Of a stretch of DNA of 43,977 bases, positions 1 through 43,977 are shown piece by piece. A program made the translations under genes and the position numbers. Source of the DNA: a virus. Lineage: Duplodnaviria > Heunggongvirae > Uroviricota > Caudoviricetes. How positions within the stretch are numbered: position 1 is the stretch's first letter; each line of letters begins with the position of its first letter. The notes beneath the pieces are model-generated. The model saw only the letters and a list, made by a program, of their open reading frames with translations. It searched no databases and was not told the origin of the DNA. The stretch lies in IMG/VR virus record IMGVR_UViG_3300042940_001755. The stretch is one strand, 5' to 3'.

Positions 1-3000
1 TAAAGACGTGGTCCTTGCTCGTGTCATTGATCAGAACTACATGTCCACCGTCTGCTACTTCATCGATGAGCGTCCCGTCCAAGTAGAGGCTGTACAAATC
101 AGCACCGATGACGGTAACTGCCAATGAAGCTTTGCCATCTTTCTTTCTCACGATTGGAGGCTCTACTACGACAGTCAAGGCCTGCTCTATGCCTGATAAA
201 TCTATCGACGTACTTAACGTCTGTCCTGCCGCCACACGTTTATCGCTGAGCGGCGTGGCTTCTACCAACACTACACCGTCATGCAACGGACTTATGGTGG
301 CCTCGAACCTGACCTCATCAATTACTTCTCTAAAGGCGGAGGAGGTGACAACAACACGACTGAAAGAATAGCCGGATAGACTTCTTGGCTGGAGACGCAC
401 AACAAGCGAACCGCCCTGCAATCGCTGAATTTGCACACCAGCCAGCTCAACTGCAGTCAGCAATGTGTTGCGATGCGCAACCTCAGGCAAGACAAAATCG
501 GTAGTTGTGCGTTCCACAAATAGCACACGATCGAAGTACTGCGCAGAGATAGTGGCGACATTCTCTTGATCAAGTGTTGCAGAGATACAGCGTAACGGTA
601 CTGGTTTGTCATACTGTAATGTGGCGCTATCTAGAAAGAATAAATCACCGGGCTCTAGATACATTCTCGTCACTTTGTAAGAAAACTTGATCCCGAACTG
701 ATATCTCGACTGTCTTACTATTTCTTCGGCGCGAATCCATGCTTGCTGCTGCGTTGTAACTCCTGCCAAGTCGTAGTCAGCTGTGTTTTCGATTCGATTA
801 TCTTCCACTAAGAACTGCTCATAGACGGTAGACAACTCGCCTGTAACAGTAGTAAAGTTCGTCTCTTTCGCATCAGATCTCTTAGGAAACTCTACATAGT
901 GACTCTGATGAGAATGCCAAAGTAGCGCCAAAGATGAAGCACCTCTGATCGTGAAGGCGAAGTCAGTCGAAGTGGTTGAGGATGCCTTGCCTAGGTTCTT
1001 AATGTAATCCGTGGCGGCCTTATCTGCGTAAGAGACGCCCTGCCCATAATAAGATCGCCCAGCGCTACTAGGGAATGTGATAGTCACCTGCAACCAAGTC
1101 TCCTGGTTAGGCGTCACCGATAGCTTAATCGGCTCCATTACAGATCCAGTAACGCCTACCGTATTTTGGGCAAGCGCCTTATTCGCCAATCGCACGCAAT
1201 GCCCGCCATTTGTCAGCGTCCCATTGTGTACATCATCTTTCCACAGACCAGCTTGATCCACCTGCGCCCAATAACTGCCATCATGCGCACCTAGTATATA
1301 ACCTGCGACTAAGTGACCGCGAAAGTTTAGAGTGAGTGCGTCGAGGCCAGACGGCGTGTAGGCATGATCAGTAGAGCCGTTAGCACCTCTTATCCTGAAA
1401 ATCTGGTGAGGCCAGCTCTTAGAGGTCGCATCAGCCGTGTAGAAGCCATTAGTTCCCAGCTGAGACATTGTGTCACCATAACGTACATCCCACGCGTCAT
1501 CTATTTTTGAGCTATACTCATCGAGGCCAGCCATCATCGTGTAATCCCCTCCCTCTGCCTTAGGAGAGCGTGCCATTACAGCTGCCAGGCCAGTGGCAGT
1601 CACCGGAGAGCCTATTGCTTCTCCATACTTGGTAAATTCCTGTATAGTAACGGAGGTAGCGCCTGAAAAGAATACCGCGTCAAAAATAATCTGCGAGTCA
1701 GCCCCTGTTCTAAAGTTAACAATGAACGTCTCCGAGCTGGTATCGACTGGAAGGGTCACACCGTACTTATTCAAAAGTTCAAAGACTAAAGAATTCTCCA
1801 CAAGATGCGTGCGTTGCGTCTTTCTCCACGAATTAGAGCCGCTGATACCGGACGTAAACTCAAATTGTGCTCTATGTGTCCAGTTACTTGTAGGCGTTTG
1901 CGATTGTACGACGTTCGAGTAGGTCTGCGATAAAATCGACATCGGCCACTCGATGGAGTCTTCTTTGAAGTTAACTCCCTCATTTCTGAAATGCACCGCG
2001 CACTTATTGAGCTTGCTGGCTGCTTCTGGCCATACAATCTCGATTTGCTGATCTAGCGTGAGTTCGTCGTCAGTTATCGTAGGGACATTAGCGAAGGCAG
2101 CTGCCTCTTGCTCATCATTTACAAAATGAGAAAGTCTGAGCTTATACTGGCCTCCACTCCAAATGAGAATAGCACCAGTCATCGTAGAAAGGATCTTTTC
2201 AATATTGTCCCGGATGGACTTACCTGTATCTACGACTAAATTGCACTCGAACAAGCGAATCTTACGCGAGACGACATCTCTTCCAGTTTTAGAGAAAAAC
2301 AAACCAGCAGTTGTAAATGTTGCACCATTATCGATGAATCTATCGCAGATCTCCGCAGCAGCTGCAAATGAAGCCACATCCACCTCGGACAAGGGCACAC
2401 CTGCTCCATATGTCACATTTGTTAAGTAATCAAGAAGAACCCACGCAGAATTAGAAATATTAGATGCCACACCGAGTTCCGCACCTGCCGTTGAGTACGC
2501 CTTTACGGGCTGCCCCGTCACTAGAAATTGAAACTCTGGTGCACTACTGAATTGAGGTCGAACATCGTCGATTTTTGTTAGCAAGTCTGCAGCAGCTATT
2601 CCATGGAATAGCTCATTACTACCATTCGGAGCGAAAGGTGCTTCCGACGCGTTGCCGCCTAGCTTAATCGCGCCCACCCAAGATTTAGATGGGATGTCTT
2701 TGTAGTCGTTCAAGCTGCTATTAGGCTGGGCGCAGTACGTGGATATTGAGGAGTCATTTTCCTCTAGCATTACTCTTACAAGCGATGACAGCGGTGCATG
2801 CGCGAGGGCGATTGGTGTGCGTAAGATATTGTTGGGCGGCGCATTAACGCTAACACCGGCCTTAAAGCGCGTTGTCTCGTGGCTCTCAGGATGGACGTAT
2901 TGCCAATAAGTCGAAGTCTTCGTCAAGTCGACGTCGCTTCTCACTGAAGCAGAGGCTCTGATCCCTGCAATCTTTCCACGGCCATATACGACAGGCAGAG

Positions 3001-3166
3001 GGCCCGGTGTTCCGTCAATAGTGACATCCACAGAAGACGTTAGCGATGACATTGCAACGTTTTCACCCTGCGACGATGGTTTTCGCGGCTTAGGCGCCGA
3101 GACCATCTTGTAAATCGTCATCGCAATCGAGATGACTGCCATGATTATTGAGACTGGATCAGTCAT
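1..3166 (-). CDS. Tail tip / central fibre protein (lambda gpJ-like), partial: runs off the window at position 1 (>=1055 aa)
   Basis: Absent from the ORF track because it has no stop in the window. ATG at 3166-3164 overlaps the upstream TAA (TAATG). Manual translation of segments: MTDPVSIIMAVISIAMTIYK...PLPVVYGRGKIAG; SNSAWVLLDYLTNVTYGAG...SFAAAAEICD; RLFECNLVVDTGKSIRDNIEKILSTMTGAILIWSGGQYKL, typical of J-like tip proteins. Position after tape measure and minor tail genes. Confidence 0.85.
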   Translation of the reverse strand, partial: MTDPVSIIMAVISIAMTIYKMVSAPKPRKPSSQGENVAMSSLTSSVDVTIDGTPGPLPVVYGRGKIAGIRASASVRSDVDLTKTSTYWQYVHPESHETTRFKAGVSVNAPPNNILRTPIALAHAPLSSLVRVMLEENDSSISTYCAQPNSSLNDYKDIPSKSWVGAIKLGGNASEAPFAPNGSNELFHGIAAADLLTKIDDVRPQFSSAPEFQFLVTGQPVKAYSTAGAELGVASNISNSAWVLLDYLTNVTYGAGVPLSEVDVASFAAAAEICDRFIDNGATFTTAGLFFSKTGRDVVSRKIRLFECNLVVDTGKSIRDNIEKILSTMTGAILIWSGGQYKLRLSHFVNDEQEAAAFANVPTITDDELTLDQQIEIVWPEAASKLNKCAVHFRNEGVNFKEDSIEWPMSILSQTYSNVVQSQTPTSNWTHRAQFEFTSGISGSNSWRKTQRTHLVENSLVFELLNKYGVTLPVDTSSETFIVNFRTGADSQIIFDAVFFSGATSVTIQEFTKYGEAIGSPVTATGLAAVMARSPKAEGGDYTMMAGLDEYSSKIDDAWDVRYGDTMSQLGTNGFYTADATSKSWPHQIFRIRGANGSTDHAYTPSGLDALTLNFRGHLVAGYILGAHDGSYWAQVDQAGLWKDDVHNGTLTNGGHCVRLANKALAQNTVGVTGSVMEPIKLSVTPNQETWLQVTITFPSSAGRSYYGQGVSYADKAATDYIKNLGKASSTTSTDFAFTIRGASSLALLWHSHQSHYVEFPKRSDAKETNFTTVTGELSTVYEQFLVEDNRIENTADYDLAGVTTQQQAWIRAEEIVRQSRYQFGIKFSYKVTRMYLEPGDLFFLDSATLQYDKPVPLRCISATLDQENVATISAQYFDRVLFVERTTTDFVLPEVAHRNTLLTAVELAGVQIQRLQGGSLVVRLQPRSLSGYSFSRVVVTSSAFREVIDEVRFEATISPLHDGVVLVEATPLSDKRVAAGQTLSTSIDLSGIEQALTVVVEPPIVRKKDGKASLAVTVIGADLYSLYLDGTLIDEVADGGHVVLINDTSKDHVF

Positions 3167-3786
3167 TACCCACGCCCCCACGCTGCTACAGCGCCTCTAG
3201 AGTTAACGTAAACACTGTCAGCGCATCTGTCCAACTCATTATGCGCACGCACCCTTGGTGAAGAAAAGTATCTCCCATTTTTTCTGTCTAAAGCCTGCAT
3301 GGGACTTCCTAATGAGATTTGGACAATAAGTTCCCCGAATTCACCGCAAGACATTCTAGTGACGACAGCGGTAGTTTTTCCCCGATATACTGTCAAGAAC
3401 TCGTCAGCCGACGTAGGAATGCTACCATCGTCTGTGAAAACAGCCAGTACAGTGGCGAAGCGGCCTGTCAGCCCCCAAGAATTCTCAGCTAGTAGACTTA
3501 GCCGTAAATCCGTAGACTCTATCTTATATGTCTCTCTGTCGACTGATGAGGTCATTCTCGGCGGCTCTAGACTCTTTAAAGTCCCGTCCGCTGTGAAGAT
3601 GAGGTCTCCAGCGCCAGGCAGATTTAGCGCAGTACGCGTAGCCTCAGGCATCTCGTAATCATCGAAATGTGACGAAGTTGCGTATATTGCTGTGTTATCA
3701 AGATCGAAAATAACGAGAAACAGCACAGCGTAAGCGCCCATGCCGGCTGATAGTAGATTCTTCGAACGATCTGATACTGTGATCAT
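3166..3786 (-). CDS. Minor tail / tail tip assembly protein (gpL-like position), 206 aa
   Basis: ORF coupled on both sides (ATGA and TAATG overlaps), between the Dit-like and J-like genes. Function is inferred from synteny. Confidence 0.6.
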   Translation of the reverse strand: MITVSDRSKNLLSAGMGAYAVLFLVIFDLDNTAIYATSSHFDDYEMPEATRTALNLPGAGDLIFTADGTLKSLEPPRMTSSVDRETYKIESTDLRLSLLAENSWGLTGRFATVLAVFTDDGSIPTSADEFLTVYRGKTTAVVTRMSCGEFGELIVQISLGSPMQALDRKNGRYFSSPRVRAHNELDRCADSVYVNSRGAVAAWGRG

Positions 3787-4652
3787 AAAGCCTCCACAAG
3801 TTTAATAGTGCCGCAGTCCATCAAAATGCCGTCATCATATGCCATTCCTGTCACTGTATCTGAGTCGAAATAACAATTTGCAACAACATTGAGAATGCGG
3901 ATAGAAGAGATAGTTCCGGAAAGGCGTAGTTCAGGGAACAAAATCAAGTGATTACTTTGCACTTCCTTGACCATGTACACCTTAGAGGTGTTATTTAGCT
4001 GAACAAACCAACCCGGCACAAGTCGCCAATCAGCTGCAGTAGCCTCCGGGACTACGATATGGTTTGCGAGTGGCGCCCTTGTACATGGCACAGTCTCAGG
4101 GGCGCCGTCTTTGTCATAATTCGAAGGGAAGTGAACCTTGCAGGGAGTGCTAGCAGCAGCTAACAGCTTCGCTGGATCTCCATTCTGTGATGCGTTTACT
4201 GTGATTCCCTGTGAAGGGTGAGAAGCGCTAGCAGGCACAACAGGATAGTAACCTTGCCCTGCTGAAGTCGCTACGAATAGAAAATCAACGCCTGGCGCGA
4301 CTTGTGTCAGCCTGTCCGGGATTGTTATAGTCGCTCGTGCCCCATTACGCGCGGAGATAGCGTCATAATCGTACTCCTTGCGCATCGCCATAATGGCGCC
4401 ATAGTTCTGAGGGAATGCTACTTGTGTCTGTGTGTGATACCCTTTCGTAACAAGTTCAACCATCAGCTCGTTAGCATCAACGAGCAACGGTGTCAATTTT
4501 GTAGAGATCTCCCAACGTTGGGCTCCTCTGCGCAATACAATTCGCTTGAGAGAAAGGGTATCCGTTTGAAACACAGGGTTATTGCTGCGGACAGTCAATG
4601 GGACTGTAAATTCCGCAATAACATCAGTGCCTCTTAGGATACCGTATTTCAT
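3783..4652 (-). CDS. Distal tail (Dit/gpM-like) protein, 289 aa
   Basis: First gene after the tape measure; N-terminal TDTLSLKR...GAQRWEI pattern resembles siphovirus distal-tail proteins. Mainly synteny. Confidence 0.55.
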   Translation of the reverse strand: MKYGILRGTDVIAEFTVPLTVRSNNPVFQTDTLSLKRIVLRRGAQRWEISTKLTPLLVDANELMVELVTKGYHTQTQVAFPQNYGAIMAMRKEYDYDAISARNGARATITIPDRLTQVAPGVDFLFVATSAGQGYYPVVPASASHPSQGITVNASQNGDPAKLLAAASTPCKVHFPSNYDKDGAPETVPCTRAPLANHIVVPEATAADWRLVPGWFVQLNNTSKVYMVKEVQSNHLILFPELRLSGTISSIRILNVVANCYFDSDTVTGMAYDDGILMDCGTIKLVEAL

Positions 4653-4658
4653 ACCGAG

Positions 4659-7600
4659 TTAACTCCTATAGTTAGACTCTTTGTTGTTGTTGTTCACTCC
4701 TTGAGTAATATCAGGGAGCATCTTGTAAATCTCAGATCTTGTTTGGCGACTGATATCTCCGGTGATGTTCATATTGACTACACTGGACTTATTACTCACT
4801 GCCTTTTCGCCAGCCTTTGCTGCAGCTGTGTTGGACGCCATTGTGGGCGTTGTCAAGATCGCAGGAGAGGTAGGTATTGAACCAACACCGCCACCCATTG
4901 CTCTCTTTATAACAGAACCACTATTGATAGCCTTTAGCAAGCCAGCGTGCTGAGCAGTTGCTTTAGCATTCACTACAAATTCGCCATTAGATAGCAGCGC
5001 GGGAATGCTGTCAGAAGTAGAAGTGCCTGGTCCAGATACATGGCCTCCATCGGCAAACATACCCATGAACATTCCGCCAAGTCCTGACAAGCCGTCCATG
5101 ATGCCACCACCAGCGCCACCTAGTAAGTCACCTATACCCCCTAGTGCACCTGATAGACCGTCCATAATACCGCTCATAGCGCCTGACAGACCGTCCATAA
5201 GACCGTCCATCAATCCACTAAGACTGTCCATCAGACCACCTAGCATATCGTCCATCATGGTCGTCATGTCATCCATCATCGTTGACAATCCAGAGAACAT
5301 TCCTTGGTCTGGCTGCATAGGTCCTACGAAGCTATCTGCGCTACTACCGCCTCCGAACAGAGAAGACAATCCGCCGCCACCCTTTCCGCCGCCCAGTACA
5401 GAGCTCAAAGAACTATTCTGTGCAGTGATTCCATCCGGCAATGCACTTGAAAGTGCTGACTGGATGTCAGGAGAGGCGTTCATGAAATCAGCAGTCTTTT
5501 CAATAGGCACTCTGGTCAGACCACTGGCAGCATCTCCTCCTCCGCCATCAAACCAACTTGAGATTGAATCACCAATACCACTGAAGAATCCAGAGTCAGG
5601 TTTTGTCATCTCATCTAGCTTGCTGGTCAATCCCTTGGCATCCACTGGTGACATCATTGCTGATGTTGTAGTCTTTCCTGTGAACTTATCCAAGGTATCA
5701 GTCAAGCTGCCTTCTGCAGCAGCGACAGGGCTCATGTCTACGGATGTATCTGGCGAAGTAATACCTAGCCAATCAGTGATACCGCTGAACATTCCTTTGT
5801 CGCCCTTAGTGGTTGGCAGAGCCTTCGACATAGCGGACGAAATACCATCAGCAACACCACCTTTACCGCCACCCATCAGCATGAGAGCTGCCTTCTGTAA
5901 CTCTTTAGCAGCCTTCTCTAACTCAGCATTAGCAGAGCTAGCGTTGATAGAACCTACCAGCGACATTATAGGAGATGCAAGACTCATTGCAGTACCGATG
6001 AAGCCTCCTTCAGCGCGATGTACAAGCTCGCTGCCGGAGTTGATAGCCTGTAATAGACCAGCATGTTTGCGCGTAGCTTTGGCATTTACCACAAACTCGC
6101 CATCAGATAACATTGCAGGAATACTATCAGACTTAGAAGTGCCTGGTCCGGATACATGGCCGCCTTCAGCAAAACCCAGGGATGACCAAATACTAGCGAT
6201 ACCACCGACTAAGCCGCCTGTGCCGTCCATGTTCTCACCCATGATCATCTTCTTAAGGAAGCCCCAGATGCCATTGTCTCCGATAAGCCAGTCTAGCATT
6301 CCTCCTTCGCCCTCTTTTGTTTTAGAGGAGAAGATATTTGCAATAGAACCGTTCTTACCTAAGAAGCCGTCATCACCGATGAGCCAGTCGAACATGCCGT
6401 CTGATTTACCAGCTATTACAGACTTCATACCGTCATCTAGCCATGGATTGCCACCTGCAGACTTGATACTACTAGTAAGCTCACCTCTACTCTTCTCAGT
6501 GAAAAGATCAGATAAGAATGAAGAAGTTTTGTCAGATTTACTATCGAAGAGAGAGGCGTTGAATGGGTCAAAGTCTTCTCCAGAAGAGCCAAACAAGGTG
6601 TTTATATTACCTATGTCTGCTTTCCCGTAGCCTGCCCCTTTCAGTACATCTTGACTAATACCGTTCTTGAGAAGATATCCAGCGCCTATGACACCTGCCC
6701 CGCCTAACAGCCAAGGTGCAACGGATCCTATAGTGTCCATGATACCGCCGCTAGAAGCTGCTGCTGCTGCTGCTGCCCCGACACCTCCAGCACCCATCAA
6801 TCCTACAGATGCAGCAAATTTATCTACTGCAGAGCTGAAGGTATCTTCCGGAGTTTTACCTACGAGACTTCCACCTCCAAGGCCTGATAGTAAATCACCA
6901 ACACCAGGGATACTTCCCAGCAAACTTCCTGGTCCGGCGAACAACATGCTACCAGTTCGCTCCATCATCTTATCCATCATGCCGCCTCTTCCGAAGCCGA
7001 AAGAAGCTGCGAGACCTTTGGACAATGTATCTGTTACATGACCGGTGAAGCCATCTAGCATTTTCTTGCCAATACCTTTAGTATTGCCTTCTAGTAAATC
7101 TTTGAAGGTAGACTCAGCGAAGCCTTTCATTCCATCCTTGAAGGACTTACCGGCATTCTCAATAGACTTAGCATTCTCCATAATTGAAGTTGTAAGGCTT
7201 TCAAGACCAGACTGATACTGTAATAAAGCTTCTTGAGCCTTAGCCGCATCTTCAGCGTTGGTGGCACTGTCTAATGCCTCTTTAGCAAGCTTAATCTGCT
7301 CTGCGAATGTTGTAAGCTCCGCTGATTGTGCGATGTCTGCTAAGTTGTAAGCAATAGGCTCAATGCCTAAACCTTCGTTCCCGGTAGCTACTCTGCGCTT
7401 TGCATGAAAATCACTTTTGTAAGCTTCAAAGTCTGCCTCGTACTGTGCAACTGAGCGATCATACGGCTTCTCGCGAGTAACTCTACCTGCGAGATGTTGA
7501 GTCTCGTCTGCCGCACGCTCTTTGATGTTTATAACTGTATCCACTAATTGCTCAGAGGACGCAGCTACTTGGTTGCTTACTTCTTGGAAGGAAGCATTTA

Positions 7601-10600
7601 TCAATTCAGCAGGTTTCTTCGCAGCTTCTTTGATTGACACAGCAGCTTTAGCAGTCTCGTCAGGAACGGCGTACTTGTTACGTGCAGCAGCCTTTCCACG
7701 CACATTGAGCTTACTAAGATCAGAAGCGTAGTGTGTTGAAGCACCGGCATAGCCTGCAGCCTGCAACTCTTTGAAGTACTGATTCACATCACCGGCTTTG
7801 GCAGCAATAACTGCCTTAGCGTAACGAGGAGCCTTTTGAATAAGCGCCACATAATCCGCTAAAGAATCCTCTAAGCTTTCGTAAGCTCTGAAGTAGCCGC
7901 CATCGGTAGCTGGTCGCGCAGATCTGCCACCCTTCCAGTTCTTTGTAGCCTTGATGTTAAACAGATTATTAGTACTACCACCGCCCTCTTTGGTGCGAAT
8001 GGCCTTTCCCCAGCCTGTTTCCCAAGCTGATTGTGCCACTAACGCATCTGCAGGTAGCCCCAACTTGTCAGCGTAGGGTTTTGCCCGCGTGAGCATATCC
8101 TGCGCAAAAGGTGTAGACTTGTGAATTGCGTAGTCTGTCTTCTCTAGCTTAGCAGGAGCTGTGTCTACAGCAGGAACAGCCGTCGCAGGCTTTGCTTGTA
8201 ACATTGAAGTCCAGCTAAGGATCGCCTTCGTGTTCTCTTCCGTGGCTGTGCTGTTCAACTGAAGAGGCGATAGCGATGCCTTGTATGCATCACCCCACTT
8301 AGCTGTGAAATCATCTCCGCCTATCTTAGATAGTGTATCTGAGATTTCTTTTGCAGTACTGCCATTCTTGAACATTGAATCAGCAGTATCAGCGAGGACA
8401 GGTGTCAGCGTCATGCTATCTAGCGCATCATACACCCTCTGCAAGTCTGCTTCAGCTGTGAAGGCTGCCTTGTCAGCAGCTGGCACAAAACTATACTCTG
8501 CTCGTGACAGATTCAAGTTAGGTTTTGCTGCAGTAACTCTGTCGTAGTTGGCCTTTCCACTTTCACGTTTAGAATTGGCCACATCCTTTGCGATAGTGTC
8601 CAGACCTGACAAGATTGCTGCATCGTCCTTTAAGATCTCCATCTGAGCTGTCAAGCTTTTCCAGAGGTCAGGGTTAGACATCGCATCACTTAACGCTATC
8701 TCGAATCCATTCGCTACGTTAATGAGAGTGTTCATCAATGAAGACGATACTCTGCCAAAAGAGCTCTCGTCAAAAGACAATGAGAGCGCCGATTTAGCAG
8801 ACTCAAAACCAGCCTTAAGGGATTGATATTGCTTAGTCAGCAATAATTTCGCTCTCTCTACAACTGCGCCTTCCTTCATCGCTCTCTTGAACGAGGCTTC
8901 ATCACTCGCTGCGGCTAAGTCAACCTTAGCTCTGCGTCCTGCTCTGAATAAAGCGAATGGTAACTTTCCATCAAGCTTAGACATCGCAGCAGCTGTAGTT
9001 ACGCCGATATCGGAGAAGGCCTGCGCCATCTCATCACCGGTAAGTGCCAGGCTCGCATTAAGCATCTGCACTTCAAGTGTTAAGCGATGAACTTCTAGAG
9101 AGCGAGTCACCCATTCAGAGACGCTAGTTGATTTGCCTCTGTCCTTCTCTGCAGCTGTAAGTGCCGCGCCTGCTGCATACATCTGAGGACTCATCCCCTG
9201 ATTAGCGGCAACTTTAGCATCATCAAAGCCAGCCTTTCCCATCGCTTCGGTTATTTTACTACCGATTCTGTGGTAAATGCTTTCAGTGATTTTAGAGCTC
9301 TCTTCGATTATCTTGAACTTCTCAGCCAACAATGCTGCAGACTGCTCAGGCAACAACTCAGAATTCTTCAATTTAGACTCAATAATCTCTATATCAGTGG
9401 CCGCTTTATCCAGCGCAGCTAGCTGTTCTTTGCTCAAGAACTGCAGAGACTCACCAGTAATTGTAGAGTCAATCGAGTTGACAGCAGCTAACAATGGCTG
9501 ATAGTCTGGAATCTTGATAGACTCCATGATAGCCTTGACACGTTTTGCCGAAGCCTCGAATGCCGACTTATCCACACCTTTAGAGAATTGCTGAATCAAC
9601 ATCTCTCTCTGAATCTTAGCTGATGCATCCTGCGCAGCATTGGCACCATAACGAGCATTGACTCTCGAAGGGTCTATTGAGTTTGACTCAAAGACCGATT
9701 GGTTGTTGAGTGCTCTGGCCGCAGCATTTCCGTTCACTTTATCGAAGATGTCGTTGGCGGCTTTGCTTCTGAGCTTGCTGGCATACTCTGGGTCACTAGC
9801 TGCCTTCTCTTTATCAGCAACAGATAGTGCCATTTGTTTCTGCATCTCAGTGAAAGCAGTCATTGCCTTCTCGTACCCTTCAAAGTCAGGCACACTTGTC
9901 TTAGTAAAGCCGCTCCGTGTCCACTGAGACTTACCTTCCTTAGTGAAGTCTTCCTGGCGAGGCATGTCTGGCATGGCTTCTTGTTTAGAGATCTCTGGTG
10001 CATCGAGTCTTGCGAGCGTATCAGAGACACCCTTCAAGATGTCTTTGACTGCTGCAGATTCCTTATCGCCTAGAGCAATGTGGCCTGCAGGCAACTCGAT
10101 CCCTACTTTACCACTAAGATTCGCTAACGTAGAAGACAACTTACTACCTGCTAACGCACCCCACTCAATAGCACGATCAGCTTCTTGCTTGGCGTACATT
10201 TTAGCACGAGCACTCTCATCATGCACTCTAGCACTAGCTGCCATATCAGGGGCTGCAAGCTCTTTTGACAACGCTGCGCGTTTCTTCATTATGTCAGCAG
10301 TGTCAGCGCGGAATTGTGCATCATCGTACTCGACACCAGTTGCCATCTCTGGCACTGCGTACTCAGAATATGCTGTCACATCTGCATACTCTTGACGTTG
10401 CTGTTCATTCCATGCTGGCCGATTCATCGTGACATATTTAGGGTCATCCTTCTTAGGGAGCACCAGCCCTGCAGCCTTGAACATATCCTCTGTAACTGCC
10501 TTCGCAGGCGTGTCACCGGAATTTCTGTCCTTTAGCTTCTTGGTCCAATAATCGAGTGCGAAGGTGGCTTGGCTTAGTTGATTTCTTAAGTCCTCAGTGG

Positions 10601-13600
10601 CTGATGTAACATCCCAGTCAATCTTCAGATCAACCTTAGACATCCTGTTACCGAGTTCAGTCAGCTCTTTCCCAAACAAAATCGATTGTTGACTTACCGC
10701 AACTTCTGCATCAATCCTGGCCTGTAACGCAGCCATTATCGCCAACCCTTCTTTGGAAGTAGCCTCTAACTGTGCATTACTTCTCTGTCCCCACAACGAG
10801 CCTGTACTGCCCTCTGCCATATTGTCGCGAAGCTCTTTCATCGCAGCGAAGGTAGTAGCGCTGACACCGTTTATTGCGGTAGTTAAGTTAGGAGTGACGC
10901 TGTTAGTGGCGCTTGATTTAGCGACTCTCTCAAATAGCTCAACACCCTTCTTGACGCCATCAAATAGCTCGATGCCCTTTCTTGCTTCTTTCCAGTCCTT
11001 CTGAGACTGAGCGCCTCTGCCTAGTTTTGCTGAGGCAAATGTACCTGGATTCTCTAGAATCGCCTTTGCATAATCTGCGTTGGAGAATCCTTCGAATTTC
11101 TCAAATGACTTGATATCAGGCATCTTGCCTTTGAAGTCGAAGCGGGTTTCGCTGAGGGCACGCGCATATTGGCGTTCTAAGTTGCCTAACTTACGCTGAG
11201 TCGCATCTCTGTCGGCAGGAGTAATCTCCTCTCCTTCATCAACTTTCTTCTTCAGCTCAGACATTGACTCATAGAACTTATCAAAAGCACCTTCCAACTT
11301 ATTACGTTGCTTAGGCGATAAGATGTCCATATTGATACGGGTCATGTCATAGTTCAGGCTAAAGTTATTATCTTTAGCGAAAGCTGTCATTGGTGCATCT
11401 AGCCCATCACCTGTATTCTTTCTCAGCTTCGTTCCCATGCCGATGATTTCTTTCATCTTGTGCATGGCCTGGTCCATTCTCTCTGACAAGGTACCGTTTC
11501 CGCTGAAATACGCCCACAATAGCCCGCCACTTACCACCAATAGACCAAACATTCCCGCGAGACCAGTGCTCAGAATAGGTGTTATCTTTGTAATCAAACC
11601 GCCGATAAGATTCCATCCAATAAGGCCGCCAATTAACGTAGCCTCTGTGCCATAATCTTTCAATCCGAACAACTCAGTAGTTGCGAAGCCGGCTGCAAAT
11701 GCCATACCAGCTGTTGCACCAATCTTTGTCATCATCGGCATAGCTTTGCCCATCATCGTGGCAGGCATATACGTTAGCGGACTAGCTGCCATTGCAGCCG
11801 CAGCACGAGCTGTAAAGCTGCCTACAACAGGGGCAACAGGAGGGGCACCAGCTGCATGATAGGCTCTTCCCCCAAACATAGTAGGTGCACCTACGTATCC
11901 GGGCATGCCGGGCGCTAAAGGGCCCACGAACGCTTGTTGTACATTGAAGGCAGCTAAAGATGCGGTCTGCGCCACTCTCGCTACTTCCGCAGCTGCTCTG
12001 ATTTCACCCCAGTAGAGAACAGCCTTTCTGGCGCCAACAGCAAACACGCCGAAAGCTGCCACTGAGAGTGTTTCTAATGACATCAACTCAGAGAAGAATC
12101 CTTTAGGCACACCCCCTTGGTCCTCTGTCTTTGACATCTTCAACCCAGTAAAGATCGCAGCGGCGATAATACCGCCGATCGCTAATCCCCAAGGTGAAGC
12201 TGCCTTTCCGAGCATACCGAGTAACCCGTCAGTCAATGTTCTTCCAAACAAGACCAGCGCACCTGCAGCAGCTCTTATGAATATATGGCCTATTGAATCA
12301 GGATCAATCGCGCTGTCAAATGCGCCGAGTAGATCTGCAGCTAATAGTGCGCCACCTGCCATTCTTACACCTGCAGAAGACTTAGTGGCGACAACAGGAG
12401 CAGCACCTCTGTAAGGCGCATTTCTATTGAAGCCAGCATTCATAGGTCCGATGAATGTAGGCGTACCGACAGATCCAGGTACTCTTGGGCCTACGAAGTT
12501 ATTACTCGCTTGCATCGGATTCAGCTCTCTACGAGCGATCCTTGCTTCGGCGGCTAATTGCTTCATTCTAACACCCCAGAACCCGAAGCCGCCGACTAGA
12601 GCACCGATAAGCCCCCATGTAGCTAATTTCTTGCTTTGGTCTAAGAAACTAAACATGCTTTTGAAGAAGTCGCCAGTAGCTGAAGAGATACTGTGTAATT
12701 TGTCTAGATAGCCGCTATTGTCAATGTTAAGCGCATCACCTACGCTCTCCCCAATGTTGTTCATCAAAGGTGCTAGCGCATCTTCACTGCTCAGCTTCGC
12801 TAGGACGGTAAATAAAGAGCCTATCAATACAGCTGCAACCCTTGTTTGCATAGAGAAGAATTGCACACCAGCTGCTAACTTAGCGAATCCACTTGTAGCA
12901 GGGCGAAGCGCTAAACCGATAAGAGCTGTCCCTGAGGCACCACTAAGGATAGCGGCCTCTGACACCCTGGCAAGAAATCCAAATATCTTCAGCAATGCCA
13001 CACCACCGATTAAGGCAGTATCTATCATTACAAAGTTATCCCAGATGACAGATGTGACTTCTTTGATAGCGTCTAGCCCACTTTTGAGAGGGCCTCTGAT
13101 ATCTTCCATCATCTTCTTGTAGGGCGACTCAGTAGGCTTAACGTCTACTTTGACCGTTTGATCTTCTGCAGCAAATGCCCCCATTGAAGCAAACAATCCT
13201 GCGAGCATTGCTACCACAGTAAGCGGTCTTACTAATGACGACATCGCTCTGGCAAACGCACCTCCTGCAGTCGTAGAAGTCCTCATTGTGTTAGCTAGCG
13301 ATTGCAGCCCAGCGACCATAGGGCCGATGACAGGCGTTGTAGCTACTATCGATCCAAGACTAGTTCTGATTGAATGTCGACCAGCTCGTTCTGCAGCAAT
13401 CAAAGCCATCTGCCAAGCAGGGATAGCAGCCCTTAAGGCCGGTGGGATTGAACCAACACTTCTTCCTAGCAGCAAAGCTTCCATGAAGGTACGTGTGCCT
13501 GGTCGCATAAGAGCAGCCGCTCTTGTGGTGAACAAGTCATGTACCCCAGAAATCATTGCACTTGCAACCGAGATCATGCTGGCTCTTGGTCCTGCGGTGG

Positions 13601-16600
13601 GCAGAATCCAATTTCCTAGACTGGTAAGGCCTGCCGAACGTAGCCCTGAACCTAAGATGCCTCTGAATGGAGTGGTAACATAACGACTCATAAGGGTCGG
13701 CAAATCTTTACCAAAAGCCATCATCGCCATCGCTAACGCATCAAACACAGCGTGTCCAATAGGTTGGTCTTGGAAGACAGAGTCAAATCCACCCACAAAG
13801 TCCAACGCCAGAGCAGCTGCACCAAGAAACACAAACTTACGAGCGCCACCGAACATCTCTCTAGAGAGTGTCTGTAATAATGAGCCTGTCATCCCAGAGC
13901 GGAAGCGTCCTGTAAAGAACTTCATCAATGGTTCTAGCTTGTCTTGTAACCCTTGAATACGAGTCTCAAAGATGCCCATCCATTTAAGAACATTCAAGAC
14001 GTTGTTGCCAAAGAGAATACCGCCCACTAAGCCAAGTGCATTCCCTAATTCTAGAGTATCTGCTACTTTAAATAGCCCTTGGAACGCTGGACCGATGACG
14101 CCGCCTAGGTTCTCTAGCATAGCTCTCATGCCACTGGCAATTACGCCAAAGATCAAAGATATAGTGCCTGGGAGATTATCTACGAAGCTGGCGAAAGTAT
14201 CACCGAGGAACGCACCCACTGCAGAACCAGACATATTAGCTAAATTCTTAGCCAGGTCGGTATCTTTCAGAGAGCTTGCTAACTGCATCCAAGCGCGTTG
14301 ACCGGCTCGCTTCACAGCGCCTTCTAACAAGCCAAGGATATCGCCTTTCGGAAGCAATGAGGGAAGGAATTTACCAGTAAGATGTAATAGTACTGCTTTC
14401 GCGAATATCACCCCCGAACTGTTAGCCATGTTATGACCAATTTCCTTCAAAGCACTGCCAACTCCTTTGAAGTCGCCTGTTGAGATTGCTACAACTAGCT
14501 TGCCTGATTTGAACGAAGTAAAGGCTGCAGCCATGCTAGCTGCTACTCCTGAGAGCTTAGCCTGTAATGTATCGATGTTGAAGCTATCAGCTATTTTTCC
14601 GAACAACTTAGATCCGGCATCGTATACTGTCTTGAACGCTGCTATGACATAATCGGCAAATGCAGAGATGTACTTCGCCACTGTGGACACCATCTCCTTC
14701 GCGCCATCCACCACATCAATTACGAGGTCTGTCCACCAAGAGTGGGCAATAACTTCGTCATAGATTAAGAAGAAGTAATGAACAACTTTCTCATAGAACC
14801 CTTTAATGTAGCCTACAACATCATCAAGGGAAGGCAGGCTTTCTTCGATAGCCTCTACTGTCTTGGTGAAGAAATCACCAAAAGACAATGTAGGCAATGT
14901 AGAGGTGAGAGCTGCTAGCCTGTCTTTTACAAAGTTGTGGACAGCATCCATTACAGTCTTTAACTTACCTAAGATATCTACGTCTGGTAAGCTGAACCGA
15001 GATATTAGGGCAGTTGCCCAGTCTTTGAAGGCTTTAAACCCTTTAGAGAAGTAACTTTGTAAGGCAGAGAGGTCGAACGATGGTGTCGGAAACAAGTCTT
15101 TCAATTTGAAGCTTAGCTTGCCGAGGTTAATAGCTGCAAACCCCTTCTTCGCTAAAGCGCTAACACTTTTCACTAAATCTCTGATGAGGCGCATCACCAC
15201 AATCTTCACAGCGCCGAATGACGTAGTGTCTAAAGAGAATCTAAGTCCTGTAACTAGGTTCTTAAGGTTACCGCCCAGGCCTTTCAGACCCGTAAAGTTT
15301 CCTGCAACCTTCGCAGCCTTTCTGAGTGTAGAAGTGAACAGAGTCAGACCAGGAATCAAGTCAATAAAATCTGCTGCTTCTCTCAGAAAGTGTCTAGCCC
15401 CTGCCGCTGCATTTAGGAATACCTTGTTGATGTCTAGCTTATCTGCGAGATCATCCAAGAAGTTTAATAATCCAGACAATGCATCCTCTGGAATTAGCGC
15501 CTTGATTCCTTTACCGATTAACCCAAATGTATCAAACAAGTAAAAGAACTCAGTACGGGACATGGCCCTCGCGAGCTTTGAGAATGACGATTTCGTGAAT
15601 GAGACAATTGTAGACAGTACTGTATTTAATTTAGCGCCAAAGAATACAAAGGCGTCTAGCTTCAATGCCTTAGAAAGACCAATACTCTCCAAACTGCTGT
15701 AGAGTAGGTGCCCGACTGCACTCATTTGGGCGCGTATCCCAGCCAAGAAGCTGGTCTCAAAGAAATTGAGAAACAGACCTGCAGAACTCATTGTGGCCTT
15801 TAAGGACATCCCCATAGATTTCTCTAGAGACCCGAAAACACCTGTTAATCCTGTAGTCTTAAAGTTCTCTAACGAGGACAATACTGTACCGACACTCCCC
15901 ATTCTCACAACAAACACATTGAAGAAATGAGACACAGCCAACTCTGCACTTGCGAATGATCTTACAAAGAAGGCTGTAATACCAAATGCGTCTAATACAG
16001 CCTTAGCGCGTCTAGCAATAATATCAAAGAACCATAAGGCTGGCTTTATCGCCATTCCCCACTTTTCTCTGAAAGCATCTACTCCGTCTCTTAGTGCCAT
16101 TCCCATCTCAAAAGCTGATTTAGTCACATCACCGACCTTATTGGTAATTGTTCCTAATGCCTGACTAAACTGAGTGGTGTACCCTGTGCCCTTTAAGAAT
16201 TCATCAAATGTAGTCTTGAAACTTTCTTTAACACGCCCCATCTGCGCATCAAGTGTAGGTGTTATATTGGCTAACTTGGCCTCTAAGGCACCAGCTTGCC
16301 CAATAAGTGCACCGAACACTTGCTCAGAAGTTAATTTGCCAGCTGCCGCCATCTGACGCAACTCACCTGTAGAGACATGCAACGAATCAGCGATGGCTCC
16401 CGCTAATGGGAGAGCCTGCTCCATCACTGAGTTGAATTCTTCACCTCTAAGAACGCCCGCGCCCAATCCTTGTGATAGCTGAAATACAGCCGCTTTAAAG
16501 CCCTCTAAGTTCCCACCTGCGATGGTACTAGCAGCTTGTATCGCTTTTGTTGCAGTCAATAAAGCTTCGGTAGAAGGCTTTAAAGAGGCAGCACTACTGC

Positions 16601-16937
16601 CTAGGGCTGCGAAAGTAGCAGCCGTATCGGAAAGGGTGGTCTGTGTAGACTTAGCAATGTCACTAACGCCACTTAGTGCTTCGCCCATAGCAGCTGTTCG
16701 GTCTGTTACTGCGGCTATTTTATTCTCCAGTTGGCCAAATTCAACAGTGATATCCTTGGCTACTTTTGCCATCATCAACAAGGAGCCAACCGCAGCGCCT
16801 CCTACTACTAAGTTCTTGAAGCCATTTACCATACCTCCGACATTCTTTGTAATGTCTGACACAGTATGATTGAGAGTCTCCATATCTCTTTGGACCTTGT
16901 CGACTTTGGCGCTGACTTCGATCTCAATACCTGACAT
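4659..16937 (-). CDS. Tape measure protein, 4092 aa, with internal GH73-like peptidoglycan hydrolase
   Basis: N-terminal tape-measure domain (FQLSQGLGAGVLRGEEFNSVMEQA); Ala/Gly-rich helical composition; follows the tail chaperones; strong SD (AGGAGG) upstream; C-terminal F(A)xGG.V.GPGT..SDSIPA.LS.GEFVVNA motifs typical of tape measure proteins. Confidence 0.93.
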   Translation of the reverse strand: MSGIEIEVSAKVDKVQRDMETLNHTVSDITKNVGGMVNGFKNLVVGGAAVGSLLMMAKVAKDITVEFGQLENKIAAVTDRTAAMGEALSGVSDIAKSTQTTLSDTAATFAALGSSAASLKPSTEALLTATKAIQAASTIAGGNLEGFKAAVFQLSQGLGAGVLRGEEFNSVMEQALPLAGAIADSLHVSTGELRQMAAAGKLTSEQVFGALIGQAGALEAKLANITPTLDAQMGRVKESFKTTFDEFLKGTGYTTQFSQALGTITNKVGDVTKSAFEMGMALRDGVDAFREKWGMAIKPALWFFDIIARRAKAVLDAFGITAFFVRSFASAELAVSHFFNVFVVRMGSVGTVLSSLENFKTTGLTGVFGSLEKSMGMSLKATMSSAGLFLNFFETSFLAGIRAQMSAVGHLLYSSLESIGLSKALKLDAFVFFGAKLNTVLSTIVSFTKSSFSKLARAMSRTEFFYLFDTFGLIGKGIKALIPEDALSGLLNFLDDLADKLDINKVFLNAAAGARHFLREAADFIDLIPGLTLFTSTLRKAAKVAGNFTGLKGLGGNLKNLVTGLRFSLDTTSFGAVKIVVMRLIRDLVKSVSALAKKGFAAINLGKLSFKLKDLFPTPSFDLSALQSYFSKGFKAFKDWATALISRFSLPDVDILGKLKTVMDAVHNFVKDRLAALTSTLPTLSFGDFFTKTVEAIEESLPSLDDVVGYIKGFYEKVVHYFFLIYDEVIAHSWWTDLVIDVVDGAKEMVSTVAKYISAFADYVIAAFKTVYDAGSKLFGKIADSFNIDTLQAKLSGVAASMAAAFTSFKSGKLVVAISTGDFKGVGSALKEIGHNMANSSGVIFAKAVLLHLTGKFLPSLLPKGDILGLLEGAVKRAGQRAWMQLASSLKDTDLAKNLANMSGSAVGAFLGDTFASFVDNLPGTISLIFGVIASGMRAMLENLGGVIGPAFQGLFKVADTLELGNALGLVGGILFGNNVLNVLKWMGIFETRIQGLQDKLEPLMKFFTGRFRSGMTGSLLQTLSREMFGGARKFVFLGAAALALDFVGGFDSVFQDQPIGHAVFDALAMAMMAFGKDLPTLMSRYVTTPFRGILGSGLRSAGLTSLGNWILPTAGPRASMISVASAMISGVHDLFTTRAAALMRPGTRTFMEALLLGRSVGSIPPALRAAIPAWQMALIAAERAGRHSIRTSLGSIVATTPVIGPMVAGLQSLANTMRTSTTAGGAFARAMSSLVRPLTVVAMLAGLFASMGAFAAEDQTVKVDVKPTESPYKKMMEDIRGPLKSGLDAIKEVTSVIWDNFVMIDTALIGGVALLKIFGFLARVSEAAILSGASGTALIGLALRPATSGFAKLAAGVQFFSMQTRVAAVLIGSLFTVLAKLSSEDALAPLMNNIGESVGDALNIDNSGYLDKLHSISSATGDFFKSMFSFLDQSKKLATWGLIGALVGGFGFWGVRMKQLAAEARIARRELNPMQASNNFVGPRVPGSVGTPTFIGPMNAGFNRNAPYRGAAPVVATKSSAGVRMAGGALLAADLLGAFDSAIDPDSIGHIFIRAAAGALVLFGRTLTDGLLGMLGKAASPWGLAIGGIIAAAIFTGLKMSKTEDQGGVPKGFFSELMSLETLSVAAFGVFAVGARKAVLYWGEIRAAAEVARVAQTASLAAFNVQQAFVGPLAPGMPGYVGAPTMFGGRAYHAAGAPPVAPVVGSFTARAAAAMAASPLTYMPATMMGKAMPMMTKIGATAGMAFAAGFATTELFGLKDYGTEATLIGGLIGWNLIGGLITKITPILSTGLAGMFGLLVVSGGLLWAYFSGNGTLSERMDQAMHKMKEIIGMGTKLRKNTGDGLDAPMTAFAKDNNFSLNYDMTRINMDILSPKQRNKLEGAFDKFYESMSELKKKVDEGEEITPADRDATQRKLGNLERQYARALSETRFDFKGKMPDIKSFEKFEGFSNADYAKAILENPGTFASAKLGRGAQSQKDWKEARKGIELFDGVKKGVELFERVAKSSATNSVTPNLTTAINGVSATTFAAMKELRDNMAEGSTGSLWGQRSNAQLEATSKEGLAIMAALQARIDAEVAVSQQSILFGKELTELGNRMSKVDLKIDWDVTSATEDLRNQLSQATFALDYWTKKLKDRNSGDTPAKAVTEDMFKAAGLVLPKKDDPKYVTMNRPAWNEQQRQEYADVTAYSEYAVPEMATGVEYDDAQFRADTADIMKKRAALSKELAAPDMAASARVHDESARAKMYAKQEADRAIEWGALAGSKLSSTLANLSGKVGIELPAGHIALGDKESAAVKDILKGVSDTLARLDAPEISKQEAMPDMPRQEDFTKEGKSQWTRSGFTKTSVPDFEGYEKAMTAFTEMQKQMALSVADKEKAASDPEYASKLRSKAANDIFDKVNGNAAARALNNQSVFESNSIDPSRVNARYGANAAQDASAKIQREMLIQQFSKGVDKSAFEASAKRVKAIMESIKIPDYQPLLAAVNSIDSTITGESLQFLSKEQLAALDKAATDIEIIESKLKNSELLPEQSAALLAEKFKIIEESSKITESIYHRIGSKITEAMGKAGFDDAKVAANQGMSPQMYAAGAALTAAEKDRGKSTSVSEWVTRSLEVHRLTLEVQMLNASLALTGDEMAQAFSDIGVTTAAAMSKLDGKLPFALFRAGRRAKVDLAAASDEASFKRAMKEGAVVERAKLLLTKQYQSLKAGFESAKSALSLSFDESSFGRVSSSLMNTLINVANGFEIALSDAMSNPDLWKSLTAQMEILKDDAAILSGLDTIAKDVANSKRESGKANYDRVTAAKPNLNLSRAEYSFVPAADKAAFTAEADLQRVYDALDSMTLTPVLADTADSMFKNGSTAKEISDTLSKIGGDDFTAKWGDAYKASLSPLQLNSTATEENTKAILSWTSMLQAKPATAVPAVDTAPAKLEKTDYAIHKSTPFAQDMLTRAKPYADKLGLPADALVAQSAWETGWGKAIRTKEGGGSTNNLFNIKATKNWKGGRSARPATDGGYFRAYESLEDSLADYVALIQKAPRYAKAVIAAKAGDVNQYFKELQAAGYAGASTHYASDLSKLNVRGKAAARNKYAVPDETAKAAVSIKEAAKKPAELINASFQEVSNQVAASSEQLVDTVINIKERAADETQHLAGRVTREKPYDRSVAQYEADFEAYKSDFHAKRRVATGNEGLGIEPIAYNLADIAQSAELTTFAEQIKLAKEALDSATNAEDAAKAQEALLQYQSGLESLTTSIMENAKSIENAGKSFKDGMKGFAESTFKDLLEGNTKGIGKKMLDGFTGHVTDTLSKGLAASFGFGRGGMMDKMMERTGSMLFAGPGSLLGSIPGVGDLLSGLGGGSLVGKTPEDTFSSAVDKFAASVGLMGAGGVGAAAAAAASSGGIMDTIGSVAPWLLGGAGVIGAGYLLKNGISQDVLKGAGYGKADIGNINTLFGSSGEDFDPFNASLFDSKSDKTSSFLSDLFTEKSRGELTSSIKSAGGNPWLDDGMKSVIAGKSDGMFDWLIGDDGFLGKNGSIANIFSSKTKEGEGGMLDWLIGDNGIWGFLKKMIMGENMDGTGGLVGGIASIWSSLGFAEGGHVSGPGTSKSDSIPAMLSDGEFVVNAKATRKHAGLLQAINSGSELVHRAEGGFIGTAMSLASPIMSLVGSINASSANAELEKAAKELQKAALMLMGGGKGGVADGISSAMSKALPTTKGDKGMFSGITDWLGITSPDTSVDMSPVAAAEGSLTDTLDKFTGKTTTSAMMSPVDAKGLTSKLDEMTKPDSGFFSGIGDSISSWFDGGGGDAASGLTRVPIEKTADFMNASPDIQSALSSALPDGITAQNSSLSSVLGGGKGGGGLSSLFGGGSSADSFVGPMQPDQGMFSGLSTMMDDMTTMMDDMLGGLMDSLSGLMDGLMDGLSGAMSGIMDGLSGALGGIGDLLGGAGGGIMDGLSGLGGMFMGMFADGGHVSGPGTSTSDSIPALLSNGEFVVNAKATAQHAGLLKAINSGSVIKRAMGGGVGSIPTSPAILTTPTMASNTAAAKAGEKAVSNKSSVVNMNITGDISRQTRSEIYKMLPDITQGVNNNNKESNYRS
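4915..6172 (-). repeat. Duplicated ~47-aa C-terminal tape measure motif (copies at ~6035-6172 and ~4915-5058)
   Basis: FAEGGHVSGPGTSKSDSIPAMLSDGEFVVNAKATRKHAGLLQAINSG versus FADGGHVSGPGTSTSDSIPALLSNGEFVVNAKATAQHAGLLKAINSG. Confidence 0.9.
7720..8120 (-). other. GH73 (FlgJ/glucosaminidase-like) domain within the tape measure protein (approximate bounds)
   Basis: LVAQSAWETGWG...NNLFNIKATKNWKG...FRAYESLEDSLADYVALIQKAPRY...LQAAGYA matches FlgJ-type muramidase motifs. Confidence 0.85.
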
Positions 16938-16957
16938 AACTTCCTCCTATTGTTAGT

Positions 16958-16998
16958 AAAAAACCCCCTACAGGCATAATACAGCTCCGTAGGGGGTT
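16958..16998 (-). terminator. Putative intrinsic terminator upstream of the tape measure gene
   Basis: Minus strand AACCCCCTAC-17 nt loop-GTAGGGGGTT, a perfect 10-bp stem, ending in a run of 6 T in the 68-nt intergenic gap. Confidence 0.7.
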
Positions 16999-17005
16999 AG
17001 TTTTG

Positions 17006-17284
17006 TTACGCTTTTGAGTGCACAATAGTGCCATTGGCATGTACACCCTGATGCGCGAGAAGCGTTCTCTCAATGAAATGAGATGGCGCTTGGGTTGAAG
17101 AGCCTGAGTTCAAGTCATCAATGTAATCTACTTTGTTGACTATCTTTCCATCTTCAATTTCCCACCCATCCCGTGCAACCCCCGTATCCACGGGAGTGGC
17201 GGCTTTCAGTTCATCCACAAGCTTGTGCAGAACCTTTTTCTTCCGAGCCGCTAGCTCGGTGTTGAACTTTAACATTATATCCAC
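17006..17284 (-). CDS. HK97 gp10-like tail/neck component, 92 aa
   Basis: ATPVDTGVARDGWEIE matches the PVDTG..R..W signature of this family. Confidence 0.65.
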   Translation of the reverse strand: MDIMLKFNTELAARKKKVLHKLVDELKAATPVDTGVARDGWEIEDGKIVNKVDYIDDLNSGSSTQAPSHFIERTLLAHQGVHANGTIVHSKA

Positions 17285-17608
17285 TTAGAACTCCAGTTTG
17301 TGGCCGCCAGTTGCCGTTAGTAATTGGGCGAATACAGAAGAGCCCTTTAAGGCCGCTATTCCCACCTCACCATCAATTACATCGGCCTTTGATGAATTGT
17401 AAATCGCATCCAAGGAGTGGAATAGAGCCCATGGCTTTTCTTTCACACCCTGCGCTTGTAACAACTTAGCAGCTCTATCGTCAGCACGCCACTCTACAGG
17501 TCGCTGCTCAAAGTAAGATAACCAATTTAAGAATTCTTCGTAGGACATCTCCGCACGTAACTGATACACAGGCATACGGAGATGATACGCTACTTCGTAG
17601 ATTGGCAA
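17285..17608 (-). CDS. Tail assembly chaperone C-terminal part (gpT-like), probably made as a G-T fusion by -1 frameshift
   Basis: The -1 frame is open from the slippery site (GKVVLGPELLPIYEVAYHLRMPV...); the listed start is a TTG; MSYEEFLNWLSYFEQRP is typical of T-parts. Confidence 0.8.
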   Translation of the reverse strand: MPIYEVAYHLRMPVYQLRAEMSYEEFLNWLSYFEQRPVEWRADDRAAKLLQAQGVKEKPWALFHSLDAIYNSSKADVIDGEVGIAALKGSSVFAQLLTATGGHKLEF

Positions 17609-17625
17609 TAATTCTGGACCGAGAA

Positions 17626-17943
17626 CTACTTTCCCGCGTCTGCGCCCATTCCAGAGAACTTCATGATTTCGCCAGACAATTTAGACAACTCATCCATAGC
17701 GAATGTGCCAAAGTCTTCGTCTGTCAAATCAGCACCGCCCTCTGAGCCTGCGCGAATAACTGTCTTGAGCAATTCCAAGCCAGCCATTTCATTTGTCTCA
17801 GCGTCTTTCGCTTGAGCTTGGATGTTAACTACTTCGTCAACACTTAATTTAGAGATTTTGAGGCTACTGCCCATGAATTTCACTTCTTTAGTCATGCGTT
17901 GACCGACTAAACCTTTAATACCGCTAGTTGCTACTGTTGTCAT
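17626..17943 (-). CDS. Tail assembly chaperone (gpG-like), ~105 aa; start reassigned to MTTVATSG
   Basis: Between tail tube and tape measure genes; ends GCG GGA AAG TAG; SD-like AAGGA upstream of the ATG at 17943. Confidence 0.8.
   Translation of the reverse strand: MTTVATSGIKGLVGQRMTKEVKFMGSSLKISKLSVDEVVNIQAQAKDAETNEMAGLELLKTVIRAGSEGGADLTDEDFGTFAMDELSKLSGEIMKFSGMGADAGK
17629..17635 (-). promoter_or_regulatory. -1 programmed ribosomal frameshift slippery heptamer G GGA AAG
   Basis: Identical to the lambda G-T slippery sequence, in X XXY YYZ phase, just before the stop codon; a -1 shift reads into the downstream ORF giving 219 aa. Confidence 0.85.
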
Positions 17944-18178
17944 TGGAAGAATCCTTATATGAGAGATGGAAGTCATTGATAACTTTCCGAAGTTGATGTA
18001 AAACGGATAATGTGTGGAGTACGCGAGCAGACATCTGTGCGTTGCCTGCGTATTCTTCTACACGGTCGATTGTTTTGTTAATACTAAAATCCACATTACG
18101 AAGCAGGTACCCGACCGTTAAGTCAAGTACCTTCTCTGTATTGAGCTGTGGAAGTTTCTTCTTTCCTAACTCAGTCAT
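17924..18178 (-). CDS. Hypothetical protein, 84 aa
   Basis: Fills the gap between the second tail tube gene and gpG; SD-like AGG upstream; no family recognised. Confidence 0.6.
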   Translation of the reverse strand: MTELGKKKLPQLNTEKVLDLTVGYLLRNVDFSINKTIDRVEEYAGNAQMSARVLHTLSVLHQLRKVINDFHLSYKDSSNDNSSN

Positions 18179-18185
18179 CTGCTAC

Positions 18186-18764
18186 CTATATTGTGTAGGC
18201 GCCTTTGATTTCCGATTGAATCGAAATGGTCAATTTAGCAGCAAGAGCGTCTGTCAAGGAAGGCGTGACCTCTAACGCTTCTACTTTTCCTAAGAAGTAG
18301 TAAGAAGAGTTCTGAACAGCACCTAGACTTCCAGCTGTATCTGAGTAGCCGCCGCCTGCCACTGACTGAGGGTCTTTATCTGCCAATGTAAAGCGAAACA
18401 CGCGAAGGACACCATCCCCAATAGTGATATTGGTAGAAGTGCCGAGTTTGTTATTAGACCAGTCACCTGGAATGAAGTTGATCGTCAACTCCATGTTGTT
18501 CAAGTCAGCCTGACCGTTGATCTGCGAAGAAGTCTTTTGGCCATAAACAGGCACCTTGACAATGTTCGCAGGTGTTCCGATCGCTGGAAACTCTTTAACA
18601 TTCTTAATACGCAAGAACGCACCAGCTGCCTCGGTACCTGAGAAGTTACTTTGGCAGTTTGCCACCGCAGAAATGTCACCAAGTGATTTAGGTGCTGTGC
18701 TAGCGTTGTCAGTAACAACTAATGAAGTGAACAACGCCGCAGTCAATGTACTTAAATGTGCCAT
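18186..18764 (-). CDS. Major tail (tube) protein, paralogue 2, ~192 aa (start MAHLSTL)
   Basis: IKNVKEFPAIGTPANIVKVPVYGQKTSSQINGQADLNNMELTINF...YFLGKVEALEVTPSLTDALAAKLTISIQS, a siphovirus tail-tube pattern; SD GAGG upstream. Confidence 0.8.
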   Translation of the reverse strand: MAHLSTLTAALFTSLVVTDNASTAPKSLGDISAVANCQSNFSGTEAAGAFLRIKNVKEFPAIGTPANIVKVPVYGQKTSSQINGQADLNNMELTINFIPGDWSNNKLGTSTNITIGDGVLRVFRFTLADKDPQSVAGGGYSDTAGSLGAVQNSSYYFLGKVEALEVTPSLTDALAAKLTISIQSEIKGAYTI

Positions 18765-18766
18765 GA

Positions 18767-19588
18767 TTAGCCCTCTGTCCACGCACCTGAGATGCGTGAT
18801 TGAATTGAAATAGTCAACTTAGCTGTGATAGCGTCTGTCAAGGAAGGTGTCACTTCTACCGCTTCTAATTTACCTAAGAAATAGTAGATGGAATTCTGGA
18901 TCAGCCCCAACGAATTCGTTGTAGTCGCTGCAGGGATTGTTCCCAAGGCATCGGTCGATTCATCAATATAGGCGTTGTTATACTTCGTTGTAGCAGTATT
19001 TGTTGTATCAGGGTCAGTGGCCAATAAGGCGAATCTGAACAAGTAGACCTTGCCATCACCAACTTTAGGAACATTGGTGCCACTACCTGCCCCCAAATTG
19101 CCATTAGTGCCATCAGCCTTGTGAAGAGCACTATCTTTCCAGTAATCAGGTACAAAATTGACTGTCAACTCCATGTTGTTCAAGTCAGCCTGTGCATTGA
19201 TCTGCTTAGAAGTCTTTGTTCCGTACTCCGGAACTTTAACAATGTTAGCAGGTGTTCCGATTGCTGGAAACTCTTTGATGTTGATAATACGAGTGTACTG
19301 CGAGAAATATCCTGCAGCCGTGTTCCGGTCATTCTGTGCCGCGTCATTTGCCGCCGTATTAACCAATAAGCTGTTAGCCACCGCATTGGTAAAGTAAGAT
19401 GACGCGTCTTGGCCCGCATTGTCTGGACTTCTGAAGCCATTAAACCCATTCATTGTCATAGGGTTGGTTACCGCACCGCCTAGCCCCATTCTCTCAAAGT
19501 GCTCCATTGCAAGAGTAGAAGGAACAGGAGTAGTACTTAGTGCCAAATCAGTAAACATAGCCGCAGCTAGTGTTGAGATATGTGCCAT
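18767..19588 (-). CDS. Major tail (tube) protein, paralogue 1, 273 aa
   Basis: Same core motifs as the downstream paralogue (KEFPAIGTPANIVKVP.YG.KTS.QIN.QADLNNMELT; YFLGK.EA.EVTPSLTDA); follows the tail terminator gene. Confidence 0.8.
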   Translation of the reverse strand: MAHISTLAAAMFTDLALSTTPVPSTLAMEHFERMGLGGAVTNPMTMNGFNGFRSPDNAGQDASSYFTNAVANSLLVNTAANDAAQNDRNTAAGYFSQYTRIINIKEFPAIGTPANIVKVPEYGTKTSKQINAQADLNNMELTVNFVPDYWKDSALHKADGTNGNLGAGSGTNVPKVGDGKVYLFRFALLATDPDTTNTATTKYNNAYIDESTDALGTIPAATTTNSLGLIQNSIYYFLGKLEAVEVTPSLTDAITAKLTISIQSRISGAWTEG

Positions 19589-19591
19589 AAT

Positions 19592-19978
19592 TTATAAACT
19601 CTCAAAGTAATTAAAGGGAATTGTATAACCCATTCTGAACAACAAGGGATTCACCTTGTCTTCTTTCCCCTCACCTAAGGTGCTGGTCTTGAATTGGACA
19701 TTATCAAATGTCTTGTTACAGAAGTGGCTATCCAGTTTATCAGCAATCTCGAATGCGCGATGCGCTCCGTTATTTGCTGCGATGAAAATATCAATGATCA
19801 CCACACCAGCGATAGAGTTACGATTAACCCCGCTGCTGCCTGGGATGATTGATACGCGAATGTATTCATTTGCCTTCGCTGCAAAGTTGGAAGGGTACGT
19901 AGGGATCTTCTCGGCGGCCCATGCAGGAGCTCCGAAGACAGCGTACACACCTTTCTCTACTGATAAATATCTAGACAT
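19592..19978 (-). CDS. Tail terminator / completion protein, 128 aa
   Basis: YIRVSIIPG...GVVIIDIFIAANNG...AFEIADKLDSHF pattern; position before the tail tube genes. Confidence 0.7.
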   Translation of the reverse strand: MSRYLSVEKGVYAVFGAPAWAAEKIPTYPSNFAAKANEYIRVSIIPGSSGVNRNSIAGVVIIDIFIAANNGAHRAFEIADKLDSHFCNKTFDNVQFKTSTLGEGKEDKVNPLLFRMGYTIPFNYFESL

Positions 19979-20309
19979 TAGCGTACACCTCTAATACTGT
20001 TGTATGCTTATTGGATTGGATGTATTTTGCAATCTTCCAAGTAACGTCACCGATCAGCACAGTGTCGTAGAACTTGATATTCTCTGCCTTGATTAGCAGC
20101 TTTAGTGATTTAGAGCCGTCCTCTAGAGTACGCTCTTTCATAATAATCGCCTTGGCGTGCACATCAGGCAACGTTGAGACTGTTGCAGCGGCTGTATTGA
20201 AATCAAAGGACTGAGAAGCTGCAATAGTAATGACTATGTCGACAGCCAACTCCTTCACCTGTGCAAAGGCTGTTAAAAGGCCTTTATCAACCAATGATGC
20301 GATTGACAT
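19971..20309 (-). CDS. Head closure / head-tail joining protein, ~112 aa (start MSIASLV)
   Basis: TAATG overlap with the adaptor gene; beta-rich small protein in the canonical position. Confidence 0.6.
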   Translation of the reverse strand: MSIASLVDKGLLTAFAQVKELAVDIVITIAASQSFDFNTAAATVSTLPDVHAKAIIMKERTLEDGSKSLKLLIKAENIKFYDTVLIGDVTWKIAKYIQSNKHTTVLEVYANV

Positions 20310-20782
20310 TAATTCGCCCTCCACCACGTGTTACGGCTTTGTATGAGGTAAGGCGCTATCAATCTTTTAGCAATGAAGGGAACCTTCGCAGGTGCCTTAA
20401 TGCGAGCGAGATTGATAGTGTCAACAACTAACGAGGCTACCCCGCCTGTATCATCAAATAGACCATCATTATTTAGATAATGGTAAGCAAGTTCATAACA
20501 TGCCTTTAAGATACGGTCAGGGATTGTGTCGTCAAACACAATAACATCACCACGGGAGGCGTCAACAACGGAACCAGTGCGAGGCCAGCAAAGCGCCTGA
20601 GACGAATCTCTCACTTTGCCAACCCACATCATTTCTTCTAAGGAAGCTGTAGCCATTATTAGAGCTTGCTCACGCATCAATGGTTCTGCTGCAGTCCAAG
20701 CCGCCACATCCATACGATTCTCAAAGTACAGATTAGCACTGTCAAGGTCTGCATAAGAGTTAACACCAAGCTCCAAGGCCAT
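20309..20782 (-). CDS. Head-tail adaptor (DnaT-like family), 157 aa
   Basis: NSYADLDSANLYFENR...ALIMAT...QALCWPR...IPDRILKACYELA; directly after the capsid gene. Confidence 0.75.
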   Translation of the reverse strand: MALELGVNSYADLDSANLYFENRMDVAAWTAAEPLMREQALIMATASLEEMMWVGKVRDSSQALCWPRTGSVVDASRGDVIVFDDTIPDRILKACYELAYHYLNNDGLFDDTGGVASLVVDTINLARIKAPAKVPFIAKRLIAPYLIQSRNTWWRAN

Positions 20783-20786
20783 CTTA

Positions 20787-21974
20787 TTAGCCGTGGAAGA
20801 TTGGTAAGATACCTAAAGACAACACAGATGAAGCTTTACGATCCCAAACGCCTGTCGTAGCGTCTGTAGAAGTAGCTGCAGTTAATACTTTCTGTGTGCC
20901 GCCTTCCATTACACCGTAGTAGTTAGCATCTGAAGGGAATGCGTCTTTGCTACCAATCCAGTCGTAACCAGCAGGTGCAACAACATATCCCCAACGATTC
21001 CACACAGATGTAGAGCCGCCGCCTTTGAATTTACGCGCATCACGGTAAATTTCAGTAGGTTCTGGAACTGACAATGCTTTCATTGCCAATGCACCAGGCA
21101 ATACTACGAATGAGCAATCTGTACCAGCAATGTCAACGCCTGTACCAGTGTTGATTTTAGCCAATTCAGCCGCAGAGAATGCCGCAGATGCACGTGTAAC
21201 AACTAAACGGAATTTACCTTGGAAGATAGAATCGAAGTTCATGTTGCCTTCAGTGATGCGATCTTCGTCAACTAAGTTAGCTGAGCGGAAAGACGACAAT
21301 GTTTTAGGGCTAACAACTAAGTAGCACCAATCTGGTTCATAGTCTTTGAACGCTGTACCGAATGCTTGTAAGATTGTTTCCGCTCTTACCGCACCTGAGA
21401 TAGCCGCGTTAGTACCTGCAGCACCACCACTAGCCAACATTAACGCAGTGTTACCTGCATCGTAGTAGAAACCGTAGTTTTTGCTGGTAGGATCGTTGGT
21501 GAAAGATTGACCGCCTAAGCCGCCCGCTTTCGCGCCGTACAATGCTTCGGTCATCGCCACACCTTTCAACACAGACAAGATAGCGTTGTGTTCATCTTGC
21601 GCACGAGTTTCACCAAAGTCACGACCCATTTTAGCTAAGCCGTCTTGTTGTGTAACAACTTGCTGCATGTTGACTTTCTCGGCACCATGCGTACGCACAG
21701 TTTTGATGTATGTTAAGTAATCAGAGTTGAAGCTTGTAGCCGTACCATCAGTAGCATCTGTTAAAGATGCAACGTTGATGGTAGGGTTCATCGGTTTGAA
21801 CCAACGAACTTGACCAATAAAGGTTTCTGTGTTGGTGTCGATTAATGGGTTGTCGCCAACGATACCAGTGCCTGATAATTTCTTAGCAGTTGTGTAAGCT
21901 TCATCACTGTATGCTGTGATTGCTTCTTGTAAAACATAATTTGTTGCGCCTGCAACGTTAGTACGAACTGTCAT
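20787..21974 (-). CDS. Major capsid protein, 395 aa
   Basis: Size, position after the scaffold and before the adaptor, strongly biased codon usage, coat-like sequence. Confidence 0.85.
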   Translation of the reverse strand: MTVRTNVAGATNYVLQEAITAYSDEAYTTAKKLSGTGIVGDNPLIDTNTETFIGQVRWFKPMNPTINVASLTDATDGTATSFNSDYLTYIKTVRTHGAEKVNMQQVVTQQDGLAKMGRDFGETRAQDEHNAILSVLKGVAMTEALYGAKAGGLGGQSFTNDPTSKNYGFYYDAGNTALMLASGGAAGTNAAISGAVRAETILQAFGTAFKDYEPDWCYLVVSPKTLSSFRSANLVDEDRITEGNMNFDSIFQGKFRLVVTRASAAFSAAELAKINTGTGVDIAGTDCSFVVLPGALAMKALSVPEPTEIYRDARKFKGGGSTSVWNRWGYVVAPAGYDWIGSKDAFPSDANYYGVMEGGTQKVLTAATSTDATTGVWDRKASSVLSLGILPIFHG

Positions 21975-21978
21975 TTAC

Positions 21979-22695
21979 TTAATTCCGGTTAGGTAGAGGT
22001 TTTCCCTCTGAGATGTGTTGTAACACTTCCTCTTGAGTCATCGCGAAGATAGAGCTCTTTTGAGTAGTGCCAGGTGTAGGAGAAGTCGCTTGACTTCCTG
22101 TTCCTGAAGATACTTTGGCCTTGAATAAGAAGGCATTATCTTCATTCTCAGCGAATACTTTCATAAAGTCACGCACTGAAATACCAGACTTGTGCACCCA
22201 TTTGCCGTCATCGGTTTGGACCAATTCAGCGAGTACCTTGCCATGAGTCATTTCAGCTGCTGTATTGCCACGGAATTGGTAGGTAGACAGCACAGCCGTC
22301 ACTTCATTGTCGCGTGATAACTCAGTGTTTCTTTTCGCCAACGCAGCTAGCTTGGCATCCTTCTCTGCTAATTGCATGTCGAAGGCTTCTTTATGCTTGC
22401 CTTCTTCTGTCAATCGTGCAATTTCTGCATCGCGCTCTTTCTTCTCTAAGGCATCAGCCTTAGCCTGAGCAGCGTCTCTTTCGGCAAAAGCACTGTCTAA
22501 CTTACCCTTGATTGGCTTTAACTGCTCTTGAACCATTGCTGCCAATTCTTCTTCCGTGATGGTAAGAGTCTTCTTAGTAGAAGCGGTTTCGGTAATAGTT
22601 GCCGCAGCAGGTGCTGGAGCAGGCTTTGCCGTTTCGGTTGCAGGGGCAGGTGTCGCAGCTTCTTGTGCTGCTGGTTGGGTTGTTTCTTCGCTCAT
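21979..22695 (-). CDS. Capsid scaffolding protein, 238 aa
   Basis: Pro/Ala/Thr-rich N-terminus, long coiled coil, NEDNAFLFK...SSGTG C-terminal pattern; precedes the capsid gene. Confidence 0.8.
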   Translation of the reverse strand: MSEETTQPAAQEAATPAPATETAKPAPAPAAATITETASTKKTLTITEEELAAMVQEQLKPIKGKLDSAFAERDAAQAKADALEKKERDAEIARLTEEGKHKEAFDMQLAEKDAKLAALAKRNTELSRDNEVTAVLSTYQFRGNTAAEMTHGKVLAELVQTDDGKWVHKSGISVRDFMKVFAENEDNAFLFKAKVSSGTGSQATSPTPGTTQKSSIFAMTQEEVLQHISEGKPLPNRN

Positions 22696-22790
22696 TTTAA
22701 TTTCCTAGATTACAAATCTATTGGGGTTCGGCACAGGCACAGCACTGACCGGTTGATTTGCCGAAGTGTCTGCTTCAGCTCAGATTACTG

Positions 22791-23228
22791 CTAAAGGATT
22801 GCCCAGTCTTCCGACAAAGTGTCGTTGATACTCGGTACCCACGTACTTGTAGAGCCGTTTACATTCTTGATCGCCAAGTATGAGTTTAACTGTTCAGATT
22901 CGGGGACTAATGTCACATACATGCCCTTGCCATTCCACCCTTTTCGGCTAACAGATGCACCACGCTTAAGAGCCTCAATTGCCAGACCGAAAGTCATCCT
23001 TTCAATCTCACGGTAGCTGGAGTCAAATTGCACTTTAGGTGTCCAAGAGATGTAACCGCCGTAATTGGGGTGATTTGGAGTACACGCACCACCATTATCT
23101 TCCACCAAGTACCCGTCATCCTCGCCATTCTCATTCGTAGGCAAATCCCATCCGCGCAATTCGTTGTAGGCAAGACGTGTCATCGGGGTGGCAGTTACTA
23201 ACTTACTCCCGTAATATGCCTTCATCAT
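22791..23228 (-). CDS. DUF2829 / Tad2-like (Thoeris anti-defence sponge family) protein with extra N-terminal domain, 145 aa
   Basis: MTFGLAIEALKRGASVSRKGWNGKGMYV...WVPSINDTLSEDW is the DUF2829 signature; this family includes Tad2 as recalled. Confidence 0.75.
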   Translation of the reverse strand: MMKAYYGSKLVTATPMTRLAYNELRGWDLPTNENGEDDGYLVEDNGGACTPNHPNYGGYISWTPKVQFDSSYREIERMTFGLAIEALKRGASVSRKGWNGKGMYVTLVPESEQLNSYLAIKNVNGSTSTWVPSINDTLSEDWAIL

Positions 23229-23551
23229 GCGAACACCGAGTTGTGACCGGCTTCAGAGAGCCAAAGATGCTGCTTGAGGCGATAGCCCTCTAACTGCCAA
23301 ACTTTATCTCTGGCATTGCCGCGTGCAACAGAGCGCCCTATGGCTTCATTGAAGTTCTCTGGAGACGCACATGCTGATTCTCCAGTGACTTGGAAACCGT
23401 TTGTTAAGGTAAGTAAGCACACCGTGACAGTAGTGTCAGGAAACACATAATACGCTTCACCAATAATCTGCGCATCAATGTGTTCAGGGGACAAGCGAGG
23501 AGCAGTAAGTCCTTTCGCGACAATCTCCTCCTCTAATTGCTGCTCGTTCAT
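23225..23551 (-). CDS. Phage gp49/gp66-family protein (candidate Acb4-like sponge), 108 aa
   Basis: TAPRLSPEHID...TVTVCLLTLTNGFQVTGESACASPENFNEAIGRSVA...VWQLEGY matches the Phage_gp49_66 pattern; the Acb4 link is recalled, not verified. Confidence 0.7.
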   Translation of the reverse strand: MNEQQLEEEIVAKGLTAPRLSPEHIDAQIIGEAYYVFPDTTVTVCLLTLTNGFQVTGESACASPENFNEAIGRSVARGNARDKVWQLEGYRLKQHLWLSEAGHNSVFA

Positions 23552-23739
23552 ACGAATGCCTCGATTCTTTCTGCCAAGATATACGCGTACTCACGCATCG
23601 CAGCTAACTGACGTGTCATTCTGGTGTATTCCTCTGGAGACGCAGTAGAGTCATCACGACTCAAAAAGTCATTTAAGGCATTGATCTTTAAAAGTAATTC
23701 GTCATTCTCTTGAATGACTCTTTGTTGATAAGGTTGCAT
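23548..23739 (-). CDS. Small helical protein (crAss001_48-like), 63 aa
   Basis: MQPYQQRVIQE.DEL..KI.AL.DFL...Q..AM.EY..IL.ERI..F pattern; ATGA-coupled to the next gene. Confidence 0.65.
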   Translation of the reverse strand: MQPYQQRVIQENDELLLKINALNDFLSRDDSTASPEEYTRMTRQLAAMREYAYILAERIEAFV

Positions 23740-23741
23740 TG

Positions 23742-24122
23742 TCAGCCTATTCCGTAAAAGCCTAAGTCATTGTCATATTTTGACGGCTCAGGTATTGGAG
23801 AGAGAATGTGTTCTTCGGTAAGGATATCTGATTCCTTGAGTAACACACCGTTAATCCGAGAGCGACCAGCCACCGGAATGATCCCAGTATCGATTGCCTC
23901 ATCTAAGTATTTTTGGTAAAGCTCATCTGGGAGACCACGTGCGTGCATCTCATCTAATGTTGCCTTGATTGACTGCTTGGAGACTGCTTCAGCATAAAGC
24001 TCACGGAGACCTGCTCTGGCCTTTATCATATCAGCACTGTTGGCAAAGAAAGCATCATGGATGGTGCTGGTAGGGATGTTGTTCTTCTTGCCCCATAGGT
24101 GAAAGCCTTTTACGAGTGTTGC
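23742..24122 (-). CDS. MuF-RNA polymerase exon 2 (126 aa, contains catalytic motif C IHDAF)
   Basis: Manual translation ATLVKGFHLWGKKNNIPTSTIHDAFFANSAD runs in frame into the listed 23742..24029 ORF; IHDAF corresponds to T7 RNAP IHDSF (Asp812). Confidence 0.9.
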   Translation of the reverse strand, partial: ATLVKGFHLWGKKNNIPTSTIHDAFFANSADMIKARAGLRELYAEAVSKQSIKATLDEMHARGLPDELYQKYLDEAIDTGIIPVAGRSRINGVLLKESDILTEEHILSPIPEPSKYDNDLGFYGIG

Positions 24123-25077
24123 CGTTATATTACAGCCAGTTCGTTAATCTTGCTGTGTGTGTCAGATTTTGAGGTTAATAATTAATGGTTTTTCCAGATC
24201 TTTCCGGACTCAATTCCTGCGATGGTGCCTCTATGGACGCCATACGTTGCAGCAATTACTTTCTTTGGCACTGAATCTGCTAGCAGTAGCCTTATCTCAG
24301 CTACCGATTCTGGTGTTAATTTCCCTTTCTGCGAAAGATTAGGGAAGGCGTCTCTGGAGATATGCTTCCAAGTCTTGTTAAGACGAATGTGGCTTATAGC
24401 CCCTGTGCTGCACCCAAATGCTTTTGCAATATCTGCGGTAGATTCGCCTCTAGCGCAACGCTCAAGAATTAGGATGACATCCTTCTCAGCCAGCAGCGCG
24501 TGTACGCTCTCCTCACCCACTTTGCCATTTCCTTCTGCATACGAGTGTTGAATATTTTCTGCAGTAGTGGACCACTCTAAATTAGCAACAGCGTTATTGG
24601 CTGGGTTACTATCTTTATGGTTAACAACAGGCTTTCCCATAGGATTGTCGATAAACGTCTCTGCCACCAACCGGTGCACTTGGACTGTCTTGACTACACC
24701 ATTGTGCCACATGCCAAATTTGACGTAACCTTGAGAGGTAATGTTCCCTGCCAGCAAGGTCCCTGTGTTGTCATTCCTAAGTCTGCCTTGATCGCTGACA
24801 GAGTATTGTGTATCTTTGTATTGTTTCCAAATTTCATTCATTTGTAGCTTCTCCAATGTGTTCTGACACACATCTCCATATTCCGATGGAGTCTAGACTA
24901 TATCATACATCCTTGTCCTTGCGCTTCGGCATCACTTGACACCTACTCTACTCTCTTATTACGATTTCGATAGTCGTTGCACCCCGCTATATAGTAGCAT
25001 CCTGCTACACAGGGCTCAGTATTACCCGTTCTGGGCTTCCACTGAATTCACAAGGTTTTAAAACGACAGCTTTGTTT
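24123..25077 (-). mobile_element. Group I self-splicing intron (955 nt, IA-like core) with homing endonuclease ORF
   Basis: Exon 1 ends in U and the intron ends in G (24123). P1: exon AAACGAU pairs with intron GUCGUUU with a terminal U-G. Core elements: P AAUUCAGUGGAA (25037-25048), Q AAUACUGAGC (25014-25023), R GUGCAACGACUAUCG (24968-24982), S AUGAUAUAGUCUA (24894-24906); P3 CCUUGUG/CGCAAGG. Removal restores the reading frame. Confidence 0.92.
24182..24841 (-). CDS. Intron-encoded NUMOD4-HNH homing endonuclease (I-HmuI-like), ~219 aa
   Basis: EIWKQYKDTQYSVSDQGRLRN (NUMOD4-like); VHRLVAETFIDNP...VNHKDSNPANNAVANLEW (HNH); two C-terminal HTH-like repeats; SD GGAG before the ATG at 24841. Confidence 0.9.
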   Translation of the reverse strand: MNEIWKQYKDTQYSVSDQGRLRNDNTGTLLAGNITSQGYVKFGMWHNGVVKTVQVHRLVAETFIDNPMGKPVVNHKDSNPANNAVANLEWSTTAENIQHSYAEGNGKVGEESVHALLAEKDVILILERCARGESTADIAKAFGCSTGAISHIRLNKTWKHISRDAFPNLSQKGKLTPESVAEIRLLLADSVPKKVIAATYGVHRGTIAGIESGKIWKNH

Positions 25078-28000
25078 ATCGTTTGAGTGGTTGCCATTAA
25101 CCGCGTAAGCTGTCCTGGCCTTTGTAACATCTGCAATGTCGTTAATCTTGCCTTCTTTGTTGATGATCTGTTCCCACCAAGTTGCTTCTGTCTTTTGAGG
25201 AACCTGAATGACATTCATTACTGTATTGCCATCCTTGTCTTTATAGAGCAGTTTCTCTTCGAAGGCTTGGGTGAAGTTCTGCTCTAGAACCTTCCCATCA
25301 AAGTTCACCCAAGGGACATTTGTCCAGCTCTTTGGGAGCTTATTTGAGTAGAATAGCTGAAAGCCCTTCGTAACATCTAAGATCTGAAACAGTTCTATTT
25401 TAGCGTACTTGGCACCTGTTCGGCGATCTGTACTTGCCTGCTTTCCTCCTAGAAGGATGTCAGCCAGTGTAGAGTCTGGTTTAAACCAACTAAATCGCTT
25501 CAGCACCTGTTCAGTCAATGGAGTTTTAGGGTCAACACCTAACATCTCACTGAAGCGAGATCCGAACAGGACTTTCACCTTATTATCTAGACCTAACAAA
25601 TCACCCACAACTCTATCAACTGTCTTGCCTTTCTTGCGTTCACCAAAGAGCGTGATTTCACCAATAGCCTTCCAATCGAAGTCAGCGTTCTTAGGCTTGG
25701 CATGGCGAAGATAGTCTTCTGCCAGCCTTCCGAAGAACTTAGTGAAATCTTTAAGGATCGGCACTTGTTCACCAAGGTGATCACTCATGATGTTCGCAAT
25801 ATCCTTAAAGTCCTTTGGTGTGACAACCAAATCGTACGTTGCAGACATCTTCTCGACTAAAGCACGGTTGCCAGGGTCTAAGAAGTAAAGTTGCTCCATA
25901 ATCTCGTCACCGGGATCTAGACCTTTGTTGAAGATATCTCTGACATTAGCTCTCAAGGTCATCAGCTCGTCAAAGGTGTCAGGGTCGTAAGACTTATAGC
26001 GGGCTGCTCTGGCAGAGATCTCGTCCAGGATGGTATCACGCTCTGACGCCTTCACTACTAAGGTGTTGCCCTGCTTCTCTAGTATCTTGGCTAATTTGCC
26101 TTCAACATTGAGAATACCTGTACGTTCTCCAGCACCGTAAAAGGTAACCATGTTCTGAGCCTTCGCCGCCTTCCTTAAGTCTTTCTCAGATAGGCCGAGA
26201 CGCTCATTCATGACCTTGAAACGTGGGTCATTGTAAGTAGCCGCAGCTATCTCATCGTATAGGCGGCGCTTCTGGGTGGTAGGAACTACATTGCTAAGTT
26301 CAGCTAACTGTTTGTTCTTAGTTGCCAGCGCGATAATCTGAGCACCTGAGGATGAAGCATCTTGCTCTAAAGCAAGAGCTGTTTTGTAACTATTCATCTT
26401 CGCCACAACATCAGTTGCACGTGGTGCAGCTAATGCCTTGACACTCTCAGCACCGATTTCCTTGTTCAACCTCTCAATTAGTCCAATCGCGTCCCCTGGA
26501 ACTACCTTAAGGCCGGCATCATTTGCAGCAATTAATGCAGCCTCCTGATTGGTCTTCATAAAGTAAGGACTATCAGCATCTTTAATTACAGTAGCCGCGC
26601 CAAATCTCTCAGCCTTTAAAGCTCTTTTCTGAGCCTCTATTAGCTTAAAGACTCTGGCACTCCTTGGAACCGAAGCAGACTTCAGATGCTCCTCCATAAA
26701 CTCACCGAGCTCCTCCACCACTTGCATGGCAATGTAACGAGGTGTGTCACCTTTAGAGCGCTGTTCGAATTTAGCCTTATTCTCCGCCACCTTGGCTGCA
26801 GAGAATTTCTCTCCTGTGGCTTGGTCGAACGTCTTATAAGTAGCCCTCTCCATCCGCTCTTTGGTAAGCGAAATGTCAGCGGTATGCAGCCATTTAAAGG
26901 CTTCGCCAACATCCTTAGATGTCAATTTACCTTCTGATGCAAGCCTTAATAAGTCTGATTGCGCCTGTATTACCTCTGCGGGACTGCTAATGTAATCAGG
27001 ATCAGTCTTATTATTCACACCAAGCAAACGCACTAACCCTGCTGCATCTTGCCGTTCAGATAATAGGCCTGGGGTAGATACCACCTCGCTAACAGCAGCA
27101 GAAGTCCCGTCTTTGAGATAATTGTCAATCTTAGCAGCTTCCATAGCGAATCTAAAGAACTTACCAAGCTCTTCGCCTTCGACCTGTTGCACCATGCTTG
27201 ACTCAAGAACACCTCTGATGTCTGCCGGTTTACCTCTCATCAGCTTATTGCCGACATCGACCATCTCAGGCCACAATCTATCGGCAATCTTCTGCCGCCC
27301 AGTAAATGTCAATGAGTTGTCTTTGCCTTCAAAGGCATCAGTCAGGCCTCCTAAGAAGGCGCCAGTCTGATCTCTGAAATTCAAGTAACCGTCATATCCG
27401 AGAATCTTCTCTTCCTTCGTGTTAAGGAATGGCCGGAAAGATTCACCAGACTGAGGGCTAATCAACCCACGGTCATAAATGCGAGCCCGATGATCAATAA
27501 ACGGGTTATTAGAGAATGAATCACCCGATTTACGCAGCCACTCCATTGATTTAAAGCGTTCATACGCATCTCCACGTCCTGCAATGTAGTGTTTGTACTC
27601 ATTAAGTCCATCGTAGAATTTAGCCTTACCTCTGTCATCCACAAAGTAAAGAACCTTTTGAACGGCATCATAGAAATCAGGGTCCACCCTATATTCAGTC
27701 TGGGATGCCCAATTTAAGGCGTCCACAGTGTTCTTGTCAACAAAAGACTCAGGGAAGTCACTAAACGAGCTTGTAGAGGTAATCGGGATACGAGTATCAT
27801 AATTATCTTCAGTAAAGTACGTCTTGTAGCCCTCTCTGAACTTAAGACGATTCTCAGGTTTCGTTACAGCAACCCGCAAACCCAGCTCTACCTTTCTGGT
27901 GAGGTGGGAGTACTCTTGCACTCTAGGGTCTGTGACCCTAATGTTGTATGCGAGCGTATCGTAATACGGGCCAAATAGATTCCCTGACATTCGCGACTTC

Positions 28001-30051
28001 ATGCGTCGTTTCTGGACGCCAAAAGTCTCTACCTCAAACAGATCGGTATTGCCTTCCAGTAATGCCAGACCTGTCTCATACCACTTATCCTTTGTACCGT
28101 TTAAGTTAGCTTGGTTGTACAGATCTCTGCCCAATGCGATAGCTAGCTGGTCTCTGTCAGGGGTATCCGCTAATGACAATCGGTTGGCGAAGCGTAAGTA
28201 GAACATCTGCTTACTTGCTTCATCGAGGCGATGGTTGATTATTAGTGGAATATGTCTGTCAAAAGCATCCCTTAGCTCTCTCGCAATCTTAGGGGCAGTT
28301 CTGTCTTCCCACAAATTCTTGGCCTTAATATTGCCAATGAAGTTGTCATGAAGATCTTGAAGCTGAGTTGGTCCCAGAACAGGGTCAATGTAGTTATCTT
28401 GAAGTAACTTCTTTAAAGGGTCAGAGCCGCTTCTTATCTGAGTCTCAATCGAATCCGAAACGTTCATCACGTCAAACTTGATTTGTGATTGTGATACAGC
28501 TTTGAAGTTTCCCCAACGCTCGCCATTCTTACGATAACGTGTGAATACAATCCTCAAGTTATCAGCAATAACAGCTCTTTCATTGGCTCCCATCTTTTCA
28601 TTCAAGCCTTCTACGAAGGTAACTATGAAGTCTTTATCTACCTGCTTCAAATCTGGACTATTCCGAATCAATTTCAGATTGTTATTAAGCACGCCTAGAT
28701 TTGGCTGATACAGACGGGTGTCCTCATAACGCCCTGTTACTGGATTGAATATCATCTGATCTTCGCGGGGGAGGCTTGTTAGCACTCGCCGCTTCATCGC
28801 TTTCTTGTTACCAATAAGCGCTCCACGGAAGTTAGTTAGTGAGAGAGTGCCGTCAAGCTCGCCTGCTTGTAAGAGATAATAGTCTTTCAGTGTCTGTGTC
28901 AATGCAGGATCCGAGAAGAAATCTTCAGGCATTGTGGCATGAAGTTGCATGGCGTCTAACTTCGCCTTAGCGTTAGCAAAGCGCATGGTGTCGTTAGGGA
29001 TAGTGTAAGTGCTATCAGTGATCTGTCTCAGTTCATTCAAGCCTACTGTGTTTCCCTCAGGATTAGAGAATTTGTCAACGGTAAGTTGACCTGTGTTGAA
29101 CATCTCAACCTTCTTGTAATCCCCCAGATGCCGTAGCTGTGTCTGTTTAGGTTGGCGGAGAAGCCAATCATTATAAGACTCATGCAGAGGCAACATCCCG
29201 TCGTAATAAGCTTGCTGATCTTTAGTGAGACTTCCGAGATTCCTCTTTCTGACCTGAGCGACTGCCTCCAACTTTCCCATGTCATCCCAAGACTTAAGGA
29301 CGGGGGTGGTAGTTGATCTACATCTATAATGGGCAGGAGGTAGATGCTCTGTATCACCAATAGGGTAAATCTGACCATCTCGATGAGCACAAATTGGAGT
29401 GGTACGGGAATCAAGTACAGCAACATACTGCCACCCGCTAATAGCTTTTTCATTCGCCTTATAAATCTCATGATCGGCCTGATTCGTCACCGAGGTGACT
29501 GCCGTGGTTACTAATGCAGCTGCTTGGTTCTTCGATATCGCAGAGATAGCTCTAACACTCTTAGCTAACTCGCTGTTAGTGTTGCCCTCTGCAAGACCTC
29601 TCCGAATAGCAGACTCAATTCTTATCTTTTCACCTTCAGAAATGCCTGCCCAGCCCTGCGCCAGAGTCTTTTCTTCGTGCAGAGGTCTCTCTAGCACAAT
29701 CTCTTCCGCAATACGCCGATTAGGTCTTTCTGTCTTCCAGATGTCTCCGAAGAGCTTTTCGACTCCACCATACGTGAATGAGGCTTGGTCACTTGCGAGG
29801 CCCAGTAAGTCATTCTTAGTAGAGCGAAATGCATCTGTATATGTCTTTTTAATCTCCTTATCCACAGCCTCTCTGAATATCAAAAAGCCCGCAGTGGAGA
29901 AGTTGGCGTCATTGACTAACTTATCAACACGAACGGCATGGCCATCTAGGATCAACTCGACTCTTCCGGCAACTCTCCGCTCAAATAAGCGCACCATTGC
30001 GGCTCTGTCAATGATTCTATCGTACAGCTCTGTATTCGCATTTATAGCCAT
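25078..30051 (-). CDS. MuF (SPP1 gp7/Mu gpF) minor head protein fused to T7-like single-subunit RNA polymerase, exon 1 (1658 aa)
   Basis: N-terminal WQYVAVLDSRTTPICAHRDG...PPAHYRCRST (MuF). RNAP motifs: DHRARIY (DxxGR-like, ~27476-27496), EQDASSSGAQ (motif A, ~26338-26367), RKAAKAQNMVTFYG (motif B, ~26134-26175), AVNGNHSND (T7 NFVHSQD). Confidence 0.92.
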
Positions 30052-30194
30052 TAGATCACCTTTCCTTTACCTGTAAGTGGATCGTAAGTTGCCCCACGAT
30101 AATCTCCACCATATTGTTTAAGCGCCTTGGAGATTACTCTCTTGACACCTTCTTTCTTTGTAAGACCCTTCTCTACCTGTACGGACCGCGCCAT
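30051..30194 (-). CDS. Small basic protein, 47 aa (not in ORF track)
   Basis: MARSVQVEKGLTKKEGVKRVISKALKQYGGDYRGATYDPLTGKGKVI; TAATG overlap with the RNAP start; paralogous to the upstream neighbour. Confidence 0.75.
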   Translation of the reverse strand: MARSVQVEKGLTKKEGVKRVISKALKQYGGDYRGATYDPLTGKGKVI

Positions 30195-30196
30195 GA

Positions 30197-30349
30197 CTAA
30201 TCCTGTGCTGAGCCTTTACCAGTAACTGTGTCGTACTCTACGATGCGCCAGTCGCGGTTCCCGTGAAGTTCTCTTAACTTAGCAACAATAGCTGCTCTGC
30301 CTTCACGGGGACGAAGACCTTTGGCGACTTGAACTGTCACCTTAGCCAT
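30197..30349 (-). CDS. Small basic protein, 50 aa (not in ORF track)
   Basis: MAKVTVQVAKGLRPREGRAAIVAKLRELHGNRDWRIVEYDTVTGKGSAQD; tiles the gap exactly; paralogue of 30051..30194. Confidence 0.75.
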   Translation of the reverse strand: MAKVTVQVAKGLRPREGRAAIVAKLRELHGNRDWRIVEYDTVTGKGSAQD

Positions 30350-30394
30350 TTATTTACCTTTACCGCCGCCTTTACCTTTGCCTTTACAAGCCAT
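30350..30394 (-). CDS. Putative 14-aa Gly/Lys-rich peptide
   Basis: MACKGKGKGGGKGK; SD TAAGGA upstream; its stop abuts the next ATG. Confidence 0.5.
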   Translation of the reverse strand: MACKGKGKGGGKGK

Positions 30395-30403
30395 GTCAAT
30401 TCC

Positions 30404-30817
30404 TTATTTACCGTGGAGGCCTGGACGGGACTTGTCTAAGCCCATTCCTACGCCAGAGTGAGGAGGCCCAGAAGGACGTGTCATGCGTACACCTAGTTTA
30501 GCACCAGCATAATGGGTGAGGCCGCTTACAGCTGCTCCGCCTACAGCACCTGCTGCTGCGCCTACCGCCGTTCCGCCTGGTCCCATTGCACTACCAACAA
30601 TGGCACCTCTAATACTGCCAACGAGTGCGCCACCAACCATACCGGTAGCCGTCGAGGAAGATACGACTCTTCGCGACGACTCTGAACCTCGCTTTCCAGC
30701 GATGTTACCGGCGATATAAGAACCAATTGGTCCAGCAAGCATTGAGGCTGCGGTACCGAGTCTGCGACCATTCTTCTTATGAGGGCCTGCCGCATTATTA
30801 TTACCAAACTTAGCCAT
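30404..30817 (-). CDS. Basic glycine-zipper protein, 137 aa
   Basis: GMVGGALVGSIRGAIVGSAMGPGGTAVGAAAGAVGGAAV GxxxG repeats; immediately follows the portal gene. Confidence 0.7.
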   Translation of the reverse strand: MAKFGNNNAAGPHKKNGRRLGTAASMLAGPIGSYIAGNIAGKRGSESSRRVVSSSTATGMVGGALVGSIRGAIVGSAMGPGGTAVGAAAGAVGGAAVSGLTHYAGAKLGVRMTRPSGPPHSGVGMGLDKSRPGLHGK

Positions 30818-30818
30818 T

Positions 30819-32351
30819 TTAACTCTCCATTGCTAGCGTGCTAGCGAAATTGTCATTTGTTTGAGGTGCCGCCTGAGTAAGCACATCACCAGTGATTTCC
30901 TGGATCCCTTCCTCGTCATTGTAAGAAGGATCCACCATGTCGTTAGACTTGAGCATTTGCAACCACAAAGAGCGGGGGATCAATCCTTTCTCATACCACT
31001 CTGTCGCTAGTCGCAACCAATCTGCGCCTAAAGGCACCGGATCAAAGTCAGTGGATAATGTGAACTTCACCTCTGTCAACGGAATATCAATGTTATAGCG
31101 CCACTTAATCATAAACGCGATGATAGCTCGCATGGTGTGGCTTACTTTATTACTAAGTACACCCAGCTGCGCTGTTTGGGCAGCATTACGAATCTCTAAG
31201 GCAACACCTGACTGAACATTCTCAGGCGATAACATTCTCACACCCAGTCTAGCAATCTCTTCGATGGCCTGGACGATTGAGCGATCCATGTCCGATAAGG
31301 CCGCAGTAGGCGTATCCAAGATTGTAGCCTTACCGTCCATCGGTAGACGAATCCAAGAGCCTAAACCTGCTTCAACTATCTCGTCAAAGGCGTCATCAGT
31401 CAAATCAGCACAGATAACAGGTGTGTAAGTAGCTGCACCATACAGCAAGTGATTGCGTCGACTGACCTTGTTATAAAGACTCACTTCTTTGTCCACAATA
31501 GCGGTCAACAGGGGCGGCACAGGCTTGATAGAACCATTAAGAGGCCACGCAGGGATTGATGTGACTCTCTCGCCATGCATGAGAATATTGTCGAATGTGT
31601 CTTTCAAAACCATTCCGGATGCTACATCTGTCAAGTCTCTGACTGAGGTTGTATTCGTCTGCTGTCTATCTTCACTCTTGCGCCCTGTTTCCTGGAATAC
31701 CCTGACTTGATAATAGCCCTCTTCAGTCAACTCATGTACCCAGCAGGTGTCGAGGACTTTCGGGTGGAACTCGTTGTCAGGGGAGTACACTTCTTCAAAG
31801 CCTCTTACAATTACTTGACTAAGGCCTCTGCTGTCTACTTTCCAGTTGATAATGCTTTCTGATTTGTGAATCACAGGATAGGGCTTAAAGTTCTTAAGCT
31901 CTTCAGGGTCAACCTCATCAGGATTGGCGATGTTCGGATAGTCCAAGAACACCCAACAACGAGAAGACTGCATCTCTTCCCACAACGCTTCATCTAGGAA
32001 TGCCGTCATCGGTGAGTCATCTTTACAGAACTGTTGCATCAGCCATTCATGGGCTTCTGCAGGAGCCGTGGCAGGCAGTTCAAGGATTGGTTGCTTGCGA
32101 AGTAATCCGCCAACCAGCATTCTGGCGAATTGAGCTGAGATACCGGGCAATTCAGCCTCGGCTTTATAGAACTTCCACTGATCATAGCTCATCGAGTGAG
32201 AGAATGGAATCAGTAAATTCTCAAAATTGTACACATCCAGCACTGCATCATACTTCTTTACAGCTGCTTCTCCGTTACATACAGCTCGGCAACGTCCCCA
32301 TAATTTAGCGAACAAGGAGTAAGCAGCGCATGGGGTCGCTACCGTAACCAT
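30819..32351 (-). CDS. Portal protein (DUF4055-like), 510 aa
   Basis: Size, sequence style (PPLLTAIVDKEVSLYNKVSRRNHLLYGAATYTPVI), and position upstream of the MuF gene. Confidence 0.85.
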   Translation of the reverse strand: MVTVATPCAAYSLFAKLWGRCRAVCNGEAAVKKYDAVLDVYNFENLLIPFSHSMSYDQWKFYKAEAELPGISAQFARMLVGGLLRKQPILELPATAPAEAHEWLMQQFCKDDSPMTAFLDEALWEEMQSSRCWVFLDYPNIANPDEVDPEELKNFKPYPVIHKSESIINWKVDSRGLSQVIVRGFEEVYSPDNEFHPKVLDTCWVHELTEEGYYQVRVFQETGRKSEDRQQTNTTSVRDLTDVASGMVLKDTFDNILMHGERVTSIPAWPLNGSIKPVPPLLTAIVDKEVSLYNKVSRRNHLLYGAATYTPVICADLTDDAFDEIVEAGLGSWIRLPMDGKATILDTPTAALSDMDRSIVQAIEEIARLGVRMLSPENVQSGVALEIRNAAQTAQLGVLSNKVSHTMRAIIAFMIKWRYNIDIPLTEVKFTLSTDFDPVPLGADWLRLATEWYEKGLIPRSLWLQMLKSNDMVDPSYNDEEGIQEITGDVLTQAAPQTNDNFASTLAMES

Positions 32352-32563
32352 TAGATTGCCATCGCTGCGTTAAAGTCGGCCATTGAACCGACAAATACTT
32401 GGCCGACCATGCTATGTACAGCTCTGATTGTGCCATCTTCCTGAGCTGAGATTTCCCATAATCCTGGGGCTTTATTCAGGGGGTCAATGCTGAAGTTAGC
32501 AGCAGGGGTTGACTGTTTTGCAGCTGGCTGTACCACTGCTGGTGTTTCAATTTTGTCTATCAT
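32351..32563 (-). CDS. Hypothetical protein, 70 aa
   Basis: Coupled ORF (ATGA and TAATG overlaps). Confidence 0.6.
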   Translation of the reverse strand: MIDKIETPAVVQPAAKQSTPAANFSIDPLNKAPGLWEISAQEDGTIRAVHSMVGQVFVGSMADFNAAMAI

Positions 32564-33000
32564 ACTAGCTCCGTTGGGCTTGCTGTAAATTCGATTTGTT
32601 CATTGTAGATCTTCAAGATCTGTGGAAATGCCACACCTGTCTCAGTGACGCTCAACTCGACAGTTCCTCCAGTCACTACTGTGTGCGGTAGCTGGATGTA
32701 AACGTGATTGGCCTTCGCAGTCTTCCATGCGGTTGACAAACCTGGTGACACTGTGGAAACCACTGCTGTTCCTGCCTTTAAGGCGTAGACCGCTAGCCCG
32801 ATCGTGACTTCATCACCAGCACTATAGGCTGTCGCTGGATCCCACTCCCCTTTATCCGCTGGCACTCTCACCGTCAATACAGTGTTTACACCGTTAGTAT
32901 CGGAGAGGACAGCTTCGTAAGTGCTGGTGGCGCGGTCTAATTTGCTTTTTGTCAAAGACACAGGGAGCTCTGTTTGCGTGCCTAGTGGCAAACTAATCAT
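32560..33000 (-). CDS. Putative structural protein with CBM5/12-like W..A.AY motif; paralogue of 40343..40930
   Basis: GVNTVLTVRVP...GEWDPATAYSAGDEVT...NHVYIQLP...SPTELV aligns by eye with the 195-aa protein. Confidence 0.65.
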   Translation of the reverse strand: MISLPLGTQTELPVSLTKSKLDRATSTYEAVLSDTNGVNTVLTVRVPADKGEWDPATAYSAGDEVTIGLAVYALKAGTAVVSTVSPGLSTAWKTAKANHVYIQLPHTVVTGGTVELSVTETGVAFPQILKIYNEQIEFTASPTELV

Positions 33001-33457
33001 GGTAAATTCCTTTATGGTATAGTTTAACTTCTTTGGCGCGGCGATTGGTTAGACCTTTGACAACCTTGCCATTATCTTTATTCCAACGCATAAACTGGAA
33101 GGTGATGGCGTCTTCATCTTGGCCAGCATTGATTACCTTCACAAGAGTAGAAGACGAGAACGCTGCTACTCCAATATTATAGCACAATGACACTAGCGCG
33201 TCAAACTGATACTGCTTGAGAGGAGTCTTAATGGCAGCTCTAACAGCGTTAACATATATTCGCATGGTTACGCTGAATAGCGTGGCAGCTCGCTCCATTG
33301 TGATCGGAGCGTCAGTCATGCGGACTTTAGTGCCATCTTCATAATAAGTCGAGCCGAACCCGATAGTGGGGACATCGCCACTGTCTAAATAAGGGGCAGA
33401 TTCAAATCCTTCTCCACCTTTCGTAAACACAATTCCATCAAAGCTTAAATCTTGCAT
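32993..33457 (-). CDS. Lysozyme / endolysin (GH24, T4/P21-type), 154 aa
   Basis: EGFESAPYLDSGDVPTIGFGST gives the E-x8-D-x5-T triad; FDALVSLCYNIG; GLTNRRAKE. Confidence 0.92.
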   Translation of the reverse strand: MQDLSFDGIVFTKGGEGFESAPYLDSGDVPTIGFGSTYYEDGTKVRMTDAPITMERAATLFSVTMRIYVNAVRAAIKTPLKQYQFDALVSLCYNIGVAAFSSSTLVKVINAGQDEDAITFQFMRWNKDNGKVVKGLTNRRAKEVKLYHKGIYHD

Positions 33458-33482
33458 AACGCCTCTTGAGTAGTATCAACTG

Positions 33483-34514
33483 CTATAATAAAAAGTCTGA
33501 TGTGACCAATGTAGTAACTAGATTTAACTTAATCTCCATCGATGCTGTCGTCGGAGTAGCAGGGGTCGTAGTAATTTGCACCACGGCGTAAGCTGTGGCA
33601 CCTGTACCATAAAACGCCCATCTAACCTGCCCAACAGTAGTAAAGGCTGCTGTCCCGATCACTCCGCCGGTCAGCGCTAAGCCCGTCAAGTCGATTTTGT
33701 CAACTCCGGTTGTGAAATCAGTAATAATATCTCTGCTAACACCTGTTCCGGAATCGGCGGAGACTACAAAGCGGAAGCTATCTGCTCCATCACCGCCTGT
33801 CAAGGTGTCTACGTGCAAGCCGCCCCATAGAACATCATTCCCCAAGCCACCGTCTAAACTGTCAGTGCCTGTATCGCCAGATAAGGTGTCGTTACCTAGA
33901 CCGCCTACCAATGTATTGGCTGCAGTGTTACCTGCTATTGTGTTATCCATTGAGTTACCGGTACCAGATACTGTGGCTATGCCCGTTAGCTTGAGATTAT
34001 CTACTTCAGATGGCAAAGTGTACGATATAAATGTCTGTACGGTGTCGATGCCTTCTCCTGAAAGTTCTGTCACAATATCTCCAGCGTTATCTACGATATA
34101 TACATCATTACCAGCGCCACCTATTAAGGTATCACCACCGGTGCTACCGTCTATCGTGTTATTCCCGCTGTTCCCCGTCACGATATTCGAAAGACTATTT
34201 CCGGTACCGCTGATATCACCAACGCCTTGCAATTTCACATTCTCTACCTTACCTGGCAGTGTATACGACGTTGCCGTGCTCAGAACTGTATCTGTGCCAC
34301 CTGTGATGGACTCTGTGATGATATCTGTTGTTGTGTCTACAATGTAAGTGTCGTTTCCGAGGCCACCGACTAATGTGTCGATACCGAGGCCGCCGAACAA
34401 AGTATCAGCGCCTGCTGTCCCTGTTAAGGAATCGTTTCCTGCTGTACCCACAATCCAACCCATCGTAGGCGAAGGTGTTATTCCCGCGGCCATATACGTT
34501 GTTAAGACGCTCAT
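33483..34514 (-). CDS. RTX (hemolysin-type Ca-binding repeat) protein with serralysin-like C-terminus, 343 aa
   Basis: Many GGxGxDxL/Y nonapeptides (GGLGIDTL, GGLGNDTY, GGAGNDVY, GGLGNDTL, GGDGADSF); C-terminal DIITDFTTGVDKIDL...TSDFLL. Confidence 0.9.
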   Translation of the reverse strand: MSVLTTYMAAGITPSPTMGWIVGTAGNDSLTGTAGADTLFGGLGIDTLVGGLGNDTYIVDTTTDIITESITGGTDTVLSTATSYTLPGKVENVKLQGVGDISGTGNSLSNIVTGNSGNNTIDGSTGGDTLIGGAGNDVYIVDNAGDIVTELSGEGIDTVQTFISYTLPSEVDNLKLTGIATVSGTGNSMDNTIAGNTAANTLVGGLGNDTLSGDTGTDSLDGGLGNDVLWGGLHVDTLTGGDGADSFRFVVSADSGTGVSRDIITDFTTGVDKIDLTGLALTGGVIGTAAFTTVGQVRWAFYGTGATAYAVVQITTTPATPTTASMEIKLNLVTTLVTSDFLL

Positions 34515-34900
34515 GAGATATTCCCGGAAATTGTACAGGCATTCGCGCCATGAAAAAGAATACTCGCCAGCCCTCTCACTGCTAATGTGTAAGAGGTCTT
34601 AGCGGGGTCTATTCCTGCTTGATAGCATGTTAGCGCACTACATGTTATAGTCTGCGCAGTCGCACTATTGTTGTGTAACAAAATAACATTGCCGATACTA
34701 AATACATTAGCGGGGATAGTAAACCCTCCGCCAGTACTGCTCACATGGCCGCCAAGATGTTCTAACCCTAGTGTGCAGGCGGCTGTCTTCGCGGATTGTG
34801 GAATGGACTCTGCAGCCACCTTCAGGTTCTGCAAGTTAGCGTCCATTTCTGCGCTAGTAAGCGGCGTTCCTTTAGCGGCGCGGGTTACGATAGTGACCAT
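34511..34900 (-). CDS. Fibre-associated protein (cassette 2, gene C), 129 aa
   Basis: N-terminus TRAAKGTPLTSAEMDANL resembles 39125..39496 (LRSEKGSALTHNEMDENL). Confidence 0.65.
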   Translation of the reverse strand: MVTIVTRAAKGTPLTSAEMDANLQNLKVAAESIPQSAKTAACTLGLEHLGGHVSSTGGGFTIPANVFSIGNVILLHNNSATAQTITCSALTCYQAGIDPAKTSYTLAVRGLASILFHGANACTISGNIS

Positions 34901-34912
34901 ATGAGCACCTCC

Positions 34913-35371
34913 TTAGGTGATAATAATTTGCCAAGTCACAGAAAGAGTGTCATTGGGTCCCTTAGTAATGACTCCGAAGACTGTTCTGGCAACTAGAATT
35001 CCGCCAGTAGCGCCAGTGAATAGTCCGGCTTCTGTTAATGCGCCTGTAGCGACACCTGGACCGAATGATGCGATGTACTGAATCGAGTCCAGAGTAACAT
35101 TCGTAGTAGTTAGAGTAGTAGAAGTTAAGACAGCTCTAGCGTCAAGTTGATTACCTAATGCGGCATCGTCAGGGCTAGGTGCGATACCACCGGTGCCGAC
35201 TCCAATATGAGAAATAGCAGGCGCTGTAGGGGTGGGTAATAATCTGTTTGCGACAAAAGCTCTACCTGCCGATAGGATTAAGTTGGAATCTTGGGTTTCT
35301 TTTATATTACCGAATTCATCTGTAAGTGTGAAAGAAACTATGCCTAATGGCGTTATCTTTTCTGAAATCAT
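34913..35371 (-). CDS. Tail-collar/fibre-anchor-like protein (cassette 2, gene B), ~152 aa (start MISEK)
   Basis: ISHIGVGTG...TEAGLFTGATGGILVAR...DTLSVTWQI; SD GAGG; paralogue of 39493..39921. Confidence 0.65.
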   Translation of the reverse strand: MISEKITPLGIVSFTLTDEFGNIKETQDSNLILSAGRAFVANRLLPTPTAPAISHIGVGTGGIAPSPDDAALGNQLDARAVLTSTTLTTTNVTLDSIQYIASFGPGVATGALTEAGLFTGATGGILVARTVFGVITKGPNDTLSVTWQIIIT

Positions 35372-35378
35372 ATATCCT

Positions 35379-35894
35379 CTAGCAGAAGTAAGTTGTTCCT
35401 GCGTATTCATGAACGAAGTAGTCGGGACAGTCCGTGTAGTCTTGGATGTGTAACTCAACAACACTACCAGCAGCTACTACATCCGCAACATAAGGTTGCA
35501 TTCCGAAAGATATAATATCCGCAGCTTCGCCGATATCCAGAGCTGATGCGTCCAATGGGATAAAGGCATTAACACTGTCCAGTACTACGCTTGTGTCGAT
35601 TACACTGATGTTGATTGTCATGCTGACATGCTCTGCGGCTTGTGCGACGTCTGTTTTAACAGTAGCCAATCTAATAGCCAAGTGTTCAGCAGGAGAAGCC
35701 TCTGTGGTGACACTCGCCCCGACCTCCATAGAGATCTGTTCAGCACCTTCAACTTCTTCGATTGAAAGTACCGCAAGGACATTCCGTAACGGGTGTCTAT
35801 CAATATCCCCAACAGATACAGCCGTTATCGGGGCTATTCTGGCGTTAGGTTGAGTAGTGACAGGGATTACAGCGGGCGTACTTGCGGTAATCAT
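35379..35894 (-). CDS. Hypothetical protein (cassette 2, gene A), 171 aa
   Basis: Val/Ala/Ser-rich; ends DYFVHEYAG, resembling DYIFHAYAG in 39918..40346. Confidence 0.6.
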   Translation of the reverse strand: MITASTPAVIPVTTQPNARIAPITAVSVGDIDRHPLRNVLAVLSIEEVEGAEQISMEVGASVTTEASPAEHLAIRLATVKTDVAQAAEHVSMTINISVIDTSVVLDSVNAFIPLDASALDIGEAADIISFGMQPYVADVVAAGSVVELHIQDYTDCPDYFVHEYAGTTYFC

Positions 35895-35897
35895 AAT

Positions 35898-36089
35898 CTA
35901 ACCGAAGACCATACCGCCGGTTTCTTGGACTAGCTTTGCAGCCAATTCTTCAACAGGCATTTTGGTGCCTAAAATCAAGGCATCTTTGTATGTAGAGGTG
36001 TAGCGCTCGACAGTTACCGCATCGATCTCTTCTTGAGTTACGTTTGTGTAAATGTGAGTTGCCTGTGGCAATAAATCTTGAGGTGTCAT
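35898..36089 (-). CDS. Hypothetical protein, ~63 aa (start MTPQDLL)
   Basis: ATG two bases after the upstream stop codon. Confidence 0.55.
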   Translation of the reverse strand: MTPQDLLPQATHIYTNVTQEEIDAVTVERYTSTYKDALILGTKMPVEELAAKLVQETGGMVFG

Positions 36090-36090
36090 A

Positions 36091-37059
36091 TTAGTACCAA
36101 AATTGTTTAATTGAGTTGACAACAGACCCTGTGATGTTCACAGTCTGTTGGATTATATTGCTCGGGGCCTTGTAGTCCAGTGAGCTGAACCCGCCTGTAG
36201 GGCTCGGGCCGTTAACTGCCATCAAGCGGTTTGCGAATAGACGAGCTGCTCTAATAAGCGAAAACGCGGTTATAGCAGGGTATAGCGCAATTACAGAGTG
36301 GATTGCAGACGCAGGCTTCAGAGTGACAAACTTAGTCATCAGTTCTTTCACAGGGGGTGAGAACATTCCTGCAGACATAGCGCGAGGTAAGGAAGTCGCT
36401 TGTCTGATCGCGTACCTAATCGTCGTTTGGTATAAAGCTGCCTGCGCGAAGGATGTAAAGCCTCCGGCGGCCGCAATCGCGGCGGTCACTACACCGCTAG
36501 CAGTTACTCCCATTTTAGGTGCCTTTACTCCGGTAAATTTGCCTCGTAATACGTACTGTGTCGAAAGTATTCGAGTACAATTCTTCAATAATCTCCCGGA
36601 GGTTGAAGAAGCGATGCCTAGCAAAGAAGGGCCTTTGGAGATGCGAGGGAGTCGGAGGCTGGAAAGGGCTGCGGTAAAAGGTAGCCCTGAAAGAGCTCCT
36701 GTGAGCGCCCTTGTTGACAACAGTTTCGCGCCTTTGACACCTGTGAATCCACCCTCAGTAATGTTGCGGGAACTAATGCTACTAGCCGATATCACACCTG
36801 GTCGCGCAGCACGCATGAGCGTAGTCCTAAATACACCCAGACCGAACCTTCTGACATTAGCCATACTCCCGAACTTCGGTGATCCAATCCCCGAAAAGAG
36901 CAAAACTTGTTGCACAAACACAGAAATCTTAGCAGGTCGCATCCCTGAGTAGCCACCTTTCGCGATGGCTACTTCTTGTAAGGAAGGACTGCTGCTACCG
37001 AAGCGTGGCTGACAACGCAAACCGCTAAATGTCATCACTACCTCAGTAGCGAATATCAT
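36091..37059 (-). CDS. Very basic Ala/Ser/Gly-rich protein, 322 aa
   Basis: ATGA overlap with the upstream gene; fills the gap on the operon strand; manual count ~36 K+R versus 5 D+E. Confidence 0.6.
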   Translation of the reverse strand: MIFATEVVMTFSGLRCQPRFGSSSPSLQEVAIAKGGYSGMRPAKISVFVQQVLLFSGIGSPKFGSMANVRRFGLGVFRTTLMRAARPGVISASSISSRNITEGGFTGVKGAKLLSTRALTGALSGLPFTAALSSLRLPRISKGPSLLGIASSTSGRLLKNCTRILSTQYVLRGKFTGVKAPKMGVTASGVVTAAIAAAGGFTSFAQAALYQTTIRYAIRQATSLPRAMSAGMFSPPVKELMTKFVTLKPASAIHSVIALYPAITAFSLIRAARLFANRLMAVNGPSPTGGFSSLDYKAPSNIIQQTVNITGSVVNSIKQFWY

Positions 37060-39125
37060 GAGATAAGAGCCATTTGGCCAATCGTAGTATTAGTGATCGG
37101 CTTCGTCGTATGGATCTTCGTGAAAACACGTAACCCTTGGTCCGTGCCTCCTAAGATTCTCGCGCCATCAGAGTGGATCCATCCGCGTGCACCTGAAGCA
37201 TGCAGCACGTTATTCATATCTCCCAATACTACTGGGGCCGCGTAGATTGCAGTAATAGACTGCGCGATTGGGCACGCGAATAGATAGTTAGTAGCACCGC
37301 CAGGAGGAGGTGCTACGTAGATAGTGCCGTCGATACGCGCCCAACTCGCGCGTCGCGTTACGTCAAGCGAAGAGCAAGAGTTAGCAGTAAGTGTGGAACC
37401 CCCCGCAGGAATTGTAAAAGTACTAGCTAAGAATTGTGTGCGATAAAATGTAGAGCTGCTTACACATTGGCATAACAGCAAATTGTCCTCATCTACAGGG
37501 ATAAGCGCAGGAGCGGCGGCGGCGACCTGAGAGAAAGTGCTATAGCTGATTACGGAGTTGGCTGAGACCTTTACCACCTTAAAGTTACCCGCTGTGGCCA
37601 CTGTTGGGGCAAAGTAAACAGCACCCTTAGCATCCATGCAGCTATCCCGTAGAATTACAGCCTCTACAAACGTCGTTAAAGTATACACTGTTGCATCTGC
37701 AACGAATGTGCTCTTATTGACGCGTGTCAGAACCGGAGTAGCTGAAGCCGCAGCCGGGGCTGTCCAAATAGCATCTGCAGTTATTTCGAGAGTAAATGCA
37801 CCATTTGTAATTGCCAAGAGAGTGGTAGTATCGTCAAGGGTATCAATACGGGTCAGACCTGTAGATGTGGCCACGTAGATATAGCGCTCGCCATCAAAAT
37901 CGATGTCATTGTACACCCCGCCGGTCAAGATATCTGTGGTGCTACTATTAATCGCATCAATTTTGACCACTTTGGCCAAAGTTTCGCAGATTGCGTAGTA
38001 GAATCTCCCAGTAGACATAGCTTGTGTCGTGCGATTGCTGGCACCAATAGTTACGTTGGTGACGCCCCAGTCAGGGTTGGCAGACCAACCGACAGTAGTT
38101 GTATCGTTAGGGCTGCGATAGTGCAAATTCAATAACCAATGGTCTGTCAAAGTCCCGGTAGGGTCATAGTTGCCCACTGCGTCTGTATTGATCTTGATCT
38201 TGTTCATATTCTCACCTGCTGGTGATAACAATTTCAAGCCATAGATTTGACCATAGTTGCTGATATACGTCGCAGCGTAATCATGAATTGGTTTGATTGG
38301 CAGAACAAGCCGCTTCGTAGTGTCCCATGTGTTGGCGACAAATTTATTAATAGCGCTCCCGAGATAATACGAGAATGCAGCGCCTGTTGTGGCTAACCAA
38401 TGAGGGTACTGTGCCGCACCGAAATCTCCCGCCCAGCCTTTTGCGGCGTTGACGCCTGTAGCGCCGCCGCGTGTTCGTGGGAAAGAAATTAAGGTATGGT
38501 CGCTGTTTCCAATCGGTTTTGCTGATAGACTTACTGCGCCAATATTCATCAATGTAGATGAAACCCAGCCGAAGCAAGGGTAATTGGCAGCCGCTGTGTC
38601 GGCAACATCTTCGCGAGCTGTTTCGAAACAGCCCATCCAGTTCGTAGATTCACCATTGATATAACTCTGGAAGGCCAACCAACGTGGGTTCACAAAGATC
38701 AAGAAATCTGTTGAGTCCATCTTAAAAGGCACTGTAGCGCAGTCACTGAATGTCCAGCATTCATTTACTGGGACATGGTTCACTAAGTCCCAGTTTTCGC
38801 AAACTGAGGAGCGCAATTGCATCTTATCAAGATCCCATTTCAGAATGATATACTTGTAAGTAACGCCATCCGCATTCAATGAACGGTAGACTTGCTTGAT
38901 CCATGGCAGATCATATGTGACAGAGGCGATGGCTTGCGTGGACACGGTGTCGTACAATGTCCACCCGGTAGTAGCGACCGGCGCCACACCTGTGATGGCA
39001 TTTTCGACTTTCTTCATGAAGCCTGAAGCTCCTTTGAAGAGATTCAGTGTGCCTGCAGTGGCACCTGCATTAGACGCAGTAATTTGTACAGTATTTGGGC
39101 CTGGGGATGTTACGGTAAAGGTCAT
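37056..39125 (-). CDS. Large beta-rich putative virion/fibre protein, 689 aa
   Basis: Thr/Trp/Tyr-rich; C-terminal half has propeller-like blades (YNDIDFDGERYIYVATSTGLTRID); follows cassette 1. Confidence 0.6.
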   Translation of the reverse strand: MTFTVTSPGPNTVQITASNAGATAGTLNLFKGASGFMKKVENAITGVAPVATTGWTLYDTVSTQAIASVTYDLPWIKQVYRSLNADGVTYKYIILKWDLDKMQLRSSVCENWDLVNHVPVNECWTFSDCATVPFKMDSTDFLIFVNPRWLAFQSYINGESTNWMGCFETAREDVADTAAANYPCFGWVSSTLMNIGAVSLSAKPIGNSDHTLISFPRTRGGATGVNAAKGWAGDFGAAQYPHWLATTGAAFSYYLGSAINKFVANTWDTTKRLVLPIKPIHDYAATYISNYGQIYGLKLLSPAGENMNKIKINTDAVGNYDPTGTLTDHWLLNLHYRSPNDTTTVGWSANPDWGVTNVTIGASNRTTQAMSTGRFYYAICETLAKVVKIDAINSSTTDILTGGVYNDIDFDGERYIYVATSTGLTRIDTLDDTTTLLAITNGAFTLEITADAIWTAPAAASATPVLTRVNKSTFVADATVYTLTTFVEAVILRDSCMDAKGAVYFAPTVATAGNFKVVKVSANSVISYSTFSQVAAAAPALIPVDEDNLLLCQCVSSSTFYRTQFLASTFTIPAGGSTLTANSCSSLDVTRRASWARIDGTIYVAPPPGGATNYLFACPIAQSITAIYAAPVVLGDMNNVLHASGARGWIHSDGARILGGTDQGLRVFTKIHTTKPITNTTIGQMALIS

Positions 39126-39496
39126 TAGTTATTCTCGTAAGTTAGATGTAAAGTTGCACTTTCTCCGCCTGAAGCGCTATCGATATCGACAGTTAACACA
39201 TCAGTAGGTGTAAGCTCGCATGTCACAGCCACTGGCACCACACTCGTAAAAGTGCCTACCAGCGCGTTGTTCTTTCTGAGGATGAGAGATACCGTACCAT
39301 CACAGGTCACGTAGCCGCTCTTAATGGAAATGGGAACAGGATGGGAATACGGCACAGTTCCTGTTTTGGGTGCTAAAGGACCCGTGCTGACTAAATGGAT
39401 ATAATGAGGTATCCGCGCTAAAGCTCTCAAATTCTCATCCATCTCATTATGCGTAAGCGCACTGCCCTTCTCTGAACGTAATGTCAACGGGATCAT
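39125..39496 (-). CDS. Fibre-associated protein (cassette 1, gene C), ~123 aa (start MIPLTLRS)
   Basis: ATGA overlap; LRSEKGSALTHNEMDENL N-terminus. Confidence 0.65.
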   Translation of the reverse strand: MIPLTLRSEKGSALTHNEMDENLRALARIPHYIHLVSTGPLAPKTGTVPYSHPVPISIKSGYVTCDGTVSLILRKNNALVGTFTSVVPVAVTCELTPTDVLTVDIDSASGGESATLHLTYENN

Positions 39497-39921
39497 ACTG
39501 CTTGAACCTTCCAAGTAATGACCAGGTCATCAGCTGGTGTAAGCGTGTAAGGTCCTATATTGGCATGAGAGAGCATAATGCCACCTGTTTCTGCTGTAAA
39601 CAAGCCTGTCTCTGCAATAGTTCCTGTCAAGTTGAACAGTGACAAGAAATTAGCAGTATCATTGGTTGTTGCAGTGGTGTCAATTGTGACACTAGTTGCA
39701 GCTCTCGCCACAGGCTCCCCTAGCCCGATATCCGCTACATCAGGGGCCGTTGTTGACGAGCCTACTCCCATAAAGGAAATAATAGGTGCCGCAGCTCTTG
39801 TCAAATGGTCAATAACGAGCGCCTTGCCAGTTGCCACCACCATATTTGGGATTGTCTCCGCTAATTCACCGTTGATAGTGACTTCGACGGTCCCTTTTAA
39901 AAACACATCTTCTTTCATCAT
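39493..39921 (-). CDS. Tail-collar/fibre-anchor-like protein (cassette 1, gene B), 142 aa
   Basis: ISFMGVGSS...AETGLFTAETGGIMLSH...DDLVITWKV; paralogue of 34913..35371. Confidence 0.65.
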   Translation of the reverse strand: MMKEDVFLKGTVEVTINGELAETIPNMVVATGKALVIDHLTRAAAPIISFMGVGSSTTAPDVADIGLGEPVARAATSVTIDTTATTNDTANFLSLFNLTGTIAETGLFTAETGGIMLSHANIGPYTLTPADDLVITWKVQAV

Positions 39922-40346
39922 TGAATATACCCGTCGCAGTAATTAGGGGTTAAATAAACGTCTCTATCTCTGCCTGCGTAGGCATGGAAGATATAATCTG
40001 ATTGGAAATAGTCATCCACCATTGCGCTGGCTGTAGCTGACAAGGCTGTCATAGAAAGCTCTAGCGGCTCCGTGACAACAATGTGCAGCGCTGATGTGAC
40101 AATTTCTTGGAAGCCAATAGGCTCAGCAACAGATCTGTGTAATGCAGTAGTAACAGTCGCTTGTAAGCTACTAACTTCTGAGCATAGAGTAGAAACTGCT
40201 GCGTAGGCGGCCGCTTGTAAGCTCTGAAATACAGAAACATGCACCTTGCTGAAAGCAGGGAGCGCGTATGGTCGCAAAGGATGCTGATCGCTATTGGGAC
40301 TGCGAGTAGCTACAACACCCCGGATGACCGGTTTCTGGATAATCAA
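39918..40346 (-). CDS. Hypothetical protein (cassette 1, gene A), 142 aa
   Basis: Coupled ORF; weak resemblance to 35379..35894. Confidence 0.6.
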   Translation of the reverse strand: MIIQKPVIRGVVATRSPNSDQHPLRPYALPAFSKVHVSVFQSLQAAAYAAVSTLCSEVSSLQATVTTALHRSVAEPIGFQEIVTSALHIVVTEPLELSMTALSATASAMVDDYFQSDYIFHAYAGRDRDVYLTPNYCDGYIQ

Positions 40347-40930
40347 TTAACCAGTTGAGTAGGGCTAAACAGCAACTCAACCATTCCTCTCACAGGCTTC
40401 CAAGTTCTTACAAAGGTACTGTTACTAGGCTCTGTCACGCTTATCTCAAAGAAACCATAAACATTCGAGGTCACACTAGGGCGTATACTCCAATTGGCAC
40501 CCAGCGTCTTAGGAAACTGCACGTACACAACATTCTTGGCAGCTACTATCCATACAGGCGATGTATCAGGAGCTGTTGCGTCTATTGTGGCAACTCCACC
40601 CTGACGCTCATATGTAAGCCCGTTGTAAGTTACTAATTCTTCTGAGTTGTATGCAGTAGCAGCATCCCAGACACCTCTGCTGACTGGCAGACGAACTATC
40701 AATGTCGTATTAACGCCTTCCACGCGAACATTCGAGGGTGCGGAATTCTGACTCTCGAAGTTATCGGCTTCCATTACTACAGCTTCGAATACATATCCAG
40801 CTGTCACATCTTCGACAAAGGCCACAGTTACAGGTAACTCTAATTGCTCACCAATAATCTGCGACCAAAGAACGCCGCCATCATCAGACGTTAAGTCGGA
40901 TGTAATAGTCTTTATTTTACCTCTAGCCAT
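40343..40930 (-). CDS. Putative structural protein with CBM5/12-like motif, 195 aa
   Basis: GVWDAATAYNSEELVTYNGLTY; paralogue of 32560..33000. Confidence 0.65.
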   Translation of the reverse strand: MARGKIKTITSDLTSDDGGVLWSQIIGEQLELPVTVAFVEDVTAGYVFEAVVMEADNFESQNSAPSNVRVEGVNTTLIVRLPVSRGVWDAATAYNSEELVTYNGLTYERQGGVATIDATAPDTSPVWIVAAKNVVYVQFPKTLGANWSIRPSVTSNVYGFFEISVTEPSNSTFVRTWKPVRGMVELLFSPTQLVN

Positions 40931-41231
40931 TACGGACCTCCTTAAAGAAGCCTTCCATCTTATTTGCCATTTTACCCATTAAGCTTTCTACATCATGCCT
41001 CAGCTGGCCGACGAACCCTTCCAGATCCTCTTGAGTGATCATGTCCGACTCTAATATGTCCAACTTATCGCGCAATCCTGTGATTTCTCTGAGGTTAGCT
41101 TTTTGTTGCTTGTGGATAATCGCACGCTCTTCTGCAGCCTTCTCGGCCATATTCTTCAATAGAAGAATCAACCACACAGCCACTGCGCTGAGGGCAATTA
41201 CGCCCCAGATAATAGGTCCACCTGCAGTCAT
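40923..41231 (-). CDS. Single-TM coiled-coil membrane protein (holin/antiholin/spanin candidate), 102 aa
   Basis: IIWGVIALSAVAVWLILLL N-terminal hydrophobic segment followed by a coiled coil. Confidence 0.6.
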   Translation of the reverse strand: MTAGGPIIWGVIALSAVAVWLILLLKNMAEKAAEERAIIHKQQKANLREITGLRDKLDILESDMITQEDLEGFVGQLRHDVESLMGKMANKMEGFFKEVRNG

Positions 41232-41623
41232 CAGTCCTCCTTCAGAAATCCATTAGCACACTTAGGAGGTAAATTGGAGCGGTCCACTTTGAGCTTCATG
41301 TCCTGGATAATTCTATCTAACTTTCCCCCTAAGGAGTCACCCAGGCCTTTAAGGTCAGCCTTGGTGGCGTAATGTTTTACCATACCAATCTCGAGGTCCT
41401 CTAGCTTGTCCAATTTCTGAGATATCTCTTTGAACATGCTGCTCAGCTCGCTTTTCTTCACATAGTCAGAGGCTACCAGCAACTTAAGGTCGTTGACCTC
41501 TTTGTAGGTGCCATTGAGGTGTGTCTGCATATCTTTAATCTTTGACGCAGCCATCGTGAACAATGTAGTGACTAAGAAGCCTACTACAGCTAAAATAACA
41601 TTTGTAACGTCTTGTGAGTCCAT
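41231..41623 (-). CDS. Single-TM coiled-coil membrane protein with internal duplication, 130 aa
   Basis: VILAVVGFLVTTLFTMAA hydrophobic segment; repeats SDYVKKSEL...KLDKL and KHYATKADL...KLDRI. Confidence 0.6.
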   Translation of the reverse strand: MDSQDVTNVILAVVGFLVTTLFTMAASKIKDMQTHLNGTYKEVNDLKLLVASDYVKKSELSSMFKEISQKLDKLEDLEIGMVKHYATKADLKGLGDSLGGKLDRIIQDMKLKVDRSNLPPKCANGFLKED

Positions 41624-42978
41624 TAGAATCTTCTCCCTCGTGATGTTGATTTGACGCCACTACGGACTGGATAGAGGTACTCGCAAGCATAGCGGACACC
41701 GTCCGAGAAATGCTCTACGCCCTCACTCTTGTCAATAGAGGCGGTGTCTTGGTTATTGTCTAGCCATCTTGTCCTTTCCAGACTCAAGATAACATCGTTG
41801 CAGCGTGGATGAACATACAGGTTAGTATCACCATTTGCATTTTTTAGCATTCTATTCACTGCTTGAACGCTATCCACAATAGGTGGTGCCTTCGAATGTG
41901 CAAGTGTATGAATGCCATGTGATTCTAATATGCTAAAGTCTGTTCGGCCAACCGGAGAAGAAGTCTTTCTAGCCCGTCCACTTGGATCTGGGTAGGAGTA
42001 TACTTTACGTTTACCGTTCTTATACCGGCCCACAATGGCCTTTGCCAGTTCTTCAGTGTCTGGATGACCTTTGAACTGATCAATAAAGTGCATCTGCCCG
42101 CCTCGTACAACAAAGACAGCTGAACACTGTAATGCAACGTTGAAATCGATAGCAATATGAACATCTTCTTCTTCACCGAGATCTTCCAGGTCTTTACGGA
42201 CGTGGATAGCTCGGTCAAAGCAATAGAATACGCTATTACCAGATTCCTTGAACAATGCCAAGTACTCACTAGCGAACGTTATCGGATCCATACTAGCCTT
42301 GAGACGTAATATCTCTTCAGGGTCTAGATAGGGGGAATGGGTGTAATCAAATGTGAAGTAGCCCCATGCAGAATCGCTTTCATGGTTCATACAGAGCTTG
42401 TGGAAGTAGTTATATCCTTTAGGTGTTGAGATAAAGAGGGCTCTTCCCGCCTTCAGGCCAGCGCCCTCTTGCGGGTGGTTCTGCTTTATCATGTCAACTC
42501 TTAGCTGACTCCACCGCGATGTAATAGCTGGCAGAACAGAGCCCTCCCAGGCCTCTTGCGGCGCTATGCCTTTCTTGCAGCTGGAGACCTCATCCCATAT
42601 CACAAAATAAGCACCACGACCCCTGATGCGCTCTATCGCTTCATAGGAGAGCAATCTAATCTCTGTACCATTAGCGAATATGAACTGTCCAGACTGCTTA
42701 CTGATACTTGTACATCTTTCTTCTAACCCTAAGTCGAAGGCTAAAAGAGGATAATAAATATCCACAACGTCCTGGTAGGTCGGTGCAATGATATACACAT
42801 ATTTGTTAGGGATGTGCTTAGGCAAGTGAAGAAGCTCGTAAGCTGCAGTGACACCAATAACAGCCGCCACATAGCTCTTTCCCCAACCTCGACTACAGCA
42901 TACAGCTGTGAAGCGTTTATTATCGAGCAGTAAAGCTTCTTTAAAGACAGCTGATTGGGTCTTATGCAGAGTCACCAT
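41623..42978 (-). CDS. terL: Terminase large subunit, 451 aa
   Basis: Walker A variant SRGWGKS, Walker B FVIWDE, nuclease motifs HIAIDFN and HFSDGVRY. Confidence 0.93.
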   Translation of the reverse strand: MVTLHKTQSAVFKEALLLDNKRFTAVCCSRGWGKSYVAAVIGVTAAYELLHLPKHIPNKYVYIIAPTYQDVVDIYYPLLAFDLGLEERCTSISKQSGQFIFANGTEIRLLSYEAIERIRGRGAYFVIWDEVSSCKKGIAPQEAWEGSVLPAITSRWSQLRVDMIKQNHPQEGAGLKAGRALFISTPKGYNYFHKLCMNHESDSAWGYFTFDYTHSPYLDPEEILRLKASMDPITFASEYLALFKESGNSVFYCFDRAIHVRKDLEDLGEEEDVHIAIDFNVALQCSAVFVVRGGQMHFIDQFKGHPDTEELAKAIVGRYKNGKRKVYSYPDPSGRARKTSSPVGRTDFSILESHGIHTLAHSKAPPIVDSVQAVNRMLKNANGDTNLYVHPRCNDVILSLERTRWLDNNQDTASIDKSEGVEHFSDGVRYACEYLYPVRSGVKSTSRGRRF

Positions 42979-42980
42979 AG

Positions 42981-43406
42981 CTAATCGCCCACTACAGCAT
43001 TGTAGTCATCATCGCTCAATGTAATGACCAGAGGTGCTATCTGTTGAGTCTGCAGAATAGCTGTTTCGCTGACTCTGCCATAACCATAACGCAGTAACGA
43101 TTCACTAATCTTAGACAGATTATCGTACAGTTTATGGTGGACCTCAGGACGGTAGCTCATTGGCTTTCCAGAGCCTGTTAAGGGGACTTCAATGCCATCC
43201 CTCCACTTCTCCATCCGCTCTATTTCGAGCTCTAAGCGACGATGTGATATCACCAACTCAGCGATGGGATCGAATGCCAGGGCAGCTAAGCGATCCTTAG
43301 CAGCGCCTCCTCCGGCCTTGTATTGTTGCACCACAAAATTATCAGGCAATGATTTGCTCTTTGGCTGTAAGTGGATTGAATTTGTATAAGTGTCTGTGAA
43401 CATCAC
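42981..43406 (-). CDS. Putative terminase small subunit, 141 aa
   Basis: Directly upstream of terL; strong SD AAGGAGG; helical. Assignment is by synteny. Confidence 0.6.
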   Translation of the reverse strand: MMFTDTYTNSIHLQPKSKSLPDNFVVQQYKAGGGAAKDRLAALAFDPIAELVISHRRLELEIERMEKWRDGIEVPLTGSGKPMSYRPEVHHKLYDNLSKISESLLRYGYGRVSETAILQTQQIAPLVITLSDDDYNAVVGD

Positions 43407-43620
43407 AGCCTCCTTGATTAGCTTTTAACTTTAAGAGCACTTTAGGGACACAATCTTATATCGCTTGCTGTAAATCCTAAGGAGTGTTAAAACAGCTGGT
43501 GATAATGTATTGCGTCTCTGAAGTGCTCTCGTTGGTGTTGTTCCACATAAAGTAGTCTCTCCTTTAAAGGACTCTAAGGGATTATCTTTAATAGTAATTA
43601 TTAATGATTATTGTGATATT

Positions 43621-43660
43621 AACTCTAACACCCATTATGGCACTCTAACACCCATTATGG
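43621..43660. repeat. 20-bp tandem duplication (A/C)ACTCTAACACCCATTATGG
   Basis: 43621-43640 and 43641-43660 differ only at the first base. Confidence 0.9.
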
Positions 43661-43977
43661 TTCTTTAAAGCTTCTTTTCAGTCTCTTTAAAGCTCCTTTA
43701 TAGATACTTTAAAGTACTTTAATAGTATATTGTAATAATTATTATCATAATTTCCATTATGGCCTTTAATGACCTTTAAAGTACCATAATAGTCTTTAAA
43801 GGCCTTTAACACCCATTATGGTTCTTTAAAGCTTCTTTTCAGTCTCTTTAAAGCTCCTTTATAGATACTTTAAAGTACTTTAATAGTATATTGTAATAAT
43901 TATTATCATAATTTCCATTATGGCCTTTAATGACCTTTAAAGTACCATAATAGTCTTTAAAGGCCTTTAACACCCAT
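43646..43977. repeat. 161-bp tandem direct repeat (two full copies plus the start of a third, cut by the window end)
   Basis: TAACACCCATTATGGTTC starts at 43646 and 43807, and TAACACCCAT at 43968; the two full copies look identical by eye. Confidence 0.92.

Follow-up and report, generated by a model that had tools for sequence, protein, structure and literature searches.

What do three small overlapping genes do between the RNA polymerase gene and the head genes of an uncultured tailed phage? This question is raised by positions 22791-23739 of a 43,977-nt stretch of viral DNA (IMG/VR record IMGVR_UViG_3300042940_001755; hereafter the window), in which all large ORFs are on the minus strand. 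On the basis of the present results, the region is very probably a compact counter-defence cassette that encodes three separately translated nucleotide-signal sponges and forms a 949-nt insertion before the spacer leading to the scaffold gene. All three protein families have been described previously; it is their location that is instructive, and the open item is the N-terminal module of one of the proteins.

The initial annotation had placed three ORFs (63, 108 and 145 aa), linked by ATGA overlaps, between the stop codon of the polymerase and the scaffold gene, and both the coordinates and the junction letters agreed with this layout. The genes for the 63-aa protein (23548-23739), the 108-aa protein (23225-23551) and the 145-aa protein (22791-23228) are all on the minus strand, and the plus strand reads TCAT at 23548-23551 and 23225-23228, so that the coding strand has ATGA at each junction. 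Upstream of them, the frame at 23745-24122 encodes the C-terminus of an RNA polymerase, which showed 52% identity to the end of EBPR siphovirus 1 gp49 and 40% identity to the end of the MuF-RNAP (annotated as a 'head morphogenesis' protein) of DSS3_VP1. Because these C-termini align and all end in YGIG, the polymerase stop codon could be placed at 23742-23744, 2 nt ahead of the ATG of the 63-aa gene; the last exon of the MuF-RNA polymerase gene, together with its stop codon, occupies 23742-24122 (minus strand). Further upstream, a long ORF contains Phage_Mu_F and RNA_pol domains within 25048-30051. On the other side, a spacer of 95 nt (22696-22790, minus strand) separates the end of the cassette from the scaffold gene (21979-22695, minus strand; phrog_206), downstream of which lies the major capsid gene (20787-21974, minus strand). 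The capsid protein shares 49% identity with its counterpart in EBPR siphovirus 1 and 40% with the one in DSS3_VP1 (Naomviridae). When the region was compared with 50,697 phage records by megablast, zero matches were obtained, that is, no named close relative, and by sequence the phage carrying the cassette is novel. At the end of the window (43586-43977), upstream of the whole minus-strand gene train, we also observed AT-rich tandem repeats (two 161-nt copies that are 94% identical and include a 33-nt sub-repeat), which could be a regulatory or origin region.

The three products had been considered members of sponge families, and a profile check upheld this for each of them: their scores of 62.7, 105 and 78 bits (63-, 108- and 145-aa proteins, respectively) were 2.5 to 4 times the curated Pfam cut-offs and are far higher than expected by chance. 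The 63-aa protein matched PF21825 (Sequestin, formerly crAss001_48; cut-off 24.8) with residues 3-60 covering profile positions 2-60 of 61. Tal et al. found this family because its members are often fused to Tad2 and Acb4, and named it Sequestin (bioRxiv 10.1101/2025.07.12.664507). Its members act as 3'cADPR sponges, form an antiparallel homodimer that binds this signal, and inhibited type I Thoeris in 10 of 13 tested cases (bioRxiv 10.1101/2025.07.12.664507). A sponge role, which had been proposed for the 63-aa protein mainly by association, now has an experimental basis at the level of the family. Residues R7, E11, Q44 and R58 correspond to R7, E11, Q45 and R59 of SequestinB, and their columns were conserved in 96, 100, 95 and 91% of 56 family sequences, respectively; mutants of E11, Q45 and R59 abolish the activity of SequestinB (bioRxiv 10.1101/2025.07.12.664507). 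The full-length Pfam match and the same R/E/Q/R spacing constitute the likeness to known Sequestins (SequestinA/B, T4 Y16O), whereas the protein of the window is unfused, comes from an uncultured MuF-RNAP phage and is only predicted to bind the signal. A sequence search of the PDB with the 63-aa protein returned matches at chance level only, that is, no solved relative detectable by sequence.

The 108-aa protein belongs to PF13876 (Phage_gp49_66; cut-off 27), with residues 20-95 covering profile positions 1-81 of 82, and it also matched the structure of SPO1 Acb4 (PDB 9E4W) in a phmmer search (E 1.4e-6). The initial annotation had named Phage_gp49_66 as the Acb4 family, and rightly so: Chang et al. 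described Acb4 as the founder of PF13876 and as a tetrameric sponge of 3'3'-cGAMP (bioRxiv 10.1101/2024.12.30.630793). We compared ten ligand contacts of SPO1 Acb4 (K36, F48, E49, V56, Y57, F62, N63, I66, T70 and K81), four of which were identical in the 108-aa protein. The core residues F48, F62, N63 and I66 are kept as F53, F67, N68 and I71, whereas the guanine-reading K36 and E49 are replaced by T41 and Q54, and the phosphate contacts Y57, T70 and K81 by A62, V75 and Q86. All eight PF13876 homologs tested by Chang et al. bound 3'3'-cGAMP despite their divergence, and in homologs encoded by phages that infect Gram-negative hosts the ligand range was reported to differ (bioRxiv 10.1101/2024.12.30.630793). 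The ligand range of the 108-aa protein may differ from that of SPO1 Acb4, and the residues do not allow it to be predicted. In addition, an Acb4-like domain (phmmer 1e-7) was observed in the 164-aa gp61 of EBPR siphovirus 1 (L093:13107-13601), whose gene lies in the tail module; therefore, sponge genes in structural operons recur in this phage group.

The 145-aa protein matched PF11195 (DUF2829; cut-off 25) with residues 78-144 covering profile positions 1-72 of 73. The initial annotation had assigned this protein to DUF2829 and hence to Tad2, which was borne out by both the Pfam score and the fold, but it had overlooked that the protein consists of two domains: a Tad2 domain (residues 78-145; 22791-22997 with the stop codon, minus strand) preceded by an N-terminal module (residues 1-77; 22998-23228, minus strand), hereafter the N-module. 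Sequence matches in the PDB (phmmer) included ModTad2 (9EIB), 8V3E, HgmTad2/AcrIIA7 (8KBI) and SPO1 Tad2 Gp34.65 (8SME). An AlphaFold2 model of the whole protein had a mean pLDDT of 85.7, and its Tad2 domain, which shows the family's fold of one helix and then an antiparallel sheet, aligned with ModTad2 (9EIB_A; VIA-align Z 9.6, rmsd 2.3, 69 residues aligned) and with HgmTad2 (8KBI_A; Z 9.4). The Foldseek comparison with sponges that had been proposed earlier also found a structural match for this domain, with probability 1.00 to 8V3E, 8WJE and 8SMF. Identity to ModTad2/MoTad2 (9EIB, 8V3E) and HgmTad2 (8KBI) was 48-51% over 69 residues, and the GWNGKGM and W..S..D motifs are preserved. Residues W21, N22 and G23 of the gcADPR pocket of HgmTad2 correspond to W98, N99 and G100, and residues W87, L88, S90, T92 and D93 correspond to W130, V131, S133, N135 and D136, so that six of the eight pocket residues are identical and the two changes are L to V and T to N. 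In contrast with these structures, the 145-aa protein has the additional 77-residue module and a very short beta2-beta5 segment. This segment forms the cyclic-dinucleotide pocket in HgmTad2, and a pocket of that type would not be expected here. Members of the Tad2 family are homotetramers that sequester Thoeris signals; homolog by homolog they sequester 3'cADPR, His-ADPR, N7-cADPR, cyclic dinucleotides or cUMP/cCMP, and inhibit Thoeris I/II/IV, CBASS or Pycsar. The target signal of this Tad2 cannot be named because ligand specificity varies so widely within the family; its closest solved relative, ModTad2, binds His-ADPR.

The N-module (residues 1-77) is a separate beta-alpha-beta-beta-alpha domain (pLDDT 94.6 when folded alone), to which a Pfam scan of the 145-aa protein assigned zero families. 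A profile of this module, searched against 1.84 billion proteins, retrieved 3250 cluster representatives, of which 1504 had E <= 1e-10. In the 150 best hits, the partner domains identified by Pfam were Tad2 (47), Sequestin (42), Acb4 (11) and the Acb2/Tad1 hairpin (2). When our own domain profiles were used, 103 of these 150 relatives had the module fused to Tad2, Sequestin or Acb4, the architectures being N-Tad2 (48), N-Sequestin (36), N-Acb4 (6), Acb4-N-Sequestin (3) and other arrangements of sponge domains (10); in the remaining 47 the module was solitary or beside a region outside these sponge domains. It should be noted that these 47 proteins (P0003, P0008, P0033, P0054, P0100, P0121, P0129 and others) have 20-158 residues outside Tad2, Sequestin and Acb4, and the longer regions may be further partner domains. 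Atlas searches found the shape of the module within Tad2, Sequestin and Acb4/Sequestin clusters, as well as in stand-alone viral proteins of 75-78 aa.

Prediction of a two-copy complex of the N-module gave a symmetric, strand-swapped homodimer with an ipSAE of 0.69 (best control 0.00), with a contact agreement of at least 93% between runs and a partner pLDDT of at least 87. This ipSAE reflects how confident the model itself is and is not a measured value. Of the proteins solved as one-chain pairs, 20 of 30 reached it, compared with 1 of 23 of those solved as a single chain, and the module probably homodimerises. Eleven of its 19 nearly invariant residues are located in the predicted interface. 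This interface also includes D44 of the window copy (23097-23099), a position at which 94% of relatives have an aromatic residue. The module is acidic overall (median net charge -3). Foldseek found nothing in the PDB at E <= 0.001. The best VIA-align match, DUF1653 (3BE3), reached only Z 3.9 and shares a common small-barrel arrangement that does not amount to kinship, and chromo- or Tudor-like barrels, at Z of about 3, were likewise dismissed as generic small barrels. The structures of Tad1, Acb2, Lockin and TadIV-1 were absent from the fold-search lists for the module; a distant link may nevertheless exist.

To define the insertion site, 80 IMG/VR loci were gathered via the polymerase C-terminus, 70 of which show both the end of the polymerase and the capsid gene. 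In 66 of these 70 relatives, the distance between the polymerase stop and the capsid start was 659-985 nt and held the scaffold gene only; the corresponding distance in the window is 1768 nt. Genes for Sequestin, Acb4, the N-module or Tad2 were found in none of the 80 loci (70 informative). In the closest relative (L095, 79% identity), the polymerase stop is followed by a spacer of 85 nt (L095:4382-4466) that aligns with window 22696-22790; this alignment defines the cassette as a precise insertion of 949 nt, bounded by the polymerase stop on one side and the conserved spacer on the other. The spacer contains a hairpin (22760-22779) whose 7-bp stem stays paired through changes on both sides, and which may serve as a signal for processing or attenuation where the polymerase gene gives way to the head genes. 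Overall folding of the spacer RNA was no better than that of shuffled sequence (z 0.06). The GC content of the cassette (0.485-0.50) is slightly higher than that of its flanks (0.43-0.47), a difference so small that composition gives no date for the insertion.

Cargo at the slot between polymerase and scaffold genes was observed in only 4 of the 70 relatives. One of them (L118; IMGVR_UViG_3300019867_000001, 4560-5580) has an 82-aa gene without known family and a 256-aa homolog of Acb3 (PF25187, 217.6 bits), a described inhibitor of CBASS cyclases. The other three (L120-L122) share a 1.5-kb insert (L120:4379-5855) with reverse-strand ORFs of 114 and 77 aa, for which zero Pfam matches were found. 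The slot contains a single 71-aa ORF (gp50, zero Pfam matches) in EBPR siphovirus 1, and the scaffold gene comes directly after the MuF-RNAP gene in DSS3_VP1. Other relatives have small gaps at this junction (228-376 nt), in which zero convincing ORFs were found. Thus, the junction takes cargo only rarely, and anti-signalling genes are two of the three cargo types seen.

The combination of genes was also examined in 80 loci that encode a relative of the 145-aa protein. An Acb4 gene was nearby in 17 of these loci, usually adjacent or overlapping, and a Sequestin gene in 5; in two contigs of N4-like size (L059 and L065), each of the three has its own gene, and the order is Acb4, N-Tad2 and Sequestin. 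N4-like phages have been reported to possess an anti-signalling hotspot beside the virion RNA polymerase gene, with Tad2, Acb4 and Sequestin (bioRxiv 10.64898/2026.06.04.730250), and the sponge combination is therefore already a known kind. The window resembles this hotspot, including the Acb4-Sequestin protein Ab09 gp59, in that a Tad2/Acb4/Sequestin cluster lies beside a virion-type RNA polymerase gene. However, the polymerase of the window is a MuF fusion from a different phage group, its slot belongs to the head operon, each of the three sponges has its own gene, coupled to its neighbours and in a different order, and few relatives have cargo there, as shown above. A 2026 review lists seven characterised sponge families, three of which are present in the cassette.

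With regard to expression, a scan of 21900-25200 for promoters and terminators yielded no more hits than shuffled sequences did, with no signal above background inside the cassette, and window-wide direct repeats revealed no phage-promoter-like motif near it. Given these results, the 2-nt gap and the ATGA overlaps, the three genes probably share one transcript with the last exon of the polymerase and with the head genes, to which they would be translationally coupled. The position of the genes suggests late expression, whereas the cGAMP-binding activity of SPO1 appears early in infection, which counts against such timing. Structural proteins are common triggers of Thoeris/CBASS-type systems, and a slot immediately ahead of the scaffold and capsid genes would provide high expression as these triggers appear. 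Each product would probably form its own homo-oligomer and sequester one class of signal: the Sequestin protein is expected to be a dimer that binds 3'cADPR, the signal of type I Thoeris; the Acb4 protein a tetramer that binds cyclic dinucleotides of CBASS; and the Tad2 protein a tetramer that binds an ADPR-derived Thoeris signal, with an extra module that probably dimerises.

The reading of the region as a sponge cassette is supported by the Pfam scores, the PDB matches, the kept Sequestin and Tad2 residues, the exact insertion and the presence of Acb3 in the same slot of a relative, and other explanations have to be weighed against it. One or more of the genes might have drifted to another job, for example RNA or protein binding, with the fold retained. 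In its structure deposition HgmTad2 bears the name AcrIIA7, as it also inhibits type II CRISPR-Cas, and a 2026 paper reported that it hijacks tracrRNA; moreover, the Acb4 fold resembles a dsRNA-binding domain (bioRxiv 10.1101/2024.12.30.630793), and fewer than half of the compared contacts are kept in the 108-aa protein. However, the gcADPR pocket of Tad2 and the key residues of Sequestin are conserved, divergence did not prevent any tested Acb4 homolog from binding cGAMP, and a second phage of this group has another anti-CBASS gene at this position, so that we consider a change of function very improbable. It also seems very improbable that the sponges are made late and that some of them are packaged, reach the next host cell along with the DNA and the polymerase, and work from the very onset of that infection. 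The cassette does have the gene of a presumed virion polymerase (the MuF fusion) on one side, with which it is translationally coupled, and the scaffold gene on the other, and the N-module has no known role. On the other hand, none of the present results favours packaging, the published sponge studies consulted do not report it, sponges act stoichiometrically and need many copies, the N-module and the sponge genes also occur in many other genomic contexts, and a Pfam scan of the three proteins found no packaging signal or MuF-like targeting domain.

A different question is whether the N-module is itself a ligand-binding or effector-blocking counter-defence unit, in which case the cassette would hold four active modules rather than three. 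About two-thirds of its top relatives are fused to one of the three sponge domains and two carry the Acb2/Tad1 hairpin, Sequestin was discovered by the same fusion logic, stand-alone forms exist, and most of the nearly invariant residues fall in the interface of the predicted homodimer. However, the acidic character of the module and the loss of the conserved aromatic residue at D44 in the window copy argue against an active role, and the module could be a mere solubility or assembly aid; an active module is thus possible but somewhat doubtful.

Returning to the sponge cassette, the window presents sponge families as separate, translationally coupled genes in a capsid operon, in a slot that a relative uses for a different anti-CBASS gene. 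It offers a clean natural test case for how the production of sponges has to be timed with respect to the structural proteins by which Thoeris and CBASS are set off, and a further independent context in which the N-module, a good candidate for experiments, travels with sponge domains. A phage with this many sponges should strongly trigger sponge-sensing defences such as Panoptes. We tentatively suggest, as an idea that may well prove wrong, that the N-module is an undescribed dimeric counter-defence unit (a signal sponge or an effector blocker) and that the polymerase-scaffold junction is a dedicated anti-signalling slot. If so, this junction of MuF-RNA-polymerase phages would host anti-signalling genes that are co-expressed with the very capsid proteins by which those defences are triggered.

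Follow-up and report, generated by a model that had tools for sequence, protein, structure and literature searches.

We provide evidence from sequence profiles and structure models that a long-tailed phage from lake water probably carries its own transcription enzyme in its capsid. The window, which is the whole stretch of 43,977 nucleotides that we analyzed (IMG/VR record IMGVR_UViG_3300042940_001755), encodes on its minus strand a gene that extends from start codon to stop codon at exactly positions 23742-30051. Its spliced product of 1784 amino acids (aa) is read from exon 1 (30051-25078) and exon 2 (24122-23742). Residues 1-347 constitute a MuF/SPP1-gp7 minor head domain, and residues ~565-1784 are predicted to adopt the fold of a T7-type single-subunit RNA polymerase (RNAP), with every catalytic motif kept. 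On both lines of evidence, the gene joins MuF to a very divergent T7-type single-subunit RNAP that is complete and apparently active. The gene and its surroundings contain the following features.

30819..32351, minus strand: portal protein (context), upstream of the fusion gene; phrog_145 (E 3e-47) and PF13264.
25078..30051, minus strand: exon 1 (aa 1-1658), ending AAC GAU (..HSND).
29011..30051, minus strand: MuF/SPP1-gp7-type head morphogenesis domain (aa 1-347); PF04233, TIGR01641, phrog_241.
29308-29619, minus strand: Pfam core of the MuF domain (aa 145-248); PF04233.
28357..29010, minus strand: linker (aa ~348-565), conserved in the family; the modeled part (aa 459-565) is helical.
25078..28356, minus strand: exon-1 part of the predicted T7-type RNAP fold (aa ~566-1658), corresponding to T7 RNAP residues ~35-787.
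27475..27495, minus strand: DHRARIY motif (from aa 853), equivalent to T7 DWRGRVY, residues 421-427.
26398..27114, minus strand: helical insertion module of 239 aa (aa 980-1218), just before motif A.
26338..26364, minus strand: motif A, QDASSSGAQ (from aa 1230); catalytic Asp1231 (26359-26361) corresponds to T7 D537.
26134..26175, minus strand: motif B, RKAAKAQNMVTFYG (from aa 1293); K1297, Y1305, and G1306 correspond to T7 K631, Y639, and G640.
25078..25089, minus strand: HSND (from aa 1655), corresponding to T7 H784-D787; the 5' splice site lies directly after the last U.
24123..25077, minus strand: group I intron of 955 nt; Rfam RF00028, P1 fold, junction contiguous in the relative L037.
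24182..24841, minus strand: intron homing endonuclease of 219 aa; NUMOD4, HNH_3, and two HTH domains (Pfam), phrog_59 (E 8e-52).
23742..24122, minus strand: exon 2 (aa 1659-1784), with motif C, IHDAF, and the C terminus ..FYGIG.
24054-24056, minus strand: catalytic Asp1681 of motif C (IHDAF, from aa 1679), corresponding to T7 D812.
21979-22695, minus strand: scaffold (context), downstream of the fusion gene; phrog_206/phrog_247 profiles for scaffold and capsid.
20787-21974, minus strand: major head protein (context), downstream of the fusion gene; same pair of profiles.

The original prediction held that a single reading frame, available only after splicing, joins the MuF and RNAP motifs, and both halves of that claim stand. 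All of the strings that it quoted lie in one minus-strand frame (those of the MuF domain, WQYVAVLDSRTTPICAHRDG and PPAHYRCRST, begin at aa 207 and aa 238 of the spliced product), and the spliced junction, NGNHSND followed by ATLVKGFHLW, matches uninterrupted homologues. The unspliced exon 1 frame continues for nine codons and then stops at 25048. Rfam RF00028 matches positions 25108-24874 (45 bits, E 9e-10, against a gathering score of 50); in the P1 helix, exon AACGAU pairs with the internal guide GUCGUU, with a U.G pair at the splice site, and the last intron base is G. The spliced junction is contiguous at the DNA level in the closest relative, L037, and at the protein level in DSS3_VP1 and the family consensus. 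The putatively self-splicing intron interrupts the HSND/A site just before motif C, and because motif C lies in exon 2, splicing would be required to supply it and thus for polymerase activity.

The MuF domain passes both curated thresholds, PF04233 (66.6 bits, cut-off 29.6, E 4e-18) and TIGR01641 (76.8 bits, cut-off 39.65), and aa 1-347 match the head morphogenesis family phrog_241 (E 4e-73). In SPP1, the minor head protein gp7 binds the portal; the fusion gene sits in a late structural operon with an SPP1-like order: portal, small open reading frames (ORFs), fusion gene, three small genes, scaffold, and major capsid. The gene had been placed in the MuF slot right after the portal; the slot between portal and scaffold is correct, but immediate adjacency is not, since one 137-aa ORF and two ~50-aa ORFs intervene. 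A predicted complex of the portal with MuF residues 1-400 scored 0.00 and carries no weight either way. Searches of the linker (aa 250-570) against Pfam returned nothing credible, with no match at E<=0.09.

The polymerase domain is divergent enough that sequence alone is insufficient and structure prediction is needed: a phmmer search of exon 1 against PDB sequences gave nothing at E<=1, and the family profile matched T7, N4 RNAPII, and mitochondrial RNAPs (mtRNAPs) only weakly (E 0.025-2). In profile comparisons, hhalign pairs the fusion family with the canonical RNAPs of the same phages at 97.8% probability (E 8e-13, 594 columns), and the product matches the RNA polymerase family phrog_414 (E 9e-13); phrog_2166 matched weakly. 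An AlphaFold model of an uninterrupted homologue with 68% identity (pLDDT 83.7, pTM 0.81) aligns with T7 RNAP residues 39-883 at Z 29.3 (521 residues, 3.5 A), with mtRNAPs at Z 25-27.5, and with the N4 mini-vRNAP at Z 19.4; the best Foldseek matches of this model reach E 4e-17. The model of the window's own exon 1 (pLDDT 78) returned single-subunit RNAPs for all of its top 50 matches (mtRNAP Z 14.2, T7 Z 13.4). The own model before residue ~105 and the homologue model before residue ~135 aligned to no RNAP, and structure alignments place the identity of the polymerase part to solved RNAPs at 10-18%.

The residues on which catalysis would depend are conserved. Across the family, D853, H854, R855, R857, and Y859 of DHRARIY are invariant, as is motif A in 39 sequences with identities down to 19%. 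Over the same range of identity, the motif A Asp and the motif B Lys are invariant in the fusion family, and conservation is 90% or higher for the motif B Tyr-Gly and the motif C Asp; D1231, D1681, K1297, Y1305, and H1655 are all present in the window protein and conserved across the family. Two observations count against the main reading. The exon 1 product alone scores 20.0 bits with the Pfam RNA_pol family PF00940, against a gathering threshold of 22 (the DSS3_VP1 fusion scores 28.8 bits, and homologues carry PF00940 in precomputed annotation), and the C terminus, ..LGFYGIG (family consensus WYGVG), lacks the FAFA foot of T7, whereas the canonical RNAP of relatives ends EYAFA. The 239-aa insertion module is absent from most relatives and occurs at another site in some relatives and in unrelated proteins; the insertion (aa 975-1225) has no credible match in Pfam.

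The MuF-RNAP fusion is ancient and common. The suggestion that similar fusions might exist in databases was right: at least 552 IMG/VR contigs and 134 clusters at 50% identity carry one, with roseophage DSS3_VP1 and EBPR siphovirus 1 among the members, and the gene is nearly always annotated as "head protein." The most distant members (19-25% identity) still have the MuF N terminus. The order of portal, fusion, scaffold, and capsid is kept in the window, DSS3_VP1, EBPR siphovirus 1, and a further relative, G001, and the fusion is the only MuF protein in all five complete relatives checked. A search for near-identical DNA among INPHARED phages gave no match, full-text literature searches retrieved no description of the fusion, and it goes unmentioned in the Naomviridae papers. 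We thus found no published account of this design, though the cultured Naomviridae share it with hundreds of uncultured phages.

A second polymerase accompanies the fusion. The genome of the window's own phage is 107.7 kb long and encodes a canonical T7-like RNAP of ~740 aa, split by an intron, ~20 kb beyond the window start and downstream of ~25 small ORFs. All 13 relatives with a completeness of 90% or more likewise encode a second, canonical T7-like RNAP behind a block of small early-type genes, as does DSS3_VP1 (272 bits). The sole MuF in five relatives, taken together with this second RNAP, strengthens the virion-RNAP reading, given the parallels with the relays of N4 and P23-45. The analysis yielded a promoter class for neither polymerase. 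The window has no T7-like repeated promoter (G001 has one) and no early-region hairpin, and the 15 sigma-70-like sites in the early region, against 12.4 +/- 3.5 expected, are no enrichment and are uninformative.

We consider it quite probable that a MuF-anchored virion RNAP starts a relay of the N4 or P23-45 kind to the canonical RNAP; we infer its packaging, ejection, promoter use, and timing from the anatomy described above. Docked on the portal or procapsid through its MuF part, the fusion protein would end up inside the head in a few copies. At infection, it would exit with the DNA and transcribe the first genes without the host RNA polymerase, its first targets being the ~25 small ORFs and then the canonical T7-like RNAP, which would take over. 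Counting against a carried polymerase is the need for a 200-kDa protein to traverse a tail that is very long, given a tape measure protein of 4092 aa. Moreover, a T7-like order of early block, RNAP, replication, and structural genes could use host RNAP early, so that a carried polymerase is not strictly required.

Phage N4 (Schitoviridae) encodes in gp50 a T7-related single-subunit RNAP among late or structural genes and has another T7-like RNAP that serves the following transcription stage; the role of capsid-carried early transcription enzyme would be shared by analogy, and the fold is shared with the mini-vRNAP. N4 is a short-tailed phage, whereas the window phage is long-tailed, and the window family's fold is nearer to T7 and mitochondrial RNAPs (Z 29 and 27) than to the N4 mini-vRNAP. 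N4 gp50 is a protein of ~3500 aa with N-terminal injection and C-terminal encapsidation domains and without MuF (PMC5512222, PMC13434306); the window protein, by contrast, has 1784 aa, a MuF N terminus, and nothing after the polymerase. N4-like virion RNAPs are confined to N4-like phages and prophages according to a 2017 survey, and the N4 virion RNAP starts a relay to a non-virion RNAP (PMC4496689). The best structural match is T7 RNAP (Autographiviridae), together with mitochondrial RNAPs, over T7 residues ~35-883, with the DxRGR, A, B, HSxD, and C motifs colinear. T7 RNAP, however, is an early, free, non-virion enzyme of 883 aa, whereas the window polymerase follows ~565 aa of MuF plus linker in a head module, carries a 239-aa insertion and YGIG in place of FAFA, and shares 14-18% identity with it.

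Thermus phage P23-45 is also long-tailed, and its description (bioRxiv 10.1101/2022.12.01.518664) reports a polymerase fused to a virion structural protein; this virion RNAP transcribes the pre-early genes, one of which encodes a second, non-virion RNAP. The P23-45 enzyme is a two-barrel RNAP on the tape measure protein, whereas the window has a T7-type right-hand polymerase on MuF. SPP1 gp7, Mu gpF, and the MuF-fused effectors, which include polymorphic toxins and polyvalent proteins, share with the window gene the slot between portal and scaffold and the arrangement of MuF followed by C-terminal enzymatic cargo, and the C-terminal effectors of MuF domains are predicted to be delivered into the host (PMC5576092, PMC5512222). 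The cargo listed in these two surveys differs, comprising toxins, RNases, ADP-ribosyltransferases, RelA/SpoT, and similar, and a term search of both found no RNA polymerase as MuF cargo. True homologues that match the window gene in MuF-RNAP architecture and gene order are the "minor head protein-like protein" of the Naomviridae DSS3_VP1 and DSS3_PM1 (31% identity) and gp47+gp49 of EBPR siphovirus 1 (57% identity), annotated only as head proteins. The DSS3_VP1 protein differs in being uninterrupted, 1463 aa long, and without the insertion, and the EBPR siphovirus 1 gene is split at motif B, whereas the window gene is split at HSND.

Two alternatives accept an active polymerase and differ in what it is for. 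It is unlikely, in our judgment, that the protein is packaged and ejected mainly to drive genome entry through transcription or to make replication primers, and not to make promoter-specific early mRNA. T7 DNA internalization is transcription-driven, and T7 and mitochondrial RNAPs make replication primers at origins; the anatomy would be the same, and a long genome (107.7 kb) and a very long tail make assisted entry plausible. Nothing in the sequence separates these roles, yet a second RNAP directly after the early-gene block fits a transcription relay better, and DNA pulling would still need promoter-initiated transcription and so overlaps with the virion-relay reading. We find it similarly doubtful that the enzyme is never delivered to the next host and acts late inside the cell, tethered to the portal or procapsid or cleaved from MuF, there raising late transcription or tying it to packaging, with the MuF part confined to its usual assembly task. 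The place of the gene within the late structural operon would suit such a role, and the canonical RNAP and host RNAP could in principle cover the early and middle program; a polymerase made only together with structural proteins, however, cannot start late transcription, the retention of the fusion down to 19% identity and its place as the sole MuF of the genomes checked suggest that the head link matters, and the cargo of other MuF fusions is interpreted as delivered (PMC5512222, PMC5576092).

The remaining alternatives deny the enzyme itself. We give little credence to the idea of a polymerase-like part that has lost catalysis and is carried as a structural or DNA-binding domain: extreme divergence from solved RNAPs, the Pfam score just below threshold, and the non-T7 C terminus speak for it, but the conservation of the motif A Asp, motif B Lys and Tyr-Gly, and motif C Asp speaks against it, as do homing introns that repeatedly hit these motifs, which is expected under strong functional constraint. 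An explanation by two separate genes or by an assembly artifact, with no spliced 1784-aa protein made, is extremely improbable. The Rfam score below the gathering score would allow it, but the sequence recurs in several independent assemblies and runs, the U.G pair in P1 and the terminal G are in place, the join restores a motif contiguous in homologues (protein) and in L037 (DNA), and relatives have similar introns at other sites of the MuF-RNAP gene.

To our knowledge, virion-carried RNA polymerases are found in only a few phage lineages, each with its own packaging device. N4 gp50 represents one such route, and the two-barrel enzymes of crAss, phiKZ, and P23-45 another. It seems reasonably probable that MuF-anchored T7-type polymerases represent a third, undescribed until now and very widespread, by which hundreds of long-tailed phages from water and soil deliver transcription with the virion; the cultured dU-DNA Naomviridae would be among them, with early infection independent of host RNA polymerase. 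If so, the MuF-anchored T7-type enzyme would be a new and apparently very common packaging device, and hundreds of genes now annotated as "head protein" would have their label corrected. It would also suggest how uracil-DNA Naomviridae could begin transcription without host RNA polymerase and would supply a family of single-subunit RNAPs that are compact and highly divergent, presumably with new promoter specificities. The cultured members DSS3_VP1 and DSS3_PM1 make the hypothesis directly testable.

The intron and its HNH homing endonuclease, encoded by a free-standing ORF within the intron 3' of the catalytic core, constitute a selfish insertion at a catalytic site that is strongly conserved. 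The sequencing-run reads showed no joint, and the low-share runs X9 and X10 are poorly covered and do hold intron sequence. In one X1 contig the spacing fits an intron-less allele, a hint only, as the matching pieces are <31 nt. A second intron (RF00028, 68 bits) lies outside the window in the canonical RNAP gene of the same genome, and relatives carry similar introns elsewhere in the MuF-RNAP gene, repeatedly at catalytic motifs. Such repeated invasion of both polymerase genes is useful for studying intron-mediated competition between related phages. Particular to this phage are the intron at HSND/A, the 239-aa insertion before motif A, and the second intron in the canonical RNAP gene.

The MuF-RNAP gene runs on the minus strand from an ATG at 30051 to a stop at 23742, exactly the span proposed in the original prediction, and the protein strings quoted there were found in its first open reading frame (ORF; 30051-25048, 1667 aa). 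This frame ends in ..AVNGNHSND plus nine unrelated codons and is followed by an HNH ORF and then by a frame starting ..ATLVKGFHLWGKKNNIPTSTIHDAFF. Rfam recognises 25108-24874 as the core of a group I intron (45 bits, E 9e-10; gathering score 50). The exon end AACGAU and GUCGUU, which lies 17 nt downstream of it, form P1 and put the canonical U.G pair at the splice site; the last intron base is a G at 24123. Joining 25078 to 24122 yields NGNHSND/ATLVKGFHLW, in agreement with the family consensus and with the uninterrupted protein of the Naomviridae roseophage DSS3_VP1 (NGNHSNDAVIVRRFHLW); in the closest relative, L037, the splice junction is contiguous in the DNA, with 87% identity across it. 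The intron is 955 nt long and encodes a NUMOD4-HNH-HTH homing endonuclease (24182-24841); its removal gives a protein of 1784 aa.

The MuF-RNAP gene is an intron hot spot, with inserts of 340-1035 nt recorded in L001, L015, L037, L040, L042, L048, L055, L057, L059, L060, L064, L067, L086, and L087. The insert lies after residue 1302/1303, inside motif B, in the deposited phage EBPR siphovirus 1 and about 10 IMG/VR loci, and after residues 1296, 1264, and 1653 in L037, L086, and L060, respectively. Insertion at conserved sites is the pattern expected for homing elements aimed at invariant catalytic sequence. A 2508-nt contig from a lake metagenome run (X1) matches the window at 24088-24105 and 25168-25197 with 107 nt between, exactly the spacing expected without the 955-nt intron; these matching pieces, all shorter than 31 nt, give no more than a hint of an intron-less allele in the same lake.

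The N-terminus of the fusion protein is a member of the MuF/gp7 family, as had been predicted: Pfam Phage_Mu_F (E 4e-18; 66.6 bits, cut-off 29.6) and TIGR01641 phageSPP1_gp7 (76.8 bits, cut-off 39.65) both recognise residues 145-248, and the PHROG head-morphogenesis family phrog_241 covers residues 1-347 (E 4e-73). The polymerase part belongs to the T7-type RNAP superfamily but has diverged so deeply that simple sequence searches do not suffice. Its Pfam RNA_pol score is 20 bits, slightly below threshold, and phmmer found no match for it among PDB sequences. The family profile aligns weakly and colinearly with T7 RNAP at DWRGRVY and motif C and with N4 RNAPII and mtRNAP at motif A. Compared profile to profile, the fusion family and the canonical T7-like RNAPs that these phages also encode align across 594 columns with 97.8% probability (E 8e-13). 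For a homologue that is uninterrupted and 68% identical, residues 430-1545 were modeled with AlphaFold (pLDDT 83.7, pTM 0.81); the model matches both the T7 RNAP and the N4 mini-vRNAP folds, bearing out the proposed single-subunit RNAP identity.

Structural comparisons of the homologue model
T7 RNAP: Z 29.3; 521 residues, 3.5 A, T7 residues 39-883
Mitochondrial RNAPs: Z 25-27.5
N4 mini-vRNAP: Z 19.4

The top Foldseek matches of this model were all single-subunit RNAPs (E ~1e-17). The window's own exon 1 segment (aa 459-1658) was modeled at pLDDT 78, and its best 50 matches, all RNAPs, aligned to T7 residues 35-787, a range that stops exactly at the HSQD equivalent, as does exon 1. The catalytic residues are all in place: motif A contributes D1231, motif B K1297, Y1305, and G1306, and motif C D1681, together with H1655. 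Across 39 sequences, down to 19% identity, neither the motif A Asp nor the motif B Lys varies, and the motif B Tyr-Gly and motif C Asp are kept in at least 90% of them. The fusion differs from T7 RNAP by its ~565-aa MuF-plus-linker N-terminus, by a helical insertion of 239 aa (980-1218) ahead of motif A, and by a C-terminal YGIG in place of FAFA. The insertion module was noted here (26398-27114) and in L014, L015, and L084. It occupies the same position in L027, whereas in relatives of the type of G001, a 78-kb genome, a homologous ~225-aa module (~59% identity) sits behind motif B, after residue ~1327. Modules related to it at 42-49% identity are found in otherwise unrelated giant proteins (P0195, of 3748 aa; P0194; and P0202, with a GGDEF domain), and the module behaves like a mobile domain.

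The minus strand holds all long ORFs of the 44-kb window, which together form the phage structural module.

Structural module, in order
41623-42978, minus strand: large terminase
32993-33457, minus strand: endolysin, after the large terminase
30819-32351, minus strand: portal, after the endolysin and before the MuF-RNAP gene
30051-23742, minus strand: MuF-RNAP fusion gene, between portal and scaffold
21979-22695, minus strand: scaffold, after the MuF-RNAP gene
20787-21974, minus strand: major head protein, after the scaffold
Minus strand: tail tube genes, between the major head and tape measure proteins
4659-16937, minus strand: tape measure protein (4092 aa; TMP_3 and glucosaminidase), after the tail tube genes

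The 4092-aa tape measure (3826 aa in G001) points to an exceptionally long tail, which bears on the ejection of a 200-kDa protein. Directly after the fusion gene lie three coupled small genes (22791-23739) that match crAss001_48/Sequestin (PF21825, E 3e-17), Phage_gp49_66 (PF13876), and Tad2-like (PF11195); because of these matches, they are possible anti-defence sponges inside the head operon. Between terminase and portal, 33483-34514 encodes a protein of 343 aa in which HemolysinCabind (RTX) repeats are combined with a Peptidase_M10_C domain. A 161-bp tandem repeat (43600-43977, ~2.3 copies, interrupted by the window end), rich in CTTTAAAG/ATTAAAG palindromes and located ahead of the structural operon's first genes, could be a set of iterons, a promoter array, or a packaging signal.

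The suspicion that similar fusions exist in databases proved correct, with at least 552 contigs in IMG/VR. A word-indexed search gave at least 353 clusters at 90% identity, and among those listed nearly all combine PF04233 with PF00940 under the name "SPP1 gp7 family head morphogenesis" or "minor capsid protein"; when 50%-identity representatives were searched exhaustively, 134 clusters emerged. Deposited phages with the fusion are limited to EBPR siphovirus 1 (57% identity, split gene) and the roseophages DSS3_VP1 and DSS3_PM1 (31% identity), all annotated as head or minor head proteins. Even P0238 and P0241, the most divergent members at 19-25% identity, keep the MuF domain at the N-terminus, and the fusion is therefore old and maintained.

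A separate, canonical T7-like RNAP of ~740 aa (106-272 bits on Pfam, C-terminal EYAFA) is encoded by the five complete relatives examined, by 8 more IMG/VR relatives at least 90% complete, and by DSS3_VP1; only one record, itself 64% complete, lacks it. Over their overlap, the window and a 107,670-bp JGI lake-water contig are 100% identical; in that contig the tail genes are followed by a ~7-kb block of ~25 small ORFs with many intergenic gaps and then by the canonical RNAP gene, ~20-23 kb past the window start (L107, the same genome outside the window, 16874-19674). A group I intron (Rfam, 68 bits) with an HNH_3/AP2 endonuclease divides that gene into parts of 513 aa and 218 aa, so both polymerase genes of this phage have been invaded by introns. 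As in T7, the early block comes first, then the RNAP, the replication genes, and the structural genes, and G001 shares this layout.

Each of the five complete relatives (76-82 kb) has one MuF domain, located in the fusion, so whatever part MuF plays in head assembly falls to the fusion protein in those phages. We think it probable that these phages use a virion-delivered polymerase relay, in which the fusion polymerase would be encapsidated via the portal-associated head protein for use in the next infection, where it would start the relay and the canonical RNAP would follow. Encapsidation is the simplest explanation because the fusion to a portal-associated head protein is permanent and because a polymerase made only with head proteins cannot start its own expression. 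The original interpretation is supported in part, with strong anatomy and strong comparative genomics; packaging, ejection, and promoter use are functions that we infer. It is unlikely that the protein is a late intracellular polymerase without delivery to the next host, and rather improbable that it is packaged but serves chiefly as a DNA-entry motor or primer-making enzyme. An inactive cargo domain would be very surprising given the conservation of the catalytic residues. The unspliced protein has no motif C; that splicing does not occur, or that the interrupted gene is an assembly artefact, we find scarcely credible.

The proposed relay would resemble those of N4, in which vRNAP (gp50) precedes RNAPII (PMC4496689), and P23-45, in which a tape-measure-fused vRNAP is reported to precede a non-virion RNAP (bioRxiv 10.1101/2022.12.01.518664); in both, a virion-delivered polymerase starts the relay, as the fusion would here. 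The fusion does not belong to the N4 vRNAP family, from which it differs in size, architecture, and gene neighbourhood, and the models place its polymerase structurally nearer to T7. In two surveys, MuF-fusion cargo comprises toxins, RNases, ADP-ribosyltransferases, and RelA/SpoT, and term searches of both found no RNA polymerase among it (PMC5512222, PMC5576092). The Naomviridae papers nowhere mention a polymerase in the fusion gene, and we found no published MuF-RNAP fusion in the full-text literature, the coverage of which excludes most subscription journals. We could not find the virion-RNAP concept described in combination with MuF as cargo carrier; an earlier description is possible.

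Candidate promoters offer leads only. G001 (L100-L103) contains seven coding-strand copies of a promoter-like 19-mer, CCCCGTTAAATTAACCCTT, ahead of the late operon, ahead of the scaffold and capsid genes, where the early block begins, and within the replication region; behind three of them comes a second conserved element, CCGTC(C/T)CCCCT..ATTATAATT. No comparable repeated element was found in the window. The phage's own early block (L107, 11852-14810) has four intergenic cassettes with a 10-bp-stem hairpin, GTAGAGAGAC-AATTCC-GTCTCTCTAC, one copy of which shows compensatory GAAAC/GTTTC changes. A ribosome-binding site and start that are conserved, GGAGTATTA(T/C)CATG, follow ~30 nt after each hairpin, which could be a promoter, a terminator, or an RNA-processing site.

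Follow-up and report, generated by a model that had tools for sequence, protein, structure and literature searches.

Organization of the MuF-RNA polymerase locus

The sequence analysed here is a 43,977-nt stretch of DNA from an uncultured lake phage (hereafter the window). On its minus strand, which holds all genes in this part of the window, it carries a gene for a MuF head domain fused to a T7-type single-subunit RNA polymerase (RNAP) of 1784 aa. A group I intron containing a homing-endonuclease gene splits this gene ahead of the codon for the catalytic aspartate (Table 1). The MuF-RNAP gene belongs to the head module, where it lies 5' of ORFs of 238 and 395 aa. In the roseophage DSS3_VP1 the order is the portal gene, the homologous gene, a hypothetical protein and the annotated main coat protein; the homologue (L002, MN602266, DSS3VP1_00028) is labelled only 'minor head protein-like' in GenBank. 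Upstream of the MuF-RNAP start codon, the 767 nt (30052-30818) separating it from the next large gene (30819-32351) contain no ORF of at least 150 aa.

Table 1. Coordinates of the features of the split MuF-RNAP gene in the window and insertion sites of same-class introns in the family
Feature	Position	Strand	Basis or carrier
MuF head-morphogenesis domain, aa 145-248	29308-29619	-	Pfam Phage_Mu_F
Exon 1, 1658 codons	25078..30051	-	ORF list; Pfam; alignment to homologues
Motif B, R1293-G1306	26134-26175	-	alignment to homologues
P1 5' strand, last 7 exon bases AAACGAU	25078..25084	-	sequence; duplex with the internal guide sequence (IGS)
Group I intron, 955 nt, phase 0	24123..25077	-	between codons D1658 and A1659
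IGS GUCGUUU, P1 3' strand	25061..25067	-	sequence; intron bases 11-17
Ribozyme core, P3-P9	24874..25055	-	Rfam alignment; covariation in 19 introns; MFE fold
P3	25055-25049 / 24923-24917	-	part of the core, with P4, P5, P6/P6a
In-frame UGA ending the unspliced product (…HSNDKQSCRFKTL, stop)	25048..25050	-	ORF list
P7	24975-24971 / 24900-24896	-	part of the core
P7.2 hairpin	24943-24928	-	in the 47-nt P7.1/P7.2 region
P9	24891-24874	-	part of the core
Closing helix 5' arm (P9.1-like), UGUGUGUCAGA	24862..24872	-	inverted repeat, 11 nt, 100% complementary
Homing endonuclease gene, 219 aa	24182..24841	-	Pfam; PDB 1u3e
Closing helix 3' arm, UCUGACACACA	24156..24166	-	inverted repeat
Candidate terminal hairpin (P9.2-like, ACAGC...GCUGU), then tail AAUAUAACG	24132..24156	-	read from sequence
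Intron terminal G (omega-G), 3' splice site	24123..24123	-	sole join restoring D-A as in homologues
Exon 2, 126 codons and stop	23742..24122	-	translation
Motif C His-Asp, H1680 D1681	24059-24054	-	exon 2; D1681 = 24056-24054
Site A1	between RKA and AKA, motif B		L003
Site A2	between AKA and QNM, motif B		L007, L008, L016
Site A3	within the Val codon of NMV, motif B		EBPR siphovirus 1 and nine IMG/VR loci
Site A4	between VTF and YG, motif B		L007, L008
Site B1	between VNG and NHSND, 15 nt upstream of the window site		L050, L078, L080
Site B2	between HSND and A		window only

The two parts of the fusion were recognized by profile comparison. Exon 1 matches Phage_Mu_F (PF04233) with an E-value of 4.3e-18 (66.5 bits). 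Taken alone, it reaches 20 bits (E 3e-4) against RNA_pol (PF00940), under the 22-bit cutoff; the uninterrupted homologue L013 gives a match spanning the junction with 43.6 bits (E 2.3e-11, same cutoff), and PF00940 was matched in all 12 family members tested. Exon 1 holds motifs A and B, and in the family alignment the invariant catalytic motifs follow each other in the expected order, A (…EQDASSSGAQ…), B (…RKAAKAQNMVTFYG…) and C (…TIHDAFF…). A profile search of PDB sequences returned weak matches only, to T7 RNAP (E 0.04) and N4 RNAP2 (E 0.045). Alignment by hhalign to residues 723-862 of T7 RNAP (E 5e-4, at a probability of only 31%) sets NHS-ND and the following A on H784-QD787 and G788, and HD on H811 D812, so that the junction corresponds to the T7 step from D787 to G788. 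This placement puts the intron 23 codons ahead of the catalytic Asp. An AlphaFold2 model of the C-terminal 595 aa of L013, built on a 14-sequence alignment, was discarded, its mean pLDDT of 49.7 being too poor for a fold search. By analogy with N4 vRNAP, the polymerase may be packaged in the capsid and injected.

The window protein also contains, before motif A, a helical in-frame module of ~200 aa (26480-27050, aa ~1000-1190). In many relatives (L004-L012, L019-L035), a copy 51-57% identical to it lies after motif B instead, at 3310-4000 in the case of L006. No intein motifs were seen in this module, which is found at two places in one enzyme.

Exon junction and requirement for splicing

The 1667-codon frame at 25048-30051(-) that opens the gene ends in ...AVNGNHSNDKQSCRFKTL and a stop. 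Exon 1 itself closes with ...AAC CAC TCA AAC GAT and exon 2 opens with GCA ACA CTC at 24122; read through, the unspliced frame ends KQSCRFKTL at the UGA, which falls within the P3/J3-4 region of the intron. Joining GAT to GCA yields a computed product of full length, in which ...VNGNHSND is followed directly by ATLVKGFHLWG.... This join aligns without gaps with the uninterrupted EBPR siphovirus 1 gp49 and DSS3_VP1, which read VNMNHSNDAVIVKRFHLWG and VNGNHSNDAVIVRRFHLWG, respectively, at the junction and to which exon 2 is 52% and 40% identical. Intron-less alleles, which the original prediction had proposed to look for in relatives, are indeed frequent: the junction is unbroken in 73 of the 80 IMG/VR relatives listed, out of roughly 190 in that database.

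The exon 2 frame (ATLVKGFHLWGKKNNIPTSTIHDAFF..., stop at 23744-23742), which follows ~0.9 kb after the exon 1 frame, has no start codon of its own. Indeed, neither ATG, GTG nor TTG occurs from the in-frame stop 8 codons 5' of exon 2 down to a Met at 24029, which already lies beyond the motif C HD. A separate exon 2 product thus cannot be made, and a complete polymerase requires splicing; judging from these frames, the intron is probably spliced out of the transcript.

Structure of the ribozyme

The Rfam model RF00028 (Intron_gpI) aligns along its entire length to 24874-25108(-), at 45 bits and an E-value of 1.1e-9. The search with group I covariance models that had been suggested as a check thus turned out positive in its E-value but stays under the 50-bit gathering score of the model, at which no match was obtained anywhere in the whole window. 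Since the intron scores below 50 bits, a default annotation scan would miss it. Same-class introns of relatives score 55-91 bits with the same model. The R and S elements, GUGCAACGACUA and AUGAUAUAGUCU, fit the Rfam consensus. P1 comprises 7 bp, with the exon-final U opposite G in a U.G pair at the 5' splice site, and its duplex has an energy of -5.1 kcal/mol. The 5' strand of P7 and the 3' strand of P3 are separated by 47 nt, where a clear GGUGUC/GAUGCC hairpin is seen and P7.1 could not be made out. The MFE fold of the ORF-deleted intron recovers P3-P6, P7.2, P9 and P9.1. The weak points of the structure are P8, of only ~3 bp, and P10, of only 2 bp and offset by one base.

A covariance model made from ten related introns was searched in the window and 82 loci. 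It detected 19 introns in these 83 sources, exactly one of them in the window; its 169.5 bits fall inside the 157-224 bits of the others. Across the 19 introns (15 distinct), P3, P4, P5 and P9 are paired at 96.7%, versus 83% in shuffles and ~40% with slid partners. Changes on both sides occur in 17 pairs, and none of 500 shuffles reaches the observed pairing. P7 (GACUA/UAGUC) is uninformative for covariation because it is invariant.

The original prediction, made from the sequence alone, agrees well with these results. It had placed a group I intron with an HNH endonuclease at 24123-25077, just upstream of motif C, and the coordinates hold with the RF00028 match, the endonuclease domains and the 1u3e structure. 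The GAU at the end of exon 1, the intron-final G and the 7-bp P1 with its U-G splice pair are as it had read them. The ribozyme core that it described as readable is borne out by the R and S elements, by covariation for P3 and by the location of P7. Its colinear join with T7 RNAP (NHSND-A on HSQD-G) and the truncation of the unspliced product after KQSCRFKTL, with splicing needed for activity, were recovered as well.

The closing helix, an 11-nt perfect pair with one arm on either side of the endonuclease ORF, is the first-listed inverted repeat within the intron. At the equivalent place, the sister intron of L003 contains a perfect pair of 10 nt whose sequence is wholly different. Together, these two pairs suggest that a P9.1-like helix loops out the ORF, which would return the 3' splice site to the core. 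The hairpin read near the 3' end remains a candidate, because the MFE fold pairs GCUGU with the intron 5' end instead. A similar layout, with the ribozyme core first and the ORF in a 3' peripheral helix, is found in the T4 nrdD (sunY) and T-even IA2 introns, although these have another endonuclease family and another host gene. The T-even IA2 introns also carry P7.1/P7.2-type extras between P7 and P3', and an early in-frame stop after the 5' splice site.

The structural data bear on two other readings of the locus. One takes the insert for an intein, or for a free-standing endonuclease gene between two independent genes; an endonuclease ORF does lie between two open frames, and GenBank divides the EBPR homologue into three genes. 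However, the insert contains stops in the host frame, its boundaries are a U.G pair and a terminal G, it has both a covariance match and covariation, and homologues are single uninterrupted ORFs. We therefore hold this reading to be hardly conceivable. Intein, frameshift and independent-gene readings were all rejected on the stops, the covariance match, the gap-free join and the covariation.

According to the other reading, the insert is a decayed intron/endonuclease cassette that no longer splices, and the polymerase is made as two assembling polypeptides. There is a precedent: of the two intron-like insertions described by Babenko et al. (2019, bioRxiv 10.1101/542787), the one in the g39 DNA polymerase of phage 10Gb is reported not to splice, the enzyme being made as two polypeptides that assemble. 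The Rfam score under the gathering cutoff and the weakness of P8 and P10 would also fit. Nevertheless, every conserved core element is present and the score with the family model is an ordinary one. Furthermore, exon 2, lacking a start before motif C behind an in-frame stop, cannot be made alone, which argues against a two-subunit outcome of this type. Such a non-splicing cassette thus appears quite unlikely, and the locus is best explained, in all likelihood, by a mobile self-splicing intron, putatively of the phage IA type with extra P7.1/P7.2 elements, which interrupts the MuF-RNAP gene, is removed from the RNA and would be capable of homing.

Endonuclease encoded by the intron

The 660-nt endonuclease ORF starts with ATG at 24841, preceded by GGAG 9 nt 5', and stops at 24184-24182. 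Its product contains NUMOD4 (9.5e-6), HNH_3 (1.2e-6) and HTH domains according to Pfam. It is full length, matches the I-HmuI structure 1u3e (E 6.8e-15) with the HNH residues …NHKD…NN…N aligned, and is a putative I-HmuI-type enzyme in activity and specificity. Empty sites with the exact P1 target, TCAAACGAT followed by GC, are present in ~17 relatives; the empty site of L003 lies at 4973-5011. The same HNH family serves the introns of the DNA polymerase genes of the Bacillus phages SPO1 and SP82 (I-HmuI/I-HmuII), which are likewise phage group I introns in a conserved polymerase motif; their host gene is a DNA polymerase, unlike the RNAP of the window. The ORF of the SPO1 intron is placed in the P8 loop, and that of the window in the 3' P9.1-like loop.

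Proposed pathway of splicing and homing

After transcription of the late operon, the ribozyme would fold in the RNA. The seven bases that end exon 1 would pair with the guide sequence as P1, with the P3-P9 core folding behind it, and the 11-bp helix would loop out the endonuclease ORF, drawing the intron 3' end to the core. The intron could then excise itself by two transesterifications initiated by guanosine. Ligation of the exons would join ...CACUCAAACGAU to GCAACACUCGUA... and restore the frame for the catalytic His-Asp of motif C; the ligated RNA would read ...CACTCAAACGAT followed by GCAACACTCGTA..., with the junction peptide ...AVNGNHSNDATLVK.... The I-HmuI-type HNH enzyme, for its part, would nick or cut the alleles of co-infecting relatives that lack the intron, and repair would copy the intron in.

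Related introns in the MuF-RNAP family

Relatives carry same-class introns at five sites besides that of the window, four in motif B and one before motif C. Those of EBPR siphovirus 1 (gp47, gp48 and gp49 of JF412302), L003, L007, L016, L044, L050, L078 and L080 share the ribozyme class and the host gene family of the window, but all sit at other positions. In each family intron the guide sequence fits its own exon, with its own P1/IGS. The B2 site, on the other hand, is occupied in none of the 80 IMG/VR relatives listed. Scanning IMG/VR for the exact P1/IGS pattern returned 8 matches, none resembling the RNAP protein or the intron by BLAST. With a tighter pattern, 5 matches were obtained in metagenome contigs; the single intron among these, L093, lies in an unrelated gp5-like gene. 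Since no other copy at this site was found among the 80 relatives and in the pattern scans, P1 and homing at B2 stand without comparative support.

Some of these loci have features of their own. In L007 and identically in L008, two ORF-less group I introns follow each other (630-887 and 906 to ~1162 within L007:630-1162), and the micro-exon between them is only 18 nt, CAAAATATGGTCACCTTT, encoding QNMVTF of RNAP motif B. The intron of L093 (3750-3990(-), Ga0207421_10001646), on an unrelated metagenome contig, is of the same class with an identical P1 (AAACGAU/GUCGUUU) and adjoins a gp5-like baseplate-spike ORF; this ORF, downstream of the intron, matches T4 gp5 domains.

The closest relative of the window is L003, whose RNAP is 83-94% identical in amino acids and whose A1 intron lies ~1.1 kb from the insertion site of the window. 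The window ribozyme is nearest to this A1 intron (83% over 198 nt), others giving at most 70% over shorter BLAST matches, and a full-length comparison of the two endonucleases gives 38% identity. Of 18 target-site bases, A1 and B2 have 11 in common; 15 of ~5,300 gene positions score as high, and the comparison was chosen post hoc. Such a resemblance is suggestive and consistent with site switching. It is conceivable, though we regard it as rather doubtful, that a single intron lineage shifted among the catalytic-motif sites within the gene, by intragenic transposition (reverse splicing or ectopic homing) and subsequent retargeting of the endonuclease. If so, the six insertion sites with their matched guides would document how a group I intron has transposed naturally within a single gene.

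Comparison with described introns

Group I introns with HNH endonucleases are textbook elements of conserved phage genes, and the window intron is a familiar kind of selfish element that reveals no new mechanism. The original prediction had also supposed that no intron had been described in a T7-type single-subunit RNAP gene; this does not stand. In the G7C-like N4-type coliphages N4G2 and Sz33, g16, encoding RNAP II, contains an insertion of ~800 bp with a homing-nuclease ORF (bioRxiv 10.1101/542787). Its splicing was demonstrated by RT-PCR, by sequencing of the junction and by the junction peptide in ...MTAFYG... (bioRxiv 10.1101/542787), so that an intron in a T7-family RNAP gene is already on record. 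The g16 and window introns share a homing-nuclease ORF, a T7-family RNAP gene as host and a site in the catalytic region. However, the former lies inside motif B (…MTAFYG…) of a free polymerase subunit encoded by a middle gene of a podovirus, whereas the latter lies 23 codons ahead of the Asp of motif C, in a polymerase that is fused to MuF and encoded in a head-gene operon. Furthermore, Rfam gives no match for the g16 insert but does match the window intron.

A literature search found no paper on a MuF fusion to a T7-like RNAP or on its introns, and nothing relevant on group I introns together with a virion-associated RNA polymerase. In the Naomviridae paper, RNA polymerase is nowhere mentioned. 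What is new is of modest extent: the B2 site is unseen in relatives, and same-class introns occupy five other sites in motif B or before motif C. These data add to the evidence that mobile introns regularly target T7-family RNAP genes. The repeated invasion of the O-helix/motif B and of the stretch ahead of motif C, at six distinct positions, makes the MuF-RNAP family a useful natural data set on how introns and their endonucleases choose and change sites.

A practical consequence concerns annotation. In the corrected gene model, what would be called a 'truncated head protein', an HNH gene and an orphan give way to a single capsid-linked RNAP of 1784 aa. Mis-annotation of this kind, which had been anticipated, is found in GenBank for EBPR siphovirus 1 (L001, JF412302 gp47-gp49), where the intron-split MuF-RNAP is entered as three genes, 'head protein', 'HNH endonuclease' and 'hypothetical protein'.

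Occurrence in lake metagenomes and the second polymerase

By megablast, the region matched none of 50,697 phage records. The intron-containing DNA was recovered at 100% identity, with the intron in place, in several lake-water metagenome runs of 2020 and 2024; no RNA run was among those listed. In four lake-water DNA runs, the contigs over 23000-27000 contain the intron and bridge both junctions, and none of them joins across the intron as an intron-less allele would.

Complete genomes of relatives (74-79 kb) have two PF00940 genes each, the second encoding a compact T7-like RNAP of ~745 aa. With such an enzyme at hand, the MuF-RNAP could be a dead gene and the intron be without functional bearing. 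This is very improbable, even more so than a non-splicing cassette: both exons are open and keep all family-invariant residues of motifs A, B and C, the sequence is identical in runs dated 2020 and 2024, and the relatives retain both polymerases. The compact polymerase gene may itself be interrupted, as in G003, the record of L027, where the gene (71554-73603) is split by an RF00028 intron; a further intron lies at 46904-47182 of the same record.
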